The notes under the pieces: model-generated | The model's input: only the letters and a program-made list of their open reading frames with translations | Told to the model about the DNA's origin: nothing | Databases searched by the model: none | Part shown: piece by piece, positions 1 through 64,000 of the stretch | Layout: the number at the start of each line of letters is the position of its first letter | Position numbering within the stretch: position 1 is the first letter of the stretch | Assembly (NCBI GenBank): GCA_002011125.2 | Contig: MTMF02000009.1 | Location: forward strand, 968,989 to 1,032,988 | Length of the DNA stretch: 64,000 bases | Origin: Candidatus Hydrothermarchaeum profundi | GTDB lineage: Archaea; Hydrothermarchaeota; Hydrothermarchaeia; Hydrothermarchaeales; Hydrothermarchaeaceae | Direction of reading: 5' to 3' | Translations under genes and position numbers: made by a program

Positions 1-343
1 ATCTTTTGTCCATTTTGAAATCACATCTCTTGCATTTGCTTCCTACTAAAGTCTCTTCACCCAACAGTCCCTTTACTTTGAGCTTTTCAAGTTCTCCCCC
101 GCATATAAAACACTTCTTAGCCTCTTTATTAGATCTCCTCTTCTCAACGAATATTTTCACGTCAGGCATCTGTGAAGAAATTCTCTTGAGCCTTTCGACC
201 GACAACTTGTAGTGGGGGTTATCCTTCCTTAATTTCCTTAATATCATATCTAAGAAGAGCTTTTGTGAATCTATTTCTTTATTTTTTTCCAAAACTACTC
301 TAATAGCTCCTTGCACATCTTTTTCTTTTGGAATCTTGTACAT
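1..343 (-). CDS. Zn-ribbon-containing archaeal hypothetical protein (3'-truncated by the window edge; not in the ORF track)
   Basis: Read manually from ATG at 343: MYKIPKEKDVQGAIRVVLEK...KKCFICGGELEK...GSKCKRCDFKMDKR. Open to the window edge, with two CxxC pairs. Confidence 0.75.
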   Translation of the reverse strand, partial: MYKIPKEKDVQGAIRVVLEKNKEIDSQKLFLDMILRKLRKDNPHYKLSVERLKRISSQMPDVKIFVEKRRSNKEAKKCFICGGELEKLKVKGLLGEETLVGSKCKRCDFKMDKR

Positions 344-376
344 TTAGACTTAAATTGTAGATTCGAAATAAAAAAA

Positions 377-835
377 TTATTCCTTCATAAGATCTCTAAC
401 GGTTTTTTTTATTTTATCCCAATGGCTTCCATGCCAGTATATTTTGCCGCAATCCCTACATTCCCAGAACTCTTCAACCACTGCTAGTATCCCGCCGGGT
501 ACTTTATTTTTAACTTTACCTTTTTCCAGCTTCTTGATTTCCCCGTTGCATAGAGGACAGCGGGAGTTTTCTGGAGTTTCTTTCAGAACTATTCCTTTAT
601 TTCTAATAAGTTGCCTAAGCTGGTCTTGAAGCGAATTACTAGAAAAAAGAATGACTTCTCTACCACTCTTCAATGCTTTCTCAGCCAGCTCTGCGTCACG
701 CGTTAAAATTACTCTTTTCGCTGCTTTATTGAGAACTTCTTCATCAGAGTAATACCTAGAATAAAGTACATCATATCCACTTAACCTTAGCCATCTAGCA
801 AGCTTTCCCATCATAGAGTCTGCAATAAATCTCAT
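377..835 (-). CDS. Mut7-C RNase domain protein (DUF82; PIN-like fold plus Zn ribbon)
   Basis: FIADSMMGKLARWLRLSGYD, ILTRD, RCPLCNG...CRDCGKIYWHGSHW are typical of Mut7-C. Confidence 0.9.
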   Translation of the reverse strand: MRFIADSMMGKLARWLRLSGYDVLYSRYYSDEEVLNKAAKRVILTRDAELAEKALKSGREVILFSSNSLQDQLRQLIRNKGIVLKETPENSRCPLCNGEIKKLEKGKVKNKVPGGILAVVEEFWECRDCGKIYWHGSHWDKIKKTVRDLMKE

Positions 836-937
836 TTTAATACATTTAGTATAGTGATAAATTTTTAGGGACTAACCATAATCTTTTTATTTGCTAGATA
901 TATTTATAACTGAAGAAAATAAACCGGAGGAATTTAA

Positions 938-1486
938 ATGGACACTGAGGTCAGAGTTAGGGAAGCAATGACAACAGATGTTATAACTGTAGATAAAAGT
1001 ACTTCCGTAGATGAAGCGGCTAAGTTGATGGCTGAAAAAAATATAGGAAGTCTCATAGTCGTTGAGGATCATAAGCCGGTAGGTATTGTAACAGAGAGGG
1101 ATATATCTTTTAGAGTGGTAGCCAAAGATAGAAAGCCCTCCACTGTAAAAGTAGGAGAAATAATGTCATCGCCCTTGAAGACAGTTGGACCTAATATTAG
1201 TCTAACAGAGGCTAGCAAAATTATGGCTAAAAATAATCTGAGGAGGCTCCCGGTAATAGACAAGGGGAAGCTTGTAGGCTTGATAACTAATAAAGATATC
1301 CTTGCCATAGCTCCAGAGCAAATTGAGATTCTTACCGAACTTTCGAGGATGAAAGAAGAGCCTATAGAAAAAGAAGTTCCAGATAAGGGAACATGCGAAA
1401 ACTGTGGAGACTATGGCGTAGAGTTATACGAAGTCAATGGAATCTTCGTTTGTGAAAGTTGTAGGGAGGAATTGGGTGGGGACTGA
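938..1486 (+). CDS. CBS-pair protein with C-terminal Zn ribbon
   Basis: Two CBS motifs (VGIVTERD, VGLITNKD) followed by CENCG...CESC; GGAGG ribosome-binding site upstream. Confidence 0.9.
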   Translation: MDTEVRVREAMTTDVITVDKSTSVDEAAKLMAEKNIGSLIVVEDHKPVGIVTERDISFRVVAKDRKPSTVKVGEIMSSPLKTVGPNISLTEASKIMAKNNLRRLPVIDKGKLVGLITNKDILAIAPEQIEILTELSRMKEEPIEKEVPDKGTCENCGDYGVELYEVNGIFVCESCREELGGD

Positions 1487-2273
1487 CCTCAAAGTGGCCG
1501 AGGTCATGACCACAGGTCCTCTCTGTGTTAGGGAAGAGGACTATGCGACCAAGGCCAGATCTCTCTTCAGGAAAACAGGTTATAGGAGTTTGCCTGTAGT
1601 AGATGAAGACAATAGACTAGTGGGCATAATAACTAGAGGGGATATACTGAATGTTACATCTACCAAATCAAATATCCAAGTAGGCGGTTTAATGTCTTCT
1701 CCCATAATTTATGCGACTCCAGAAGAGGATATTATTAGCGTTGCTAAAAGGTTAATTAAAGCTGATGTAAATAGGGCTCCAATAGTAAAATCTAATTCGG
1801 ACATGGAGTTGGTTGGTATACTATGTCTACATGACATTATGCGGGAGTTAAGAAGAAAGGGAATTAAACCTAGAAAAAAGAGGGTTAAGGAGGTAATGAC
1901 AGAAAATATTTTGACTTGCAGCCCTGCCGATCCGATAACGAAGGTTTGGGCTAAAATTGATGATACCGGGTATTCTGGTATTCCTGTTATTAAGGATGGT
2001 AGGCCAATTGGCATGATTACGAGAAAGGACATAATAAAGGCAGGATACGCTAGAATTGAGAGAGAGGGTAACAAAGGAAGGATGAAGAACCCCCCGATAG
2101 TTGAAAAGCTTATGAGGACTCCTGTAATCAGCGTTTCGAAGGAATGTAGTGTTGAAGAAGCAGTAGATCTAATGCTTAAATTTGATATTGGTAGACTGGC
2201 AGTAGTAGAGAATGGAGTTCTAGTTGGGATAATTGATAGAGAAGATGTTATAAAAGCATATATAGGGGATTAA
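1476..2273 (+). CDS. CBS domain protein (4 CBS)
   Basis: LVGIITRGD, LVGILCLHD, IGMITRKD, LVGIIDRED. Probable GTG start at 1476 after GGAGG (track start 1437). Confidence 0.88.
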   Translation: MGTDLKVAEVMTTGPLCVREEDYATKARSLFRKTGYRSLPVVDEDNRLVGIITRGDILNVTSTKSNIQVGGLMSSPIIYATPEEDIISVAKRLIKADVNRAPIVKSNSDMELVGILCLHDIMRELRRKGIKPRKKRVKEVMTENILTCSPADPITKVWAKIDDTGYSGIPVIKDGRPIGMITRKDIIKAGYARIEREGNKGRMKNPPIVEKLMRTPVISVSKECSVEEAVDLMLKFDIGRLAVVENGVLVGIIDREDVIKAYIGD

Positions 2274-2274
2274 A

Positions 2275-3210
2275 ATGGTGAAGGATTTCATAAAAGAGAG
2301 AATAAAAGATGTACATAGTATAACTAAAGCAAGGGAAAGGAAAGCCTTGGATTTCAAGTCGAAGTTAGCATCGTATGAAGGATCAATAATGTCTATTGCA
2401 ACAAAAGAAGTAGTTACTATTCCTCCTACTATGACAATAAAAGGTGCAGCAGAAACTATGACTAAGTATCGTTTTAGGAGGCTTCCAGTATGTGATCCAG
2501 GCACTAATAGGCTTGTGGGTATTGTAGGCAGTAGTGATATTATAGACTTTTTGGGTGGAGGCGAAAAGTATCTTTTAATTGAGAAAAAGTTTGGTGGAAA
2601 TTTTTTTGCCGCTATTAATGACTCAGTAAGAGAAATAATGGTAACAGATGTATTAACTGCGCGGACTGATGAGACTATTGAAGAAGCATTGGATAAGTTG
2701 CTTAAAACCCGTGCTGGGGGAATCGTAATAGTTGACGATGAACAGAGGGCTAAGGGAATAATTACAGAACGTGATTTCGTGTTTCTTCTTTCTGAAAAAG
2801 TTACTGGTAAGAAAGTGGGAGAGCATATGACTACTAACGTTGTAACCGCAACTCCAGGAATGCCGTTGGGAGACGCATGTAAGATAATGGTTAGGAATAG
2901 TTTCAGGAGGTTGCCTGTCGTGAGTCAAGGATTCTTAAGAGGCCTTATAACCACAAGAATGATTATCGAGTTTATTGGAAGGAATCATATTTTTGATAAG
3001 ATAGTACAAAATAAAGTTAAAGAAATCTTAGATACCAGAGTTTCGGAGATAATGTCTAGAGATGTGCCGACCATATCAAAGGAAGCAGATATCGGTGAAG
3101 CAGCTAAGATTATGGAATCAAGCGGTAGAGGTACAATCTGCGTTGTAGAGGACAGCAGGCTTTTGGGTATTCTGACTGAAAGAGATATACTAAAGGCGCT
3201 AGCAGAATGA
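2275..3210 (+). CDS. CBS domain protein (4 CBS, MJ1225-like)
   Basis: FRRLPV twice, GIVGSSDIIDFLGGGEKY, GIITERD, GILTERD. Confidence 0.9.
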   Translation: MVKDFIKERIKDVHSITKARERKALDFKSKLASYEGSIMSIATKEVVTIPPTMTIKGAAETMTKYRFRRLPVCDPGTNRLVGIVGSSDIIDFLGGGEKYLLIEKKFGGNFFAAINDSVREIMVTDVLTARTDETIEEALDKLLKTRAGGIVIVDDEQRAKGIITERDFVFLLSEKVTGKKVGEHMTTNVVTATPGMPLGDACKIMVRNSFRRLPVVSQGFLRGLITTRMIIEFIGRNHIFDKIVQNKVKEILDTRVSEIMSRDVPTISKEADIGEAAKIMESSGRGTICVVEDSRLLGILTERDILKALAE

Positions 3211-4058
3211 TGATTGAAAAATATATGAGTAAAGAATTGGTCGTTGTATCCCCAGGCGATACTATAGCTCATGTGCGCAACTTATTGATATCTAACAGAG
3301 TGAGTAGAGTATTAATTGCTCAAGAAGGGCTGGTAGGTATAGTAACTAAAAAAGATATTTCAGAGAGGCTCGCTACAGGGAGTGCGCTATGGAGAAGAAG
3401 ACCGATTGACAAGATTTCTGTGAGTAGAGTCATGACTACCGATCTCATTACGATTTCTTCAGATGCATCGATAGCTGAGGCAGCCAAAATGATGATAGAA
3501 AATAAAATATCTTCTCTCCCGGTTATAGATGACAAAGGTAACTTAGTAGGTATTATAACAAAAACGGATCTAGTTAAGGCGTATCTTGAGAATTATAGGG
3601 GAAAATATAAAGTTAGAAAACTTATGAGTAAAAATGTTGTAACTGTTGATAGATTTCATACTCTGAGTCACGTGGTTGAACTAATGCGAGAGAAAGGAGT
3701 AGGCAGAGTGATTGTGATTGATGGTGGTAAGCCGGTTGGTATTATAACTCCTTCTAATATCTCATTCTATGAGTTAACTGAGCCTCGAAGAGGTGTAAGG
3801 GTAATGGAAAAGACTTTTGTCAGAAAACCTGATAGGGCAGAAAGGCCGAGATATAGGTATGTAAAAACATTACTCGTTACTGCAGAAGATCTTATGTCCT
3901 CAAATCTTATTACGATTAAAAGCACGAGAGACGCGACAGAGGCTGCGGATCTCCTGATCAAAAATAAAATATCTTCATTGCCTGTAGTTGATGATACCGA
4001 ATTATCTGGGATAATAACTAAAACGGATATTGTGAGGGGGATAGCAAAAATCGGGTAA
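3207..4058 (+). CDS. CBS domain protein (4 CBS)
   Basis: GIVTKKD, ISSLPV...GIITKTD twice; ATGA overlap with the previous gene. Confidence 0.9.
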   Translation: MMIEKYMSKELVVVSPGDTIAHVRNLLISNRVSRVLIAQEGLVGIVTKKDISERLATGSALWRRRPIDKISVSRVMTTDLITISSDASIAEAAKMMIENKISSLPVIDDKGNLVGIITKTDLVKAYLENYRGKYKVRKLMSKNVVTVDRFHTLSHVVELMREKGVGRVIVIDGGKPVGIITPSNISFYELTEPRRGVRVMEKTFVRKPDRAERPRYRYVKTLLVTAEDLMSSNLITIKSTRDATEAADLLIKNKISSLPVVDDTELSGIITKTDIVRGIAKIG

Positions 4059-4091
4059 TTCAATAATATTTAATCTTTCGAGGTGGGATCT

Positions 4092-4871
4092 ATGGTCCTT
4101 TTAGTTGATGATTTAATGACGAGGGAAGTTATTTGTATCGATAAGAATCGAGCTTTATCAGACGCTTATAAGCTAATGGAGAAGAAAAATATTTCTAGGA
4201 TATTGGTTACTTCTGCCGGGGAATTATGCGGTATTATGTCTATAAAGGATGTGCTTGAACATTTAGGGTCATCTAAACATGGTAAAATTTTGCCCTCTAG
4301 TCTTCATGTGTCTACTGTAATGAATGATAGCCTGATAGTTATTAAAAAAGGCAAAAGTGTAAGAGATGCTGCTAAACTGATGCTTGAGAATAGAATTTCT
4401 TGCCTGCCTGTGATGGATGCTGACCGCGTTGTTGGAATAATTACTAAGACAGACCTAATAAAAAGTCTTAAAAACTCTAAAAAGAAGATTGAGAAGGTAA
4501 TAACATGGGACCCAGACGTAGTTAGCCCAAAGGATAGAGTAGTGCATGCTAGGCGAATAATGCTCGATAAGAACATTGGCAGACTCATAGTTCTAGAAGA
4601 AGATGAACTCGTAGGGATAGTAACAGAGAAGGATATAGCTAAAGCCTTATCCGCTTTTAGGAAAACTGCAGATAGGTATCAATATAGCCGTATAAGGAAC
4701 ATGATAATAGAAGATGTAATGACACAAACAGTTAAAACACTTGATATAAATGCAACGGTAGGGGATGCCGTTAGCATGATGTTAGAGAATAATTTTTCTG
4801 GGATTCCTATCCTTAATGACGGAAAGTTGGCAGGTATAGTCACTAAGACGGACCTCATACGAGTTATATGA
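4092..4871 (+). CDS. CBS domain protein (4 CBS)
   Basis: ISCLPV..GIITKTD, GIVTEKD, GIPI..GIVTKTD. ATG at 4092 follows a GAGGTG ribosome-binding site (track start 4083). Confidence 0.9.
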   Translation: MVLLVDDLMTREVICIDKNRALSDAYKLMEKKNISRILVTSAGELCGIMSIKDVLEHLGSSKHGKILPSSLHVSTVMNDSLIVIKKGKSVRDAAKLMLENRISCLPVMDADRVVGIITKTDLIKSLKNSKKKIEKVITWDPDVVSPKDRVVHARRIMLDKNIGRLIVLEEDELVGIVTEKDIAKALSAFRKTADRYQYSRIRNMIIEDVMTQTVKTLDINATVGDAVSMMLENNFSGIPILNDGKLAGIVTKTDLIRVI

Positions 4872-5998
4872 TTATAGAAAAAATTTCTAGGGCCTTAGGA
4901 GTAGAACCTTGGAGAATAAAAGGAGCTCTAGACCGTCATACAATAAGAATCGTTAAGGACTTTACTCCAAATTACATAGTTTTTAAAAAAAGCTTAGGGC
5001 AGATTGAGAGGGGTACTAGTGTTTTTCTTAATGATGATCTTGATGTAGTGCCAGGGTTCCCTAAAATCCAGAGAGCTTTTTATCTAAGACCTGTAGTTGA
5101 GAGACATTTCGGAGAGAAAATAGCTGTAGAAGAAAAAATGAATGGTTATAATGTAAGAGCATTTCTCGTTAACAATAAAGTTTATGCACTCACAAGAGGG
5201 GGATTTATATGCCCTTACACAACAGCTAAGTTGAGAGAGATCTCTGGCATTAAAAAATTTCTATCAGACCATAATGTTGTACTATGCGGTGAAGTTGTTG
5301 GTATGGAGAACCCCTATGTAATTCATGAATACCCTGAAGCAGGAAAATTTGGTTTCTTTGTTTTCGATATAAGGGAGAAAAAGTCTAATGACCCTAAACC
5401 TATTCAGGAAAGAAACTCGCTACTCGATGCGTATGGTATTAGATATGTGAGGTTGATAGGTATTTTTAAGAAGGCTATAGTGGTAGAAGAAATTTTCAAA
5501 ATTATAAAGGAATTAGAGAAGGAGAATAGGGAAGGTGTTGTCCTAAAAGATCCAGATATGAAGATACCCCCAATAAAATATACCTCTTCGAAGACAAACA
5601 CGTCTGATTTAGCATACGCATTCAGGTTTCCCTATGATTACGGTAGAGACTTCTTCTTTTCAAGGATTATGAGAGAGGGCTATCAAGCTTTAGAGCTTGA
5701 GGAAGAGGAGGATGACCTAAAGAAGCGAGCACTTAGACTTGGCGAGAGTCTATTATATCCTATGGTTGAAACTATGAAAAAGATTAAAAAAGGCGAGATT
5801 GTTACCGAAGATTTTACTGTTAGGGTTAATAGTAGGAGGGAGATTTCTAAAATAGAAACATACTTGCGGAGACAGGGAGTGGACGTGAATATCGTTGATA
5901 TACGGGAAGAGGAAAATGGATTTGTAGCGAGGGTAAAAAGGATGAGGCATTCTACTAATGATAAGATAAGATCATTGTTATCTGGTAAAATAGAATAA
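4868..5998 (+). CDS. rnl3: ATP-dependent RNA ligase, Rnl3/Pab1020 family
   Basis: Motif I EEKMNGYNVR, TRGGFICPYTT, CGEVVGMENPY, FFVFDI, REGVVLKDP, and the family motif DYGRDFFFSRIMREG. ATGA overlap with the last CBS gene. Confidence 0.92.
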   Translation: MIIEKISRALGVEPWRIKGALDRHTIRIVKDFTPNYIVFKKSLGQIERGTSVFLNDDLDVVPGFPKIQRAFYLRPVVERHFGEKIAVEEKMNGYNVRAFLVNNKVYALTRGGFICPYTTAKLREISGIKKFLSDHNVVLCGEVVGMENPYVIHEYPEAGKFGFFVFDIREKKSNDPKPIQERNSLLDAYGIRYVRLIGIFKKAIVVEEIFKIIKELEKENREGVVLKDPDMKIPPIKYTSSKTNTSDLAYAFRFPYDYGRDFFFSRIMREGYQALELEEEEDDLKKRALRLGESLLYPMVETMKKIKKGEIVTEDFTVRVNSRREISKIETYLRRQGVDVNIVDIREEENGFVARVKRMRHSTNDKIRSLLSGKIE

Positions 5999-5999
5999 T

Positions 6000-6341
6000 T
6001 TACCTATACCCTGGCATAGGAGGTGGGGAAGTGGGAGGACCCATATGCCTCTTCTTTTGTTCATAATAGTCCTTATATACACGCCATGTTTTTTCAGCAA
6101 GGTTTCCTCGTAATATTTTTGTTATAATCATTTTGGGAGCAGGGAGTTTATCTGAGATTGGAGTATAATCTACGATTACAATGTCTCCTTCACGTATTTT
6201 TTTACTAAGCTTGGGGGATACCTCTGTAGTAAGAAGATTTTCATCCCACATCATAAGAGCGGCTTGAGTGGCCTCGTCAGCAGATTCCACCTCATCATTA
6301 TCCGGAGAGAATACTTTTACAGTTTTGCCTACATGGTACAT
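6000..6341 (-). CDS. hypothetical protein (small beta-rich domain, Pro-rich C-terminus)
   Basis: Intact ORF with GAGGTG ribosome-binding site; MYHVGK...MWDEN...GDIVIVDY; no function recognised. Confidence 0.7.
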   Translation of the reverse strand: MYHVGKTVKVFSPDNDEVESADEATQAALMMWDENLLTTEVSPKLSKKIREGDIVIVDYTPISDKLPAPKMIITKILRGNLAEKTWRVYKDYYEQKKRHMGPPTSPPPMPGYR

Positions 6342-6430
6342 CTGCTTCACCTCTCATGTTTTGCTTCACTATTATAAAACACATCTAGCGGTGTTAAGAA
6401 TTAAATACCTTTTACACTTTATTTAAACCC

Positions 6431-7690
6431 ATGCTCTTAAAAAACTGTAGGATAGTTAGTTCTAGTAAAATTATAATGGCAGATATTTTAATTGAGGGAG
6501 AAAAGATAAAAGAAGTAGGGGTGGGTCTCCGAGGGGATGAAATTTTTAATCTTCGAGGCAAGCTCGTTATACCCGGAGTTATCGACCTCCATGTACATAT
6601 GCGTGATTTCAGCCAGAAGTATAAGGAGGATTTTACTTCAGGTAGTAAAGCCGCTCTGGCAGGGGGGGTTACTACTTTTGTGGATATGCCAAACTCTTCT
6701 CCCCCGGTTATTGACGCAAAGACCTTCAGGAGAAGATTAGAAGAAGCTGGTAGAAAGTCCCTTATAGATTTTGGGATTAATTTTGGAGTTGTTACTGATA
6801 ATTCGAGATTTCTTAAGGATATTAGACCATCATTTTGTAAGATATACATGGATGGAACTCTTGGTGAAATTGATGATGAAACACTAAGAAACGCTATTAG
6901 GAGATGTCCTAAAACTGCAGTACATGCTGAGGATATAAACGTCATTAAGGAAAACATAGAAAAATTCAAGGGCAAAGAAGTCTCTGATTTTCATTTGAAG
7001 ATAAGAGGGCCGGAGGCTGAAGAAAAAGCGATAAAAAAAATTGCTTCGCTTACCGCATCCTTAAATAAAAGTGTTCATATTTGCCATATTTCTTTAAGAA
7101 AATCGCTGGAGTATCTCAATGAGAACGTAACTTGCGAAGTAACACCTCATCATCTATTGCTCACAAATAAAGAGTTAAAGGAAAAGGGGGGCATTGCAAA
7201 GACAAATCCTCCCCTCAGGTCTCAAAGTGATACTAATGCTCTTATGGGAGCACTAAAGAATAGGAGGATAGATATAGTAGCAAGTGATCATGCGCCTCAC
7301 TTGGAGGATGAAAAAGAGGATGAGGTATCTGCTCCTCCAGGAATACCTAATTTAGACATTATGCTTAAGCTGTTCTTAACTCTCGTCAATAAGAAAGTGC
7401 TTACTTTAAGTGATATTGTAAGGACGATGTGCGAAAATCCGGCTAGATTACTGGGATTGAAAAAAGGCGAAATAAAAAAGGACAACTATGCTGATCTTGT
7501 TATTCTGGACTTAGAGAAGGAAAGTAAAATAGAGGTGGAGGAGTTTTATTCAAAGGCGAAGTACTCGCCTTTTGAAGGTTGGAGAACTAAAGGCTGCCCT
7601 GAGGTAGTATTTATAAGGGGAGAAATCGCTTTCGAGGATGAGGATTTTATTGTGAAAAGAGGATATGGAAAATGGATAGGAGGGATGTGA
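6431..7690 (+). CDS. pyrC: dihydroorotase
   Basis: PGVIDLHVHMRD, AGGVTT..DMPN, HAED, EVTPHHL, NPPLR, SDHAPH. Confidence 0.9.
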   Translation: MLLKNCRIVSSSKIIMADILIEGEKIKEVGVGLRGDEIFNLRGKLVIPGVIDLHVHMRDFSQKYKEDFTSGSKAALAGGVTTFVDMPNSSPPVIDAKTFRRRLEEAGRKSLIDFGINFGVVTDNSRFLKDIRPSFCKIYMDGTLGEIDDETLRNAIRRCPKTAVHAEDINVIKENIEKFKGKEVSDFHLKIRGPEAEEKAIKKIASLTASLNKSVHICHISLRKSLEYLNENVTCEVTPHHLLLTNKELKEKGGIAKTNPPLRSQSDTNALMGALKNRRIDIVASDHAPHLEDEKEDEVSAPPGIPNLDIMLKLFLTLVNKKVLTLSDIVRTMCENPARLLGLKKGEIKKDNYADLVILDLEKESKIEVEEFYSKAKYSPFEGWRTKGCPEVVFIRGEIAFEDEDFIVKRGYGKWIGGM

Positions 7691-7840
7691 ATGGGATATG
7701 AATATTCTATAATAAACATGAGCCATCTAAAAGAGAGGGGGATAATTGCTCAAGAGAGTGCCCTAAATAAATTGGGTAGGGAGGGGTGGGAATTAGTCGG
7801 CATAGATGGAGAGTGGTATATATTTAAGAGGCCTATCTAG
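7691..7840 (+). CDS. DUF4177-like small protein (49 aa; not in the ORF track)
   Basis: MGYEYSII...ALNKLGREGWELVGIDGEWYIFKRPI*. ATG directly follows the pyrC stop and has GGAGG upstream. Confidence 0.8.
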   Translation: MGYEYSIINMSHLKERGIIAQESALNKLGREGWELVGIDGEWYIFKRPI

Positions 7841-8033
7841 TCGCGAGTTTGATGTCTTTAGCTTTTACTGTCTTTCTCCCAGCATGTTTTGCTAGTTTTC
7901 CGGCTTCTATTGAAATCTCAGATCCGATCTCCTCTAATACTGCCGCAAGTTCCATTGCCGCATCGTTACCAACCCTTAAACCAGTCGCTTTTCGTATAAT
8001 TCTATCTGCTGCAGCCACAGGTATATCGGCCAT
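7833..8033 (-). CDS. archaeal histone (HMfA/HMfB family)
   Basis: 66 aa; IPVAAADRIIRKA..RV...A.KLAKHAGRKTVKAKDIKLA histone-fold signature. Confidence 0.95.
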   Translation of the reverse strand: MADIPVAAADRIIRKATGLRVGNDAAMELAAVLEEIGSEISIEAGKLAKHAGRKTVKAKDIKLATR

Positions 8034-8092
8034 TTACATCACCTAAGAGAATAATCAAAGACATACAATATAAAGATTTCGTAAAAAAGGCC

Positions 8093-8974
8093 TTATTTGC
8101 TCGCTAATTTAACAGAATTAATTATTTTCTTTGTAGGTACAAAATTTTTATCTAAACCAAGTTTTTTTGGAGTTATTCCCAAAGCTAAGCCTATAAGTTG
8201 AGTAAAATAGAGCACTGGAACTTCTATTTTCTCATTATACTCTTTTTCAATGTACATTTGTCTAGCGTCTAATGCCATATGGCATAGCGGGCAGGCAGTT
8301 ATAATACAATCTGCATTTTCTTTAGCATCTAGAAGGATTTCTCGACTGAGTTTCATTTGTACTCCTTCATTTGCCATCATCAGTGCTCCCCCACAGCACT
8401 TGACTTTGTGTTGGAAAGGAGCGACAGTTGCGCCCACAGCTTCTATTATTCTATCCATTGATGTCGGCCTTTCAGGGCTATCGAATCTCTTATTCCTAGG
8501 GGGTCTAACTATAACGCATCCATAATACGGAGCTACTTTAAGACCGTTGAGAGAATTCACCACTTTTTCTGCTAGCTTTTCGATTCCAATATCATTTACT
8601 ATAACATCAAGAGGATGCTTCACATCTATACTGCCTTTTACTTTAAGGCCTGTCCCCTCTAAAGCTTTATTCATCTTATCTAGAAGTTCTCTATCCATTT
8701 TAATAGAATCACTGGTTTCCCATTCTCTAAGATAACATTCTGGGCAGGGGGCCAGTATATCCATATTCTCTTTCTCTGCTAGTGCTAAATTCCGTGCAGC
8801 TAAGGAAAGGGAGAGTAGGTGATCTATTGAATAAGCGGCAGACGCACCACAACAGTTCCAATCTTCTATCTCTTTAAGCTCCACTCCTAGAGCTTTAAAC
8901 ACTTCCTTTACTGACATATCATATTCTTTAGCAGTCGCTTCCAATGAGCATCCCGGATAATAAGCGTATTTCAC
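8093..8974 (-). CDS. hdrB: heterodisulfide reductase subunit B (CCG domains)
   Basis: YYPGCS, WNCCG, PCPEC, YYGC, KCCGG, ACPLCH, PVLYFTQLIGLA. Confidence 0.92.
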   Translation of the reverse strand: MKYAYYPGCSLEATAKEYDMSVKEVFKALGVELKEIEDWNCCGASAAYSIDHLLSLSLAARNLALAEKENMDILAPCPECYLREWETSDSIKMDRELLDKMNKALEGTGLKVKGSIDVKHPLDVIVNDIGIEKLAEKVVNSLNGLKVAPYYGCVIVRPPRNKRFDSPERPTSMDRIIEAVGATVAPFQHKVKCCGGALMMANEGVQMKLSREILLDAKENADCIITACPLCHMALDARQMYIEKEYNEKIEVPVLYFTQLIGLALGITPKKLGLDKNFVPTKKIINSVKLASK

Positions 8975-9564
8975 TTTTCTTCCTCCTCTATTTTGCGTAT
9001 ATTTTCAATAATCTTTTTCATATGTTCTCTACCTTTAATTTTATGAGGCATTAGAGCTATTTTTCCCTTTTTTGTGAGTTCCATTCCAAGAGAAGCATGT
9101 CGCAATAAGTGTTTTAGCGTACCTGACAGAGAGCCCTCTGATTTTTGAGCAAATTTGAGCATTAATAGAGGTTCGAACATTCTTCCATAAGATAAAGCAA
9201 TCTCCACGAAAGAATTGTAAAAAGCTGGGCCTTTCTCGTTTGCAGCCCTAACTCCCTCCCTTATTGCTATGCTTTTTAACGCCCCCATAACATTGGTTAT
9301 TTCCACTCCTCTAGGACATCGAGTTTGACAGGTGTAACAAGAAGCACATACCCATATAGTTTCACTATTCAGAACTTTATCTTTTATACCTAAAGTTACC
9401 ATACGCATTATCTGCCTTGGTGTGTAGTCCATGGTATACACCGTTGGGCAACCCGCAGAGCAGGTACCACATTGGAAGCAGAGATGGACATTTTCTCCAC
9501 CTGCTTCCTCTACTTCATATACAAAATTTGGGTCACAATCTTTAAGTCTTATTATTTGTTCCAC
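8971..9564 (-). CDS. hdrC: heterodisulfide reductase subunit C (2x[4Fe-4S])
   Basis: CFQCGTCSAGCP and IWVCASCYTCQTRCPRG; overlaps hdrB by GTGA. Confidence 0.92.
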   Translation of the reverse strand: MEQIIRLKDCDPNFVYEVEEAGGENVHLCFQCGTCSAGCPTVYTMDYTPRQIMRMVTLGIKDKVLNSETIWVCASCYTCQTRCPRGVEITNVMGALKSIAIREGVRAANEKGPAFYNSFVEIALSYGRMFEPLLMLKFAQKSEGSLSGTLKHLLRHASLGMELTKKGKIALMPHKIKGREHMKKIIENIRKIEEEEK

Positions 9565-9619
9565 TTTAACACCTTTGCAACACTTTGAATCTTGCCAAGG
9601 TAAAAATTATCTATCAACC

Positions 9620-10798
9620 TCACAAAAATTTTTTGGAAAACCGTTCTATCCTTTTCAGAGCGATACTTATATCCTCAAAAGAGGCGGCGTATGCGCATCT
9701 TATAAAACCTCTGCCGGCATCTCCAAAAACATCACCGGGTACAACAGCGACTTTCTCCTCTTTAAGAAGTTTCTCAGAAAATTCCACGGAGCTAAGCCCT
9801 GTTTTTTTAATGGACGGGAAGGCATAAAAGGCGCCTTTTGGTTCAAAGCATTCTAGGCCGATCTCATTTAACCTTTTAACTATTAACTTTCTACGCCTAT
9901 TGTATTCTCTAACCATCTCTATATAAGATCTCCTTCCTCTCCGCAAGGCCTCTATTGCAGCCATCTGGGACATTATAGGTGCGCATAATGCCGCATATTG
10001 GTGGATTTTCATCATGGCTTCTATTATTTTCTCGTTTCCACATGCATAACCAAGCCTCCACCCCGTCATTGCATACGCCTTAGAAAACCCGTTTAAATAA
10101 ATTACTTTATCTTTCATTCCATTTAGTGATGCAATAGAATAATGTTTCCCTGAGTAGGTGAGTTTATCGTAAACTTCATCAGAAATAACCAATAGATCAT
10201 GTTCATTGACGACATCTGCTATACCCTCTATCTCGCTTTTATCTAATATCGCGCCAGTAGGATTATTAGGATAGCTTAGTACAATAGCCTTAGTTTTAGG
10301 CGTAATTTTTTCTTCTATCTCCTCAGGTAGAACTTTGAAATCGTTTTCAACTTTTGTTGGAATAACCACAGGTCTACCGCCTGCGAATATTACACATGGT
10401 TTATATGCAACATAGCATGGCTCAGGTATAATTACTTCATCTCCTGGGTTGATAGTAGCTCTTATAGCGAGGTCAAAGGCTTCGCTGACTCCAACAGTAA
10501 CTAAAATGCTCGTTAAAGGGTCATAATTTATTCCGTAGTCGTTGTATATTGATCTAGATAGTTCTTCTCTCAGTTCAAGCATGCCGTAGTTAGAGGTATA
10601 CATAGTGTATCCTTTTTCTAAAGAATAAATGCATGCTTCTCTTATATGCCATGGCGTCACAAAATCCGGTTCTCCAACTCCGAGGGATATGATATCCTCC
10701 ATACCCATAACTAGCTCGAAGAACTTTCTTATACCAGACTTAGGGACACTTTTTACCCTATCTGAGATGATTGTCTCATCCATAAGATGCAACTGCAT
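9620..10798 (-). CDS. PLP-dependent aminotransferase class I/II (YugH/AlaT-like)
   Basis: SLGVGEPDF, YPNNPTG, ISDEVY, GFSKAYAMTGWRLGY. Confidence 0.92.
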   Translation of the reverse strand: MQLHLMDETIISDRVKSVPKSGIRKFFELVMGMEDIISLGVGEPDFVTPWHIREACIYSLEKGYTMYTSNYGMLELREELSRSIYNDYGINYDPLTSILVTVGVSEAFDLAIRATINPGDEVIIPEPCYVAYKPCVIFAGGRPVVIPTKVENDFKVLPEEIEEKITPKTKAIVLSYPNNPTGAILDKSEIEGIADVVNEHDLLVISDEVYDKLTYSGKHYSIASLNGMKDKVIYLNGFSKAYAMTGWRLGYACGNEKIIEAMMKIHQYAALCAPIMSQMAAIEALRRGRRSYIEMVREYNRRRKLIVKRLNEIGLECFEPKGAFYAFPSIKKTGLSSVEFSEKLLKEEKVAVVPGDVFGDAGRGFIRCAYAASFEDISIALKRIERFSKKFL

Positions 10799-10828
10799 TC
10801 TAATATTTATAAAAAGCTTTCTAGGATT

Positions 10829-11314
10829 TCAAGGACTAATTGCGAGTCTTTTGTGTTCTTCTCTATCAAAAAGTATGTCCCCATCCTCTTTATAGATGTT
10901 TAAAACAAAATGAGTAACGGTGCTTTGAACTCTCTCAAGAGGTGAAAGCTTTTCTTGTACAAAGGATGCTACTTCTTTCATATTTCTACCTTCTACAAGC
11001 ACTTCTAAATCGTATTCGCCTGAGACGAGGTACAGAGCTTTGACTTCAGGAAATCTCATAATCCTCTCTGCGACAGCGTCATAGCCTTTTTCTCTAACAG
11101 GACTGACTTTTACATCTATAAGGGCGTGAACAGACTCTCGGCCAGCTTTTTCCCAGTTTATCACAGTTTTGTATTTCCTGATAATTCCTTTCTTTTCATA
11201 TTCTTTGATTTGCTCTTTAACTTTTTTCTCCGAGATTCCTAGCATTGTTGCTAGCTCTTTGGCGGATATCCTAGCATTCTTTTCTAATATCTCAAGTAAT
11301 TCCATAATTTCCAC
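10829..11314 (-). CDS. Lrp/AsnC family transcriptional regulator (YugG/AlaR-like)
   Basis: N-terminal HTH (LEKNARIS...), YLVSGEYDL, STVTHFVL..YK. Directly upstream of the aminotransferase, as in yugGH-type pairs. Confidence 0.9.
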   Translation of the reverse strand: MEIMELLEILEKNARISAKELATMLGISEKKVKEQIKEYEKKGIIRKYKTVINWEKAGRESVHALIDVKVSPVREKGYDAVAERIMRFPEVKALYLVSGEYDLEVLVEGRNMKEVASFVQEKLSPLERVQSTVTHFVLNIYKEDGDILFDREEHKRLAISP

Positions 11315-11315
11315 C

Positions 11316-14099
11316 TCATTCTTTTGATACAGGTTTAGTTATTGTTAAAGTTTTAAGTATTACTAGTATTATTATTATTGAGGAGATCATCGTAACTGCT
11401 GCCTGCTTTTTCGTTAGTTTAAGTTCTTTAGGTACTTCTTCTGGTTTTTCTATAACTTTCTTATTTACATTTATTCTAAGCTCGTTAGAAACCTTTATAT
11501 ATTCGTTACCCACCCGGTCCTTCCATTTTACTGTGGCTGGATCTAATGGGTAACTACCCTCATATAACCCCTTAATTCTGTACTTATTTATTACTTCTTC
11601 CCCAGGTTTCAGCTTTGCTACCTTAATCTCGGTAGACCCCTCTATTAATACGAAATTTACTGGGGTAAAGTCGGACAAAATAACCTCGAATGCAGTTGCT
11701 TCGCCTATATTCTTGGATTTCAAGGTAACGTTTACTTCATCTCCCTCGTATATGCTGGTATTACTTACCTCTTTTGTTATAGTGAGAATTGCTCCTTTTA
11801 CTTTAAATATTAGGGTTCCTTTTAGCTCGTTCCCATTGAAGGTTACCTTGTATGGAATCTCATACAAACCTGATCTCAGTCCTCTTAGCAAAAAGTATAT
11901 CTCCTCTTCTTCTTTTACATTTAAGCTTCCGTTCCATTCTATTATACCCGTATATACTTTCCAAGTACTATTCGCATACCGCATTGTAGCTTCTTCTCTA
12001 CCTTGCCAAGCAGTATCATTGGACGCTAGTTCTACGTTCCTAGGAAGCTCTATCTTTAATGATATATTTTCCAAGAAAGCAAATCCCTTATTTTTCAAGC
12101 GTATTATCCCTTCTCCATATTCCTCTACCTCGGTTTCATTAGAATAGTTTAATGTTATTTGGAGGTCTTTTTTTTCTATAGCTACAAACAATATAGGTGG
12201 AAGCGGTGGCGATACTACTAATTTTGTACTCGAATTCGTTATAAATTTTCTACCGAATAAGTCAAAGTATTCTGCGGTCGTGTTAATTTCGAAAACCGAT
12301 TTTTTTTCAACTTTTGGAGTTCTAATCGTATACTCATATATCACATTCGTAGGAGACCAGTTCCTACTACTTCCATCGGGGTAATACTGTGCTTTAAGCA
12401 CATCTATATAATGGTAGGTCTGACCTTTAATAATTCTAAACGGGATGGCTACTCTAGCTGTGATGTCATGTACCGAATCGCTTCCATTAGAGCTTAGTGT
12501 TATGTTAAAGTCTACTTCACAGTCCGATAAGACCTTAAGTTCTGAAGGCTGGGTAATATTCAACCCAGGATATAACCCATAGAATATCCCTCGAGATGAA
12601 AAATTTACGCCCTCGATTTTTTCGGTGCAATAACATGCACATTTGCTGTCATATTCTTTCCCAAATTCTAATGATGCAGGAGCAACATCTATATATCCAA
12701 TATCGGTTCTAAGCGTCAGGTTTCCATGTCGTATGACCTCCGCCGTATAATTATACAAAAGTCTCTCTTCTCCTGGAGATATCTCCCCCACCCATGAGGT
12801 CTTACCATGGGCTTTTAAGCCTTTGAGAATTTCTTTTACTTCCACCCCCCGTGCTACAGTATTCCCTATGTTTTTAATTTTAACACTCACGTTGGCTGTT
12901 CGATTGATCCAGACTTCTTTGGGAGAGTCTATTATAGTGTCGTACTCCCTTTTTTTCCACCATTTGTCTTCATTTATTTTCCAAGTGGTTTCGCCGTTTA
13001 CAGTACTTTTAATAGGGCTAATACTCCATTTTATGCCATTTATTTCTTTTTCAATAACTAGGAGGGGGGAAAATCTAATTGTGCTGTTTTCAGAAAAGCT
13101 TTCGTAAGAGTTACCAAAGCGGTCTTGGTAAGCTACTTTGCTGATTCCAGAACACATGATTGGGGTTTCTGAAGTCACATAATAAGTAAAGATTTTTCTT
13201 TGTCCTTCTAGTATATTGCCTGACCATTTATTGATACCTTGGACAACTTTTATCTGAGGCGGAAGGACATCCTCCCATCGAGCATTGTATGCATCTAGGT
13301 TGCCCGTGTTGTTTATCGTGATTGTTACTCCCACTCTTCTTCCGGGTCCGTCTAGCGAAGAGTTAGTTGTTTTTCTTTCAACCTCCAGTACAGCTGATTT
13401 TATTTCGATAGGTATAGCGTAAAACTCCGAGTGGTCTTGAACTCTTCCAAGCTGGATATTCTCATCATAATAGTCAAGCTTAAGGAATAGATTGTAGATA
13501 AAAGGTTTTCCTACGTCGGGGGTCTTTAATTTGTATTCAACTTTTATTGTGCTACCGGGGCATAAGTCATAGGCTCTGGCGTTGGTGTCTAAGATCTGAA
13601 AATCTCCAAATTCCGGTGTAAGAACTATATTCTTAGCTTCAAGTTCCCCCGTATTGTTTAAAGTTACTTTGAGAGTGAATATTTCGTTTGGATATGTGTA
13701 ATTCCTTTCTGTTTCTGTTATGACATCGCTTGCAAGAGTTAAATTCGCTCGATGAGGCGTGTAAATAGTTAAATTTGCTACGTTGCCTCCTGTATTATGA
13801 AGTTCTAAGAGAATATCTTCTCTCTTAATAATGTTGTCCTCTCCAACTTGGAGGGAAGTTTTGAGGTACTCACTAGAATGCTTTAATACTGATACCCTCA
13901 CAATACCTGGGGCTATAATTTTAGTCACAGTGACTTCAAAATCCTCTACCTTTATTGGTGTATTAATAGTTAAATTTCCTGTAGTATTTCTAGGACTCCA
14001 GCCTGGGAACTTGCCTTCTATTACTTCTGGGCATTTCGCACTTACCGTAGAAAAGGATAAAAAAAGTACAATTAATATTAGAACCTTATTGCTTGACAT
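11316..14099 (-). CDS. large secreted, membrane-anchored surface protein with repeated DUF11/BatD-like Ig-type domains
   Basis: N-terminal signal peptide; repeated V-x-L/I-x-N-x-G-x3-A motifs; many N-x-S/T sequons; C-terminal hydrophobic helix followed by a basic tail. Confidence 0.75.
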   Translation of the reverse strand: MSSNKVLILIVLFLSFSTVSAKCPEVIEGKFPGWSPRNTTGNLTINTPIKVEDFEVTVTKIIAPGIVRVSVLKHSSEYLKTSLQVGEDNIIKREDILLELHNTGGNVANLTIYTPHRANLTLASDVITETERNYTYPNEIFTLKVTLNNTGELEAKNIVLTPEFGDFQILDTNARAYDLCPGSTIKVEYKLKTPDVGKPFIYNLFLKLDYYDENIQLGRVQDHSEFYAIPIEIKSAVLEVERKTTNSSLDGPGRRVGVTITINNTGNLDAYNARWEDVLPPQIKVVQGINKWSGNILEGQRKIFTYYVTSETPIMCSGISKVAYQDRFGNSYESFSENSTIRFSPLLVIEKEINGIKWSISPIKSTVNGETTWKINEDKWWKKREYDTIIDSPKEVWINRTANVSVKIKNIGNTVARGVEVKEILKGLKAHGKTSWVGEISPGEERLLYNYTAEVIRHGNLTLRTDIGYIDVAPASLEFGKEYDSKCACYCTEKIEGVNFSSRGIFYGLYPGLNITQPSELKVLSDCEVDFNITLSSNGSDSVHDITARVAIPFRIIKGQTYHYIDVLKAQYYPDGSSRNWSPTNVIYEYTIRTPKVEKKSVFEINTTAEYFDLFGRKFITNSSTKLVVSPPLPPILFVAIEKKDLQITLNYSNETEVEEYGEGIIRLKNKGFAFLENISLKIELPRNVELASNDTAWQGREEATMRYANSTWKVYTGIIEWNGSLNVKEEEEIYFLLRGLRSGLYEIPYKVTFNGNELKGTLIFKVKGAILTITKEVSNTSIYEGDEVNVTLKSKNIGEATAFEVILSDFTPVNFVLIEGSTEIKVAKLKPGEEVINKYRIKGLYEGSYPLDPATVKWKDRVGNEYIKVSNELRINVNKKVIEKPEEVPKELKLTKKQAAVTMISSIIIILVILKTLTITKPVSKE

Positions 14100-14165
14100 C
14101 TGACTTCCTTCCTCACTAGTATTAATATAAGTTTTAAATATAAGCGTTACCTTTAAACAGAATTG

Positions 14166-14333
14166 ATGGATTTAATTAAACTCCTCGAAATAGCTGAAGA
14201 TAGGGAGCTGAATATAAACTTAATAGTTGAGGGTAATAAAATTTTTGAGGTTAGAGCTAAAGATAGGAATATAGACATAGAGATAGTAGACCCAGAGGCT
14301 TTTAAAAATATACTTAAGGAGCTGAGACGGTGA
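14166..14333 (+). CDS. small hypothetical protein (55 aa; not in the ORF track)
   Basis: MDLIKLLEIAEDRELNINLIVEGNKIFEVRAKDRNIDIEIVDPEAFKNILKELRR*. Its TGA overlaps the GTG of the next ORF (GTGA); TATA-like TTTAAATA upstream. Confidence 0.7.
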   Translation: MDLIKLLEIAEDRELNINLIVEGNKIFEVRAKDRNIDIEIVDPEAFKNILKELRR

Positions 14334-14515
14334 AAGAACTAAGTGAACTCATGGGATTGGCTAATGAATTGAAAAAAAGGAATTATACAGTTAATATATT
14401 TAATAATAAAAAGCTGATTTTAAGGATGGGGAAAGAAGCAAAGCCGGGTTTACTCTCTGCATTTGGACCTATTGAAATAAAAGACCTGCGAGCGATTTTA
14501 AGCCTCTTAGGATAA
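14330..14515 (+). CDS. small hypothetical protein
   Basis: 61-aa ORF coupled to the upstream ORF and 2 nt from the downstream gene; LANELKKRNYTV...LRMGKEAKP. Confidence 0.7.
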   Translation: MKELSELMGLANELKKRNYTVNIFNNKKLILRMGKEAKPGLLSAFGPIEIKDLRAILSLLG

Positions 14516-14517
14516 AG

Positions 14518-15537
14518 ATGTTGGCAGTTCGAGTTAAAAAAATAGATGCTGAACTTGCGCGCAGGATTCTCTCATCCGGGAGATGGATTGATAAGGGAAG
14601 GCTTATACAAGTTAAAAGTGATTACGTCGAGATACCTATACGGAACGTAAACCTTCCAAAATTTGGATTTAACTACGAGATCATAAAGCAGACAGACCCG
14701 GTTTTTAATTCTAAGGAGAAGCTAAACTTTAGGACATTAAAAGAGAAGCTAGTAAGAGAATTTGGGAAAAAAGCAGAGAATATTCGAGGTGGATGGGAGG
14801 TAATAGGTGACATCTTAATTATAGATTTACCAAAGGAGCTTGAGGACGAGAAATATTTAGTAGGAGAAAAATTGAGAAACTTATTCCCAAGAATCAATAG
14901 TGTAGTAATAAGGCGGGGTATCGTTGGGGACTATAGGAAACCTATGATTGAACTAATATCTGGGACAAAAACTAACACTATACACAAAGAGAACTATTGT
15001 TATTTTAAAATCGATGTTTCTAGAGTGATGTTCTGCGCAGGTAATATGGATGAAAGGAGGAGGATGGCTTTTATATCCAACTCTGATGAAGTTGTAGTGG
15101 ATATGTTTGCAGGAATCGGCCAATTCACAGTACCGATGGCAAAACATTCAAAGCCTAAGAAAATATATGCTATTGAAAAAAATCCTTCAGCTTTTGAGTT
15201 CTTAAAAGAAAACATTAGATTAAATAAACTAAATAATGTCGCCCCTATATTAGGGGACTGTAGATTAGTGTGTCCTCAGAATATAGCGGATAGGGTTATA
15301 ATGGGATATTTTTTTGATCCTCATGAGTATTTACCCACTGCGGTAAAGGCCTTGAGGGAGGGAGGGATTATTCACTACCATTTCTTATCAACAAAGGATA
15401 AGATAACTGATAAGTGGCGGCAAACGAAGGTTCATATAAAAAGACTTGGATCAAAGGTTTCTCTAAATGATAAAAGAATAGTAAAATCTTATGCTCCTAA
15501 AATATGGCATGTGGTCTTCGATTTAGAGGTGAAATAG
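14518..15537 (+). CDS. taw2: Trm5/Tyw2-family SAM-dependent tRNA modification enzyme, most like Taw2 (wyosine aminocarboxypropyltransferase)
   Basis: VVDMFAGIGQF, YAIEKNP, ADRVIMGY, GGIIHYH, VKSYAPKIWHVVFD. Confidence 0.7.
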   Translation: MLAVRVKKIDAELARRILSSGRWIDKGRLIQVKSDYVEIPIRNVNLPKFGFNYEIIKQTDPVFNSKEKLNFRTLKEKLVREFGKKAENIRGGWEVIGDILIIDLPKELEDEKYLVGEKLRNLFPRINSVVIRRGIVGDYRKPMIELISGTKTNTIHKENYCYFKIDVSRVMFCAGNMDERRRMAFISNSDEVVVDMFAGIGQFTVPMAKHSKPKKIYAIEKNPSAFEFLKENIRLNKLNNVAPILGDCRLVCPQNIADRVIMGYFFDPHEYLPTAVKALREGGIIHYHFLSTKDKITDKWRQTKVHIKRLGSKVSLNDKRIVKSYAPKIWHVVFDLEVK

Positions 15538-15599
15538 ACAATTAATCTATTGCGAAAATTATTTATGTTTTTTCAATCATACATTCTAGAGGAAGGACT

Positions 15600-15848
15600 A
15601 TGGTTTTTTTTATCGATGTTATAATGTGGCTCGTACTAGCTAGCTATATTTTCCTTGTTTTTATTTCATGGTATAATTTCAGAAGAGCAAAGTTAAAGAT
15701 AGTTCTATTCTTTGCCCTAGGTTTTTCAACCTTATTAGTGGCAAGGATATTGTACTCCACAATGGGATACCAGGAAGCCGAGGTATATATTACTCTTCTT
15801 GAATTCTGTGCTGCAGTATATTTCGTAGCTGGTATGCTCTCCGTATAA
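15600..15848 (+). CDS. small membrane protein (3 TM)
   Basis: 82 aa, almost entirely hydrophobic helices; 11 nt upstream of the multiheme cytochrome. Confidence 0.7.
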   Translation: MVFFIDVIMWLVLASYIFLVFISWYNFRRAKLKIVLFFALGFSTLLVARILYSTMGYQEAEVYITLLEFCAAVYFVAGMLSV

Positions 15849-15859
15849 GAGGGTTTATA

Positions 15860-17251
15860 ATGAGGTATTATTGGTTATTGGGTTTATTTTTGATCATAGG
15901 GATAGTTCATGCTCAGGAAGTTAGAGAACATCCAACCTTAAAAGAACTTGTGATTTTTTCTGAAAAAAAGATTCCATGGGACGGACTTGACTGTGGAGAC
16001 TGCCATTTTAATGCAACAAAAATGTCCGACTATGGCAGACCAGAATTTTATATTGATGTTGAAAAATACAAGAAAACAGACCATGGCAATAAGTCTGTTG
16101 GTAATACAACGTGTTATGACTGTCATTTGCTGACGTTGCCTGTGTATACCGCTAAAGGAAATGAGTATTTGAATTGGGCAGGTTTTTGTCCACCTCCTAA
16201 GATTATAGGTGGATATGGGAGCAACGATACATATCATACAGTGCCTTCTGAGGGATGTGTCAATAAAGACAAAGGATGTCATTGGACGAAAGAGATATTC
16301 TTTAGTAGTGAGCATTTCCTGCAGGATGATAGAATTAAATCCGAAAAATACTGGAATTCCTCTCATGAAGACTATCGGCCGTGGTATTGCGAGGGCTGTC
16401 ATGCCACTTGTGGGAGCTGTCATTGGGATGGGCCAGAACCCAAAGAAGAAGAGGAGTTTAAATTTGATTTCTTAGAAAATGTAGAGGCTCACAAGATAAG
16501 GAGAAATATTTCTAGCGAGATATGTGCTATATGTCACCATGGATATTATAACTTTACAGAAAACTTTCCAAAGGTATCTGTGTATGGGTCTCCGCAGTAT
16601 GAGGAGTTAAGTGTTAGTGTCCACAGTAAGATGGAATGTAAAGATTGCCATAGAAATATACATGGAGGGACTTATGAGACAGGGGCATATGGAAAAAGGA
16701 GGGGGCCAATAAGCTGTGGGACATGTCATACAGACGTAATAAAATCTCTGGAAGCCGGACCTCACATAAATGTAGCATGTGTCTCATGCCATTCTACTTG
16801 GCTACCTATATGGCAGGATCCAGAGTCGCTTACTTTAGAACCTATGGCTCTGTCATTTGGGCGCGTAGATGAACCACGCTCTTGGCCAACTCACGAGATT
16901 AGGAAGAAAGAGAACGTGAGGGAATGCAGTTATTGTCATGGTAATTCCACAACACAACAGAAATATCTTGAAATGAAAGAAGAAGCTATTGAGAAAATGA
17001 ATAAATCCCTTAACGATGTGATCGGTGCGAGGGCAGTATTAGTTACCGCAGTAAAACTCAAATTTCAAGATGCTAGAGCTGCATGGGCACATGTGTCATC
17101 AGATAGAGATGACTTAACTAGAGAAACTCTTGCTCTAGCTAAAGAAGCCAAAAAAACTGCAGACCTGATAAATTTTGTTAGTTTTATCGCATACCTCGCT
17201 ATAGTGCTTGCTATAATTGGTTTAATACTTGTAATTTGGCCATATGATTAG
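15860..17251 (+). CDS. membrane-anchored multiheme c-type cytochrome (9 CxxCH + 1 CX6CH)
   Basis: Signal peptide; CGDCH, CYDCH, CEGCH, CGSCH, CAICH, CKDCH, CGTCH, CVSCH, CSYCH and CVNKDKGCH; helical stalk and C-terminal TM. Confidence 0.92.
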   Translation: MRYYWLLGLFLIIGIVHAQEVREHPTLKELVIFSEKKIPWDGLDCGDCHFNATKMSDYGRPEFYIDVEKYKKTDHGNKSVGNTTCYDCHLLTLPVYTAKGNEYLNWAGFCPPPKIIGGYGSNDTYHTVPSEGCVNKDKGCHWTKEIFFSSEHFLQDDRIKSEKYWNSSHEDYRPWYCEGCHATCGSCHWDGPEPKEEEEFKFDFLENVEAHKIRRNISSEICAICHHGYYNFTENFPKVSVYGSPQYEELSVSVHSKMECKDCHRNIHGGTYETGAYGKRRGPISCGTCHTDVIKSLEAGPHINVACVSCHSTWLPIWQDPESLTLEPMALSFGRVDEPRSWPTHEIRKKENVRECSYCHGNSTTQQKYLEMKEEAIEKMNKSLNDVIGARAVLVTAVKLKFQDARAAWAHVSSDRDDLTRETLALAKEAKKTADLINFVSFIAYLAIVLAIIGLILVIWPYD

Positions 17252-17252
17252 G

Positions 17253-18704
17253 CTACTTCCACTTGAAAGCCTCAGTGATCTTTTCTTCTACGCTTTTTCT
17301 AGGAGTTCCACTTAATACGCTTTCATACTTGGTGAATGGAAGTCTTATTTCTATTCCTCTATCCGATATAATGTATTCTCTTATTTCTTTATCATGGTCG
17401 CTATTTCTCATGCGAAGGACTGATATTGCCTTCTTTATTCCTGATTCGATTTCGACGTATCGCATGAGTATTGTGGTATCCATCATGAAGGGTGCTCTAG
17501 AGTCAAGCATAAGTGATCCCGCTATCTCGCGGGTTTCATTAGTCAAAATCGAGGTGATGCCTTTTGTTTTGAATAGTGTTATCAAAGAGTTTACATATCT
17601 TGAAAATGAGGGAGTATCTCCGAAAGCCATTTGTATTCCGTTTATAGAGTCTATTACTAATCTCTTAGCTCCTATTTCTTTGATTGTTTTTTCAATTTTG
17701 GTGTAAAGTTCATCCATGTTCACTTCAGGTGGAAGGGTGTATATAATCCTCAGTAGATTCTTCTCAGAAAAAGACTTGAGGTCCCATCCAAATCCTTCTG
17801 CGCGAGCATATATTTCATCAGGCCTTTCATCGAAGGTTATTATAATACCCGGCTCTTTATTTTTAGCTCCTTCTACTATAAAGTGAGTGCATAAGACCGA
17901 TTTTCCAACCCCCGGAGGTCCATGAACTACAGTTGAACTCCCTCTCAGTAGTCCTCCAAGAATCATATCATCTAGCCCTTTTATTCCTGTAGAACATCTT
18001 CCTTTTTCTATCGCTTCTGGTTTCTCTCTAGCCCTTATTCTTGGGAAGACTACGATACCCTCCTCAGTTATTTCGAATGAATGTTTACCTGACAGATATT
18101 TCTGGCCTCTCATCTTTTTCACGGTTAAGTACCTCTGAGTTTTAAGCATATCCGCTTCTTCAGATAGGTAAATAATGCCATCGACCATATAGGACACCAA
18201 ACTCTTAGGAAGGTCCTCTGGAGTGAATTCTCCTGTGACTAGTACCAGCGCGTTCCATCCCTTCATTTCAGTGAACAAGTTATAAAAGAACTCTCTTCTC
18301 TTTGCTTCATCGAATCTGTATCCGAGAGTTGTAACAGGGTCTATCACAACCCTGTTGGGCTTAACTGTCTCAATTTTCTCTCTTATAGAGTCTATTATCT
18401 CTTCAGGAGTATCCTTTAGAGAAAGTTTGCTGATATCTAAATAGTGGATCTTTCTTTCTTCATAAAGGTCTGGGTTATAGAAGGTGAACTGTGACATGAA
18501 GTTATTTATCATAGCGATAGGCTCTCCAACAGCCGGCATCAAAAGACAGACTTCATCCTTATATTTAGCTGCATTGAAAATGCTTTGGACTACAAAGGTA
18601 GTTTTTCCAGTACCGGCAATTCCACCCACCAATACTACGGAAGGCCTCGTAAATCCACCACCGAGAATTTCATCTAAACCGGCTATGCCGGTGGTGACTA
18701 ACAT
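17253..18704 (-). CDS. KaiC-like double RecA-domain ATPase
   Basis: Two modules: TGI.GLD..GG with Walker A GIAGTGKT and GPPGVGKS, RVVIDP / RLVIDS, KMRG / RMRNSDHDKEIREY. Confidence 0.9.
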   Translation of the reverse strand: MLVTTGIAGLDEILGGGFTRPSVVLVGGIAGTGKTTFVVQSIFNAAKYKDEVCLLMPAVGEPIAMINNFMSQFTFYNPDLYEERKIHYLDISKLSLKDTPEEIIDSIREKIETVKPNRVVIDPVTTLGYRFDEAKRREFFYNLFTEMKGWNALVLVTGEFTPEDLPKSLVSYMVDGIIYLSEEADMLKTQRYLTVKKMRGQKYLSGKHSFEITEEGIVVFPRIRAREKPEAIEKGRCSTGIKGLDDMILGGLLRGSSTVVHGPPGVGKSVLCTHFIVEGAKNKEPGIIITFDERPDEIYARAEGFGWDLKSFSEKNLLRIIYTLPPEVNMDELYTKIEKTIKEIGAKRLVIDSINGIQMAFGDTPSFSRYVNSLITLFKTKGITSILTNETREIAGSLMLDSRAPFMMDTTILMRYVEIESGIKKAISVLRMRNSDHDKEIREYIISDRGIEIRLPFTKYESVLSGTPRKSVEEKITEAFKWK

Positions 18705-19154
18705 TTAAATTACCTCCTTCACTACCTCGCTCCATTTAACATTCGCAAGTGTGAAGGTACATCTCCCATTCTCACCGTGCTTTTCCTTATAATAGTAGTG
18801 GATATCCCTTTTTTCTCCGTAAATACCTGAGGTTAAGCCATATAGAAACCCGCGCATGAAGTTACATCGTGATTGTCTTGTGGATAGTTCAAATGAGTTA
18901 CTCAGAGTTATGTTTATCAGCTCTTCCTTAAAGGAAATGTCAAAACCATCATAAAAACCTAAGGGGATTAAATTTTCAAGGGCCTTGTTAAGCTTTTTAT
19001 CTTGGGGTATCTCGTTTAATTGAGTAGAGTATTTATATCCCATTCTTTCGCCGAATTTGTATATTATCCCTTCTCCACCTCGGCCCGTCACGTCTACTAA
19101 ATCATTAAAAAGAGCGATTAAGTCCTCAATTTCAATCTTAAATTCTTTCATCAT
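18705..19154 (-). CDS. V4R-like small-ligand-binding domain protein
   Basis: YKFGERMG, ITLSNSFE, CNFMRGFLYG...CTF pattern; abuts the KaiC-like gene. Confidence 0.6.
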   Translation of the reverse strand: MMKEFKIEIEDLIALFNDLVDVTGRGGEGIIYKFGERMGYKYSTQLNEIPQDKKLNKALENLIPLGFYDGFDISFKEELINITLSNSFELSTRQSRCNFMRGFLYGLTSGIYGEKRDIHYYYKEKHGENGRCTFTLANVKWSEVVKEVI

Positions 19155-19254
19155 GGTTATATTCGTCTAAGTATATTTTATATTTTTCCTTACATTTTAA
19201 TAGTTCTTCAACTAAAATATGTAAATTACCAGAAAAAGGAAGTTTTGGTTAATT

Positions 19255-20790
19255 TCACCGTTCTCCGATGAAAGTATACTCTGGAAATCTTTTCAGTATC
19301 ATACCTTCAATGCGGACAGGTAGAAGTTGTTTTGCAAGCTTTGAGGCTTCTTCTAGCTCCCACTCGGATTCCGCGTAAATATCAAAAAGCGGTTCTCCTT
19401 TGGCGACTTTTGTACCTTTGGTGATATATAGGTGTATTCCTGCGCCTTTACTCTTTGGAGAACCTGCAGCCCTAGCAACCTGCACAATCGCTTTGTTTGA
19501 TATATGCGTTACATATCCCCCCATGGGCGAATAAATAGTTTCTTTATATCTCCCGACCGATATATAGTCAGAGGTCACTTTAGGGTCTCCGCCTTGAGCC
19601 TCTATTATCTCTTTCATCTTTTTAAGAGCTTTGCCTGATTTCAATATCTCCATTGCCGCTTGTTTTCCATTCCCTTTAGTTGCGATCCCTCCAGCCTCTA
19701 GTAATATACCTGCGATATCAGTTGACTTCTCGATTAGACTACTTGGTCCTTCACCTTCTAATGCTTTCAATCCTTCTTTAGCTTCTAGCGCAGGTCCTAC
19801 AGCTCTCCCTATAGGCTTGTCACCATATGTGACAGCGCACTCAACCGTTATATCCAATCTCTCCCCTAATTCTAAGAAATCTCTAGCATATTTCCTAGCA
19901 TCTTCCATGGTGGGAATCTTAGTTTCAGAGCCCATGGGTAAGTCTATCACTACAAAATCTGCACCTACCGCATATTTTTTAGCCATGACAGAGCATAGAG
20001 CTAGATAATGAGGATCAATTGCTAAAGGATACTCGACTCTTATAAATATATCATCTGCAGGAGCAAGGTTTACACCGCCGCCCCATGCTATTATTCCATT
20101 AGTCCTATCGACTATCTCTACTATTTCGCTTGCGTTAAATGTAACTGGTGCTAAGACTTCCATAATATCCGCTGTCCCACATGCTGATGTGATAGCTCGA
20201 GAAGAAGTTTTTGGGATTGCAAGACCAGCTGCCGCTACTATAGGAACTACCAGCAACGTGATTTTGTTTCCCGGTACCCCTCCAAGACTATGCTTGTCGA
20301 ATACTGGTTTCTTCCTAATTTCTAATATTTCGCCGGTTTCAGCCATCTTTTTTGATAGATAAGCCGCTTCATCTATATTTAGCCCATTTATATAAATAGC
20401 TGAGACGAAAGCGGTAATCTCTACCTCACTTAATCTCCCGGTGACCACATCTTTGACTATAGATTCGAACTCTGCCTCACTCAGAGTAACCCCCTGCATT
20501 TTCTTTCTTATATATTCCACCGACTTGGGCTTCTCGGTAGGGGCCACTATGATATCATCGCTCTCTTTCACTCCCATAGTCTTAAGTATGTCAGCTGAGA
20601 TGCCTATCTCTCCAGCCTTTATTACGGTTTTAGTTGTATTTACTACGGCGACTATCGATTTTCCGCGTGAGAAAAGTTTTATTCTATCTTTAGGACGAAC
20701 TCCAAGTTTTTTAGCATCAGTTTCATTTAGAGTTGCTTCGTATCTCCCTATCTCTAAATCAAAGATTTTAGCTTTTAAAGTTATTTCCAT
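19255..20790 (-). CDS. deoA: AMP phosphorylase
   Basis: N-terminal double-psi barrel, DKHSLGGVPGNK, PKTSSRAITSACGTAD, WGGGVNLAPADD, PIGRAVGPALEA. Confidence 0.93.
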   Translation of the reverse strand: MEITLKAKIFDLEIGRYEATLNETDAKKLGVRPKDRIKLFSRGKSIVAVVNTTKTVIKAGEIGISADILKTMGVKESDDIIVAPTEKPKSVEYIRKKMQGVTLSEAEFESIVKDVVTGRLSEVEITAFVSAIYINGLNIDEAAYLSKKMAETGEILEIRKKPVFDKHSLGGVPGNKITLLVVPIVAAAGLAIPKTSSRAITSACGTADIMEVLAPVTFNASEIVEIVDRTNGIIAWGGGVNLAPADDIFIRVEYPLAIDPHYLALCSVMAKKYAVGADFVVIDLPMGSETKIPTMEDARKYARDFLELGERLDITVECAVTYGDKPIGRAVGPALEAKEGLKALEGEGPSSLIEKSTDIAGILLEAGGIATKGNGKQAAMEILKSGKALKKMKEIIEAQGGDPKVTSDYISVGRYKETIYSPMGGYVTHISNKAIVQVARAAGSPKSKGAGIHLYITKGTKVAKGEPLFDIYAESEWELEEASKLAKQLLPVRIEGMILKRFPEYTFIGER

Positions 20791-20823
20791 TTTATCACTC
20801 TTTATATTTGTAGACTACTCTTT

Positions 20824-21747
20824 TTAAAAGAAGTGGTCTATTGACTTTTGATTTTTAGTGATCCTTTTTTGCCGAGAAATAACAAATTCTTGGAAGCGTT
20901 CTATAGATTTGAATTTTAAGTTCTTTATCCCACGGTAACTCCAGTTTGTAGCGTTTATACTAGCTACAGTATTAGCTATATTAGCGCTTTTTAAAGGATT
21001 TCCTGTCTTAAGGTATGATGAAATGAAAGCCCCAGCAAAAGAATCACCACATCCAGTAAGGTCTAGGATCTTTTGTTGGTAAGGAGTAGCGGATAGAGTT
21101 GTTTCTCCTTTTTCGATTATCGCGCTCCCGTCTATCCCAATAGTTACAACTATTAAGTTATGTTTCATTTTTTTTAATGAACTCAGAGCGTTTCCCAATC
21201 TTTTAGTCTTAGTTAATAACACGGCTTCTTCCTCGTTAAGAGAAAATACATCTACCATCGGGATAAGTTTTATAATCTCTTTCCTATATCTTGGTAGATA
21301 GCCGAGATGAGTGTTAAGGGATATTAATGCGTCCGTTTTTTTCCGTAGAAATTTTATAAAAGATGCTTGTTTAGTTGAAGCCATCGGTGCTAGATGGAAA
21401 GCCTTAGCATTCAGGTACTCCTGCGGAATGTCTCTTGGGCGTATATACACCCCTACGTTTAAGGAGTATTCCTTATAAACTGCTGTTCCATCCTTAGCAT
21501 ATTCGATCACAAAGTTTGTGCTTTTACCTCTTACTTTTTTTATGCCCCTTATATCAATTCCAGCTCTTTTGATGTCCATAAAAAAATCCTGCGGGAAGTC
21601 CTTTCCAACTCTAGAAACAACTCCTGTTTGGTTAAAAATTTTAGCGGCCATCGCAGAGTATATCGCAGCTCCTCCAAGCTGAAGCTCATAGCCGCCGTCA
21701 ATTCTCACTTTATCTATACTAGCATGCCCTATTGTAACTACGTCCAT
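20824..21747 (-). CDS. PfkB/ribokinase-family kinase
   Basis: GGAAIYSA, VGKDF, NEEEA, DLTGCGDSFAGAF. ATG at 21747 follows GGAG (track start 21765). Confidence 0.9.
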   Translation of the reverse strand: MDVVTIGHASIDKVRIDGGYELQLGGAAIYSAMAAKIFNQTGVVSRVGKDFPQDFFMDIKRAGIDIRGIKKVRGKSTNFVIEYAKDGTAVYKEYSLNVGVYIRPRDIPQEYLNAKAFHLAPMASTKQASFIKFLRKKTDALISLNTHLGYLPRYRKEIIKLIPMVDVFSLNEEEAVLLTKTKRLGNALSSLKKMKHNLIVVTIGIDGSAIIEKGETTLSATPYQQKILDLTGCGDSFAGAFISSYLKTGNPLKSANIANTVASINATNWSYRGIKNLKFKSIERFQEFVISRQKRITKNQKSIDHFF

Positions 21748-21977
21748 GAGGAATTCTCCTGGCATTCAGTAGTTAATTAATCTATTGAAATAATTATAGA
21801 TTTATTGCATTAGAGCTTTAAATTAATTCTGAGGAATATCAATAATGCTAATTTCTTTTTCAGCGTCTTTCTTATTATCCTGCGATTATAGTTAATCTCG
21901 AGTTCTCACTCTTTCTGATAGTAGTTCTGATCCTCACTCCAAAGTATTTTTATGTTTCTCTTTCAGAAGAATTTCTA

Positions 21978-22757
21978 GTGAACTCGAGATCAGTTGCAAC
22001 AAAACGGGTTAAATTTAAGAATGACAGAGGTTTAAAATTATCGGGAATATTGGATTACCCAGTATATGTTGAAAAAAAATTTCCTGCTGTGGTGATTTGT
22101 CCTCATTTTACTGGATTCAAGGAGATAAAACATTATTACAATCTCGCAAAAATTTTAACTATGAATGGTTTTGTCGCATTGAGATTTGACTTCTCAGATT
22201 GTATAGGAGAAAGCGAGGGTTCTTGTGAGGACATGATGCTCACTCACCAAGTGAGAGATGTTTTCTCTGCACTTGATTTTATGGAAAAGCAATATATTGT
22301 TGATCCTATGAGACTTGGAATCATAGGGCACTCACTTGGCGGTACTACGGCAATAGTTGCTGCAGCTAAAGATAATAGGATAAGAGCATTGGTTGTAGTT
22401 GCTCCAGCTAGAGCCGACATTTTCGGTTCTAAATTAATTGAAGAGTGGAGAAAAGATGGATATATGACTTTTAGGACTTATAAGAGAGGTGAAATTAGAG
22501 TTAAGTGGAGCTTCTATGAGGATCTTAAGAAATATGAGTTAACTAGATTAGTTAAGAAAGTCAGATGTCCACTAAGGATAATTCATGGAAGTGCAGATGA
22601 GTTATTTGATATAGAAGCTGCCAAGATATTATATGCGAATGCGAATAAGCCTAAAGACCTTAAAGTCATTGAAGGAGCCGATCATTTTTTTAATGATGAA
22701 AAATATGGAGAACAGATGATAGATCTGACTGTTGAATGGTTTAAAGAGAAACTTTAA
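21978..22757 (+). CDS. alpha/beta hydrolase
   Basis: HFTGFKE, RFDF, GHSLGG nucleophile elbow, IIHGSAD, GADHFF. Confidence 0.88.
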   Translation: MNSRSVATKRVKFKNDRGLKLSGILDYPVYVEKKFPAVVICPHFTGFKEIKHYYNLAKILTMNGFVALRFDFSDCIGESEGSCEDMMLTHQVRDVFSALDFMEKQYIVDPMRLGIIGHSLGGTTAIVAAAKDNRIRALVVVAPARADIFGSKLIEEWRKDGYMTFRTYKRGEIRVKWSFYEDLKKYELTRLVKKVRCPLRIIHGSADELFDIEAAKILYANANKPKDLKVIEGADHFFNDEKYGEQMIDLTVEWFKEKL

Positions 22758-23056
22758 CTGCTTTTCTCTTTCTCTAACTGCTCTCTACCAGAACCCCTAG
22801 TACAATAATACTGCCATCTCAAATTCATTTCGCTTTGGACCGGGCACGGAGGACACATGCAGCCTTTCTCTTCCTCTATCATCTCACTTTTCCCGATCCC
22901 ACAAAATAGTAATTTAGTTTCCCCAGTACCAGAATATGTGGGACATTTTCCACAGTAATTAGCACAGATCTTAGATGCAGTTTCCATTCTTTTTTTAATT
23001 TCTTCTTCTGATAACTTGGACATTTCTTTTAAAACGTCTTCATATTTTTTAGCCAT
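22754..23056 (-). CDS. DUF2769-like Cys-rich protein
   Basis: C..YCGKCPTY...LFCG.GKS...GCMCPPCPV...YYC.RG. Confidence 0.8.
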   Translation of the reverse strand: MAKKYEDVLKEMSKLSEEEIKKRMETASKICANYCGKCPTYSGTGETKLLFCGIGKSEMIEEEKGCMCPPCPVQSEMNLRWQYYCTRGSGREQLEKEKSS

Positions 23057-23146
23057 AAGCAATCACAGTTGGGATTCAGCTAATAAATTATATAAAACGT
23101 TAGCATGATTATCGTAGGCTGGATTCGATTCTCAATGATTTTAAAC

Positions 23147-23800
23147 TCATTTTCTTTCTTTAAAAACATGGATTAATACCATCCCCGTGATGAAACCGCC
23201 AATATGAGCGAAATATGCGACTCCTCCAACGTTAGAACTCATCTGTGGTAATACTGTTACTCCTGTGAATAGTTGTATTATGAACCAAAACCCTAAGACC
23301 CAGATTGCTGGTAGTGTGATCCACCTTATAAAATATCCGAATATTACTATACAATGAACTCTAGCATGAGGGTATGTTACAAAATAGGCTCCTAATATTC
23401 CAGCAACTGCACCGGAGGCTCCTAGATTTGGCACAGTTGAATACGGATTGACCCATATTTGGGTTGCAGCCGCTCCTAGCCCAGATAGAATATAAAATAT
23501 TATGAATTTAAACCGTCCAACGATGTCTTCTATATTATCACCAAAGATGTAGAGGTACAGCATATTGCCCATTATGTGCATCATACCTCCGTGTAAAAAC
23601 ATAGAAGTAAGAAGCGTGTAGAGGCTAGTGCCATTCATTATATTAGCAGGTATTAGAGCATAAGCTCTAAGGAAACCAAAAAGGTCTCCACTAAAAGAGA
23701 GGGCTATTTCATACAGGAATACGACTCCATTTATTAAAATAAGGGTATATGTTACTATTGGAGTTCGCCGTGAAGGATTGTCATCTTTTATTGGAATCAT
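23147..23800 (-). CDS. rhomboid intramembrane serine protease
   Basis: MIPIKDDNP start (23800), SMFLHGG..HI.GNM.YL.IFGDNIED, GASGA, AYFAHIGGF. Confidence 0.93.
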   Translation of the reverse strand: MIPIKDDNPSRRTPIVTYTLILINGVVFLYEIALSFSGDLFGFLRAYALIPANIMNGTSLYTLLTSMFLHGGMMHIMGNMLYLYIFGDNIEDIVGRFKFIIFYILSGLGAAATQIWVNPYSTVPNLGASGAVAGILGAYFVTYPHARVHCIVIFGYFIRWITLPAIWVLGFWFIIQLFTGVTVLPQMSSNVGGVAYFAHIGGFITGMVLIHVFKERK

Positions 23801-23852
23801 ATCCTTGTTTACCCAAACTTTAAATATAAGACTGTTGGTATTCCGGAATTTA

Positions 23853-25243
23853 ATGAGAATTGTAATGAAATTTGGAGGAAGTTCTCTCAAAAACGGAGAG
23901 ATGATTAGTAAAACAGCTCAGATAGTTAAGGACTATAAGCCGGAAGAATGTGTCCTAGTAGTTTCGGCCATGCAGGGAGTTACGGACCAGCTGATTGAAA
24001 CCGCTAACAAAATAGCTGAAGGCCTTTTAGATGAAGAAGAAATAAGAAATTTTGTTGGGGATTTACAAGAAAGGCATCGGGTTGCCACAGTGAAGGCGGT
24101 AACTGGTGAACATCAAGAACCAGTTTTAATTGATATAGAAAAATTATGCTCCGAACTCGAAAAAGTATTGATAGGTATCTCCTATGTAGGAGAGTTGACT
24201 CCTAGGTCCATAGATTATGTGATGTCTTTCGGTGAGAGGCTTTCAGCACCAATTGTATCTGGAGCCCTTAGAAGTCTTGGAGTTGAATCACAGTGGCTTA
24301 CTGGATACGATGCGGGAATTGTAACAGATTCCAATTTTGGAAGAGCAAGCCCAATATGGGATTTAACCAATGAAAGAGTTAAAGCTACTCTCTCCCCTGT
24401 GATAACTAGAGGGGAAGTTCCGGTAGTTACAGGGTTTATAGCTGGAGACATGCGTGGACGTATTACTACTTTAAGCCGTGGTGGTTCTGATTTTACTGCC
24501 GCTATCATTGGAGCCGCCTTAAGTGTGGATGAAATATGGATCTGGACGGATGTGGATGGGATAATGAGCACAGATCCTAGGATGGTCAAAGAGGCGAGAA
24601 CCATAAAAGTTATATCATTTATGGAAGCGATGGAGCTTGCTTATTTTGGTGCCAAGGTTCTTCATCCTAAAACAATCGAGCCAGCGATGGAGAAAGATAT
24701 CCCTGTGAGGGTTAGGAACACTTTTAACCCTGCTAATGAAGGCACAGTAATAGTAAGAGAGCAAGAGCAGGTTGTGGATGTTGTTAAGGCTATAAGCGTC
24801 ATGGAGAATGTGGCACTCCTCAATGTGTCTGGAGTGGGTATGATAGGAATACCTGGAGTCGCAGCAAAAGTATTTAGCGCCCTAGCAGAGGAAAAGGTGA
24901 ACATATTAATGATATCCCAAGGGTCAAGTGAGGTTAATATCTCAATCATAGTTGAGAAGGAAGACCTTAAAAAGGCTGTGAGAATCTTAGAGAGGGTTTT
25001 TGCTGATAAGAGTATTGTTAAAGATGTTCAATACAATGAGGATGTAGCTATAATCGCGGTAGTTGGAGCTGGAATGAGAGGTACTAAGGGGGTAGCTGCT
25101 AGAGTATTTAAGGCAGTAGCAGATGCTGGTGTTAACGTATTAATGATAGCTCAGGGTTCGAGCGAAGTAAATATATCATTCATCGTTCTAAGAAAAGATG
25201 CCGTTAAAGCGGCAAAGGCCCTCCATGATGAGTTTATAAAGAA

Positions 25244-25247
<4 letters not shown>
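23853..25247 (+). CDS. lysC: aspartate kinase with ACT domains
   Basis: [11 protein letters not shown] (start 23853), [34 protein letters not shown], two C-terminal ACT repeats. Confidence 0.95.
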
Positions 25248-26407
<1,160 letters not shown>

Positions 26408-26507
26408 TTATGTTTCCTCCATCTTTCTATAGAAGTAATTAGATATAAAAAGTATTTCTAAAAGAGGGTATAGATTTTTTTTAATATTTTCAAGGATCAT
26501 TTTCAGA

Positions 26508-29500
26508 TTACTCGAAATCTTCTAATCTCAGCTCATGAACGTGTCCTTTATGGTATTCGTCAATGGATCTTATGCTCATCTCTCCTTTCTTTATACTTTC
26601 TAAGGCCATCACAGCCGCTTTCGCTCCAGTTAAAGTTGTAATATAGGGTATATTCAGGTCTACTGCGTATCTCCTAATATAATACCCGTCAGTGAAAGGG
26701 ATCTTGCCTCCAGTCGGAGTGTTTATAATGAGGTCGACCTCTCTCGCCATCATTATATCGAGTATATTTGGTGAGCCTTCTCTAATTTTTTTAACTAAGT
26801 TACCAGGGATACCATTTTTTTCGAGTATTTGAAGTGTTCCATCAGTTGCAAGAATTTTAAACCCTAGTTCATGAAACTTCCTTGCTATCGGGATAATTTT
26901 TTCTCCATCTCCTCTTCTTATACTTATAAAGACTTTACCTTCCCTTGGCAGAGCATTTCCAGCTGCGAGCTGGGATTTAAAATAGGCTTTTCCAAAATCA
27001 AAATCGATGCCCATCACTTCTCCAGTCGACTTCATTTCTGGACCAAGCACCGGATCAACTCCGGGAAGTTTTACAAATGGGAATACGGCTTCTTTTACTG
27101 CAACATGACGTATTTTCCTTTCTCCGATATACCCCAATTCTTTGAGGGTCTTACCGATCATCACTTTAGTTGCGATCTTTGCCATCGGGACTCCAATTGC
27201 TTTACTCACATATGGAATAGTTCTGCTTGCTCGGGGATTGGCTTCTAACACATAAACTACCTCATCCTTCACTGCATACTGGATGTTCAAAAGCCCTACT
27301 ACATTTAATTCTCTAGCGAGGCTAATAGTATATTCTTTTATCTTTCTAATAACCTCCTTACCAAGAGTCTGAGGTGGGAGTACGCAGGCCGAGTCACCAG
27401 AGTGGATTCCTGCGTGTTCGATATGCTCCATTATACCCCCTATGAAGACATCTTTTCCATCGGAAACAGCATCGACGTCAACCTCAACAGCGTCCTGAAG
27501 GAACTTATCCACAAGTACGGGATGGTCTTCGGAAACATCCACCGCTTCTTTCATATATTTTTTCATCTGAAAGTCATCGTAAACTATCTCCATTGCTCTC
27601 CCGCCTAGTACGTAAGATGGTCTAACTAGAACTGGATATCCTATCCTTTCAGCTATCTCTAGGGCATCTTCAATAGAATATCCTGTGCCATATGCAGCTT
27701 GAGGAATACCAAGCTTATTGAGTACCTCTGTAAACTTCTCTCTATCCTCCGCTCTATCTATATCTTTAGGAGACGTTCCAATGATTTTTACTCCTTTTTT
27801 CGCTAAGGGTACCGCTAAATTTAGGGAGGTTTGACCTCCAAATTGCACTATTACTCCATCCGGCTTCTCCTTTTCTATAATATTCATGACATCCTCAAAA
27901 GTCAGAGGCTCGAAATAAAGCTTATCGGATGTATCGTAGTCGGTAGAGACCGTTTCAGGGTTATTATTGATAATAATAGCTTCTATTCCCTCTTCTCTTA
28001 ATGAAAGTACCCCATGTACACAGCAGTAATCGAACTCTATACCTTGGGCGATTCTTATTGGTCCTCCTCCTAAAATTATTATCTTTTTTTTGGAGGTCAC
28101 CATTACCTCATCAAATTCGTCATATGAGGAGTAATAGTAGGGAGTTGCAGCTTGAAATTCAGCCGCGCATGTATCAACCATTTTATACACGGGTTTTATA
28201 CTATTCCTGCGTTTTCTAACATCTCCCTCTTTAACCTGCCAGATAAATGCTAGTTGCTTATCAGAGAACCCTAGTCTTTTAGCTGATTTGAGGAGGCTAT
28301 CAGGCGCGTTGTAAAGGTTATATTTCGCAAGCCTCTCTTCCATTTTTAATATATTTCTAATTTTCTCTAAGAAAAAGGGGCTAATTCCTGTGAGTTTATT
28401 GATCTCTCCTACGCTCAGTCCAGCTTTTAGTGCGTCGTAGATATAAAATATCCGAGCATCTGTTGGTGTTTTTAAATTTCTTTTTATAACTTCTAGATCC
28501 CTTTCCTCTTTTCTTCCATCGCAACAGATACCAAGTCTTCTTATGTCTAAAGATCGTATTGCTTTTTGAAGGCTCTCCTCAAAGCTTCTCCCAATTGCCA
28601 TCACTTCTCCAGTCGACTTCATCTGCGTACCTATTTCTTTTTCTGCTGTGCTAAACTTGTCGAAGGGCCATCGAGGTATCTTAGTAACCACATAATCTAG
28701 TGCAGGTTCAAAGCAAGCGGGAGTTTCTTTAGTCACATCGTTAGGTATTTCATCTAACGTCATGCCCACTGCTATCTTCGCAGCAATTTTAGCAATCGGA
28801 TAGCCTGTAGCCTTGGAAGCGAGAGCAGAGCTTCTCGATACTCTCGGGTTTACCTCTATTACATAATATTCCCATTTGTACGGGTTGACTGCAAATTGAA
28901 TATTACAACCCCCCTCGATTTTTAATGCTCTAATTATCTTTAGAGCCGCGCTTCTTAAGCGTTGATGATCATTATCACTAAGGGTCTGAGCAGGAGCCAC
29001 GACTATACTCTCTCCTGTATGGATTCCCATTGGGTCAATGTTTTCCATGTTGCAGACTGTAATGCAATTGTCTGCTCTATCCCGCATTACCTCATATTCG
29101 AATTCATACCAGCCTAAGAGAGATTTCTCAATGAGAATCTGATGAACCATACTAGCTTCTAGTCCTCTTTTCGCTATTTTTTCTAAATCCGTTTCATTTC
29201 TAGCTACGCCGCCACCTGTTCCACCTAAAGTGTATGCGGGTCTTATTATAACTGGATAACCTATCTTCTCGGCGGCAACTTTAGCATCGTCTAAAGTAGT
29301 AACCGCATAGCTTTCAGGTATAGGTTCATTTATGTCTATCATAAGTTTGGCAAATAACTCCCGATCTTCAGCTTGCTTGATCGTTTCTACCGAAGTTCCG
29401 AGGGTTTCAACACAGTTTTCCTTAAATACACCTAAATCTGCCAATTGGGCGGTTAGGTTTAAACCGGTTTGACCTCCCATAGTACCTAAGAATCCGTCAG

Positions 29501-29756
29501 GTTTCTCTTTTTTTATTATCTCTGCCACTATCTCAGGTTGAAGAGGTTCTATGTAAATGGTATCAGCTATCTCTTTATCGGTTTGAATAGTAGCGGGATT
29601 GGAATTCACTAATACTACTTTATAGCCTTCTTCTCTCAGCGATTTACAAGCTTGGGATCCTGAATAGTCGAATTCAGCTGCTTGGCCAATTATGATCGGT
29701 CCAGAACCCACTACCATGATTTTCTCTATATCTTCACGTTTTGGCGACTTTTTCAC
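26508..29756 (-). CDS. carB: carbamoyl-phosphate synthase large subunit
   Basis: GSGPIIIGQAAEFDYSG, duplicated ATP-grasp domains (IEVNPRVSRSS, LEANPRASR), C-terminal MGS domain. Confidence 0.97.
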   Translation of the reverse strand: MKKSPKREDIEKIMVVGSGPIIIGQAAEFDYSGSQACKSLREEGYKVVLVNSNPATIQTDKEIADTIYIEPLQPEIVAEIIKKEKPDGFLGTMGGQTGLNLTAQLADLGVFKENCVETLGTSVETIKQAEDRELFAKLMIDINEPIPESYAVTTLDDAKVAAEKIGYPVIIRPAYTLGGTGGGVARNETDLEKIAKRGLEASMVHQILIEKSLLGWYEFEYEVMRDRADNCITVCNMENIDPMGIHTGESIVVAPAQTLSDNDHQRLRSAALKIIRALKIEGGCNIQFAVNPYKWEYYVIEVNPRVSRSSALASKATGYPIAKIAAKIAVGMTLDEIPNDVTKETPACFEPALDYVVTKIPRWPFDKFSTAEKEIGTQMKSTGEVMAIGRSFEESLQKAIRSLDIRRLGICCDGRKEERDLEVIKRNLKTPTDARIFYIYDALKAGLSVGEINKLTGISPFFLEKIRNILKMEERLAKYNLYNAPDSLLKSAKRLGFSDKQLAFIWQVKEGDVRKRRNSIKPVYKMVDTCAAEFQAATPYYYSSYDEFDEVMVTSKKKIIILGGGPIRIAQGIEFDYCCVHGVLSLREEGIEAIIINNNPETVSTDYDTSDKLYFEPLTFEDVMNIIEKEKPDGVIVQFGGQTSLNLAVPLAKKGVKIIGTSPKDIDRAEDREKFTEVLNKLGIPQAAYGTGYSIEDALEIAERIGYPVLVRPSYVLGGRAMEIVYDDFQMKKYMKEAVDVSEDHPVLVDKFLQDAVEVDVDAVSDGKDVFIGGIMEHIEHAGIHSGDSACVLPPQTLGKEVIRKIKEYTISLARELNVVGLLNIQYAVKDEVVYVLEANPRASRTIPYVSKAIGVPMAKIATKVMIGKTLKELGYIGERKIRHVAVKEAVFPFVKLPGVDPVLGPEMKSTGEVMGIDFDFGKAYFKSQLAAGNALPREGKVFISIRRGDGEKIIPIARKFHELGFKILATDGTLQILEKNGIPGNLVKKIREGSPNILDIMMAREVDLIINTPTGGKIPFTDGYYIRRYAVDLNIPYITTLTGAKAAVMALESIKKGEMSIRSIDEYHKGHVHELRLEDFE

Positions 29757-30841
29757 CTCCAGTAATCTTCCATCATTTTCAAAAATTCATCAAAAAGATA
29801 TTCGTTATCATGGGGCCCTGGGTGAGCTTCTGGATGATATTGTATAGAAAAAATAGGGAGTTCTTCATGCCGCATTCCTTCGACTGTATTATCATTTAAA
29901 TTAATATGGGTAACATTAAATCCTGTGCCTTCCAAGGAAGCAGCATCAACCGCATATCCATGGTTTTGGGACGTTATAAACGCTTTCCCTCTAATATAGT
30001 CCCTTACAGGCTGGTTACTCCCTCGATGTCCGAATTTTAGTTTGTATGTTTTTGCACCTGCCGCTAAGGCAAGAAGTTGATGTCCTAAGCAGATCCCAAC
30101 GATAGGCCTCTCTACCATTAGTTTTTTGATAGTTTCTATAACGTATGAGGCTTTTACAGGATCTCCAGGCCCATTAGAGATAACGATTCCTGCAGGCTCC
30201 AGATTTAGGATCTCTTCAGGTTTTGTTGTAGCAGGTACTACGTAGACATCCAATCCTCTTTTTAGGAGGTCTCTTAATATGCTTAATTTTAAACCACAGT
30301 CTAATAGGACTACTTTTTGTTTCCCTTTTCCTTTATATAGTTTAATTTCTTTGGACGTGACTCTCTTTACTAAATCTAGTTCAGAAATGTCTTTTTGTGA
30401 TCTAGCTTTTTCGAGTATCTCCCCTCCATTAATTGGCGACTCAGAAGTTTTTAGTCCACCTTTCATTGTTCCGTATTTTCTTATTTTTATTGTCAGCGCT
30501 CTGGTATCAATTTCAGATATTCCAGGAACACCCTCTTCTCTTAAAAAATCATGGATAGTCTTTATCGAGGATCTATGGCTTGGAATTAGGCAGTTCTCTC
30601 TAACCACAAAGCCTTCAGCTTTAATTCCATCCGATTCAAAGTCCTCTTTATTAACACCATAATTTCCAATCAGAGGATAAGTCAACATAAGTATTTGGCC
30701 AGTATAGCTCGGGTCAGTAAGGGCTTCTTGGTAGCCGCACATGCTAGTATTAAATACCACTTCACCATAGACCTCTTTCTCTGCACCGAAACCCACACCC
30801 TCTAAGATTGTACCATCTTCTAGCACTAAGGTAGCATACAT
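29753..30841 (-). CDS. carA: carbamoyl-phosphate synthase small subunit
   Basis: GEVVFNT, TDPSY.GQ, SNGPGDP, GICLGHQ, QYHPEA. Confidence 0.97.
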   Translation of the reverse strand: MYATLVLEDGTILEGVGFGAEKEVYGEVVFNTSMCGYQEALTDPSYTGQILMLTYPLIGNYGVNKEDFESDGIKAEGFVVRENCLIPSHRSSIKTIHDFLREEGVPGISEIDTRALTIKIRKYGTMKGGLKTSESPINGGEILEKARSQKDISELDLVKRVTSKEIKLYKGKGKQKVVLLDCGLKLSILRDLLKRGLDVYVVPATTKPEEILNLEPAGIVISNGPGDPVKASYVIETIKKLMVERPIVGICLGHQLLALAAGAKTYKLKFGHRGSNQPVRDYIRGKAFITSQNHGYAVDAASLEGTGFNVTHINLNDNTVEGMRHEELPIFSIQYHPEAHPGPHDNEYLFDEFLKMMEDYWR

Positions 30842-30861
30842 TCTTTATACCAATAAATTTA

Positions 30862-30907
30862 TATATGATTCAATTATAAAAGTTTTATGTCATATTTGAA
30901 TCAAATA
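30862..30907. promoter_or_regulatory. inverted repeat in the divergent carA / ACT-regulator promoter (putative operator)
   Basis: TATATGATTCAA (30862-30873) and TTGAATCAAATA (30896-30907), 11/12 complementary, flanking TATA-like sequence. Confidence 0.4.
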
Positions 30908-30936
30908 ATATAAAAATGAATTATTTATAATATAAA

Positions 30937-31599
30937 ATGAATATATCTGAAGCTACAAGAATGGTCCTCTCTAGGTTTCCATACCTAGAGGAATATATGA
31001 GTCAAGGAATTATAAATTATAGAGCATTGTCAAGAGTTATTTTAGAGGACATTAAGAGGGAGGTAGGTAGAGAGATAAACTTACAGAGTGTTGTGACAGC
31101 TGTAAGGAGATACCATGTTGCTAGTGGAGAAAAATTGAAGGGAGCAATACTTAAAATCCTGTCGAATAGCAATGTGAACCTTAGATATGATATTGGGGCA
31201 ATTACATTAGAGGCGGATCCTGAAGTAATGGATAATATAGTAAAAACCAAAAGTAATGAAGAAGGTTTCATTATCATTCAAGGGATAGAGACCTTAACCA
31301 TCGTTGGCGACGAAAAAGCATTGAAAGGTTTGAGTCGAAAACTTAAAGGAAAAATACTCGAAGCGAAGCAAGATCTAGCTTCAGTAATCGTAAAGAGTCC
31401 TAGGGATATAGCACATACACCTGGAGTTATTGCATATTTGGCGAATGCCCTCTCTATTGCAGGTATAAACGTCGTGGAGATGATGTCTAGCTACACTGAA
31501 ACATGTTTCATAGTAGATGAGGAAGACGCATTAAAAACTGTAGAGACTATTAGAGGCGAAATAAAAAGAGCAAGAGGGAGTTTAGTGAATTTAAAATAG
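30937..31599 (+). CDS. archaeal ACT-domain putative amino-acid-responsive regulator
   Basis: N-terminal GIINYRALSR...AVRRY helical domain; C-terminal ACT domain (TPGVIAYL..L...GINVVEMMSSYTE). Divergent from carAB-argG. Confidence 0.75.
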   Translation: MNISEATRMVLSRFPYLEEYMSQGIINYRALSRVILEDIKREVGREINLQSVVTAVRRYHVASGEKLKGAILKILSNSNVNLRYDIGAITLEADPEVMDNIVKTKSNEEGFIIIQGIETLTIVGDEKALKGLSRKLKGKILEAKQDLASVIVKSPRDIAHTPGVIAYLANALSIAGINVVEMMSSYTETCFIVDEEDALKTVETIRGEIKRARGSLVNLK

Positions 31600-31645
31600 A
31601 GCAGCGAGTACCGAGCTGGGGAAATTATTAAAGGGGGTTAAAGCT

Positions 31646-32350
31646 TTGGCTGAATTGAAGGAAATCATTGATAGGTATATGAAAAAGGTACCAGAGGTCA
31701 GGAAATATTGTGACCGATGCTTAGGGACTAGGAGATGGGATGGTAACGTTGTATTAATGATAGTTGATGCCGCTTTTACTTCTATAGGATTGAATTATTT
31801 TAAAACAGTAGTACCCAAGGTTGAAGAATTTAAAAGAAAATTTATAGACACAAGAAGAATAACGAGTCTAAAAGATCTCACTTCAATGGATATTGAAGAA
31901 CTCAGAAATATATGGAAGAATAGAAGGTCTTGGGAAATAGCAAAAAATATAGCTTCTATTTTAGATAAAATTAAGGAACAGAACAACTTAACAGATAAAG
32001 ACGCTTTTGTTCTCTGGGCTAAAAATAGTAAGCTGGAGAGCTGGAAAGAAGACATTATAGGGAAAACGAAAGGGGTAGGGATAAATACTTATCAATATTT
32101 GAGAATGATGGCCGGGATCGATACAGTTATGCCGGATAAAATTGTTAAGAGAGTTCTAAAAGAGATTTCAAGCGAAGCAGGTGAAGAGCTTCTTTTTGAA
32201 GATGATATAGCATTTATAAAAGAGGTTCATAAAATTGCCGAAAAAACAGGATATAGACCAATAGAAATTTGTTGGATGACCTGGCTTGTACATTCGGAGT
32301 CTAGTTTATCAAGAGAAAAGGGATATAGCGAGATTTTGACAAAAATCTAA
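31646..32350 (+). CDS. hypothetical protein with HhH-GPD (DNA glycosylase)-like signature
   Basis: KGVGINTYQYLRMMAGIDTVMPDKIVKR resembles an HhH hairpin plus catalytic Asp segment; N-terminal CDRC. Confidence 0.55.
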   Translation: MAELKEIIDRYMKKVPEVRKYCDRCLGTRRWDGNVVLMIVDAAFTSIGLNYFKTVVPKVEEFKRKFIDTRRITSLKDLTSMDIEELRNIWKNRRSWEIAKNIASILDKIKEQNNLTDKDAFVLWAKNSKLESWKEDIIGKTKGVGINTYQYLRMMAGIDTVMPDKIVKRVLKEISSEAGEELLFEDDIAFIKEVHKIAEKTGYRPIEICWMTWLVHSESSLSREKGYSEILTKI

Positions 32351-32351
32351 T

Positions 32352-33083
32352 TCAAGTTAGGTATCTTCTTAAATATCCGAAGTTTAGTTCAAGGAAGTCT
32401 TGTATATTAGATAAGTGGATCCACGATTTGGATACTAATCCTTTAATCTTAAATCCATCGTCTATCATCATCTGAATAGCGTCAGGGAGTTCGTATTCGC
32501 CTCTTTTAGACTTTTTAACTCGTTTCAAGTAATCTTTAATTATATCTTTAAAAATATAAACCGGGCCACAAGAAATGTTACTTATTATTTCATCTTCAGA
32601 AGGCTTTTCTATAACCTGCAGTATAGTTCCATCCTCTTTCATTTTAACAACACTAGACTCTTTAATCCTTTCATCGTTCATTATTTTGAGGCTCAGGGCA
32701 ATATCAAGTTCTTCTTCTTTGAACATCTCAATTAGTTCCCTGTAATGTTTCTCTGGAAAAATAGAGTCACATGCGCTGACTAAAACATCTCCTACAATTA
32801 ATTCACCAGCTGTTAAGAGTGCATGAGCCGATCCCAGCTGTTCTTTTTGTTCAACATAAATTATAGTACCTCCTAGTTGCGAACCGTCTCCCAAATAATC
32901 TGAAATTTGCCACCCGAGGTGGCCTGTAACTATAATAAACTCCCGTATACCCACAGCGTATAGATTTTTCAATATTTGCTCTATGAGGGGTCTTCCTTGT
33001 ACTGGCAGTAGTCCTTTAGCCACCTTATCCGTAATAGGTCTAAGGCGCTTACCTCTTCCTCCTGCAAGTATTACAGCTTTCAA
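32352..33083 (-). CDS. sugar-phosphate nucleotidyltransferase (RmlA/GlmU N-terminal-like)
   Basis: AVILAGGRGKRLRPIT...K.LLPV, EQLGSAHA, IEKP, RGEYELPDAI. Confidence 0.9.
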   Translation of the reverse strand: MKAVILAGGRGKRLRPITDKVAKGLLPVQGRPLIEQILKNLYAVGIREFIIVTGHLGWQISDYLGDGSQLGGTIIYVEQKEQLGSAHALLTAGELIVGDVLVSACDSIFPEKHYRELIEMFKEEELDIALSLKIMNDERIKESSVVKMKEDGTILQVIEKPSEDEIISNISCGPVYIFKDIIKDYLKRVKKSKRGEYELPDAIQMMIDDGFKIKGLVSKSWIHLSNIQDFLELNFGYLRRYLT

Positions 33084-33084
33084 G

Positions 33085-33825
33085 CTACACCTCCAGTTTC
33101 ATAAGGTCCTCTGCGAAGATTATTTCGCCGTTAAAAGCTGTAGATACTATATCCTTAATATTCTCCATATTACTCTCTACTTCAGGTGAGAAATGTGTCA
33201 GAATCAGTTTATAAACAGGTAGACCTTTTATAAATCTTGCCAGTGTCTTAGGATTAGTATGTCCACTGACTTTAGATATAGATGAGCATTCATGAATAAG
33301 GACCCCTACGTTATCGCCTATTAGTTTCTTTATACCTTCACAAGGCTCAGTGTCTCCCGAGAAAATTACAGATGAGCTTTTAGAGTCGATTCTATATGCG
33401 AGACTCGGTTCTAAATGAGACGTTGTAGCTACTCTAATTTCATCTCTCCCTATATTAAATACATCCATGCTTTGTAGTTCCTTTGTGTCTAATTCAAATC
33501 TTCCTTGTAGATAGGGATACGATTTAAGTTGCATTTCTATCCATTTCACAGTGCCAGTAGGCCCAATTACCCTCATATCGTTTCTACCCATCAGATAATT
33601 CGCTTTTAAAATAGCAAGAAAATCAGAGTTATGATCCAAATGATGGTGAGTAAAAAAAATATGTGTAATATCCTTAGGAGAATAGCCGCTTTGTATAATC
33701 CTACTCAGAACTCCAGATCCGCAATCAAGTAGATAAAGATTATTATTAGTATCCACAAGGATCCCTGTTTGTACTCTACTAGGTGTAGGTATCGAGAACC
33801 CCGTACCAAGTAGTACAACACGCAT
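33085..33825 (-). CDS. metallo-beta-lactamase fold hydrolase, RNase Z-like
   Basis: LLGTG..P, LLDCGSG, THHHLDH, SGDT, LIHEC, GHT, LTHF. Probable ATG at 33825. Confidence 0.85.
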   Translation of the reverse strand: MRVVLLGTGFSIPTPSRVQTGILVDTNNNLYLLDCGSGVLSRIIQSGYSPKDITHIFFTHHHLDHNSDFLAILKANYLMGRNDMRVIGPTGTVKWIEMQLKSYPYLQGRFELDTKELQSMDVFNIGRDEIRVATTSHLEPSLAYRIDSKSSSVIFSGDTEPCEGIKKLIGDNVGVLIHECSSISKVSGHTNPKTLARFIKGLPVYKLILTHFSPEVESNMENIKDIVSTAFNGEIIFAEDLMKLEV

Positions 33826-33959
33826 ATTTAGAAATTTCAAAGATATCAAATTTAAATCCAGCGATTTATGTATACGCGTGTGTTTAGGAAGGAGATTAGG
33901 ATATAGAGTTTAAGATGAGTAACATAAGATTTAATTATTTTTAATATTAAAGTTTTAGC

Positions 33960-34688
33960 ATGGTTGAGATATTAATACATAAGTTTAAAGATATGGATCT
34001 TAAAGGAGCTACAGTAGTAAATGGATTCCCTAGTTTAGGCTTGGTTAGCACTATTACAGCCAATTATCTCATAGGTACTATTAACTTAGATCAGATAGGG
34101 GCGCTTGATTCAGAAGCATTTCCCCCCGTTTCAATGATATATGCCGCAAAGCCCAAATTTCCAGCAAGGATTTATGCCGATGAAAATGCAAAAATAGTAG
34201 TCTTCCTCTCAGAATTCACTCCAATACCCCAATTAGTGAGACCAATAGCAAGAGCAATACTGGATTGGACGAAAAAGAACAAATGTGCAAGAATCGTTGC
34301 GCCTGAAGTCATTTCTATAAGCGAAGCAAGTAAAATTCATGTCTTTGGAGTTGCAAGCACTGATCGTGCTAGAGAAGAAATGAAAAAGCTTCACATCAGG
34401 CCCTTCACCCAAGGGATGGTTTCTGGAATAACAGGTGTATTCCTTAATGAAGGCCGAAGACAGAATATAGATGTTTACGCACTATTAGCTCAAGCGAGAC
34501 CAGAGATACCCGATGCGAGAGCAGCAGCAAAAATAATTGAGGTCATAGATAAACTAGTACCTACAATCGAAATCGAGGTGGAGCCACTTTATGCTGAAGC
34601 TGAAAGGATTGAAGCTTATGTCAAGAAACTCAGAGAACAAGCAAAGCCTGCCTTCGAGCCTTCTACTCCAGAGAATATGTATCAGTAA
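33960..34688 (+). CDS. proteasome assembly chaperone (PAC2) family protein
   Basis: GFPSLGLVSTI, FPPVS, P.RIY, PDARAAA, L..EAERIE, C-terminal MYQ (HbYX-like). Confidence 0.88.
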   Translation: MVEILIHKFKDMDLKGATVVNGFPSLGLVSTITANYLIGTINLDQIGALDSEAFPPVSMIYAAKPKFPARIYADENAKIVVFLSEFTPIPQLVRPIARAILDWTKKNKCARIVAPEVISISEASKIHVFGVASTDRAREEMKKLHIRPFTQGMVSGITGVFLNEGRRQNIDVYALLAQARPEIPDARAAAKIIEVIDKLVPTIEIEVEPLYAEAERIEAYVKKLREQAKPAFEPSTPENMYQ

Positions 34689-34745
34689 ACACTTTTTCTT
34701 TGCTCTCACCCAAGGTTTAAATTCTAAAAACGAGATTTTTTTCTA

Positions 34746-35759
34746 ATGCTCAATTCTATGTATGAGACTCTAGCTAAAAAGAAGTCCATTATCCGGGAGG
34801 AAATAGATAGACTCCTTCGAATTAGAGATATTGAGAAATATAAGGATCTGTGGAGGAGTGTAGAATTTTCTGGAGAAGAGGTTAAAATAGGAGGAGAAGA
34901 TGGGAGTTTTAATCATTTGAAATATAAAAACTTCGTCCTATATGCTGTAAATGCAATAGCTTTTTCATATGATGGTAGTATAAAGGGGGTAGAGGCCTCG
35001 GATATCAACATACTATTTCCTTACAAGAACATTGAAGAAAGACTAAAACTTTATCAAACTATACTAGAACTCAAGGTCTCCCAACGGATAATTGATGAGG
35101 TAGAAGTGTTCTTATTAGATGGATCTTTGATGAGCAAGTTAGCAGCTCCTAAAGAGCTAGTTTTAACTATAGATGAAAAGAAAGAAGTAGTGGACTTTCT
35201 GCCTAAATTGGAGAGGGAGATTGCATTGGAGATATCTTCCTCTAAGTATGCTGGGATGTTAGGCAAATACGAGAAGATAGCATTTTTTGAATATCTAGAA
35301 TTTTTAGTAGTTGTAGGTAAACTGTTAGAAAAAGGCCTTAATAAAATAGTTTGTGTATCGAAGACTTCTACTTGGTCAGAGTTTAATCAGGGAATGTCGG
35401 ACCTAGCTGTATATGAAGAACTAACCAATAAAAGTGGATATTCAAAGCCGGTATATAGGCCGCTAGGCTCTTATTATGGAAGATTCCCCATAAATGAGGA
35501 GCTATTTGAAAGTCTAGTGTTTACAACCTTCTATGCAAGGCTTGAGGATAATAAAAATACATTCATGTTTGAAGTGCCTATGGAGATAGATGAAGAGGAG
35601 GTATACGATATATTAAACAAAATCAAACCTATCTGCGTTGAGGGATATCCATATTTATTAAAAAAAGCGCATAGGAAAGTTGTAATAACCCGGAAAGACA
35701 TTCACAGAATCTTTACCTCTCTAGGAATACATGCGAAAACCGGTAGGGAGATGTTATGA
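34746..35759 (+). CDS. nurA: DNA double-strand break repair nuclease NurA
   Basis: GEDGS, LLDGSL, VSKTS, GYPYLLKKAH.KVVI; overlaps herA. Confidence 0.9.
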   Translation: MLNSMYETLAKKKSIIREEIDRLLRIRDIEKYKDLWRSVEFSGEEVKIGGEDGSFNHLKYKNFVLYAVNAIAFSYDGSIKGVEASDINILFPYKNIEERLKLYQTILELKVSQRIIDEVEVFLLDGSLMSKLAAPKELVLTIDEKKEVVDFLPKLEREIALEISSSKYAGMLGKYEKIAFFEYLEFLVVVGKLLEKGLNKIVCVSKTSTWSEFNQGMSDLAVYEELTNKSGYSKPVYRPLGSYYGRFPINEELFESLVFTTFYARLEDNKNTFMFEVPMEIDEEEVYDILNKIKPICVEGYPYLLKKAHRKVVITRKDIHRIFTSLGIHAKTGREML

Positions 35760-37237
35760 GCGAATTAATTGGTACATGCATCGGTGAAGCGTCTCCAAGT
35801 GAAGCCACATTCATCTCTAAAGGTATGCCGCGTACTGGAGAATATGTGATCTTGAGCTATGATGGAAAAAATATATTAGGCATGGTGGAAACTTTAACGA
35901 GGGGGAGTCCCTCAATATCAGATGACATTTTAGATCCTGAGGTAGTAGAGAGAATTTTGAATTTTGAGAATGAAGAATACATAAGAGGTGTTATAAGACT
36001 TTTAGGGGAGGTTAATACTTTAGAAATTCCAAAGGTACCTCCACCTCCTGGTACCAAGATTTATAGAGCGGATTCGCGGTCACTAAAGAAAATATTCGGG
36101 AAAGGAGATATAAAACTTGGGAGACTTCTTTCACATCCAGATGTCCCAGTTTACATAGATGGAAATAGGATGATAACTCGGCATCTGGCTATTTTAGCTA
36201 TAACAGGAGCTGGCAAATCCAATACCGTAAGCGTCATAGTTGAAGGCATATTGAAGCTAAATGGTCTTCCTATAATTTTCGATATGCATTCTGAATATGT
36301 GAATGCGGAGTTCGCAGGAGGGGTCAAAAGAATTGCTCCAATGTTAAACCCACTATACCTCTCAGCGGACGAATTTAAGATTCTTGTTGATATAAGTAAA
36401 GACGCCTATGTGCAAGAGCGTTATTTGAGAAGGGCTTACATGGAAGCAAGGCGAAGAACTGAAGAGGGCCATAGGAATTTTGTAGAGCAGGTTATATCTG
36501 CCTTGGAGGATATCCGCGCAAGCGAGGAAGATTTTACGCAGAGCGAGAAAAATGCGATTGTAGGTGTAATAAATAAGGTTGAGGATTTTGAATTAAAATA
36601 TAGGGGGTTAGTAAATCCTTATGCTTCGGATATACTGGATGAACTGGAGCAGGGAAAAGCAAATGTAATAGATCTAGGGCAAGTGGATGAAGACTATGCT
36701 GATGTTATTGTAAGTCATGTACTTAGAAAAATTCTGTACAAAAGAAAGAGTAAAGAGATTCCTCCCTCATTTTGCGTATTAGAAGAGGCACATATACTAG
36801 CTCCTATGTATAGGCCGACCTTGTCTAAATACTGGATAGACAGGATTGCTCGTGAAGGTAGGAAATTTGGGGTGGGATTATGTATGGTTAGTCAGCGACC
36901 TAAGAGTCTGGATCAAAATTCCCTTTCTCAGGCAAATAATTCTATAATAATGAGGCTGATAGAGCCAAGTGACCAGCGCCATGTACAGCAGGCTAGCGAG
37001 AGGCTGAGTGATGATTTACTATCTCAGCTTCCCTCTCTTAATATAGGCGAGGCAGTAGTAGTGGGCTTGATGACTAAAATCCCGGCATTGGTAAAAATCG
37101 ACAAATTTGAAGGAAAGCTTGGCGGCGGCGACCCGGATGTGATAGGAGAATGGAAAAAAACATTCAAAGAGAAAGAAGAGAAAACAATAAAGGAGAAAAA
37201 GGAAATAAATGATTTGTATGGAGGGATGATCGAATAA
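35756..37237 (+). CDS. herA: DNA double-strand break repair helicase HerA
   Basis: N-terminal HAS barrel, RHLAILAITGAGKSN, FDMHSEY, LEEAH, IAREGRKFG, SQRP. Confidence 0.93.
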   Translation: MSELIGTCIGEASPSEATFISKGMPRTGEYVILSYDGKNILGMVETLTRGSPSISDDILDPEVVERILNFENEEYIRGVIRLLGEVNTLEIPKVPPPPGTKIYRADSRSLKKIFGKGDIKLGRLLSHPDVPVYIDGNRMITRHLAILAITGAGKSNTVSVIVEGILKLNGLPIIFDMHSEYVNAEFAGGVKRIAPMLNPLYLSADEFKILVDISKDAYVQERYLRRAYMEARRRTEEGHRNFVEQVISALEDIRASEEDFTQSEKNAIVGVINKVEDFELKYRGLVNPYASDILDELEQGKANVIDLGQVDEDYADVIVSHVLRKILYKRKSKEIPPSFCVLEEAHILAPMYRPTLSKYWIDRIAREGRKFGVGLCMVSQRPKSLDQNSLSQANNSIIMRLIEPSDQRHVQQASERLSDDLLSQLPSLNIGEAVVVGLMTKIPALVKIDKFEGKLGGGDPDVIGEWKKTFKEKEEKTIKEKKEINDLYGGMIE

Positions 37238-37242
37238 AGGTT

Positions 37243-37800
37243 TTAGTTCTTGGTTATCCCTTTTTCTTTCATGATTTCATCTATTTTCTTTTGAAGTTCT
37301 TCAATCGTGCCTGTGTTATCTACGATATAATCCGCTTTTCTCCCGATTACTTCAATACGTTGCTCGGTTTCTCTCATCTCGCTCTCTAAAAATTCTGCAA
37401 ATGTCATAGAGGCCTCTCCCTTTTCTTTTCTCGTTACTGCTCTAACATACCTATCTCTTACTGGGGCGTTTATGAATATCAAAATATTATTTTCAAAGCT
37501 TCTGAGCATTTCAACTTCGTTATCATATCTTATTCCATCGATGACTATTAGATTAGATGGATCCTTTTCTAAGTCTTTTTTAAATGCATTGACTATTACA
37601 TCCATACCAAGCTCTGCCCGTAAACTTGCTCCAAGTTTCTGTAAATATTCCCTCTTATGGGGAAGATAAAGTCTATCTAAGATATCCATCAAAATCTGAG
37701 AAAAGCGGTGTTGGCTAGCGCCATACTTTGAGCTGAGATATTCACTTACAGTAGTCTTGCCTGAGCCAATACCACCTACTAACCCGATTACAAGCTTCAT
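37243..37800 (-). CDS. P-loop nucleotide kinase (dephospho-CoA kinase / dNMP kinase-like)
   Basis: GGIGSGKTT, LQKLG..LR, VIDGIRYDNE, ADYIVDN.GTIEEL. Confidence 0.75.
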   Translation of the reverse strand: MKLVIGLVGGIGSGKTTVSEYLSSKYGASQHRFSQILMDILDRLYLPHKREYLQKLGASLRAELGMDVIVNAFKKDLEKDPSNLIVIDGIRYDNEVEMLRSFENNILIFINAPVRDRYVRAVTRKEKGEASMTFAEFLESEMRETEQRIEVIGRKADYIVDNTGTIEELQKKIDEIMKEKGITKN

Positions 37801-38387
37801 TCAGCCACCGATTCTTTTTCGGCACCAGTTACCTCCGGAGGCTTACTTTCCTCCCTAGAATCGACATGTACTACCTCAATATTAGCAGCTTTTAATATCT
37901 CTAATCCCTCTTTATCGGTGTATTCACCGCTGACAACTACCCTCGTGATACCCGCATTTACCATAAGCCTAGCACAGATTTTACATGGAAACCCATTCAC
38001 ATATAGCGTGGCTTTTCGAGCTTGTTTACCCGCCTGCAATAATGCATTCTGCTCTGCATGTACCGCCGGGCATATACCATGACCCATTCCGCTCTCGATA
38101 TTGTTTTCGTCTTTTACGCAGGCAACAAAACCTTCTATAGGTTGAAAGTGCCTGTGCTCCGGCAGACAAATATCAATAATGTCACAGTTTACATTTTTCG
38201 AGCAGAAATTACAATCTTTTTTGCAGCAATGTGGCGCGCCTCTTACAGGGCCATTGTAGCCGGTAGAGATTATTTCTTTGTCCTCATTAACTATTACCGC
38301 TCCAAACTGGTGCCTTATGCACGTAGAGCGTGTCGCAACATTTTCAACTATTCGTGCGAAGTATACATCCCATGATGGCCTATTCAT
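37797..38387 (-). CDS. dCMP deaminase with Cys-rich insertion
   Basis: RPSWDVYF, RSTC, GAVIV, TGYNG, HAEQNA, PCKIC. Probable ATG at 38387. Confidence 0.88.
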   Translation of the reverse strand: MNRPSWDVYFARIVENVATRSTCIRHQFGAVIVNEDKEIISTGYNGPVRGAPHCCKKDCNFCSKNVNCDIIDICLPEHRHFQPIEGFVACVKDENNIESGMGHGICPAVHAEQNALLQAGKQARKATLYVNGFPCKICARLMVNAGITRVVVSGEYTDKEGLEILKAANIEVVHVDSREESKPPEVTGAEKESVAE

Positions 38388-38498
38388 AGTCTTCAACCTC
38401 AACTCAGTAAAGGGTAATTTCCTTAAACAAACTTTCGATTTGCCTAGGGCTATTTCCTAAGGAGTTTTTAATCCTTGTGTAAGAGAGCCTAAAAAAAG

Positions 38499-38756
38499 TT
38501 ATTCTACTATTTTATAGACTACATCGTTTGGCCTAACCCGTTCTTTGACTTTTATACCAACTGACTGTCCTTTTCCGGCTTCCTGAACATCTACTCTATC
38601 TATCTGCATGCTCTCAACTTTTTGTTGGAAATTAGTTGTGTGGCCTTCTATAGAGATCGTATCACCAACTGAGAGAGAACCGTCAGTTAGCTTAACCCCT
38701 GCTACTCCTACCTTAGAAAAATAAGTAAAAACAGTACCTACTTTCTCTTTTTCCAT
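38499..38756 (-). CDS. small EF-Tu domain II-like / U32 C-terminal-like beta-barrel protein
   Basis: VG.VFTYFSKVGVA, L.VGD.I.IEG.TTNF.QKVESMQID, GIKV..RVRPND.VYK. Confidence 0.8.
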   Translation of the reverse strand: MEKEKVGTVFTYFSKVGVAGVKLTDGSLSVGDTISIEGHTTNFQQKVESMQIDRVDVQEAGKGQSVGIKVKERVRPNDVVYKIVE

Positions 38757-38791
38757 GGTGTTTCACCCCAAAATATTGATAGCATACTCGA

Positions 38792-40366
38792 TTATAAAAA
38801 CTTTGCCTTATACTTAAACTGATTTTCATAAAGGTTTCTTACTCTCTCTAAGGTATCTACATCCTCGATTGAAAGATCCTCACGAATCCTAGTTATCCTC
38901 GCAAACCTTAAAGCAAAACCTGAAGAATAATGCGGGCTCCTTTGTATCTCGCTAAATGCCACTTCAACTATTATCTTTGGTTTTACTGTTATAATAAACT
39001 CGCTTTCTGCGATTTTAAGCTTTAGCAATTCCTGAGTCATCCACTGGAATTCTTTATCATTTAATCCTTTGAAAGTTTTTCCTATCATCATAAACTCGCC
39101 AGTTTCCTCATCCCTAACTGCGAGATGGTAATTGCTTAGCCATTCTTTACGTCTACCATGTCCCCATTCTGCCGCTATTATTACAGCATCAAGAGTTACA
39201 GAAGTTTTCACCTTCAACCATTTTTTGCCACGCTTTCCAGGGATATACTTGGAATCAAGATCTTTTATCATCAATCCTTCGTGGCCAGATTTAATGGACT
39301 CGCCCATAAATGCTCTAGCCTCCTTGAGATCTTTGGTTATAATTCTACTAGCAAGTAGGTCCTTAGGGCAAATTTCTTCTAAGAGTTTCCAGCGCTTTTC
39401 ATAAGTTTCATCAACTAAACTCATTCCATCCACAAAGAGGATATCAAATAAATATAACTTCAAGGGAATTGACTTTTTTAATCGCTCAATATCATGGACA
39501 CGTTTAAATCTCTTCATCAAATACTGGAAAGGAAAAGGCCTACCTGATTTATCAATCGCTATTATCTCTCCTTCCGCTATGACTTCTTTAGTCTTAATAC
39601 TTTTACTTAACTCTACTATTTCAGGCAAGCTTTCTGTTACATTAGTAAGCCTTCTTGAGAATATTACAACCTTTTCTCCCTTCTTATGGATTTGTATCCT
39701 AGCTCCATCATACTTAAATTCCAAGGCGCATTTCCTATGTTCTTGTAAAGCCTCTTCAAGCGAGTTTGCCATCTCCGCTAGCATCGGTTTAATAGGGATA
39801 AAAAGCGTGATGTTAATTTTCTCGAGACCTTTCTTTCCTTCGACTAAAGCTATCCTAGCGACCTCACCTAAGTCGCCTAGAAACATAAGGGCTTTCCTTA
39901 ATAAGTCTAGATTTAAATAAGATGCTTTAGATATTGCCTCTAACATTGTCCCCTCGCTAACACCAATTCTCATCTCACCGAAGATACTTTTAAAAATATA
40001 CTTTCTCTCAAGCGGGCTCGCTCGACTAATGAGGCTTTGTAAAAGGTTTTCTTTTTTCTTTCTAGAGCCTTCCCCTCTTTGACTTGATATTTTTTTGAAA
40101 TAATCTCCTATGTCTAATATACTAAGCGGTGTTGTAAGGAGTGTTTTCTGATGATCTCTCCCAACTTTTTCTATAGTTTTCCATCCTACATCTAACGACT
40201 TTGATTCCGCCTCGGGGAAAATAGAACCCGTAATAAAAAGTACAGCTACAGGGATTTCAGATTCTTCAAGCGTTTTTAAGAAATGGCTTAATATCTCTAT
40301 TTTTTTGGATTTTTTGGTATTTTTTGCTACTTTCTCGCAGGTTTCCACTAATCTTAGAAAGTCCAC
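38792..40366 (-). CDS. lig: ATP-dependent DNA ligase
   Basis: Motif I EFKYDG, III EGE, IIIa FDIL, IV EGLMIK, V WLKVK, VI LRFARITRIRED. Probable GTG start at 40366 (track start 40396). Confidence 0.93.
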   Translation of the reverse strand: MDFLRLVETCEKVAKNTKKSKKIEILSHFLKTLEESEIPVAVLFITGSIFPEAESKSLDVGWKTIEKVGRDHQKTLLTTPLSILDIGDYFKKISSQRGEGSRKKKENLLQSLISRASPLERKYIFKSIFGEMRIGVSEGTMLEAISKASYLNLDLLRKALMFLGDLGEVARIALVEGKKGLEKINITLFIPIKPMLAEMANSLEEALQEHRKCALEFKYDGARIQIHKKGEKVVIFSRRLTNVTESLPEIVELSKSIKTKEVIAEGEIIAIDKSGRPFPFQYLMKRFKRVHDIERLKKSIPLKLYLFDILFVDGMSLVDETYEKRWKLLEEICPKDLLASRIITKDLKEARAFMGESIKSGHEGLMIKDLDSKYIPGKRGKKWLKVKTSVTLDAVIIAAEWGHGRRKEWLSNYHLAVRDEETGEFMMIGKTFKGLNDKEFQWMTQELLKLKIAESEFIITVKPKIIVEVAFSEIQRSPHYSSGFALRFARITRIREDLSIEDVDTLERVRNLYENQFKYKAKFL

Positions 40367-40367
40367 T

Positions 40368-40754
40368 TCATTTTCCCTGAGAAGAAGATTTCTCAAAAAT
40401 AATTTTTATTTTATCTATAAATTCACGAATTTCAAATGGTTTCCCTATATGAGCATCCGCGTGAGCATATTCAAAACTCCTCTTTAAAGATTCTTCGCTA
40501 TCGCGGACAGAAAAAATAATTACTGGGATATTTTTTGTTTTTGGGTTCTCTTTTATTCTTTTACAAACTTCCCATCCATCGAGGCCCGGCATCCTTACAT
40601 CCATGAGGATGAGCCCAGGTTTAATTGTCTTCAGCATTTCCAATGACTCCTCACCATTTGCCGCTTCAATAACCTCGTAGCCTTCTCTTTTCAGCATACG
40701 TTTTACTAGAAATCTTAGCTCAGGCTCATCATCAACTAACATTATGCTTACCAT
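40368..40754 (-). CDS. single-domain response regulator (CheY-like)
   Basis: IMLVDDE, LILMDVRMPGLDG, HIGKPF; ATG at 40754. Confidence 0.9.
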   Translation of the reverse strand: MVSIMLVDDEPELRFLVKRMLKREGYEVIEAANGEESLEMLKTIKPGLILMDVRMPGLDGWEVCKRIKENPKTKNIPVIIFSVRDSEESLKRSFEYAHADAHIGKPFEIREFIDKIKIIFEKSSSQGK

Positions 40755-42348
40755 CTCTTTTCCCCTCAATTGGCAGAGTAAAATAGAAGCAACTACCCTT
40801 GCCATATCTGCTCTTAACTGCAATTTCTCCCCCTAGAAAGTTAACTATCCTCTTAGCCACTGCTAGACCTAATCCCGTACCCCCATACCTTCTAGAGCTA
40901 CTACTGTCCACCTGATATAAAGGGTCAAAGATTTTATCTAACTTATCCGCGGGTATACCCACTCCCGAATCTGATATAGACACCTCTATCATTTCTCCTT
41001 TTCTTCTAGTGTGTATAAGTATCTTCCCCCCAGGCTTATTAAACTTTATTGCGTTGCTTAATAAGTTACTCAGCAAATGTTGGAATCTTTTACGATCAGT
41101 CCTCACATAGGGTAGATTATCATTTAATAAAACTTTTAATTTTATATTTCTTTGGACAAGGGTTGGTTCGAAATACCTAATCGCTGTGGTAATAAGTTGC
41201 TTTACATCTACATTTTCAAATTCCCATTTCAACTCTCCCCTTTCTAACCTAGCCGCTTCTATTAGGTCACGGATTATCATATTTTGTCTGTTTATGGCTT
41301 TCATAGCTATTTTATAGAGTTTTTCTTTTTCTACCGGGTTTTCCTCCTCTTTTAGAAGTTCTATAGCACCTTTCACGATCGTAGTTGGTGTAAGCAGCTC
41401 ATGGCTCACGTTGGATATTATATTGTTCTTTAATTCGTGCAGATCCTGCAATTCTTCATACGCTCTCCTAGTTTTTTCAAAAAGCCTATAATGCTCGATA
41501 GCGACAGAAGATTGTCCCGCTAATGTTATCAGAGTTCTAAGACTGTCTTTAGTAAATTTTCCTTTTTTTTGGCTTGCTACGTATAAAACGCCAAGTGGAA
41601 GACCGCCTCTCGACATGAATGGTACTGCTAAGAATGATTTTAGGCCTTCTTTTTCTACTTCTTGGTAGGGCGCTTTTTTGAGCCTTTGGTCTGAGAAGAA
41701 GTCGTCCACTATTATCGGCTTTTTTTCTTGGATGGCGAGCCATCCTAGGCCTGCGCCTTTTTCTAGCCGTATTCTCTTAAAGTCCTCGGTATGTATGCCG
41801 TTAAAGCTGTGATGAACAATAACGTCATCCTCCACAAAGCCAAAAAAGGCAGCATCCGCGCCAGTAAGCTCCCTCGCCTTACTTACGATGAAACTTAGGA
41901 GTGAGGGCAAGTCCTCTTTTTCGACAATATTTTTTTGAATTTCATGCAGGGCAAACAGTCCTTCAAGATAATTATCTAGTTTTTCTTCCGCTCTTCTTTG
42001 TTCTGTGATGTCTTCAATCATCTCGAGGACACCAACTATCTTGTCCTCTTTCTTAATAGGTAAAAAAGTGCTTTTAATTATCAAATTTGGTTTAATAACT
42101 CTCTCAACACTTCGAATTTTCTCTCCTTTAAGAGCTTCGGTAGCTAGACATTCAGGGCAGAGTCCATCTGCTTGACGTCCGCTATAAAAAACTTTGTAGC
42201 AGTGCTTTGAAGTAGGATCAAATTTTACATCAAAAAAATTTAATATGAATGTATTAACTCTAACTACCTTTAAATCTTTGTCCAAGTATAGTAGGCCTAT
42301 AGGAGCGTGCTCAAAGACGTGTTCAAGCTCCTTATTTTTTTCTTCCAT
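40732..42348 (-). CDS. cytoplasmic PAS-GAF sensor histidine kinase
   Basis: PAS (FEHAPIG; CYKVF...CPEC), GAF (GAGLGW, SFLAVP), H-box SHELLTP, N-box NLLSNAIKF, DSGVG, GGTGLGL. Confidence 0.92.
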   Translation of the reverse strand: MEEKNKELEHVFEHAPIGLLYLDKDLKVVRVNTFILNFFDVKFDPTSKHCYKVFYSGRQADGLCPECLATEALKGEKIRSVERVIKPNLIIKSTFLPIKKEDKIVGVLEMIEDITEQRRAEEKLDNYLEGLFALHEIQKNIVEKEDLPSLLSFIVSKARELTGADAAFFGFVEDDVIVHHSFNGIHTEDFKRIRLEKGAGLGWLAIQEKKPIIVDDFFSDQRLKKAPYQEVEKEGLKSFLAVPFMSRGGLPLGVLYVASQKKGKFTKDSLRTLITLAGQSSVAIEHYRLFEKTRRAYEELQDLHELKNNIISNVSHELLTPTTIVKGAIELLKEEENPVEKEKLYKIAMKAINRQNMIIRDLIEAARLERGELKWEFENVDVKQLITTAIRYFEPTLVQRNIKLKVLLNDNLPYVRTDRKRFQHLLSNLLSNAIKFNKPGGKILIHTRRKGEMIEVSISDSGVGIPADKLDKIFDPLYQVDSSSSRRYGGTGLGLAVAKRIVNFLGGEIAVKSRYGKGSCFYFTLPIEGKRDGKHNVS

Positions 42349-42528
42349 ATTAAACTCCTCAGTTAAAAAAATATACATATAACTTAATCGTATATACTTT
42401 ATGTTTACATATCTGAGTTCAAATATCTACAAAAGTGATTATTTTTCCAGAGCTCTCGCAAAAATTACATAAGAAAAAAAGGTGAGGAAAGCTAAAGTGT
42501 TATATTAAATCACGCATGAGGATTTAAT

Positions 42529-43713
42529 ATGCGTTTTGCACATCTTTCAGATACTCACCTGGGCTATAGGCAATATAATCTCGATAAGAGAGAAGATGAT
42601 TTCTACAAGGCGTTTCATAAGTGCATAGACAAAATAATAGACGAAAAATGTGATTTTGTCATTCACTCAGGGGACCTATTCGATGAACCTAGGCCGCATA
42701 TTAGGGCCTTGGTAGAAGTCAGAAAAGCAATAGATAAACTTCATGATTCGGGCATAGAATTTATTACAGTAGCTGGCAATCACGACATTCTAATGAGAAA
42801 GGGGTCTCTAATACCTCACGCACTTTACAAGAGAATAAAAGTTCTTACACCAAAAAACCCAGTAAAAGTTATTGGAGATGTTTTTATCGGAGGGCTTCCA
42901 TATCACTCGAAAATACATATTAATGCATTAAAAGACTCCCTTAAACTTCTATCCAAGAAATCGCAAGAATATGGGAAAAGAATATTGGTCATGCATCAGG
43001 GGATAGATAAATATTTTGGGTTGGAATACGAGCTAAAGTTTGGAGATGTCCCTAAGGGTTTCGACTATTATGCTTTTGGGCATATTCATAAGAGAATAGA
43101 AGACGAATTTGAAGGGGGAAAAATAGTTTATCCAGGGTCTACTGAGATCTGGAGAGTAGATGAATTAGTTGATTTTGAAAAGAATAGGAAAGGCTTTGTT
43201 TTAGTTGATACCGATGATTTTTCAATTAAAAGAGTAGATATAGACATTAGGCCCTTCATAAAGCTAGAAGTTGAGTCAACTTTTGATCTTAACGAAATTA
43301 AGCATAGGATAGCAGGAAAGAAAAAACCTATTTTATATGTTACTGTTAAAACAGATGATCAGAGATATCAAACTATATATAGAGAGCTGAATAGGGAACT
43401 AAGTAACAAAGTTCTTTATATCGACATAAAAAAGAAAAATATTTCAAAAGAGGAAACTCGTTTTACAGAGGCAGTTGATTTAAGAGACCTCATCAATGAA
43501 ATGATGGAGGGTTATAAAGGAGAGGAAAAGGATTTTGCATACAGTCTTTTTAAAACACTTTCCTCTGGGGATATAGAAGCTGCTTTCACTTTAACTGAAG
43601 ATTTCTATCGGGTATGGGATTCTAATGCCCAGGATATAAAAAATAGAGGCAAGGCAGAGGCACCAAGTAAAATCAAAGAAGTATTCCAGAGCAGTTTGGA
43701 GGCTTATAGATGA
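42529..43713 (+). CDS. mre11: DNA repair nuclease Mre11
   Basis: HLSDTHLG, HSGDLFD, AGNHD, MHQ, FGHIH, YPGSTE. Confidence 0.94.
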   Translation: MRFAHLSDTHLGYRQYNLDKREDDFYKAFHKCIDKIIDEKCDFVIHSGDLFDEPRPHIRALVEVRKAIDKLHDSGIEFITVAGNHDILMRKGSLIPHALYKRIKVLTPKNPVKVIGDVFIGGLPYHSKIHINALKDSLKLLSKKSQEYGKRILVMHQGIDKYFGLEYELKFGDVPKGFDYYAFGHIHKRIEDEFEGGKIVYPGSTEIWRVDELVDFEKNRKGFVLVDTDDFSIKRVDIDIRPFIKLEVESTFDLNEIKHRIAGKKKPILYVTVKTDDQRYQTIYRELNRELSNKVLYIDIKKKNISKEETRFTEAVDLRDLINEMMEGYKGEEKDFAYSLFKTLSSGDIEAAFTLTEDFYRVWDSNAQDIKNRGKAEAPSKIKEVFQSSLEAYR

Positions 43714-46082
43714 TTATCCAAGAAGTGAGCATTAAAAACTTTAGGTCCCATAAGAATACCTCACTTCAGTTCAAAGAGGGGATACATGTTATTGTAGGAG
43801 ATAATGGCTCAGGTAAAACTAGCATCTTAGATGCTTTGAATTTTGCGCTATTCAAACAGAAGTCAAACAAGGAGGTAAATATAGATAACCTTATTAGAAG
43901 GGGGGCATCTGAGTGTATCATTTCCGTAGTATTCCACTCTAACGGTAGGAAGTATAAAGTGATTAGAGGCAGGAAAATCGGAAAAGCTTCAGGAAGTGCT
44001 ATTTATCGAATTGACAATGGAGAAACACTCATCGCAAGAGGAGAGGATGAAATAACCAAAGAAGTCGAAGAAATTCTCAAGGTTAATGGAGAGTTATTCA
44101 CTAGCGCTATTTACATAAAACAAGGAGAAATTGACAGTCTGATTTCGGCTACCCCTTCAACTCGCAAAGAGCATATAGGAAAACTCTTAGGCGCAGAAGA
44201 TCTGGAACGTGCTTATCAGAGGATGTATGATATTTTGAAGGAATATCGAATAAAATTAGAGGGCTATGCTTCTTTGCCTGAAGAAATAAATGAACGTAAA
44301 AATAGGATTAAAGAAGAAGAAAAGGAGATAGAAATACTAAGTCAAAAGTTAATTGAGGTAAAAAATATTCTAAAAAAGAAAAAAAAAGAATTTAAAAGCT
44401 TAGAAGAAAAAATAGGAAACTTGGAAAAACTGCAAAATCTAGAATCAGAAAAAAAGCTATTAGAAAGCAATTTAGATCATATAAGAGACAACATAGAGAA
44501 AATAACTTCGTCAGAATTAGAGCTTGAAAAGACTAAAGAAGCTCATAGACAATATATAAAATTAGAAGAGGAAATCGAAAGGCTTAGAAATGATAAAAAT
44601 AAACTGTTCGTTATAAAAGAGAGATTAAAATCATTAGAAAGGGAACTAGGCAGCTATGGTGAAAAAATCAAGGAGATAGATGATTTTTTTTCACAAAAGT
44701 TTGGCGATTTAGAAGATATTCTGCCTGAAAAAATTTCGACAATAGAACAGCTGAAGCAAGTGTTGGATAGGAAAATAAAAGACATCAAGGAGGAGAAGAG
44801 AAAAAAGGAAGAAGAGAAAGAAAGTATACTTTCAGAAATCAATGAATATAAAGGACAGAATACTGAGATCCTAAGGGCGAAGCAAGAGTTAGAAAAAGCA
44901 GCTGATAAATGTCCCACTTGCGGTCAAACGTTATCAGTTACTCATAAAAATAAACTTATCAGAGATTATTCTAGGAAGATACGGGAAAATCAAAACATTA
45001 TCTCTGAGAAGGAAGTAAAGATTGAGGAAATTAATGAAGAGATCAAGAGACTATCACACCTATTTGAAGAACTTAAAGGAGTTAACCTAGATCTATTGGG
45101 CTCATATGAAAAAGAAAAGAAAGAGGCAGAGAAAAAAAGAAATGAAATTAAGGAATCTATAAAAGAGCAAGAGGAAAAGCTTAGAACACTTCGGGATGTA
45201 GAGTCTTTTTTAACGCAAAAGGAAAATGAGAAAGAACAGCTTAGGGATAAGCATGAGAGATATATAAGCGCTAAAAGATTTCTGAGGGAGAGGTTACCGG
45301 ATAAAGAAAGGTATCTCAAAAAAATGGAGGTCATCAAAGCGAGGATAGAGAGAATCAAAGGCGAGATGGATAATATATTTGGGGTCATAGGATATGTGCC
45401 TAAAGCTGAGGAGCTTTGGAAAGTTAGAGAAGCTTATAGGAGTAAATGGGAAGAACTTACTAAGCTGGAAAAAATAAAGACAGAAAAAGAATCTATAATT
45501 TTAGAAAAAAAGAAAAAAATATCTATCTATAGAGATGAAATAGAAAAATTAACAAAAAGAAAAATAGAAGGCGAACAGCTCGCAAAGTTTGTTACTTTTC
45601 TAGAAAAAGTCCGCAGTTTTTTCCATAAGGATTGCTTACAAAAAGAGCTTAGAATACGGGCTAGGCCTTTAATAGAAAGGTATACTCGGGAAATATTTGA
45701 CCGTTTCAATCTACCCTACTCAGATTTAAAAATTACCGATGACTTCAATATTGAATTATATGGGCCTCATGGGAAAGAAACTGTTGATATGCTTAGTGGT
45801 GGCGAAAAAATTGCTGCAGCACTTGCACTTAGAATAGGTATTGCCAAAGCGTTATCAGGTCGAGCTATGGAGCTAATCATTCTTGATGAGCCGACTATTC
45901 ATTTAGATGCTCAACGGAGGCAGGAACTAGTAGAAATTATTAGAAGACTTTCCTCTATCCCGCAGACTATCGTAGTAACTCACGATAAAGAGTTTGAGCA
46001 AGCCGCCGATGTTTTAATCGCGGTTGAAAAAGTTAATGGCATCTCTACTGTTAAGCAACTTGAATTAATTCTGGAATCGTAG
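43710..46082 (+). CDS. rad50: DNA repair ATPase Rad50
   Basis: GDNGSGKTS, coiled coils with CPTCG zinc hook, LSGGE, ILDEPT, VTHD. Confidence 0.95.
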   Translation: MIIQEVSIKNFRSHKNTSLQFKEGIHVIVGDNGSGKTSILDALNFALFKQKSNKEVNIDNLIRRGASECIISVVFHSNGRKYKVIRGRKIGKASGSAIYRIDNGETLIARGEDEITKEVEEILKVNGELFTSAIYIKQGEIDSLISATPSTRKEHIGKLLGAEDLERAYQRMYDILKEYRIKLEGYASLPEEINERKNRIKEEEKEIEILSQKLIEVKNILKKKKKEFKSLEEKIGNLEKLQNLESEKKLLESNLDHIRDNIEKITSSELELEKTKEAHRQYIKLEEEIERLRNDKNKLFVIKERLKSLERELGSYGEKIKEIDDFFSQKFGDLEDILPEKISTIEQLKQVLDRKIKDIKEEKRKKEEEKESILSEINEYKGQNTEILRAKQELEKAADKCPTCGQTLSVTHKNKLIRDYSRKIRENQNIISEKEVKIEEINEEIKRLSHLFEELKGVNLDLLGSYEKEKKEAEKKRNEIKESIKEQEEKLRTLRDVESFLTQKENEKEQLRDKHERYISAKRFLRERLPDKERYLKKMEVIKARIERIKGEMDNIFGVIGYVPKAEELWKVREAYRSKWEELTKLEKIKTEKESIILEKKKKISIYRDEIEKLTKRKIEGEQLAKFVTFLEKVRSFFHKDCLQKELRIRARPLIERYTREIFDRFNLPYSDLKITDDFNIELYGPHGKETVDMLSGGEKIAAALALRIGIAKALSGRAMELIILDEPTIHLDAQRRQELVEIIRRLSSIPQTIVVTHDKEFEQAADVLIAVEKVNGISTVKQLELILES

Positions 46083-46094
46083 TGAAAAATCAGA

Positions 46095-46379
46095 TTAGGC
46101 TAGCTTTTTTAGAAACTCATCGACAGGTATTATGGGGAAAGTATTCGTTCTTATAGTACCTCGGGAAGCTAATTCTACCATCGCAGCAGCTACGATTACC
46201 TCATTAGGCGCCTCTACAATGTTTAGGAAATCGTAGTTCCCTAGTACAACATATTGTTCTATAACTTTTACTCCCATTTTCTCTAGTTCGGAATTAACTT
46301 CTTTTACTCTGTGTGGATTCTTCTTTAATGTTCTAGCCCCCTCGTCTGTTAAACTAGAAACGATCATATACAGCGGCAA
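46095..46379 (-). CDS. GYD domain protein
   Basis: LTDEGA.T...P.R, QY.VLGNYDF..IVEAP, G.IRT.T pattern; GGAGGTG ribosome-binding site. Confidence 0.85.
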   Translation of the reverse strand: MPLYMIVSSLTDEGARTLKKNPHRVKEVNSELEKMGVKVIEQYVVLGNYDFLNIVEAPNEVIVAAAMVELASRGTIRTNTFPIIPVDEFLKKLA

Positions 46380-46557
46380 TAAATTTCACCTCCTAACCTT
46401 TTATTTTAAATTATAATTGAAATCCTTATTAATCTTACCGTTTAGTTCTTTTAATCTGGCAGGTTGGGCTAGATAATTCACATACCTAAAATTTGGTTTT
46501 TTAATTATTGTAGTGGGCTTAAAAAATTCTGCGGTTGTGCAATATATTAAACAACCA

Positions 46558-46612
46558 CCGAAATCTTTATATACTACTTAACGATAGTTAAGTGAATTTT
46601 AACGATTGTTAA
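46558..46612 (+). promoter_or_regulatory. aprA promoter (BRE/TATA) with two tandem TTAAC-N4-GTTAA operators
   Basis: CCGAAA-TC-TTTATATA (46558-46573), then TTAACGATAGTTAA (46578-46591) and TTAACGATTGTTAA (46599-46612), 21 bp apart. Confidence 0.7.
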
Positions 46613-48336
46613 GGAGTGTTTGTAAATTGGAAATCGATACCGACCTTCTCATTATAGGTGGTGGCACAGCAGGTTGCCTTGCAGCAGTTGAAGCTAAAGA
46701 GCTAGATCCAGATTTAAAAGTCACAATTCTAGAGAAAGCACATATAGAAAGAAGTGGATGTCTCGCAGGCGGGATAAATGCAATTAATGTATACATCCAT
46801 GAAGGAGAGTCTCCTGAAAGTTATGTAAGGTGGGCACGCTGGTATGCCATGGGTTTACTAAGAGAAGACCTAGCCTTAACTATGGCTAGAGAGATAAACA
46901 AGGCTATAGAGAAGGTCGAGAAGTGGGGCTTACCTATACCCAAGGATGATAAGGGCCGATATCTAAGAAGAGGGCGGTGGGGGATTCATGTTTTTGGAGA
47001 GTCTATAAAACCCATTCTCGCGAAGGCAGTAAAAAATGCTGAGGTGGATGTATATAATAGAGTAGTGGTAACAAATCTTCTGACTAAAAGAGAAAAGGTT
47101 ATTGGAGCGGTAGGGTTTGGAGTTAGAAATGGAGACTTCTACCTGGTAAGAGCGAAAGCTACTATCGTTGCAACAGGCGGAGCAGCAGGACTTTATAAAC
47201 CTAAAAATGATGGTGAAGCCCATCATAAAATATGGTATTCGCCTTTTAACACAGGAACAGGTTACGCGGTGGGGATCAGAGCTGGTGCTGAGATGACAAG
47301 CTTTGAAATGAGGTTTAATGCTATTCGTATAAAAGATGTAAACGCGCCGATTGGCACCATAGCTGTTGGTTTTAATGCACCGGTCATTAATTCTAAAGGT
47401 GAAAAATTTATGCAGAAAAACTATGCGCACTTAGGAGGCGAGGCAGCGCCAACTCCACTGCGAGTACATGGGCCAATGGAAGAAATAAGAAATGGTAGAG
47501 GACCATGTTATATAGATACTCGGAGGTTAAATGATAAAGACTTGAGACGTTTGAAAGAAGAATATCTCGACGAATATCCCACACTAGTATTGTATCTCGC
47601 TTCAAACGGTATAGATCTTAAAAATAGGTTTCTTGAGATCTACGGCACAGACCCATATATTGTTGGTGGGCATTGTAACGCGGGGTATTGGATAAATACT
47701 GATCGATCAACTACGTTAGAAGGTCTATATGCAATTGGAGATGTTGCTGGTGGAGCTAGCAGTAAGTTCGTGGGAGGTTGCTTCGCTGAGGGTATTATAG
47801 CAGCTCGCGCAGCTGTTGATTACATATGTAACAAAAATGCTTTGGAAGAAGTAGATCCAGAACTGGTAGATAAAGAGAGGTATAGAACTTTTGCTCCGCT
47901 ATGGAGATATAAAGAAGGAAGACATGGGCCTACTCCTAAGGAAATGGAACTAAGATTGCAAAAAGTTATGGATGAGTATGTGGGCGGTGTACATCAGTTT
48001 TACTTGATAACTGAAAAAGGGCTAGAAATAGCTAAAATTGAGATTAAGGCACTTAAAGAGCAAGCAGAGAATCTTATTGCAAGAGACCTTCATGAACTCA
48101 TGCTTGCGCATGAGTTAATAGATAGGTTAGATGTTGCTGAAGTGCTTATTCATCATCTCCTATATCGTAAAGAGACGAGATGGCCGGGATTCCAGGATCG
48201 GGTAGAGTATCCACATTTAGACGACAAGAATTGGCTGGTATTCGTAAACTCTAGAAAGAATCCTAAGACCGGAGAAATAGAGGTTTTTACAAGGCCTTAT
48301 GAGCAAATTGTCCCAGGGGATAGGTACAATCCATGA
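46606..48336 (+). CDS. aprA: adenylylsulfate reductase alpha subunit (short AprA-like flavoprotein)
   Basis: LIIGGGTAG, LEKA.IERSG, NAIN, ATGG, WYSPFNTG, EMRF, GGH, R.ETRWPG. Real start may be TTG 46627 after GGAG. Confidence 0.9.
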   Translation: MLRSVCKLEIDTDLLIIGGGTAGCLAAVEAKELDPDLKVTILEKAHIERSGCLAGGINAINVYIHEGESPESYVRWARWYAMGLLREDLALTMAREINKAIEKVEKWGLPIPKDDKGRYLRRGRWGIHVFGESIKPILAKAVKNAEVDVYNRVVVTNLLTKREKVIGAVGFGVRNGDFYLVRAKATIVATGGAAGLYKPKNDGEAHHKIWYSPFNTGTGYAVGIRAGAEMTSFEMRFNAIRIKDVNAPIGTIAVGFNAPVINSKGEKFMQKNYAHLGGEAAPTPLRVHGPMEEIRNGRGPCYIDTRRLNDKDLRRLKEEYLDEYPTLVLYLASNGIDLKNRFLEIYGTDPYIVGGHCNAGYWINTDRSTTLEGLYAIGDVAGGASSKFVGGCFAEGIIAARAAVDYICNKNALEEVDPELVDKERYRTFAPLWRYKEGRHGPTPKEMELRLQKVMDEYVGGVHQFYLITEKGLEIAKIEIKALKEQAENLIARDLHELMLAHELIDRLDVAEVLIHHLLYRKETRWPGFQDRVEYPHLDDKNWLVFVNSRKNPKTGEIEVFTRPYEQIVPGDRYNP

Positions 48337-48342
48337 GGTGAT

Positions 48343-48660
48343 ATGTTGACCATCGTGATACACCATGAAAAATGCACTGGGTGCAAAGGCATGAAAGAAC
48401 CTCTATGTGTAAAGCTCTGCCCAGGAGACCTTATAATGATAAAAAATGAGAAGTCCTTCATCCGAGACCCCGGAGATTGTTGGGATTGTATGGCATGCGT
48501 AAAATCATGCCCTTACGGCGCTATTGAAACCAAGCTTCCTTATGAGCTGGGTTATAAAGATGCGCATTTGATTCCCAAGAGAAAAGGGAAGATAATAGTC
48601 TGGGAGCTTGTTTACTCAGACGGCCGAAGGGAAGTATTTGAGAGGCAGGTGAGATTATGA
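48343..48660 (+). CDS. aprB: adenylylsulfate reductase beta subunit (2x[4Fe-4S])
   Basis: CTGC.....PLCVKLCPGD and CWDCMACVKSCP, the AprB-type cluster spacing; lacks the long C-terminal tail. Confidence 0.88.
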   Translation: MLTIVIHHEKCTGCKGMKEPLCVKLCPGDLIMIKNEKSFIRDPGDCWDCMACVKSCPYGAIETKLPYELGYKDAHLIPKRKGKIIVWELVYSDGRREVFERQVRL

Positions 48661-50450
48661 GGCAAACTCCAGTTGGAGGCAGATTAGTTAACAGAGTATT
48701 AAAGGGCAGAGATAAAGTGAGAGCTAAAGAAGCAGCGGCTAACCTCCCAAAAATCAAGATTGAAAATGATATTATAGTCACGCTTGAGATGATAGCTACT
48801 GGAGTGTTGAGTCCGTTAGAAGGATTTCAGGGATACGAAGATTATAGAAGCATATTAGAAGATAAAAGACTTGCTGACGGTACACCCTGGACAATCCCCC
48901 AAATATTCGCTCCGAATATAGAGTCAACTAAGAGTCTAGACGAGATTAAGGAAGGGGAGGATATAGCTCTTATTGGAAAATCAGGAGAACCCATTGCTTT
49001 ACTACATTTGGAGGAGAAGTTTACTATCGATAGAAAAGAAATGGTAGAATATATTTTTGGTACGAGTGATAAATCTCACCCAGGAGTTAATTATGTTTAT
49101 AGGAAGGGAGAAAGGGCTTTAGCAGGAAAGATAGATCTAATACACAGACCTTCATGGGGCCCATTTGAGAAATATAGACTTGAGCCTAAAGATACTTGGG
49201 AAATATTTAAGGAAAGAAACTATGAAACAGTAGTAGGATTTCAAACAGCTAACCCTCTCCATCGGGGCCATGAGTATTTGCAGAAATGTGCATTGGAAAT
49301 ATTTGATGGGATATTTATTAACCCAATAGTTGAAACCACCCGACGGGCGTATTTTAGAAATGAATTCAGGATAAAAGCATACGAGGAGGCTATCAAGGTC
49401 TACTATCCGGAAGATAGAGTAGTTTTTGCACCGCTCAGACTAATAATGCAATATGCTGGACCAAGAGAAGCAGTAATGCATGCCTTGATAAGGAGAAACT
49501 ACGGATGCACGCATTTTATTTTGGGAAGAGATCATGCAGGATACAAAGATTATTACCCGAAATATGCATCTCAAAAAATATTTAAAGAGTTTGAAGAGGA
49601 TGAGCTTGGGATAACCCCCTTATTCTTCCGAGAAGCCTTTTATTGCGCTCGTTGCGCTAATCTAGCTACAGAGAAGACATGTCCTCATGGTAAAGAATAC
49701 CATATTACTATGAGCGCCTCTATAATCCAGGATATTTTTAGGTATGGCTATCTCCCTCCAAAAGAAGTAATGCGGCCAGAAGTTTCACAGATAGCAATAC
49801 AGGGAATCCAGCCAAAAGGGCTTGATGAGACTGGACATGCATTAGAATCTCCTGGAGCAGCAATAAAAGGCATGTTTCCATTCTATATAACCCACTACAG
49901 GCTTGGAGGATATAAAAGGGACAGACCGCTAGACGTTAATTCCCTTACAGTTGCGGATATCCGCAGGGCGCTTCTTGATGTAAGGATTAACGCGAGTAAG
50001 ATATACGAAGAAATCTATGAGACGATTGCTTATTATTTCGATATATCCCGGGATTTGGTTGCTAATCGTAGAGGAGAGGCTTTAGAACAGTCGGTGGATA
50101 GGCAAATTAGATTGATTAAAACTTTGAAGGAAAAAGTTGAGGGTGCACCAGAATCTGTACAAGACCCATTTATGTATCAAGATAAAAACGAGGCCAAAAA
50201 AGAATTAGATATAGCTCAAAAAATATTAAACGACCTTTTCAGGTATAGGCCCAAGGATTTTGGTATAAGAATCTGGAATCCACTAGAATATGAGAGGTAT
50301 CGACATTCTTCGATTGCAACCTCTTCAGTTTATCCGAATATAATCTACGATAAAATGAACCGGGCTAGCATAGAGGACGATGCGAAACCTAATGCATCTA
50401 TCGCCGTCGCTGAAGCAGATTGGAATTATGAAAAGAGGGTAAGAAAATGA
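48657..50450 (+). CDS. sat: sulfate adenylyltransferase-like protein (QTAN variant) with ~215-aa C-terminal extension
   Basis: SPLEGF, FQTANPLHRGHEY, YAGPREA..HA.IR.NYGCTHFI.GRDHAG, Zn site CARC..CPH, RPEV. Confidence 0.85.
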   Translation: MRQTPVGGRLVNRVLKGRDKVRAKEAAANLPKIKIENDIIVTLEMIATGVLSPLEGFQGYEDYRSILEDKRLADGTPWTIPQIFAPNIESTKSLDEIKEGEDIALIGKSGEPIALLHLEEKFTIDRKEMVEYIFGTSDKSHPGVNYVYRKGERALAGKIDLIHRPSWGPFEKYRLEPKDTWEIFKERNYETVVGFQTANPLHRGHEYLQKCALEIFDGIFINPIVETTRRAYFRNEFRIKAYEEAIKVYYPEDRVVFAPLRLIMQYAGPREAVMHALIRRNYGCTHFILGRDHAGYKDYYPKYASQKIFKEFEEDELGITPLFFREAFYCARCANLATEKTCPHGKEYHITMSASIIQDIFRYGYLPPKEVMRPEVSQIAIQGIQPKGLDETGHALESPGAAIKGMFPFYITHYRLGGYKRDRPLDVNSLTVADIRRALLDVRINASKIYEEIYETIAYYFDISRDLVANRRGEALEQSVDRQIRLIKTLKEKVEGAPESVQDPFMYQDKNEAKKELDIAQKILNDLFRYRPKDFGIRIWNPLEYERYRHSSIATSSVYPNIIYDKMNRASIEDDAKPNASIAVAEADWNYEKRVRK

Positions 50451-51307
50451 TAGATCACGAGAATATAAGGATGGAAATCCAACAAAAGCAAGAGGGATAT
50501 GGAGTATTGAGAGCACCAACGTTTGGTAGGATAACATCTCAACAGCTTAAAACGCTAGCTAAAATCTCTAGAGAATTTGGTGATGGCTACGCATTACTCA
50601 CCATGAGGAAAGGATTCGAGATACCTTGGATAAATAGAGAGAATTTTGGGAAAGCCCTCTCAGAGATTGAAAAAACGGGTCTAAAAGTAGGGTCTAGTGG
50701 GAATACAGTAAGATCCATACTTCCCTGTGCTGGTCAGGACAGGTGTCCTTTTGACATACTGGAGGTAGGTGTGTTAACCAAGAAAATAAGAAATGAACAC
50801 TATGGCAGACCTATGCCTATGAAATTTAATATAACTCTTTGTGGTTGTCCGAACTATTGTACTCATCCATATCTGAGTGATATAGGGATAATAGGCAGAG
50901 CACGCCCTAGAGTGAACGAGGACAAATGTATAGGTTGTGGTCAATGTGTAAGACTCTGCCGCGGAGATGATGGTGGAGCACTACGTCAAGTAGATACGAA
51001 TGCACCTGAAATTGATTACGAAAAGTGTATAGAGTGTGGGTGGTGTATAAAAAACTGCCCTACTGGTGCAATGGAAGCAGAGAAGCAAGGATGTAGTATA
51101 TTGGTTGGAGGCAAAGGCGGAGCAAATCCAAAACTTGGTGTAGAGTTAATTAGAATAATATCTATAGAAAAGGTAGGCCGTGTTTTAGAGAGAATCGTTC
51201 AATATACGGAGGAATATTCTAGTAAAGGTGAAAGATTGGCTGATGTAATTGAAAAATATTCGTTTGAACACTTTAAGAATTATGTGTTAGGTGAAATCGA
51301 TGACTAA
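50447..51307 (+). CDS. siroheme sulfite/nitrite reductase-like subunit 1 (Dsr-LP/AsrC-like) with 2x[4Fe-4S] ferredoxin insert
   Basis: CAGQDRC (CX5C) and GCPNYC (CX3C) siroheme-cluster ligands; CIGCGQCVRLC and CIECGWCIKNCP; VGGKGG; GERL. Confidence 0.88.
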   Translation: MIDHENIRMEIQQKQEGYGVLRAPTFGRITSQQLKTLAKISREFGDGYALLTMRKGFEIPWINRENFGKALSEIEKTGLKVGSSGNTVRSILPCAGQDRCPFDILEVGVLTKKIRNEHYGRPMPMKFNITLCGCPNYCTHPYLSDIGIIGRARPRVNEDKCIGCGQCVRLCRGDDGGALRQVDTNAPEIDYEKCIECGWCIKNCPTGAMEAEKQGCSILVGGKGGANPKLGVELIRIISIEKVGRVLERIVQYTEEYSSKGERLADVIEKYSFEHFKNYVLGEIDD

Positions 51308-52001
51308 AGTTAGAGGAAGAATTGGCTTATTAGCTCAAAGGCAGAAAGATTACGTAACCATCAGGCTAAGGATACCTTTGGGAAAACTTACGGCAGAGCA
51401 GATGGAGGGAATATCCCAGATCATTGAAGAATATGGAGACGGCTATGCTATACCGACTATTCGTAAAAGCCTAGAAATACCTTGGGTCAGATTTGAGGAT
51501 TCTAATAAAGTTCTAAAAGAGTTAAGGAAAATGGGTCTCTCGGCAGGCTCATGCGGGAGAAAAGTGAGGACAATAGTGGCATGTGCGGGATTAGGACATT
51601 GCATCCATTCTCATAGAAATCTAGAGAAAATGTACTATAAGCTCCTCGGAAATTATTACATGAAAGATACTCCCACTAAATTTAAAATATCCCTCTCCGG
51701 GTGTCACCTTGCTTGTAACCATCCTTATATTAATGACTTTGGAATTATTGCCACTGAAGATGGCTTTTCAATCCTTGTAGGTGGAAAGGGTGGTAGACAC
51801 CCCCAGTTTGGAAAGCTGATAGTTGAAGGAGTATCTGAGGAAGAGGTATTCAATATTCTTGATAAAACCTTGGAATATTTCAGAAAGTATGCTCAAGGCA
51901 GAGAGAGGATTTATGAAGTTATAAAAAGAAATGGCGTAGACCATTTTAGAGGATACGTGTTAGAGGGGGTGAAAGCTTGGCCAAGAGATTCGAAGAATTA
52001 A
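51300..52001 (+). CDS. siroheme sulfite/nitrite reductase-like subunit 2 (no ferredoxin insert)
   Basis: IRLRIPLG, VRTIVACAGLGHC (CX5C), PTKFKI, SGCHLAC (CX3C), VGGKGG. ATG at 51300 after AGGTGA. Confidence 0.88.
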   Translation: MTKVRGRIGLLAQRQKDYVTIRLRIPLGKLTAEQMEGISQIIEEYGDGYAIPTIRKSLEIPWVRFEDSNKVLKELRKMGLSAGSCGRKVRTIVACAGLGHCIHSHRNLEKMYYKLLGNYYMKDTPTKFKISLSGCHLACNHPYINDFGIIATEDGFSILVGGKGGRHPQFGKLIVEGVSEEEVFNILDKTLEYFRKYAQGRERIYEVIKRNGVDHFRGYVLEGVKAWPRDSKN

Positions 52002-53026
52002 AAAAAGAAGTGATAGACAAAGGTTTTTGTGTACACTGTGGTGCTTGTAGCGCATTTTGCAATCGCATAAAGCTTAATGCGTCTCCACAGCTTGTCGGGA
52101 AATGTGTGGAGAGCTGTTCATCTCCTTATGGAACTGATGGGGTATGTTATGAGCATTGTCCAATGGTTAAAAGCTTTGATGAAAAACATATCTTTCAAAG
52201 GAATACTTCCGATCCATTAGGGATATATATTTCATTAAAGTCAGCTCGTGCTCATGATAATAGTCTTAACGGTGTTCAGGATGGAGGTGTTGCAACAGCC
52301 TTGCTTAAGGCAGCATTTGAAGATGGAGAGATAGATGCAGCTATCGTGGTAGGTAGAGATGAGCTATGGAGAAGTCAACCTAAAATAGCGTGGTCGGTTA
52401 AAGACTTAATAGGTACTTCTGGGTCTAAATACACTGAAACGCCTGTTATAGAACTCGTAGGTAAACTTTCTCGAGAAGGCGCAAGTAGTGTCGCAGTTGT
52501 CGCTGTGCCATGTCAAATACAGGCGCTCCGGAATTTAGAATACGGGCTTCTCTATCCAAATGGGTTCTCCCCTTACTCAGACATGATGCTGTACACGATA
52601 GGCTTGTTCTGTTCAGGTGTATTCAACTATAAAGAACTTGTAAATAGACTTGATGTAGACTTGAAATATGTTGATAAAATGGACATAAAGGATAGTAAAT
52701 TTAAAGTGGAAGGGAAAATTACCAAAACTTTGCCTCTTAGTAGAGTAAAAAAAGCTTTATTACCCGCATGCAAATATTGCAGGGACTACACCGCAAGACT
52801 CGCTGACATATCTTTAGGCTCTGTAGGGTCCCCAAAAGGTTGGACTACAGTAATCGTTAGAAATCCAAATGGAAGCTGGCTGTTAACAAATGCTAAAAAT
52901 TTAGGATTAATAGAGGTGAAGCGAGGTCTAAGTGAAAATGTACTAAGAACTCATGTTGATAAAAGAATAAAAAATGTGAGTAAGGAATGTATGAAAGCTA
53001 ATGAGATTCCGCCTTCATTTAAGTAA
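51977..53026 (+). CDS. F420-interacting FrhB/FpoF-family flavoprotein with N-terminal ferredoxin (Fsr N-half-like)
   Basis: CVHCGACSAFC...CYEHCP, QDGGVATALL, GSKY, PCQIQALR, IGLFC, CKYC.DY...ADIS.GSVGSP.GWTTVIVR. Confidence 0.9.
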   Translation: MAKRFEELKKEVIDKGFCVHCGACSAFCNRIKLNASPQLVGKCVESCSSPYGTDGVCYEHCPMVKSFDEKHIFQRNTSDPLGIYISLKSARAHDNSLNGVQDGGVATALLKAAFEDGEIDAAIVVGRDELWRSQPKIAWSVKDLIGTSGSKYTETPVIELVGKLSREGASSVAVVAVPCQIQALRNLEYGLLYPNGFSPYSDMMLYTIGLFCSGVFNYKELVNRLDVDLKYVDKMDIKDSKFKVEGKITKTLPLSRVKKALLPACKYCRDYTARLADISLGSVGSPKGWTTVIVRNPNGSWLLTNAKNLGLIEVKRGLSENVLRTHVDKRIKNVSKECMKANEIPPSFK

Positions 53027-53375
53027 AACAGGCATCGCAATCGTTTGGCACTATGCTGGCTTCTTTATGCGGGCCGCAAAGAGTTTTATCTGATTTTGCA
53101 GCTTCACATATTCTACATATCTCTTTATATGGGTTATGTTTTTCTCCAGAGATTATCTTATCAGCAAACTCAGATATAGCGGCTTTAGCATTTTCTTTGA
53201 GTTCAATTTTTTTCCCACGCTTTCCTTTCAAATATTGAGAAACAGCCGCTTCTGTAACCCCCATTACTGATGCCACTTCCTTCTGACTCATCCCGCGGCT
53301 GATTAGTTCTTTTGCTAGGTCTGATTTTATTGCCGGTAAAACATACCATACTACTAATTCACAGGGAGCTTTCAT
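53019..53375 (-). CDS. HTH transcriptional regulator with Cys-rich C-terminus (COG2522-like)
   Basis: PCE.....LPAI...LAKEL...GMSQKEVA..MGVT.AAVSQYL.GKRG; ICRIC...C..H....C.AC. Confidence 0.85.
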   Translation of the reverse strand: MKAPCELVVWYVLPAIKSDLAKELISRGMSQKEVASVMGVTEAAVSQYLKGKRGKKIELKENAKAAISEFADKIISGEKHNPYKEICRICEAAKSDKTLCGPHKEASIVPNDCDACFT

Positions 53376-53393
53376 AATAGTTTATAAAATAAC

Positions 53394-53468
53394 TTAACGC
53401 CTATTAATTTTTTTGAATAAAAAATCTTTAATTATGATAATACATACGTCAGCTTTCATAGGCGTTAG
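53394..53468. promoter_or_regulatory. degenerate TTAAC-N4-GTTAA sites upstream of the regulator gene
   Basis: TTAACGCCTATTAA (53394-53407) and its inverted partner TTCATAGGCGTTAG (53455-53468); they share a perfect 10-bp inverted core, TAACGCCTAT/ATAGGCGTTA. Confidence 0.5.
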
Positions 53469-53475
53469 AAATTAC

Positions 53476-53520
53476 GAATTTGGTCTAGAATATGGTGAAA
53501 TTTGGGTGAAAATTCGGGAA
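53476..53520 (+). promoter_or_regulatory. phased AATTTGG-like direct repeats upstream of the ccm operon
   Basis: AATTTGG/AATATGG/AATTTGG/AATTCGG at 53477, 53489, 53499 and 53511, upstream of an A-rich TATA-like element. Confidence 0.5.
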
Positions 53521-53555
53521 AAACAAATAAAAAGGGTTGTGGATGCTAAATTTTA

Positions 53556-53831
53556 ATGTTATATGAGATTTCTACCATAGCAGCTCTTGGAAACGTACTT
53601 CTCTTACTAATACTCCTCTACATTTTTATTCAAAACTATAGAAAAATACCTTCTAGTTTTACATTTGGTCTGGTTATTTTTGCATCCATTTTATTAGTTG
53701 ATTCCCTGTTTTCCTGTTCTGCATTCCTTCCAAGTCTTATTACACAGTTTATCCCTCACCAGATTCATACTCTTCCGCCTGTTCTAGAATTTATAGCGCT
53801 AGTAGTGCTGATAAGTATAGTAATAAAGTGA
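53556..53831 (+). CDS. small 3-TM membrane protein (paralog of 63245..63523)
   Basis: MLYEI...LGN..LL...YIF.Q.YRK..S.FT.GL..FA.ILL is shared with the minus-strand copy. Confidence 0.8.
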   Translation: MLYEISTIAALGNVLLLLILLYIFIQNYRKIPSSFTFGLVIFASILLVDSLFSCSAFLPSLITQFIPHQIHTLPPVLEFIALVVLISIVIK

Positions 53832-53838
53832 CGGTATT

Positions 53839-54321
53839 ATGAAACCAAAGAAAATAATAACCATATCAGTCGTGGTGGTTCTTCTCCTATTTGTATACTA
53901 CTCAATGAATGCTGCTCCTCTAATAAGCGATGAAAAGTATACTTACATTAGCGGTTTGAGATGGTACAATACCTTCGAAGAAGGTCAAAGGGTTGCGTTA
54001 GAGCAAAATAAACCTATCTTTATTTATTTCTGGGCGATATGGTGCACATACTGCGAAAAATTACATACTGAAGTTTATCCAAACCCGGAAATCAATAGGA
54101 TCTTAAAAGAAGACTATGTACTTGTAGCGGTGGATCTAGATACTAACAAAAAAGATGCAGCTAGATTTGGAGCAACGTATCCTCCAAAGCTTGTGTTCAT
54201 TACGCCAGATGGTGAAATAATAACTGAAATTGGAGGTTATGTTCCAGCGGAATCTCTACTTCCTGTTCTACAAAATGTAAAAGCCTTCTATCAAAATAGA
54301 ATTAGTTCCGGTGGTGGTTAA
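53839..54321 (+). CDS. membrane-anchored thioredoxin-fold protein (CcmG/SoxW-like)
   Basis: N-terminal TM, WAIWCTYC, cis-Pro region YPP..F..PDGE.I..I.GY. Confidence 0.88.
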   Translation: MKPKKIITISVVVVLLLFVYYSMNAAPLISDEKYTYISGLRWYNTFEEGQRVALEQNKPIFIYFWAIWCTYCEKLHTEVYPNPEINRILKEDYVLVAVDLDTNKKDAARFGATYPPKLVFITPDGEIITEIGGYVPAESLLPVLQNVKAFYQNRISSGGG

Positions 54322-56667
54322 GTGAATCTAGGTAATCTATTGCTATATAGTGCATTTTCCATCGGGTCTTTGATTATTTTATTATTATTGATAAATCTAA
54401 TCAAGAACATTCAAGTTGAAAGATATGTTCAATGGCTAGTGAGAGCTTTTTTTATGATATTACTCGCGGATATGAGTCTGCTTACTTACTATTTCATCGT
54501 GAGCGATATTTCAGTAAATTACGTATGGACATTTACGAGTAAGTATCTCCCACTTTTATACAAATTATCTGGCGTATTGGCTGGACAACAAGGAACACTA
54601 TTATTCTGGGCATTTTTAATAAGTATAAGTGCTCTATGGATTAATGAGAGAAAAGAGTATAGCGATTTTATAAAAAAAGTCCAGATAATTGTATTGTTAC
54701 TAGGATTATTCTTTATTGCTTTAACGATCAAAGAATCACCTTTTATCACGATATATGATCTCTATCCAGACTTACCGAGAGATTTCCTTCCAGAAGACGG
54801 CGCTGGACTTAATCCCCTTCTAATCGACCCTTGGATGGCTGTTCATCCTCCGGTAATTTTTATAGCTTATGCAACTATGACTATTCCTTTTGCAGTCGCC
54901 GTAGTTTACCTTATTAAGTCTATAAAAGAGGACACCTTAAAAGTGTATAGTGAATGGAGTCATATTGTGACCTTCTGGTGCAGGATTTCTTGGCTTTTTC
55001 TTACATGGGGGATCGCGGTCGGCGGTTTTTGGGCCTATAAAGTACTCGGTTGGGGCGGTTACTGGGCTTGGGATCCTGTGGAAACATCTTCTCTTATCCC
55101 GTGGATCCTTTTGACAGGAGCTCTCCACGCTCTATCCGAAAATAGGAAAAAAAAGGAGAGTTATAATATATTAGCTCCAGTGCTGGTTGCGTTGTCTTTT
55201 TCACTAGTGGTATACGCTACATTAGTTACTAGAAGTGGATTTTTTGAATCCGTGCATGCCTTCAGCACCGGGCAAACAGGATTTTATCTATTAATTTTGG
55301 TTGTAGTGAGCATACTGGTTTCTCTCATTTTAGGAAGTATAAAGTACGTTAAGAGAGTTGATAGGCACGTAGAAGATATTGATAATGGAGAGATTACTCT
55401 GGTGAATAGGACAAATATATTCTATCTTGCAATATTATTGTTTGTAATATTAACTTTTATATCCTTCTGGGGGATCACATTTCCGGCGTTGACAAAACTA
55501 GCTATGGGGAAAAAAATTGGTATGGGTATTTCGTTTTTTAATATTTGGAGTTATCCTTTTATAATATTGCTAATGCTTTTCGGCGGACTAGGGCTAAATT
55601 ACAAGCATTCTGAAAAAAAGAAGCAACTACGAGTATTCGGTTTATTTATCCTCATTACTTTGATAGCGGCTGTAATTAAGCCCTCAGAATCATGGAAAAT
55701 TGTAGAATATTCCGCCATCATCAATCCCGAAAAGCCATTTCTATATAGGCTGATTGGCGGTGCCTCCCCCTTAAGCATAATACCCCCTTCTATTTACCTG
55801 ACTTGGGGTGCGAGTGAAAGGCTTTTGCGAAGATTTAAGAGTAAGTCCATGGAGCTAAAAATAAAGGAAGTAGGGATTTTTATCATACATGTCGGAGTTG
55901 TTTTAATCATAGCTGGTTCTGTAGTTAGTACTCTTTTCGATAAAGAGTTCAGTACTAGAGTCACTATAGGAAATTCTGAGCTTGTACGGATTGAAGGGAC
56001 CCCTTATGCGGTTAAACTTCTTGGCTTTGACACAGAGGTAGTATATATAGAAGATTCTGCGAGTAATGATATACCGGGGGATAGTCTAGATGAATTTTAC
56101 ACGAAAATCGGGGAAGAGGATGTCTATTTAGTGCATGGTAAGGTAGAGGAAACTGTACAAACGGAACATAATACTTATATGAAACTTGTAGATAACGGCA
56201 GAGAGTTATGGGTCGCTACTAATAGGGTAGACATCCCTAAGGGTGCCCTAGTTGTACTATCTGGAAATGTGATGTTTGATTTTGCAAGTCCAACTTTAAA
56301 CAGAGTTTTCGATATAATACTTTTCGCTCCGCATGTAGAGGTATATAGTATGGAGCCTGAAAGATATTCGACAACAGAACTAGTTAAAGTAGCGGTATAC
56401 AATGGCCATAACAAAATAGGGGAGGGTACTGCTAAGTCGATTACCTATAAAAATGGAAATGTCAACAAGGTAATGATTGATAGATCATTGACTAAGGATG
56501 TTTATGTTATCTACACAGGAAAGAACGGCCAAGAAATACCTTTAACAATTAAGATTAAGCCGTACGTAAGCTGGACTTGGGTAGGTGTGGTGTTGTTTTC
56601 GGTGGGCATACTTTTTATATTATTTTTTGATCCGGTTGTTAAAGAGAGGAGGTATCAAGCTGAATAG
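54322..56667 (+). CDS. ccmF: cytochrome c heme lyase CcmF with inserted OB-fold (NrfJ-like) domain
   Basis: AGQQGTLLFW, GLNPLL.DPWM..HPP, WAY..LGWGGYWAWDPVE, VTRSG...SVHAF, HVG, KP...W.W.G. Confidence 0.92.
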   Translation: MNLGNLLLYSAFSIGSLIILLLLINLIKNIQVERYVQWLVRAFFMILLADMSLLTYYFIVSDISVNYVWTFTSKYLPLLYKLSGVLAGQQGTLLFWAFLISISALWINERKEYSDFIKKVQIIVLLLGLFFIALTIKESPFITIYDLYPDLPRDFLPEDGAGLNPLLIDPWMAVHPPVIFIAYATMTIPFAVAVVYLIKSIKEDTLKVYSEWSHIVTFWCRISWLFLTWGIAVGGFWAYKVLGWGGYWAWDPVETSSLIPWILLTGALHALSENRKKKESYNILAPVLVALSFSLVVYATLVTRSGFFESVHAFSTGQTGFYLLILVVVSILVSLILGSIKYVKRVDRHVEDIDNGEITLVNRTNIFYLAILLFVILTFISFWGITFPALTKLAMGKKIGMGISFFNIWSYPFIILLMLFGGLGLNYKHSEKKKQLRVFGLFILITLIAAVIKPSESWKIVEYSAIINPEKPFLYRLIGGASPLSIIPPSIYLTWGASERLLRRFKSKSMELKIKEVGIFIIHVGVVLIIAGSVVSTLFDKEFSTRVTIGNSELVRIEGTPYAVKLLGFDTEVVYIEDSASNDIPGDSLDEFYTKIGEEDVYLVHGKVEETVQTEHNTYMKLVDNGRELWVATNRVDIPKGALVVLSGNVMFDFASPTLNRVFDIILFAPHVEVYSMEPERYSTTELVKVAVYNGHNKIGEGTAKSITYKNGNVNKVMIDRSLTKDVYVIYTGKNGQEIPLTIKIKPYVSWTWVGVVLFSVGILFILFFDPVVKERRYQAE

Positions 56668-57382
56668 TGAGCCATCATTTGTCTTAGCATTCCTTGCTGG
56701 ACTCTTAACGGTTACTACCCCTTGTGTCATCCCAATCCTCCCCCCAATGTTAGCCGGATCTATCGGTCATAAGCTTAGACCTTTTTTTATTGTATTAGGA
56801 AGCTCCATAACGTTTACCTTAATGGGGGGAGCTTTCGCAGCAATAGGCCTCTTAGCGTCAGGGGTTACAGAATATATGAGACTATTTTTTATTTTCTTTA
56901 TCATAGCTTTTGGAGCAGTAATGGTGGATGAAGATATCAATAAAGTATATACGAAATACGCAACAGTTGTAGTCAATAGATTATTAAGTCGAAAAGGAAG
57001 TAATTCCTCAAGAAACTTTCACCCACTAGTAGGAGCTTTTGTGTTAGGGCTTTCTCTGGGTATAGTGTGGATTCCATGCGTCGGCCCTATATTGGGGGCT
57101 GTACTTGCATATGCTTCAACAACAGCTAACTTAGCTAAGGGGTCTCTTTTGTTGATGACGTATTCTTTTGGGCTTGGACTTCCGATGCTTGGGATAGCTT
57201 ACGGGGGCAAATATGCTTCTGTAAAAGTAGAATGGGTTAAGGTCCATTCTATTACGATAAGAAAGATTGCTGGATGGGTAATTATCCTCACAGGGATAGC
57301 TATGCTCTTTGGTCTTGATAGACTTGTACAAGCTGGTCTTACTCCGTATTTCCCGAGTTTTGAAGAGAGGTTGCTAAAATGA
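56660..57382 (+). CDS. ccdA: CcdA / DsbD transmembrane thiol-disulfide transporter
   Basis: PCVIPILP and W.PCVGPILG; about 6 TM. Start uncertain (CTG 56660 after GGAGGT, or TTG 56636; track start 56585). Confidence 0.88.
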   Translation: MNSEPSFVLAFLAGLLTVTTPCVIPILPPMLAGSIGHKLRPFFIVLGSSITFTLMGGAFAAIGLLASGVTEYMRLFFIFFIIAFGAVMVDEDINKVYTKYATVVVNRLLSRKGSNSSRNFHPLVGAFVLGLSLGIVWIPCVGPILGAVLAYASTTANLAKGSLLLMTYSFGLGLPMLGIAYGGKYASVKVEWVKVHSITIRKIAGWVIILTGIAMLFGLDRLVQAGLTPYFPSFEERLLK

Positions 57383-58392
57383 GTGAAAAGGGAGACCGCT
57401 TTAAGATAAATTGGGGGCATAGGTATCTTATAATTGTGGCAGGGCTTTTCTTTATTGCTGGATTCTCATCAGGGTATGTGTTCTTTAGTGATGGAGAAAA
57501 TGAGAAAATTTGTCCATTTAGTTTTAATATAACCCTGTCTAATGAACTCTTTGCTGATGTCATTGGTGAAAAGGCAGCGAGTTATGTAGATGAAAAATTT
57601 CTAAGGCCGCAAGGAGCTTCAGGGGAACTGGTAAAAGTTGAGAGCTATGGGGATAGTCTCTATAGAGTTATAATACGTGCTACTAAGGAGGGTGTTACTC
57701 AGACGATTTCGTTACTCGCTACAAGAGATGGTAAGTTAATACTACTAGGTGAGGGCGGAGGCGTGGTCGAGATTCCAGAATCCTATGAAGCAAACCTCAC
57801 TTTTAGGGAGGTAGCTAAAACTGATGCTATCTACATAACCTCAGGATTGGAAATAAGACCAGAGATGGCCGCATATATTCGGGGATCAAAAGATGCTCCT
57901 ATAACTTTTGTAGAATTCAATGATTTTCAGTGTCCATTTTGTAAAAGGTTCAGGGATCAGAGTTTAGATCTTATTCTAACAAAATATGAAGGAAAAATCC
58001 GTTATGTTCTTTTAGATTTCCCTATTACTTCAATTCATCCTCAAGCACCTCTGGCACATATTGCCGCTAGGTGTGCGGGTGAACAAGGAAAATACTTCGA
58101 ATATCATAACAAGCTCTTTGCTAAACAAGAAAGTTGGTCTAGGATGCCTCCAGATTCTGTAGAAGAGATAAATGAGTTTGAAAGCTACGCAGTTGAGCTT
58201 GGATTAGATGAGGTGAAGTTTTCTCAATGCCTAAACTCAAGAAAGTATGAGAACGCGGTATTATCAAACATGGAGATAGGAGCTAGAGCGGGTGTTACAG
58301 GAACTCCAACTTTCTTTATAAACGGTCAGAAAGTCGGTGGAGCGCAACCTTATCAAGTCTTCGAATCTGTCATAGAATCTCAACTAAGTTAG
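57379..58392 (+). CDS. membrane-anchored DsbA-family oxidoreductase
   Basis: N-terminal TM, G..DAPIT.VEF.DFQCPFC, FP...HP.A..A..AARCA.EQGK, GVTGTPTFFING. Confidence 0.92.
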   Translation: MSEKGDRFKINWGHRYLIIVAGLFFIAGFSSGYVFFSDGENEKICPFSFNITLSNELFADVIGEKAASYVDEKFLRPQGASGELVKVESYGDSLYRVIIRATKEGVTQTISLLATRDGKLILLGEGGGVVEIPESYEANLTFREVAKTDAIYITSGLEIRPEMAAYIRGSKDAPITFVEFNDFQCPFCKRFRDQSLDLILTKYEGKIRYVLLDFPITSIHPQAPLAHIAARCAGEQGKYFEYHNKLFAKQESWSRMPPDSVEEINEFESYAVELGLDEVKFSQCLNSRKYENAVLSNMEIGARAGVTGTPTFFINGQKVGGAQPYQVFESVIESQLS

Positions 58393-58435
58393 GATATTTA
58401 GAAAAAAATCAAAATTTCATAAACATAAATCACCG

Positions 58436-58470
58436 GAAATTTGGGTAAAAGTTGGTGTAAATTCTGGAAA
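58436..58470 (+). promoter_or_regulatory. phased AATTTGG-like direct repeats upstream of the DUF1573 operon
   Basis: AATTTGG (58438), AAGTTGG (58449), AATTCTGG (58460) at an 11-bp period. The 11-mer GAAATTTGGGT is identical to 53497-53507; TTAAATAA follows. Confidence 0.5.
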
Positions 58471-58489
58471 ATGTTCTTAAATAATCATT

Positions 58490-59332
58490 TTGAGAGAAAA
58501 ACTAGTGGTCGGGACTGATTTGGCTTCAGAGTCGGAAAAAAAAGGAAGGAGAAGGTATATAATATTTCTTCTGGTATCCTTTTTGATAGGGAGTATAGGA
58601 GGATTAGTTCTATTCACTTATTTAAGTCCGGATACCCTTAAAACTTCCGCTTCTGGTAAAGTATATGCGGAATCTCAGCCTGTAGGAAGTATGGTAAGTT
58701 ATACCAATCCGGAGGAAATTTATAAGCTCTTTATCTGTCCTTGCTGTGGTAGTACAATAGACGCATTATGTTGTGAGTCAGCTATAGAACGAAAAGCCTA
58801 TGTTGACGGACTCTTAGATGCGGGATTAGATAAGACAGAGATAATGGTTAAGATGACTTCTCGCTATGGATTGGATTCTCTCGCAAGCGATTCATTGAAA
58901 ACCGAGGTTAGGGAGATTCTAATCGAAAGAGCCCCCGAAGATAGGCCACAGCTAGTAATTTACCCGAAAGCCTATGACTTGGGAAATGTGAGTGTTTCAG
59001 GCGGAGTTGTCACAACTCTTGTCCACTTAACAAACAAGGGAAAAACAAATCTGGTGATTGATGATATGGAGACTTCTTGTGGTTGTACTTCTGCTTCTAT
59101 TGTTTATGATGGTGTTGAGGGTCCTCTTTTTAATATGAGGGAGCATGGTAATAATCCTGTGGGGTGGAGTGTTAGTATTAGGCCGGGTGATACTGCTATC
59201 TTGAAGGTTATTTATGATCCGATGGTGCACCCTGATCTCAGAGGAACGGTAACTAGGCTCGTCACTATATATTCTAACGACCCAATTGACCCACAGACGA
59301 CTTTTAAATTGAGATTGAATCAGGTCGATTAA
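58490..59332 (+). CDS. CcmH-like domain fused to a DUF1573 (Ig-like, SCGC) domain
   Basis: TM; FICPCCGSTID..CC..A.ERK.YV..LL.AG..K.EI...M..RYG resembles the CcmH/CycL N-domain; then N.G...L.I....TSCGCT...I.PG.T..L.V.YD. Confidence 0.7.
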   Translation: MREKLVVGTDLASESEKKGRRRYIIFLLVSFLIGSIGGLVLFTYLSPDTLKTSASGKVYAESQPVGSMVSYTNPEEIYKLFICPCCGSTIDALCCESAIERKAYVDGLLDAGLDKTEIMVKMTSRYGLDSLASDSLKTEVREILIERAPEDRPQLVIYPKAYDLGNVSVSGGVVTTLVHLTNKGKTNLVIDDMETSCGCTSASIVYDGVEGPLFNMREHGNNPVGWSVSIRPGDTAILKVIYDPMVHPDLRGTVTRLVTIYSNDPIDPQTTFKLRLNQVD

Positions 59333-59837
59333 AGTGTCGAAATTAACAAAACACCAGGCTAAGGAACTCAAAAAGAAGAAGAAAAATAAAAAAATTGAGG
59401 CACAGCGGCGTAAAATTCAATCACAAAGAAAGATTAGGCGACTGACTAAATACATAGGCATTATCGTGATATTCTCTGTAGCTCTTCTGATAGTTAAGGG
59501 ATCAATGGGTGCTGTGGAAGGAGCGCCTTCGTTACAGGTATCGCCTGAGAGTATAAACTTGGGAGACGTAAGCGTATCCGGAGGCCCGGTAGTTGTTGGT
59601 TTTGAGATAAAAAATACTGGGGCTAGTGATCTGGTGATTGATGATATGGAGACTTCTTGTGGTTGTACTTCTGCTTCTATTGTTTATGATGGTGTTGAGG
59701 GTCCTCTTTTTAATATGAGGGAGCATGGTAATAATCCTGTGGGGTGGAGTGTTAGTATTAGGCCGGGTGATACTGCTATCTTGAAGGTTATTTATGATCC
59801 GATGGTGCACCCTGATCTCAGAGGAACGGTAACTAGG
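59049..59837 (+). repeat. perfect 209-bp direct repeat (59049-59257 = 59629-59837)
   Basis: Base-for-base identical copies 580 bp apart, in-frame within two adjacent DUF1573 genes. Confidence 0.95.
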
Positions 59838-59912
59838 GTTGTTACCCTTTATACGAATGATCCCACATCGAAAGTTAAGGACGTATATATACGGATAAAT
59901 CAAGTGGACTGA
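59334..59912 (+). CDS. membrane-anchored DUF1573 domain protein
   Basis: Basic N-terminus, TM, TSCGCT Ig-like domain sharing the 209-bp repeat. Confidence 0.85.
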   Translation: MSKLTKHQAKELKKKKKNKKIEAQRRKIQSQRKIRRLTKYIGIIVIFSVALLIVKGSMGAVEGAPSLQVSPESINLGDVSVSGGPVVVGFEIKNTGASDLVIDDMETSCGCTSASIVYDGVEGPLFNMREHGNNPVGWSVSIRPGDTAILKVIYDPMVHPDLRGTVTRVVTLYTNDPTSKVKDVYIRINQVD

Positions 59913-59916
59913 GATA

Positions 59917-60339
59917 ATGACTAAGATGATAATTTTTCTAAGTTTGGTGTCTATGTCTATAATAGGCGGGGCAATATTTTATCAGTATTTTAAATTAGAG
60001 AGTCCAGTTTCACCGCCAGTAATTGAGATTATACCTGCCTCATATGATTTTGGTGATATCCCTTACAAGAAAGTCGAAACAACATTTAAAATTAAAAACC
60101 TGGGTGGAGAGAATCTAGAGATTCTTGGTGTAAGTACATCCTGTGGATGTACCAAAGCATATGCCAAGGAAAATATTATACCACCGGGTGGAGAAACTGA
60201 GTTGATTGTAACATTTGATCCAAATCTTATGGATTATAAAGTAGTAGGGAAGGTATTCAGAGCGGTTTTTGTTTCCAGTAATGATCCTCTTAATGAGGAA
60301 GTCAGAATAGACATCACAGCTAACGTTGTGGAGGGGTAA
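59917..60339 (+). CDS. DUF1573 domain protein
   Basis: TM/signal, YDFGDI, F.IKN.G...L.I.GVSTSCGCT, IPPGGE..L.VTFD, SNDP. Confidence 0.88.
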   Translation: MTKMIIFLSLVSMSIIGGAIFYQYFKLESPVSPPVIEIIPASYDFGDIPYKKVETTFKIKNLGGENLEILGVSTSCGCTKAYAKENIIPPGGETELIVTFDPNLMDYKVVGKVFRAVFVSSNDPLNEEVRIDITANVVEG

Positions 60340-60346
60340 TTTTATT

Positions 60347-61561
60347 ATGAAAAAACAGGGCCTTATCGTATTGCTATTTATTTTCTTAGTTTTCCCACTA
60401 GCATCTGCTTATAATTCATCTGGTAAGGCGGTTATCTATTACAACGAGGCGTGTAGCGATTGTACAATCTATATTAAAAAAAATTTAGTTGTAATTCTAA
60501 GAGACTATGGTATTACCGATATACAGCTTAAGGACTACATAAATAACGATAATTACCGGAAAGAATTGGTTGAATTTAATAAAAGAAATGGCATACCTAT
60601 GGAGCTCCAATCGCATCTTACAGCTGTAGTAAATGATAGAATCATACTCGAAGGACATGTTCCAGAAAGTATAATTAGAGACCTGCTTTCTCAGCAAGAG
60701 TTTGATAAGGTCTTGGTATACCAAGATGAGATGAAGAAAGAGGCAAGAACTTATAAAGTTTGGGCTTTCTCTGGAGAAATTAAAGAATATCCCATACGAA
60801 CACCAATAAGTGAGTATATAGACTGGTTTAAATCGGAAGGCTCAAATAGGCTTCAAAATTCGCCTGTTTTATCTAATTTTGTGTCTAGTTCTCTTCTTCC
60901 GTTGGTGATTGTTACCGGACTTTTAGATGGAATTAATCCTTGTGCGTTTGCAGTTTTATTGTTTTTCATAGCATATCTTTTTACTATTAAGAGAGCAAGG
61001 GTCAGTGTTATAAAAATGGGAGTAGTCTATATAGCGGCGATTTATCTTGCTTATTTTCTGATAGGTATCGGTATAATGAAGGCTTTGGTAATTACAGGGC
61101 AGCCTCATCTAATGGCTAAGATAGGAGCTATTCTTATTATTATTTTAGGATTTATAAATATCAAAGACTACTTCAAGCCAGAGCTATTCCCGATACATCT
61201 TAAAATCCCTCATCAAGCGGTACCCCACATAAAGGAATGGGCATACAAAGCTACCTTTCCTGCAGCCTCAATTATGGGCTTCCTTGTGGGTCTCTGTACT
61301 TTCCCCTGTTCGGGGGGAATCTATGTTGCCATTATCGGATTATTATCAGCAAAAGCCACATATTTCAATGGCATAGCATATCTACTACTCTATAATCTTA
61401 TGTTTGTTATGCCTCTTGTAGTGATATTATTAGTGACATCGAGTGCGTCTAGAACAGTTAAACTTAAAGAGTGGAGAGATCGTAATGCGAGGCTGATGAA
61501 GTTAGAATTTGGAGTTGCTATGATTCTGATAGGATTTGTGATACTAAAGTGGTTTGTATAG
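60347..61561 (+). CDS. glutaredoxin-like (CxxC) domain fused to a CcdA/DsbD-type TM domain
   Basis: Signal peptide, YYNEACSDC, then GLLDGINPCAFAVL and CTFPCSGGIY. ATG at 60347 after GGAGGGG. Confidence 0.85.
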   Translation: MKKQGLIVLLFIFLVFPLASAYNSSGKAVIYYNEACSDCTIYIKKNLVVILRDYGITDIQLKDYINNDNYRKELVEFNKRNGIPMELQSHLTAVVNDRIILEGHVPESIIRDLLSQQEFDKVLVYQDEMKKEARTYKVWAFSGEIKEYPIRTPISEYIDWFKSEGSNRLQNSPVLSNFVSSSLLPLVIVTGLLDGINPCAFAVLLFFIAYLFTIKRARVSVIKMGVVYIAAIYLAYFLIGIGIMKALVITGQPHLMAKIGAILIIILGFINIKDYFKPELFPIHLKIPHQAVPHIKEWAYKATFPAASIMGFLVGLCTFPCSGGIYVAIIGLLSAKATYFNGIAYLLLYNLMFVMPLVVILLVTSSASRTVKLKEWRDRNARLMKLEFGVAMILIGFVILKWFV

Positions 61562-61590
61562 ATTAACAAAATTTGATATGGCGGACCCTA

Positions 61591-62031
61591 TTACTTTTTT
61601 AGCCAATCACTAATATAGACTTTATATGTTCTTCCAAGACGTTCACGTGAGATTATCCCTTTCTTCTCTAGATTAAGTAAAAGAGCGCTGACTTTTGATT
61701 TCGAGAAGCCAGTTCTAAATCGCAGCGAGTCTTGAGTGACTCCTTCCGAGTTTCTAATTATATCAAGTAGAAGAATCTCATCTTCTGTTAAAGCTCTCTG
61801 CAATATATCTATACTACGGTCCATCCCAAACTCGCTTGGTCTTGCCCAGAGGTAAAATAGGAATCCAATACCCATCCCGATTACAAAGGAAAGAGTCATC
61901 CTATAATGCATTATTCTACTACTCTCTTCAAAAAACAGAGAAAAGATTGCATCTATACCAAAAAAGATGATGAATATTAAGAGCACTGTAGATAATATTC
62001 GCTCGTTCTCTGTAGAAGGTTTTCTCACCAT
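61591..62031 (-). CDS. membrane-anchored winged-helix protein (COG2512-like)
   Basis: Two TM helices, then LTEDE...L......G.TQ..L...TGFSKSKVS..L..LEKKGII.RE..GRT..V. Confidence 0.8.
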   Translation of the reverse strand: MVRKPSTENERILSTVLLIFIIFFGIDAIFSLFFEESSRIMHYRMTLSFVIGMGIGFLFYLWARPSEFGMDRSIDILQRALTEDEILLLDIIRNSEGVTQDSLRFRTGFSKSKVSALLLNLEKKGIISRERLGRTYKVYISDWLKK

Positions 62032-62038
62032 TTTGTCA

Positions 62039-62737
62039 TCACACTACTATTTCTGGGAAATATGGGAGCAACCAGATTTGAATTTGTCTATCTAACCCTA
62101 GAAAAATAGAAATACCAGTCAAAATGAGCAGGACTCCAGCAATTTTTTTAATAGTCTCTCCATGTTTTGCAACACTACGCATCCTTGAAAAGGTGAGTTT
62201 CCCGGTATAAGCTACTATGAGCATAGGGATACCGATACCGAGAGAATAAGAGAATAGAGATAGACCGCCTGTTAGAACGTCTCCCTTAAGGGCTACAGCC
62301 GTTAAAACAGACCCCAGTATAGGGCCAACACAGGGAATCCAGACTATACCTAATGACAGACCCAATATAAATCCTCCGATTTTTCCCGTACCTACTCCTT
62401 CCTTTATCTCTATTGACCCAAGTTTGTTCATGATTACTCCTGCCGTTAAAACAAATTTTTCATTTAATTTTTCTGACACAAGAAGTAATCCTAAAAATAT
62501 TATGATGAATGTCGCAAGGTCTCTAAGAAAGCTTGTATATGTTGCCACGGTGCCCCCTATTTTAGAAGTCACGACACCCATTAGGGAGAATGTAATAGAC
62601 ATGCCCAGAACAATTGCTATAGGCCTAAGTCTGTCCCCTATTGAACCGGCCATTACGGCAGGAATTAACGGCAGTACGCAGGGGGTTAAAACTGATATAA
62701 TACCAGCTAAAAATGCGACAAGAATTAAATAAGCCAT
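62039..62737 (-). CDS. ccdA: CcdA thiol-disulfide transporter (second paralog)
   Basis: TPCVLPLIP, WIPCVGPILG; closely similar to 56660..57382. Confidence 0.9.
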   Translation of the reverse strand: MAYLILVAFLAGIISVLTPCVLPLIPAVMAGSIGDRLRPIAIVLGMSITFSLMGVVTSKIGGTVATYTSFLRDLATFIIIFLGLLLVSEKLNEKFVLTAGVIMNKLGSIEIKEGVGTGKIGGFILGLSLGIVWIPCVGPILGSVLTAVALKGDVLTGGLSLFSYSLGIGIPMLIVAYTGKLTFSRMRSVAKHGETIKKIAGVLLILTGISIFLGLDRQIQIWLLPYFPEIVV

Positions 62738-62777
62738 ATAAACCTATAAATCGGGTTAACGAGATGCAATTTAGAAT

Positions 62778-63230
62778 TTATGCTCTTGTAACTTGTTTTA
62801 ATACTTGTAGGAACTCACTTGCGCTCACATAGCCGGGTATTCTAGTTATCTCTTCGCCGTTAGGTGTTAAGAATATTTCTGCTGGAGGTGCTCCTACTCC
62901 AAATCTAGCTGCTAGGTCTCCTTGTTCATCTATATTGATCGCTACTAATACAAGATTATCCTTCATAATAGCGTTTACTTCAGGATTCACATAAGTGTCC
63001 TTTTCTAACTGTTCGCAATATTTACACCATGTAGCCCAGATGTAAACCATAATTGGTTTACCAGTGCTCGACGCTTGTTCTATTCCTGCCTCTAGCGAGT
63101 TGAGCCAAGTAAGTCCGCTTATATATGTTTGGCCTCCCTGGCTCACAACAGGCATATCTCTAGGAGAGAGTACTACAAACAAAAATATTAACGCTAATCC
63201 TCCAACCAATATATATTTTTCAGTTCGCAT
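62778..63230 (-). CDS. membrane-anchored thioredoxin-fold protein (paralog of 53839..54321)
   Basis: TYISGL.W, WATWCKYC, Y.NPE.N, ARFG...PP...F.TP.GE.IT.I.GYV. Confidence 0.88.
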   Translation of the reverse strand: MRTEKYILVGGLALIFLFVVLSPRDMPVVSQGGQTYISGLTWLNSLEAGIEQASSTGKPIMVYIWATWCKYCEQLEKDTYVNPEVNAIMKDNLVLVAINIDEQGDLAARFGVGAPPAEIFLTPNGEEITRIPGYVSASEFLQVLKQVTRA

Positions 63231-63244
63231 GGCTCTAGATTTTT

Positions 63245-63523
63245 TTATCTTGTGACAATATATGTTAAAATTATCAACGCAAAAAATTCAAATGTAGAGG
63301 CTAGCGCATGGTATGGCTCGTAAGCGCAAGTATGGGGCCCGACGGCTGCGAAAAATATGGGGCATGAGAATATCGCATTAAAAAGTAGAATACCTGCAAA
63401 CAGTACCAGTCCGAGAGTAAAAGTGGATGCGACCTTCCTATAATCTTGTACGAAAATGTAAAAGAGAAATAAAAGCAAAAAGATATTGCCAAGCGTAGTT
63501 AACAAATAGATTTCATATAACAT
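63245..63523 (-). CDS. small 3-TM membrane protein (paralog of 53556..53831)
   Basis: MLYEI...LGN...YRKV.STFTLGL..FA...FSC...EF.AL. Confidence 0.8.
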   Translation of the reverse strand: MLYEIYLLTTLGNIFLLLFLFYIFVQDYRKVASTFTLGLVLFAGILLFNAIFSCPIFFAAVGPHTCAYEPYHALASTFEFFALIILTYIVTR

Positions 63524-63532
63524 ATTTTCAAC

Positions 63533-63820
63533 CTATTTTTTCCTATTTTTTATTTTTTCCCATATACTCTCGAATTCCTCATAGGAGTCCTCCATATCTG
63601 GCGATAAAAAATACATTGCCCCGTATCTTTTACCTGTAGAAACCACTATCTTATTTTCAATGAGCAGATCAATATGATGGCGGATAGTCTTATAATCCAA
63701 ACCGAGTTCTTCTGCAAGTTGGTTTGCATTATATGGTCTCTCTTTTAAAGACCGAATTATCCTAGCTCGAGTTTCACCGCCCCTGGTGCCAGCTATTAGC
63801 CACCATAAGATGCGTTTCAT
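63533..63820 (-). CDS. archaeal ArsR-family winged-helix regulator
   Basis: LWWLIAGTRGG..R.RII..L..RP.NANQLA..L.LDYKTIRHH...L......YGAMYF. Confidence 0.9.
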   Translation of the reverse strand: MKRILWWLIAGTRGGETRARIIRSLKERPYNANQLAEELGLDYKTIRHHIDLLIENKIVVSTGKRYGAMYFLSPDMEDSYEEFESIWEKIKNRKK

Positions 63821-63923
63821 GAAAAAAAGAGTAGACTCCGGTATATATTACTCTTTTCTATTTCAAAAAGTAAAAACAATTGTAGAAAATTATTTATTCG
63901 TTACGGTTTTTATCCCACTTAAA

Positions 63924-63995
63924 GCCGGGGTAGTCTAGTGGTTAGGCAGCGGACTGCAGATCCGCGTTACGTGAGTTCGAATCTCACCCCCGGCT
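63924..63995 (+). tRNA. tRNA-Cys (GCA)
   Basis: Acceptor stem GCCGGGG/CCCCGGC with U73 discriminator; anticodon arm GCGGA-CTGCAGA-TCCGC; T arm GTGAG-TTCGAAT-CTCAC; no intron, CCA not encoded. Confidence 0.96.
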
Positions 63996-64000
63996 CTATA

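Follow-up and report, generated by a model that had tools for sequence, protein, structure and literature searches.

How sulfate could be carried to sulfide without Qmo is the question raised by a six-gene operon of an uncultured, deep-sea Hydrothermarchaeota archaeon. All six genes named in a preliminary description of the window (the whole 64,000-nucleotide stretch analysed) were recovered as ORFs on the forward strand (Table 1), in an arrangement that recurs in related genomes and is not due to chance. Genes, residues, synteny, trees and genome inventory make it rather probable that this is a repressor-controlled assimilatory operon leading from sulfate via APS and sulfite to sulfide, its last step catalysed by a three-chain enzyme fed by F420H2; the complex, electron path, substrate, direction and regulation are inferred from these data.

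The preliminary description considered the gene set new, which does not hold. Kato 2019 (PMC6759336) reported a Sat-AprAB-AsrC/Fsr-C cluster in Ca. Hydrothermarchaeota and listed the five-gene run aprA-aprB-sat-asrC-asrC, so that five of the six genes were already on record. The 'Sat-Apr-Asr' cluster of that study is the same cluster, comprising aprA, aprB and sat with either one or two asrC/Fsr-C genes, and a MAG from it carries an orthologous locus (L056). Its passages and supplement text, as searched, left the function as speculative sulfate reduction and mention neither the F420 subunit nor the regulator nor the asymmetry between the sir genes. A supplementary row in Padalko 2024 (PMC11237513) lists a split, syntenic frhB and asrC in one Hydrothermarchaeota assembly.

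Table 1. Features of the operon and its putative control region (positions refer to the window)
Feature	Position	Strand	Description
BRE/TATA-like promoter of operon	46558..46573	+	read from sequence; predicted
Palindromic operator-like site 1	46578..46591		TTAAC-N4-GTTAA
Palindromic operator-like site 2	46599..46612		site 1 14-mer, other orientation
aprA	46627..48336	+	short (~570 aa) clostridial/MtPAPSR-type flavoprotein; ORF extendable to 46606
aprB	48343..48660	+	105 aa; 2x[4Fe-4S] subunit
sat variant	48657..50450	+	ATP sulfurylase with ~170-aa helical extension and decayed TusA tail
sir1	50447..51307	+	AsrC/Dsr-LP group III siroheme subunit
sir2	51300..52001	+	sir1 paralogue; ORF extendable to 51291
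F420H2-dehydrogenase subunit gene (frhB-like)	51977..53026	+	N-terminal ferredoxin and FrhB fold
Convergent Cys-rich HTH protein gene	53019..53375	-	HTH_3 match
Palindrome copy, one mismatch, 5' of HTH gene	53394..53407		putative autoregulation

The genes are tightly packed, with a 6-nt gap between aprA and aprB, 4-nt overlaps at both aprB/sat and sat/sir1, an 8-nt overlap at sir1/sir2 and a 25-nt overlap at sir2/frhB. The sir1/sir2 figure follows from correction of the sir2 start to the ATG at 51300, where the orthologues begin. For aprA, the TTG at 46627 is the more probable start, with a Shine-Dalgarno sequence at 46613-46618; the alternative TTG at 46606 lies within an operator-like palindrome. 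Neither GC nor GC3 sets the operon clearly apart from neighbouring genes, so that transfer is read from the trees only.

A single promoter, as first proposed, is supported by the predicted TATA box and the two palindromes upstream of aprA. Similar TATA boxes precede aprA in G018, G027, G029 and L200, and sir1 in G009 and G017. The only two exact copies of the palindrome in the 2.19-Mb genome both lie in the operon promoter, while about three copies anywhere in the genome are expected by chance; in G009 and G017 the sole copy of the 14-mer is located directly 5' of sir1. Orthologues of the convergent HTH protein occur in four of 38 genomes (G000, G009, G011, G019), always together with the operon or its sir-frhB part, and G011 and G019 have exact palindrome copies at equal distance 5' of the HTH gene. 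The HTH protein is a probable dedicated regulator of the operon and would form a dedicated switch with the promoter palindromes. This putative control element was missed in the preliminary description and is new in the present analysis. A sigma-70 promoter scan, whose model is ill-suited to archaea, returned 20 sites against 20.6 expected.

The synteny search first suggested found sir gene(s) together with the F420 subunit, the combination taken here as the module, in 10 of the 38 genomes of the phylum; sir and frhB also occur on three further metagenome contigs (L199, L200, L202). A further six genomes have aprAB-sat in common with it, arranged in two gene orders. Neighbours in the relatives include TusA fused to Sat, a JAB protease, ThiF, Thi4 and a single-Cys DsrC/TusE-like gene, i.e., sulfur-relay and biosynthetic genes.

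The assignment of AprA is based on HMM scores, PDB matches and loop residues. It scores 721 bits against PRK06854 (NCBIfam cut-off 557) and 487 bits against TIGR02061, under the cut-off of 642, and its best PDB match is 8a8o_A (627 bits), with the A. fulgidus APS reductase lower (407 bits). AprB has TIGR02060 as its best family, under the cut-off, and is missing the extended C-terminal tail seen in canonical AprB. In addition to its TIGR02061 score, AprA departs from the canonical dissimilatory AprAB-Qmo system in having Gly instead of Gln145, the residue that blocks PAPS, and in the absence of a detectable qmo. This substitution tells against APS as the substrate, as does the loop, where residues 118 and 120 are both Arg and Trp121 alone is of the APS type; the loop reads Arg/Trp/Gly where MtPAPSR has Lys120/Arg121/Ser122. 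A search of five Hadarchaeota and other genomes for aprA gave no match.

A close characterised counterpart is sulfate assimilation in Methanothermococcus thermolithotrophicus (PMC10322725; PDB 8A8O), whose AprA is 52% identical and which likewise combines Sat, an AprAB-fold reductase and an F420-dependent sulfite reductase without Qmo. In contrast to that system, the present operon codes for neither an APS kinase nor a PAP phosphatase nor a transporter (compare L279), its AprA has Trp121/Gly122 instead of Arg121/Ser122, and its sulfite reductase is unfused and encoded within the same operon. No gene in the host genome exceeds the APS kinase cut-off, so that the AprAB substrate is most likely APS itself. 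The sole Pfam match for an APS kinase in the genome is weak and belongs to a different type of P-loop kinase. Two of the seven genomes with short AprA encode an APS kinase elsewhere. The sulfate-to-sulfide route of the preliminary description therefore survives in this genome as a probably assimilatory, kinase-free one (no APS kinase, no Qmo).

Neither qmo, dsr, cysC nor cysH is found in or beside the operon, as had been stated. Elsewhere, the host genome encodes two dsrAB pairs, dsrC, four PAPS_reduct-family genes, cofE and cofG for F420 synthesis, a SulP transporter and, next to cdhA, an F420 subunit. The two DsrAB with DsrC could also take sulfite. Qmo queries from G001 and G006 match only HdrA/MvhD/HdrC-type genes in the host genome, while in relatives with canonical AprA (G001, G006, G012, G020) qmoABC adjoins. 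Type II QmoAB resemble HdrA, and HdrA-type clusters could feed AprAB in a type II Qmo role.

This inventory bears on a respiratory or electron-sink function, in which the module would be a high-flux outlet for F420H2, an idea of Kato et al., or a source of sulfite for DsrAB/DsrC/DsrMK. The sat and aprA of the operon are the only copies in a genome that holds two dsrAB pairs and dsrC, sat/apr genes of this type have been read as dissimilatory in published work, and the F420 subunit beside cdhA could provide F420H2 from CO. Against it stand the missing Qmo, the lack of a membrane subunit within the operon and the distribution of the dsr genes: dsrA is absent from the nine other carriers of the ten (f7, 0/2; f8, 0/6; f9, 0/2), and dsrC from f8 and f9 (0/8). 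Sulfur-relay neighbours, the Arg388 described below and a dedicated operator are better suited to regulated biosynthesis. Since the genome holds two dsrAB pairs and dsrC while neither Qmo nor APS kinase was found, the operon supports sulfate respiration only weakly, and we regard this function as unlikely. Short-type sat and aprAB alongside dsrAB should not by themselves be read as sulfate respiration.

Both siroheme proteins contain NIR_SIR_ferr and NIR_SIR domains, and both fall under the TIGR02912 cut-off. Sir1, whose best PDB matches are Fsr-C, still has its cluster cysteines and its 2x[4Fe-4S] insert, but Asn128 stands at the equivalent of Lys462 in the residue table. Sir2 shows the opposite pattern. 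It retains all four anion-binding residues (R25, R93, K130 and K132 in the numbering of the 236-aa ORF), and the group I Fsr residues Arg355, Arg423, Lys460, Lys462 and Arg388 are all present, while the ferredoxin insert is missing. Sir1 thus has the trait of AsrC-like group III Dsr-LP (CX5C..CX3C plus 2x[4Fe-4S] insert), of which Sir2 has lost the insert. This loss is secondary, as Sir2 is nested among insert-bearing orthologues; a deletion of the same type is found in the independent protein P0072. In Fsr structures, siroheme and anion residues come from one protomer, and the cluster and ferredoxin relay from the other. The complementary losses of Lys462 in Sir1 and of the ferredoxin in Sir2 therefore predict a single active site, as in DsrA/DsrB, in which Sir1 would be the donor of cluster and electron relay (a DsrB-like role) and Sir2 the donor of substrate binding (a DsrA-like role). 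This complementary degeneration of two siroheme paralogues was missed in the preliminary description and is new here.

The likeness to DsrAB extends to the duplicated siroheme subunits with divided roles, an Arg/Lys pocket in one and cluster plus relay in the other, and Asn likewise occupies the Lys462 position in the DsrB2 of the same genome. The pair is nevertheless not a DsrAB: the TIGR02064 and TIGR02066 cut-offs are not reached, and neither Thr at position 388 nor a two-Cys DsrC partner is found. Both subunits keep the equivalent of Arg388, an assimilatory six-electron trait (Thr in the DsrA copies of the genome), and the CX5C-CX3C motif. The duplication is recent and lies inside the AsrC/Dsr-LP III family, and F420 input would be direct instead of involving a two-Cys DsrC; the DsrC-like neighbour gene in G009 and G017 encodes a single C-terminal Cys.

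The siroheme pair might instead reduce nitrite or another oxyanion, or run in reverse and form sulfite, with a merely regulatory link to Sat/AprAB. Group I Fsr also reduces nitrite, group II Fsr is described as a nitrite reductase in the passages concerned, the best NCBIfam match of Sir2 is NirB, although far under the cut-off, and a Sat motif is altered. Yet Sir2, like the single-gene forms and unlike group II Fsr, has all four sulfite-binding residues, and the genes are fixed next to sat and aprAB in two gene orders. Fsr-type sites are, moreover, reported to be unidirectional, and these readings are improbable.

The F420 subunit consists of FrhB_FdhB_N/C domains and an N-terminal ferredoxin, and stays under all four FpoF/FqoF/FrhB NCBIfam cut-offs. 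Eleven of the 12 Fsr-N cluster ligands are kept (11 cysteines); the loop with Glu180, a cluster-3 ligand in group I Fsr, is deleted, and M. kandleri-type Fsr likewise has no Glu in this column. Docking of the subunit on the Sir pair gave a score of 0.75 (best of three controls, 0.00). The pass mark was attained by 116 of the 157 solved complexes and by 2 of the 215 mismatched pairs in a calibration that is rough for this job. Contact agreement between runs was at least 74% and partner pLDDT at least 84. The F420 subunit was scored as the partner, and the model may have a memory of solved Fsr (7np8/7npa). The predicted interface is the Sir1 ferredoxin, the score falling to 0.00 once Sir1 is replaced. 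Predicted docking and co-occurrence in 10 of 38 genomes are both in line with the proposed unfused F420-dehydrogenase subunit working with the adjoining Dsr-like siroheme genes, which are conserved as neighbours across genomes.

In the proposed pathway, Sat would convert sulfate to APS, the short AprAB would reduce APS to sulfite without Qmo, and the three chains F420 subunit, Sir1 and Sir2 would reduce sulfite to sulfide with F420H2. Electrons would pass from FAD via the three [4Fe-4S] clusters of the F420 subunit to the ferredoxin insert of Sir1 and its siroheme-coupled cluster, and from there to the siroheme that is held, together with sulfite, by the Arg/Lys residues of Sir2; the second siroheme site would be structural.

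This design resembles group I Fsr of Methanococcales (PDB 7NP8, 7NPA; PMC10229431), in which a ferredoxin-FrhB module also feeds a Dsr-like siroheme domain via an inserted ferredoxin, and shares with it the four anion residues, Arg388 and 11 of the 12 N-half cluster ligands. It differs in having three separate chains (separate ORFs in all 10 genomes), no Glu180 loop and halves of separate phylogenetic origin. Fsr is a homotetramer with every site active, whereas a one-site heterodimer is predicted here.

The trees (FastTree and subsampled IQ-TREE) are unrooted, their rows are subsamples, and FqoF carried no separate label. The F420 subunit nests among HdrA-linked dehydrogenases with 100/99 support, and not with FpoF. 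Its position as sister of Fsr-N is rejected by the AU test under LG+G4 (48 rows, p 0.0012) and under a mixture model (26 rows, p 0.0056). The sir genes form their own clade, for which a sister position to Fsr-C is rejected more weakly (p 0.026), with bootstrap support unsettled. P0179, taken as an Fsr by its length, is a pyridine-nucleotide fusion according to Pfam and was excluded from the AU test.

These results do not sustain the 'pre-fusion Fsr' of the preliminary description, whether as the two-subunit intermediate of Susanti and Mukhopadhyay or as a fission product of Fsr. Such an intermediate is predicted in the literature, the best PDB matches of Sir1 are Fsr-C, the domain layout fits Fsr-N and group III Dsr-LP, and the modelled interface copies Fsr, but the AU tests reject a sister position to Fsr for either half, the Glu180 loop is absent, and sir mostly precedes frhB, opposite to the order of the halves in Fsr. 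Such a relic is very improbable. The enzyme instead appears to be a convergent, unfused analogue of Fsr that was assembled independently; its input half would derive from an HdrA-associated F420 dehydrogenase, its siroheme half from an AsrC/Dsr-LP III gene that later duplicated and split its roles. AsrAB are NAD(P)H-type input subunits, and none of this type is encoded here. AsrABC and the putative two-subunit haloarchaeal aFsr proposed in Susanti 2012 (PMC3448663) also consist of a separate flavin input subunit and a siroheme subunit, that of aFsr being of the aSir type.

That AprAB, and not the siroheme pair, is the main partner of the F420 subunit, in place of Qmo, is the least probable reading. 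In its favour, the subunit gene precedes aprA directly as the first gene in G010 and G023, and an F420H2 oxidase has been suggested as partner of MtPAPSR, whose electron donor is unknown. Against it, G009 and G017 (96% and 57% complete) keep the subunit with the sir pair although no short aprA was found there, and the subunit is predicted to dock on Sir1. Sharing of the subunit by AprAB and the siroheme pair is a fair way from established but quite conceivable. Somewhat more tentatively, Hydrothermarchaeota may have independently replayed two classic steps in the evolution of sulfite reductases, unfused coupling to an F420 dehydrogenase and duplication into a DsrA/DsrB-like one-site heterodimer, with all stages still present in living genomes: a single gene, as in G018 and G027, a duplicated one, a copy without the Lys and a copy without the ferredoxin. 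In this view the F420 subunit would also feed AprAB, and F420H2 would supply all eight electrons between sulfate and sulfide with no need for Qmo, DsrC or APS kinase.

F420-coupled sulfite reduction has probably arisen more than once. DsrAB is thought to have originated when a homodimeric sulfite reductase became a heterodimer with a single active site; for this change the module offers a small, soluble and testable model, with natural intermediates for comparison. It also puts forward a candidate electron donor for AprAB-fold reductases that work without Qmo.

Sat exceeds the PRK04149 and TIGR00339 cut-offs, and its HxxH and GRDHAG motifs are intact, while QxRN is changed to QTAN (Ala198). 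The lost arginine contacts sulfate, so that activity is not assured; a nearby loop with extra Arg residues may compensate. Searched against the Atlas, the extension finds no named family (the best feature score is 0.76, and structure matches stay under the bar), and the single-sequence fold of the G011 extension is of low confidence (pLDDT 48). This Sat variant with a TusA tail was also missed in the preliminary description. The long-Sat family is widespread, and the tail, decayed here at about 50289-50450, is an intact Pfam TusA domain at the end of the orthologues in G010, G011 and G023.

The operon of Candidatus Hydrothermarchaeum profundi is real and conserved, and most of it has been reported before. 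Its six open reading frames are tightly coupled, as the preliminary description stated, and encode a short AprA, AprB, a 597-aa Sat, two siroheme proteins (Sir1 and Sir2) and a ferredoxin–FrhB protein, here termed the F420 subunit. The closest solved relative of AprA is the PAPS reductase of M. thermolithotrophicus, that of Sir1 is the siroheme half (Fsr-C) of the fused F420-dependent sulfite reductase Fsr, and those of the F420 subunit are F420-dehydrogenase chains, including the F420H2-oxidising half of Fsr (Fsr-N). The nearest relatives are from records titled Hydrothermarchaeota or Hydrothermarchaeales. In the sections covered, Kato 2019 (PMC6759336) describes a Sat-AprAB-AsrC/Fsr-C cluster, with aprA, aprB, sat, asrC and asrC in consecutive order in one MAG, which carries two dsrA as well; the searched supplement text does not contain 'Frh'. 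A table row in Padalko 2024 (PMC11237513), whose main text, as far as covered, does not name the phylum, lists split, syntenic frhB and asrC for one Hydrothermarchaeota assembly. The initial view that the gene set was undescribed is not supported. Susanti 2012 (PMC3448663, in part) defines the Dsr-LP groups and aFsr and posits an intermediate of two subunits, and related literature, likewise covered in part, includes PMC6775978, PMC10504309, PMC6286981 and PMC6607087. The literature searched yielded no account of the F420 link as an enzyme, of the Sir asymmetry or of the regulator; papers behind subscription, the PMC10504309 supplements and further genome papers on Hydrothermarchaeota may bear on this.

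The F420 subunit adjoins either one or two siroheme genes in 10 of the phylum's 38 genomes. Because its profile was built from these same ten carriers, the informative result is the lack of an eleventh orthologue among the 38 (next score 314 bits vs. at least 555 for carriers). Genome G011 repeats the six genes and also carries the HTH gene, a Cys-rich regulator candidate; the order is aprA-aprB-sat-sir-frhB in G018, G027 and G029, frhB-aprA-aprB-sat-sir in G010 and G023, and sir1-sir2-frhB, with no apr at the locus, in G009 and G017. The G019 locus is cut after a sir2 fragment, and the sir orthologue of G025 lies at a contig end. Nine of the best 80 GTDB loci for the F420 subunit are these operons, and no siroheme reductase was seen in the other 71, where the surrounding DNA is often short; in metagenomes, three of the 80 loci matched by the sir alignment (L199, L200, L202) add sir and frhB. 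In trees, the F420 subunit and sir genes of the host genome (G000) cluster with family f9, and no counterpart was found in the host's three family mates (62–82% complete), so they were likely transferred into this lineage.

The unfused F420 subunit beside the siroheme genes is what stands of the proposed split F420-dependent sulfite reductase, but its ancestry to Fsr, as a pre-fusion form, is rejected by trees. The F420 subunit nests among HdrA/MvhD-associated dehydrogenases, the host's own paralogue included, and constraining it with Fsr-N is rejected at p 0.0012 (48 rows, LG+G4) and p 0.0056 (26 rows, mixture model), with rows hand-picked from 205 candidate stretches. The siroheme genes form a clade of their own; grouping them with Fsr-C is also rejected, though on weaker evidence, with p 0.026 on 51 of the 205 rows and a bootstrap that had yet to settle. 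Since both halves are rejected as sisters of the Fsr halves and the F420 subunit lacks Glu180 (Fsr numbering), the predicted enzyme is Fsr-like in its working, yet neither a member nor an ancestor of Fsr. The sequences point to a new F420-coupled, unfused, asymmetric sulfite reductase that would have been assembled convergently with Fsr.

In Fsr, one protomer contributes the residues for siroheme and anion binding, and its partner the coupled cluster and relay (PMC10229431, in part). The residue table shows that Sir1 retains the cluster cysteines and ferredoxin and carries Asn at Lys462, and that Sir2 retains all four anion residues and has lost the ferredoxin; the sole complete combination is the Sir2 pocket with the Sir1 cluster and relay. 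Duplication of sir, in one or more events, falls within the operon clade, and the genes of relatives can be arranged as a series: a single intact sir (G010, G018, G023, G025, G027, G029), a pair in which sir1 has Lys for Arg423 (G009, G017), loss of Lys462 with both ferredoxins kept (G011), and loss of a ferredoxin in the host and, independently, in P0072, a protein from a 933-bp contig on which no partner is seen. DsrA and DsrB show a parallel division of roles; unlike these, both Sir proteins keep Arg388, an assimilatory trait according to the covered part of PMC10229431.

Structure prediction docked the F420 subunit with Sir1 and Sir2 at a score of 0.75 (best of three controls, 0.00); among solved complexes, 116 of 157 attain the score mark, as do 2 of 215 mismatched pairs, though these counts are only rough for this job. 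At least 74% of contacts agree between runs, and partner pLDDT is at least 84. The ferredoxin and loop 189–203 of the F420 subunit are predicted to face the ferredoxin insert of Sir1, the same contact type as in the published Fsr structure, as far as covered, and replacing Sir1 lowers the score to 0.00. Because Fsr is solved, the prediction may reproduce its known structure; it indicates likeness to Fsr, not binding.

The operon AprA falls in a large family of short AprA proteins, with 2331 of 7989 scored proteins at E <= 1e-150. At the three residues tied to PAPS specificity (PMC10322725, in part), it has Arg/Trp/Gly, the Methanococcales enzyme Lys/Arg/Ser, and 119 homologues mostly Arg/Trp/Asn. 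The genome search found no APS kinase over the cut-off in five of the seven short-AprA genomes (81–98% complete), the host (97.65%) among them; G027 and G029 encode one elsewhere. APS would be the simpler reading of the AprAB substrate. Sat carries QTAN in place of QxRN and has a helical extension and a TusA tail that is decayed here and intact in three relatives. The QxRN change is a family trait, not decay, because all 117 motif-matched sequences of 120 long-Sat homologues lack that arginine. The long-Sat family (P0335–P0454) is widespread (Bacillaceae, Acidobacteria, Methanosarcinales, Hydrothermarchaeales); it has a ~170-aa helical domain that lacks annotation, QTAN or ITGAN for QxRN and, in some members, a terminal TusA.

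An assimilatory role of the operon is most likely; a respiratory role is a less likely possibility. The host's only sat and aprA are those of the operon, and it encodes two dsrAB pairs, dsrC, SulP and TauE transporters, HdrA clusters, cofE and cofG, with no recognisable Qmo found. No dsrA was found in the families of the nine other carriers (0/2, 0/6 and 0/2; 57–96% complete), and four relatives instead carry canonical aprAB together with qmoABC and sat.

The palindrome TTAAC-N4-GTTAA has two copies in the host genome, each lying between the TATA box and aprA; its sole copy in G009 and in G017 lies 5' of sir1, and in G011 and G019 it lies 5' of the HTH gene. The evidence is this position, since matches to the pattern are not rare (24 of 38 genomes, control counts similar). 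HTH orthologues occur in four of the 38 genomes, all operon carriers. Of the f8 operon promoters, the five examined lack the palindrome, as does L200, and the HTH gene was not found in f8.

Coordinates of the operon and of neighbouring or related features
Feature	Window or locus	Genome
Operon	window 46606..53026 (+)	
Palindromes	window 46578..46591, 46599..46612	
HTH gene	window 53019..53375 (-)	
Long Sat	window 48657-50450	
nurA-herA	window 34746-37237	
mre11-rad50; ligase-like and two-component genes between it and nurA-herA	window 42529-46082	
Cytochrome c maturation-like cluster (thioredoxin-like, CcmF/NrfE, DsbD/CcdA-like, DsbA-like)	window 53839-61561	
Second ccmF, near dsrAB		G000:C9:735326-737764
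NorB/NorC-like genes (from translations), directly 3' of one dsrAB pair	L001:12036-14104	G000:C9:124035-126103
HdrD-like, F420 dehydrogenase, long HdrA, MvhD, HdrA2; divergent from another F420 subunit and cdhA; possible CO:F420 reductase	L005	G000:C9:296756-309000
Related HTH gene 5' of Dsr-LP gene; divergent promoter with two TTAAC-N3-GTTAA-like palindromes	L203:4300-4780	another archaeon
Single-cysteine DsrC/TusE-like gene directly 3' of F420 subunit	L026:5446-5706	G017
Same	L027:1253-1513	G009

In G017, the DsrC/TusE-like gene is followed by LarE-like, PLP-enzyme, Thi4 and ThiF genes. A second, unrelated tandem Dsr-LP-like pair occurs in family f2 (L035–L041; G004, G021, G024, G026, G028, G031, G033); the tabulated pairs (G024, G028) have Thr at Lys462 and CX3C in place of CX5C in both copies, with no adjoining F420 subunit, and the pair is probably not a sulfite reductase. 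On metagenome contigs L244 and L231, a fused Fsr-like gene adjoins a free Dsr-LP gene on the opposing strand, and L244 additionally carries a free FrhB-like gene. The siroheme family has taken up sulfur carriers and electron-input modules time and again, with relatives fused to ThiS, JAB, Cys/Met PLP enzyme, TusA or NAD(P)H flavoprotein domains (P0067, P0073, P0089, P0092, P0095, P0146, P0156, P0171, P0179).

Follow-up and report, generated by a model that had tools for sequence, protein, structure and literature searches.

Homo-oligomeric ATP sulfurylases (Sat, EC 2.7.7.4), such as those of M. thermolithotrophicus (8a8d/8a8g) and T. thermophilus (1v47), have a three-domain fold with HxxH, GRDHAG and QxRN motifs and a Zn site. 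In solved Sats the QxRN Arg hydrogen-bonds sulfate (section 9 of PMC3779200); the same article describes that the Asp of the GxxKxxD loop holds this Arg and that the NH of the GRDHAG Ala binds sulfate. The Arg is treated as fixed in ATP sulfurylases; a clade without it is nature's own experiment on sulfate binding and on relocation of the Arg to another loop. The assimilatory route of M. thermolithotrophicus consists of ATPS, APSK, an AprAB-like PAPS reductase (8a8o) and Fsr (PMC10322725). In Sat-APS kinase fusions (Aquifex 2gks, Penicillium 1i2d, yeast 1g8f) the Sat core carries a C-terminal domain, and the proteins measure ~550–600 residues. A search of titles and abstract openings yielded no Arg-less or tailed Sat; the supplements of PMC10504309 may list such sequences.

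The window (the whole 64,000-nucleotide stretch of Candidatus Hydrothermarchaeum profundi DNA that was analysed) encodes a tailed ATP-sulfurylase variant of 597 residues (48657..50450; this and all features below are on the forward strand). Residues 4–163 match PF14306 (146.6 bits) and residues 172–380 match PF01747 (267.6 bits), and the protein passes the curated NCBIfam cut-offs of NF003166 (455, cut-off 387) and TIGR00339 (338.7, cut-off 322.95). The Sat fold is present: the AF2 model superimposes on 1v47_B with Z 37.0 and an rmsd of 1.6 Å over 342 residues, and Foldseek matched it to 8a8d (E 5e-44). Compared with the homo-oligomeric enzymes the TM is 0.92–0.95 by target and the identity 37–41%, with the HxxH and GRDHAG motifs, the Zn site and the Gln, Thr and Asn of QxRN in common. 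It is the sole PF01747 gene of the source genome (97.65% complete), and profile searches of that genome found no second Sat, no CysD and no APS kinase.

The start of the variant gene overlaps by 4 nt the end of an AprB-like gene (48343..48660) for a 2x[4Fe-4S] ferredoxin subunit (Fer4; best NCBIfam match aprB TIGR02060, below cut-off). This is preceded by a gene for an AprA-like FAD (P)APS reductase alpha subunit (46606..48336), which passes NF005331 (721 bits, cut-off 557) and misses the dissimilatory aprA cut-off (TIGR02061, 487 versus 641.75); its closest structure is 8a8o, the PAPS reductase of M. thermolithotrophicus (E 3e-187). The equivalents of N74, W234, R265, R317 and H398, which we take to be the functional residues of A. 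fulgidus AprA, could be aligned and are kept. The Gln145 position is Gly, and the PAPS-specifying positions Lys120, Arg121 and Ser122 read R-W-G, between the APS and PAPS types. The substrate loop of the window AprA, RGRWGIHVFGES, differs from the RGRWNxKINGE common to relatives and is without the Gln by which PAPS is excluded. Downstream are a siroheme sulfite/nitrite-reductase-type subunit with a ferredoxin insert (50447..51307; PF03460, PF01077, Fer4; best match AsrC TIGR02912, below cut-off; Cx5C...GCx3C intact), a second such siroheme subunit (51291..52001; PF03460, PF01077; Cys motif intact) and an FrhB-like F420-oxidising subunit (51977..53026; PF04422, PF04432). We infer that these three genes form a split Fsr-like reductase, by comparison with the Fsr architecture described in a part of PMC6286981. 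The operon thus resembles the M. thermolithotrophicus route in combining Sat, an AprAB-like reductase and an F420-dependent sulfite-reductase-like module; it differs in that the genome lacks APS kinase, the Fsr-like module is spread over three genes and the Sat is rewired and tailed. Genes for the electron donors Qmo/AprM were absent from the operon, and a scan for sigma-70 promoters, a consensus unsuited to archaea, stayed at chance level. Elsewhere in the genome, far from the operon, lie dsrC and two PF01077 pairs, which judging by their sequence we take to be dsrAB-like. Because of these two pairs and dsrC, a dissimilatory role of the pathway is possible. The genome has a membrane pyrophosphatase but no family I and no above-cut-off family II pyrophosphatase.

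In three other genomes (G353, G362, G364) the same aprA-aprB-sat-sir-frhB operon holds a canonical QTRN Sat of 392–397 residues in the slot of the variant; as in the source genome, APS kinase is absent from G353, which is 89% complete. The two full-length AprAs beside canonical Sats show 60–71% identity to their counterparts in tailed-Sat operons, and their RGRWNxKINGE loop recurs in the AprAs of the tailed-Sat loci L003, L004 and L092. The AprAs beside canonical Sats form a separate branch in the tree, so the swap may have run either way, and a shift in Sat and AprA alike would also fit.

The active site was compared by alignment with a small canonical sample of 34 sequences (22 proteins for the motif, three PDB alignments and nine loci). 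As an earlier note on this DNA had stated, QxRN is replaced by Q196-T-A-N199 (49242..49253, codons CAA ACA GCT AAC), in which the sulfate-binding Gln is kept. Position 198 is Ala in all 274 tailed sequences aligned. Arg is absent from 142/142 tailed proteins with a readable motif and kept in 22 tail-less ones, so that loss of the Arg and presence of the tail go together; within the motif, Gln and Ala are each at 100% in 110 distinct QTAN sequences and Arg at 100% in the 22 canonical proteins. The partner Asp is lost together with the Arg: ETTRRAY (residues 226–232) indeed replaces GxxKxxD, and the mobile loop E226-T-T-R229-R-A-Y232-F-R234 (49332..49358) contains candidate substitute Args. E226, R229 and R234 are at 100% and Y232 at 99% in QTAN proteins, versus Gly 100%, Lys 95% and Asp 95% in canonical ones. 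The Arg of MRYAGP has become Gln265 (R 100% in canonical, Q 68%/N 26% here), and four residues before it a new Arg, R261 (R261...Q265, 49437..49451), is at 100% in QTAN and ITGAN proteins, where canonical enzymes have Pro (95%). In SGTxxR, which reads S353-A-S-I-I-Q358...R362 (49713..49742), the family-level change is that of the PPi-binding Arg to Gln358 (96% of QTAN), with a new Arg one turn on (R362, 99%); R358 is at 100% in canonical and ITGAN proteins. The SASII reported for SGT is correct for the window gene, of which it is nearly private, but not a family trait, as 95% of the 110 QTAN sequences keep SGT. Three canonical Args (positions 198, 265 and 358) are therefore lost in the QTAN branch, in which R229, R234, R261 and R362 are 99–100% conserved. 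HRGH (202–205) and GRDHAG (290–295, 49524..49541) are intact, each at 100% in QTAN and ITGAN, as is the Zn site C330-x2-C333-x8-C342-P-H344 (49644..49688), which aligns with the Zn region of 8a8d and 1v47; T197, N199 and R373 are conserved at 99–100%. The motifs for ATP and PPi (HRGH, T197, N199, GRDHAG) are intact, and of the three contacts to sulfate two remain, Gln196 and the position of Ala294. The suggestion that an Arg is supplied from elsewhere fits these data best, with the four conserved Args as candidate replacements.

The reading frame continues for 221 residues beyond RPEV (V376). The description of this extension as ~215 helical residues other than an APS kinase holds in length and in the lack of PF01583 (from this protein as from the whole source genome), but the extension is bipartite. 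A conserved, family-specific helical domain of about 170 residues (about 381–549; 49797..50303), with QGIQPKG, YQDKxE...EL and RxWN motifs, was found in 83 homologues, all Sat-fused. It has predicted long helices at 432–461, 471–496 and 510–526 and invariant residues R443, Q483, K493, Q508, E512, W540 and N541. It is followed by 47 unconserved residues (50304..50447; pLDDT about 30), at the position where TusA (PF01206) is fused in nine close homologues. The variant resembles the Sat-APS kinase fusions in having a Sat core and a C-terminal domain of similar length; it differs in its mainly helical tail, and its NF004040 score (263 versus 669) is far below. Pfam and NCBIfam gave no match for the tail. 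A profile-free search of 1.84 billion representatives gave 45 matches, of which 43 are probably, by length and alignment, family members or fragments and two are of repeat type. A fold search with a poor single-sequence model (pLDDT 49) returned generic helical hairpins alone (best Z 9.1), and Atlas look-ups reached a TM of at most 0.44; a missing match does not amount to a new fold. Among the sampled proteins a tail-less QTAN protein was seen only as one partial sequence, and the searches above named no known domain for the tail; what the earlier note had set as refuting its reading thus did not appear. Covariation between tail and core is dominated by the split between the QTAN and xTGAN branches (Neff 56). 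Two further ideas were dropped. The last 47 residues were considered a decayed TusA from their position and a weak BLAST extension, but a profile of the nine fused TusA domains scores nothing there. The tail was considered a pyrophosphatase substitute; this was given up because G353, with its canonical Sat, also lacks family I pyrophosphatase and because family II is expected in Bacillota of the B. subtilis type.

The tailed, Arg-less proteins are a clade within the ATP-sulfurylase fold, distinct from canonical Sat and spread over archaea, Acidobacteriota, Omnitrophota and Bacillota. The tail is encoded in 269 loci in genomes and 182 in metagenomes. QTAN and xTGAN branches form one clade (support 100/100) on a stem of 0.84 substitutions per site. 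Among 47 typed QTAN loci, four are apr operons, four are operons of the variant sat with (tauE)-mec-cysK-thrC-moaD, two lie directly behind an APS-type cysH and two behind moeB/thrC-like genes; 34 share one uninformative typA/TPR setting and one was too short. Three CysH partners were scored with the APS-reductase model TIGR02055, and each exceeded its cut-off. In one acidobacterial class the variant occurs in 12 of 101 genomes, and these 12, which are related to each other and are MAGs, contain no other PF01747 gene (0/12) and no CysD-length match (0/12), while ten carry a single PF01507 match of CysH length, partial in one case. Two other genomes (G013, G021) encode a Sat-CysC fusion of canonical type besides the variant; G013 has CysDN too.

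In the xTGAN sister branch the sulfate-binding Gln is also lost, with Ile or Trp instead; Arg-to-Ala, E226, Y232, R234 and R261 are shared with QTAN. Its hosts are Bacillaceae and Planococcaceae, including cultured type strains (Sporosarcina, Virgibacillus, Oceanobacillus, Siminovitchia), and Hydrothermarchaeales have a further WTGAN paralogue. Canonical Sat is missing from 26 of the 39 Bacillota genomes with xTGAN, as are CysH, CysC and AprA. CcpA-type cre sites precede 15/55 xTGAN genes versus 6/443 controls, and cre was the only common motif in the upstream regions. Monocarboxylate transporters or acetyl-CoA synthetase adjoin 19/97 xTGAN loci. A changed substrate in this branch is well supported, and the contexts suggest that the enzymes likely adenylate a carboxylate, so that in these Bacillus relatives the branch has likely moved over to a carbon metabolism of the acetate type. 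TmcAL of B. subtilis (5y0n), an acetyladenylate synthase according to a part of PMC10221552, is a precedent for acetate adenylation by the same HIGH nucleotidyltransferase superfamily fold (Z 9.0, rmsd 3.8 Å, 180 residues); with 13% identity, action on tRNA and neither PUA domain nor tail in common, it is an analogue rather than a family-level relative. The fuller scheme, in which the xTGAN proteins of Bacillaceae, Planococcaceae and Hydrothermarchaeales (WTGAN) would be CcpA-repressed acetate-type carboxylate adenylyltransferases and QTAN an Arg-less intermediate still acting on sulfate, is tentative and has somewhat less than an even chance of being right. If true, xTGAN would be an acetate-activating enzyme unrelated to Acs, and a lineage of the family would have left sulfur metabolism. 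Isocitrate lyase occurs in 27/41 variant genomes versus 68/160 others (Fisher p 0.009, kinship ignored), a weak signal, and with 14/41 variant genomes lacking it the glyoxylate shunt was rejected as a partner. A sulfur-starvation reading was rejected too, the 'cysteine synthase' cluster being CysK several genes off (L065) and a threonine dehydratase (L061).

For the window protein we consider it probable that it still works as an ATP sulfurylase, its active site rewired, and supplies APS to an operon that is likely assimilatory. R229 (or R234 or R261) would take over the sulfate contact, positioned by E226, in the conversion of ATP and sulfate to APS and PPi; the membrane pyrophosphatase would likely clear PPi. 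As the genome lacks APS kinase, the AprAB-like flavoenzyme would reduce APS directly to sulfite, and the split siroheme reductase with its FrhB-like subunit would reduce sulfite to sulfide with F420H2. In relatives, fused TusA likely passes sulfur onward, and the tail probably has a structural or allosteric role rather than being a second enzyme of the sulfate pathway. In favour are the canonical Sat in the same slot, the 12 acidobacterial genomes with the variant as sole Sat, and Gln196, always kept in QTAN and replaced in the branch that appears to have left sulfur metabolism. Against it stands the loss of three Args, one of which binds sulfate in solved Sats and is invariant in the canonical sample.

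Since xTGAN shares the QTAN-like changes and 26 genomes lack a sulfate pathway, such changes would also suit an enzyme that does not act on sulfate. The earlier note had offered, as one of its options, another oxyanion and hence possibly a non-sulfate operon. Arg198Ala and Asp232Tyr open and de-charge the sulfate site, and the cavity left by Arg-to-Ala could accommodate the extra group of a sulfur oxyanion with more bulk or less charge (a small sulfonate, thiosulfate or sulfamate), whose adenylate the AprAB-like enzyme would reduce; the fused sulfane-sulfur carrier TusA and the unusual AprA loop of the window would agree. For the window gene this proposal is weakened and we regard it as unlikely: a canonical Sat occupies the same slot in G353, G362 and G364 beside an AprA loop like that of L003, L004 and L092, the three CysH partners tested are of APS type, no further APS source was found in the 12 acidobacterial genomes, and thiosulfate adenylation would seem to have no obvious energetic use. 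We think it still less likely that acetate or another carboxylate is what the whole clade, window gene included, adenylates, and that in sulfur operons it provides an acyl donor, for instance for O-acetylserine, instead of making APS. The shared rewiring and tail of both branches, the xTGAN context, the cysK adjoining the gene in four loci and TmcAL speak for such a role; the apr operons, the cysH pairs, the ten acidobacterial genomes that would be left without an APS source and the invariant Gln196 speak against it, as does the search for cre-like sites ahead of QTAN genes, with 0/39 positive, although CcpA use is not expected in QTAN lineages. That the protein is weak or dead and instead provides AprAB with a scaffold or channel, as also proposed earlier, or senses nucleotides, would accord with the lost Args and the aprB-sat translational coupling, but is very improbable given the conserved catalytic motifs, its position as only Sat of the genome and a tail conserved without window-type AprA in 47/51 genomes tested. 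Hardly credible is an artefact. The unconserved 47 residues and the private SAS could point to a recently decayed gene, but contigs of two runs (X1, X2), either of which may be the source of the window DNA, span the gene with 0 differences; with the QTAN homologues and tail-encoding loci counted above, they refute a sequencing error in the GCT codon.

The only Sat and AprA of the genome lie in an assimilatory-looking operon, which bears on the proposals, published and treated in PMC6775978, that Hydrothermarchaeota respire sulfate. The occurrence of xTGAN in cultured type strains makes a possible new carboxylate-activating enzyme open to assay. Its proteins are annotated everywhere as sulfate adenylyltransferase; because 26 of 39 Bacillota genomes lack a downstream sulfate enzyme while the protein scores above NCBI cut-offs, inferring sulfate activation in them from 'sat' is likely a mistake.

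The ATP sulfurylase (Sat) variant of the window is encoded at 48657–50450 (+; 597 aa). The replacement of the QxRN motif by QTAN (Q196-T-A-N199, codons 49242–49253) was confirmed, and contigs of two sequencing runs (X1 and X2, both possibly the source of this DNA) span the gene with 0 differences. The HRGH and GRDHAG motifs and all Zn ligands are preserved and ETTRRAY occupies the GxxKxxD position, as the earlier note had described; SASII for SGT, also reported there, is present but nearly private to this gene, SGT being kept by 95% of the QTAN proteins. PUA_2 and ATP-sulfurylase domains span residues 4–380 (Pfam), the NCBI sulfate adenylyltransferase cut-offs are passed (NCBIfam), and this is the only PF01747 gene in the genome (G000, 97.65% complete). 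The AF2 model (82 sequences, pLDDT 81, pTM 0.79) superimposes on T. thermophilus Sat with an rmsd of 1.6 Å over 342 residues (Z 37).

The C-terminal extension had been described as lacking an APS kinase domain, and this was borne out. The tail (~residues 381–549) is folded and mostly helical in the model up to about residue 549, the last 47 residues being disordered, and had no match in Pfam or NCBIfam; an APS kinase was ruled out. Fold searches with a low-confidence model did not put a name to it either. Among 1.84 billion representatives it gave 45 matches, of which 43 resemble family members or fragments and two are repeat-type (one of the two inspected). Nine close homologues carry a TusA domain C-terminal of the tail; at this place the window protein has its last 47 residues, an unrelated stretch in which no TusA signal was detected.

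With residues 340–597 as query, 83 proteins were retrieved, every one a Sat with the tail and every one lacking the Arg (29 QTAN, 54 ITGAN). A catalytic-domain query gave 7997 matches, of which the best 120 were used. The spread of QTAN and its co-occurrence with the tail, a survey the earlier note had proposed, could be read from the 166 proteins collected: 142 are tailed and all Arg-less, 22 are tail-less and all QTRN, one is a partial QTAN and one is N-truncated. Tail-encoding loci numbered 269 in genomes and 182 in metagenomes (80 of each retained). In a midpoint-rooted tree of 75 selected rows (221 of the 296 aligned sequences omitted), the tailed proteins form a single branch (100/100) that splits into xTGAN, comprising ITGAN and WTGAN (100/98), and QTAN (88/93). 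Named hosts are Hydrothermarchaeales, other archaea, Acidobacteriota, Omnitrophota and many Bacillota. Judged from sequence, loss of the Arg and gain of the tail thus mark a clade, not a one-off; no description of an Arg-less or tailed Sat family was found in the literature searched.

In solved Sats, three groups contact the sulfate oxygens: the QxRN Gln, the QxRN Arg and the NH of the GRDHAG Ala. During loop closure that Arg is held by the GxxKxxD Asp, and PPi is bound by the SGTxxR Arg (PMC3779200); the same motifs appear in PMC6607087, and docking in PMC11697783 places two Args at the sulfate. Motif profiles (22 canonical, 110 QTAN, 163 ITGAN and 1 WTGAN; identical sequences removed only) show that R198 (to Ala), D232 (to Tyr or Phe; Gln in WTGAN) and R265 are lost throughout the tailed proteins, and that E226, R234, R261, R332, R362 and K369 are acquired by QTAN and ITGAN. 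Changes confined to QTAN are K229 to Arg (100%) and R358 to Gln (96%), with Q196 retained (100%); xTGAN alone has Q196 replaced by Ile or Trp, plus a one-residue Gly insertion. Mutating the QxRN Arg reportedly killed canonical Sats in a mutagenesis study. For two of the three lost Args a new invariant Arg lies four residues off (265/261 and 358/362), a pattern which suggests that the canonical Args were relocated, not simply lost.

The window operon reads aprA-aprB-sat*-sir-sir-frhB (sat*, the variant), and its genes also occur together in loci L002, L003, L004 and L092; Sat is present in 14 of 41 relatives' genomes. In three genomes (G353, G362, G364) the order is aprA-aprB-sat-sir-frhB, the slot being filled by a canonical, tail-less QTRN Sat. 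AprAs beside canonical Sats form their own branch; the two complete ones show 60–71% identity to AprAs that neighbour tailed Sats, and their loop, RGRWNxKINGE, is also that of L003, L004 and L092. The window AprA most resembles the PAPS reductase of M. thermolithotrophicus (PMC10322725). The substrate loop of the window protein, RGRWGIHVFGES (46960–47000, AprA residues ~119–132), differs from that of these five relatives and is intermediate between EGQWQ of the APS type and RGKRS of the PAPS type. Its catalytic positions are kept. As no APS kinase and no CysD were found in G000, the substrate of AprAB is likely APS. PMC6775978, PMC10504309 and bioRxiv 2023.06.27.546762 propose sulfate reduction for Hydrothermarchaeota from sat, apr and dsr. 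Because the window AprA falls below the dissimilatory cut-off (NCBIfam) and the operon holds its own Fsr-like genes, an assimilatory role is likelier than a dissimilatory one.

Of the 47 QTAN loci typed, 13 lie outside an acidobacterial typA/TPR setting, 12 of these in sulfur clusters (the weakest assignments being two moeB/thrC loci). In one acidobacterial class the variant occurs in 12 of 101 genomes; in each of the 12 it is the sole Sat, and 10 have a CysH-length and none a CysD-length PF01507 match (type called by match length, with NCBIfam confirmation for G019).

On this context we predict that the window gene probably encodes an active but rewired ATP sulfurylase. Against this, the 12 acidobacterial genomes are kin of each other and all MAGs, G013 and G021 also hold canonical enzymes alongside the variant, and G000 elsewhere has two isolated dsrAB-like pairs (C9:741962–744216 and C9:126236–128435) and a distant dsrC (C9:1759533). 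The key control for the role of QTAN is the canonical Sat in the same operon slot. Set beside it, adenylation of another sulfur oxyanion, for which the missing Arg might speak, is unlikely, and activation of a carboxylate, proposed below for proteins that lost the Gln which QTAN retains, is quite improbable. We give very little weight to a scaffold, as the earlier note had considered for AprAB, and hardly any to an artefact or decay, given the identical contigs. Since the protein is Sat-like by context yet departs from three motif criteria, it is best regarded as a variant and not as a plain Sat member.

The Fsr-like sulfite reductase (50447–53026) is divided into separate siroheme and FrhB-like genes (Fsr layout: PMC6286981), as in L002, L003, L004, L092, L191 and L192; in the window and L002 there are two distinct siroheme subunits (37–44% identical), which may form a heterodimer, and in the other five loci one. 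Convergent to the operon lies a gene for a small HTH protein whose end is Cys-rich (53019–53375 (−); L002:6040–6405). Membrane redox genes (thioredoxin-like, CcmF-like and apparently CcdA/DsbA-like) are clustered at 53556–63820, with near-duplicates at 58490–59332 and 59334–59912 that have a long identical stretch in common. Elsewhere in G000, one dsrAB-like pair adjoins nitric-oxide-reductase-like genes, five TusA genes are free-standing, and a membrane pyrophosphatase (C9:5799–7760) is the sole clear PPase, family I not being found and family II giving none above cut-off. In L007, L093, L095 and L096, sat* is the first gene of an operon, sat*-(tauE)-mec-cysK-thrC-moaD(-moeB), for a cysteine pathway with a ubiquitin-like sulfur carrier. 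A PF01507-family gene that is neither CysD nor CysH by cut-off (L082:5348–6910, L087:3072–4483) is paired with an apparent phosphodiesterase/sulfatase-like gene; the L082 pair adjoins an epimerase-like gene.

For the xTGAN branch, the genomes of 50 of the 80 genome loci were tested, 39 of them Bacillota. A canonical Sat occurs elsewhere in 12 of the 39, with CysC in 12 and CysH in 11; one has a broken canonical set and 26 have the variant only. These 26 lack CysH, CysC, AprA and a full-length sulfite reductase (seven have short PF01077 matches); with no downstream sulfate enzymes, the variant, judged by gene content, cannot work in sulfate assimilation in these genomes. The regions upstream of the genes were scored with the CcpA cre consensus. 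Matches with at most one mismatch precede 15 of 55 xTGAN genes (some of the 55 close kin); shuffled sequences gave 0.16 (at most 2), and among the remaining genes of these loci 6 of 443 had one. The matches recurred in 7 of 30 metagenome xTGAN loci and in none of 39 QTAN loci. A cre site similar to the consensus, TTGAAAGCGTTTTAT, and the acsA cre are given in PMC3217849. A transporter gene adjoins 17 of 97 xTGAN loci: 12 encode an ActP/MctC-like symporter (under the two cut-offs; the arrangement was probably inherited once) and five an SfMCT lactate transporter (above cut-off). Directly upstream lie an acetate uptake transporter in L029 and an acetate-CoA ligase in L067; the other 78 loci have varied or truncated neighbours (raw counts throughout). 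With Gln196 changed to Ile, the simplest mechanism would be adenylation of a small carboxylate, for which TmcAL, of the same fold, offers a precedent. A Sat-derived carboxylate-activating enzyme in Bacillaceae, where the branch occurs in cultured strains, is tentatively proposed from these sequences.

Five Hydrothermarchaeales genomes encode WTGAN paralogues (L085:4757–6385, L086, L193:4931–6559, L194:5398–7020, L195:798–2420) of 540–542 aa, with GRDYAG and a shortened tail hairpin. In four of the five the paralogue accompanies a canonical or QTAN Sat, which again points to a second function. In three genomes a gene that we take to be HemD-like lies beside it. Two ITGAN copies occur in some Bacillota (G150:C70, 3899–7816, in tandem; G191, G213, G273, G296), and G223 has a broken copy. 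In G045 (C1:3066762–3067943) the canonical sat and cysC are interrupted by stops and the ITGAN variant is intact, as if sulfate activation had been lost and the variant retained.
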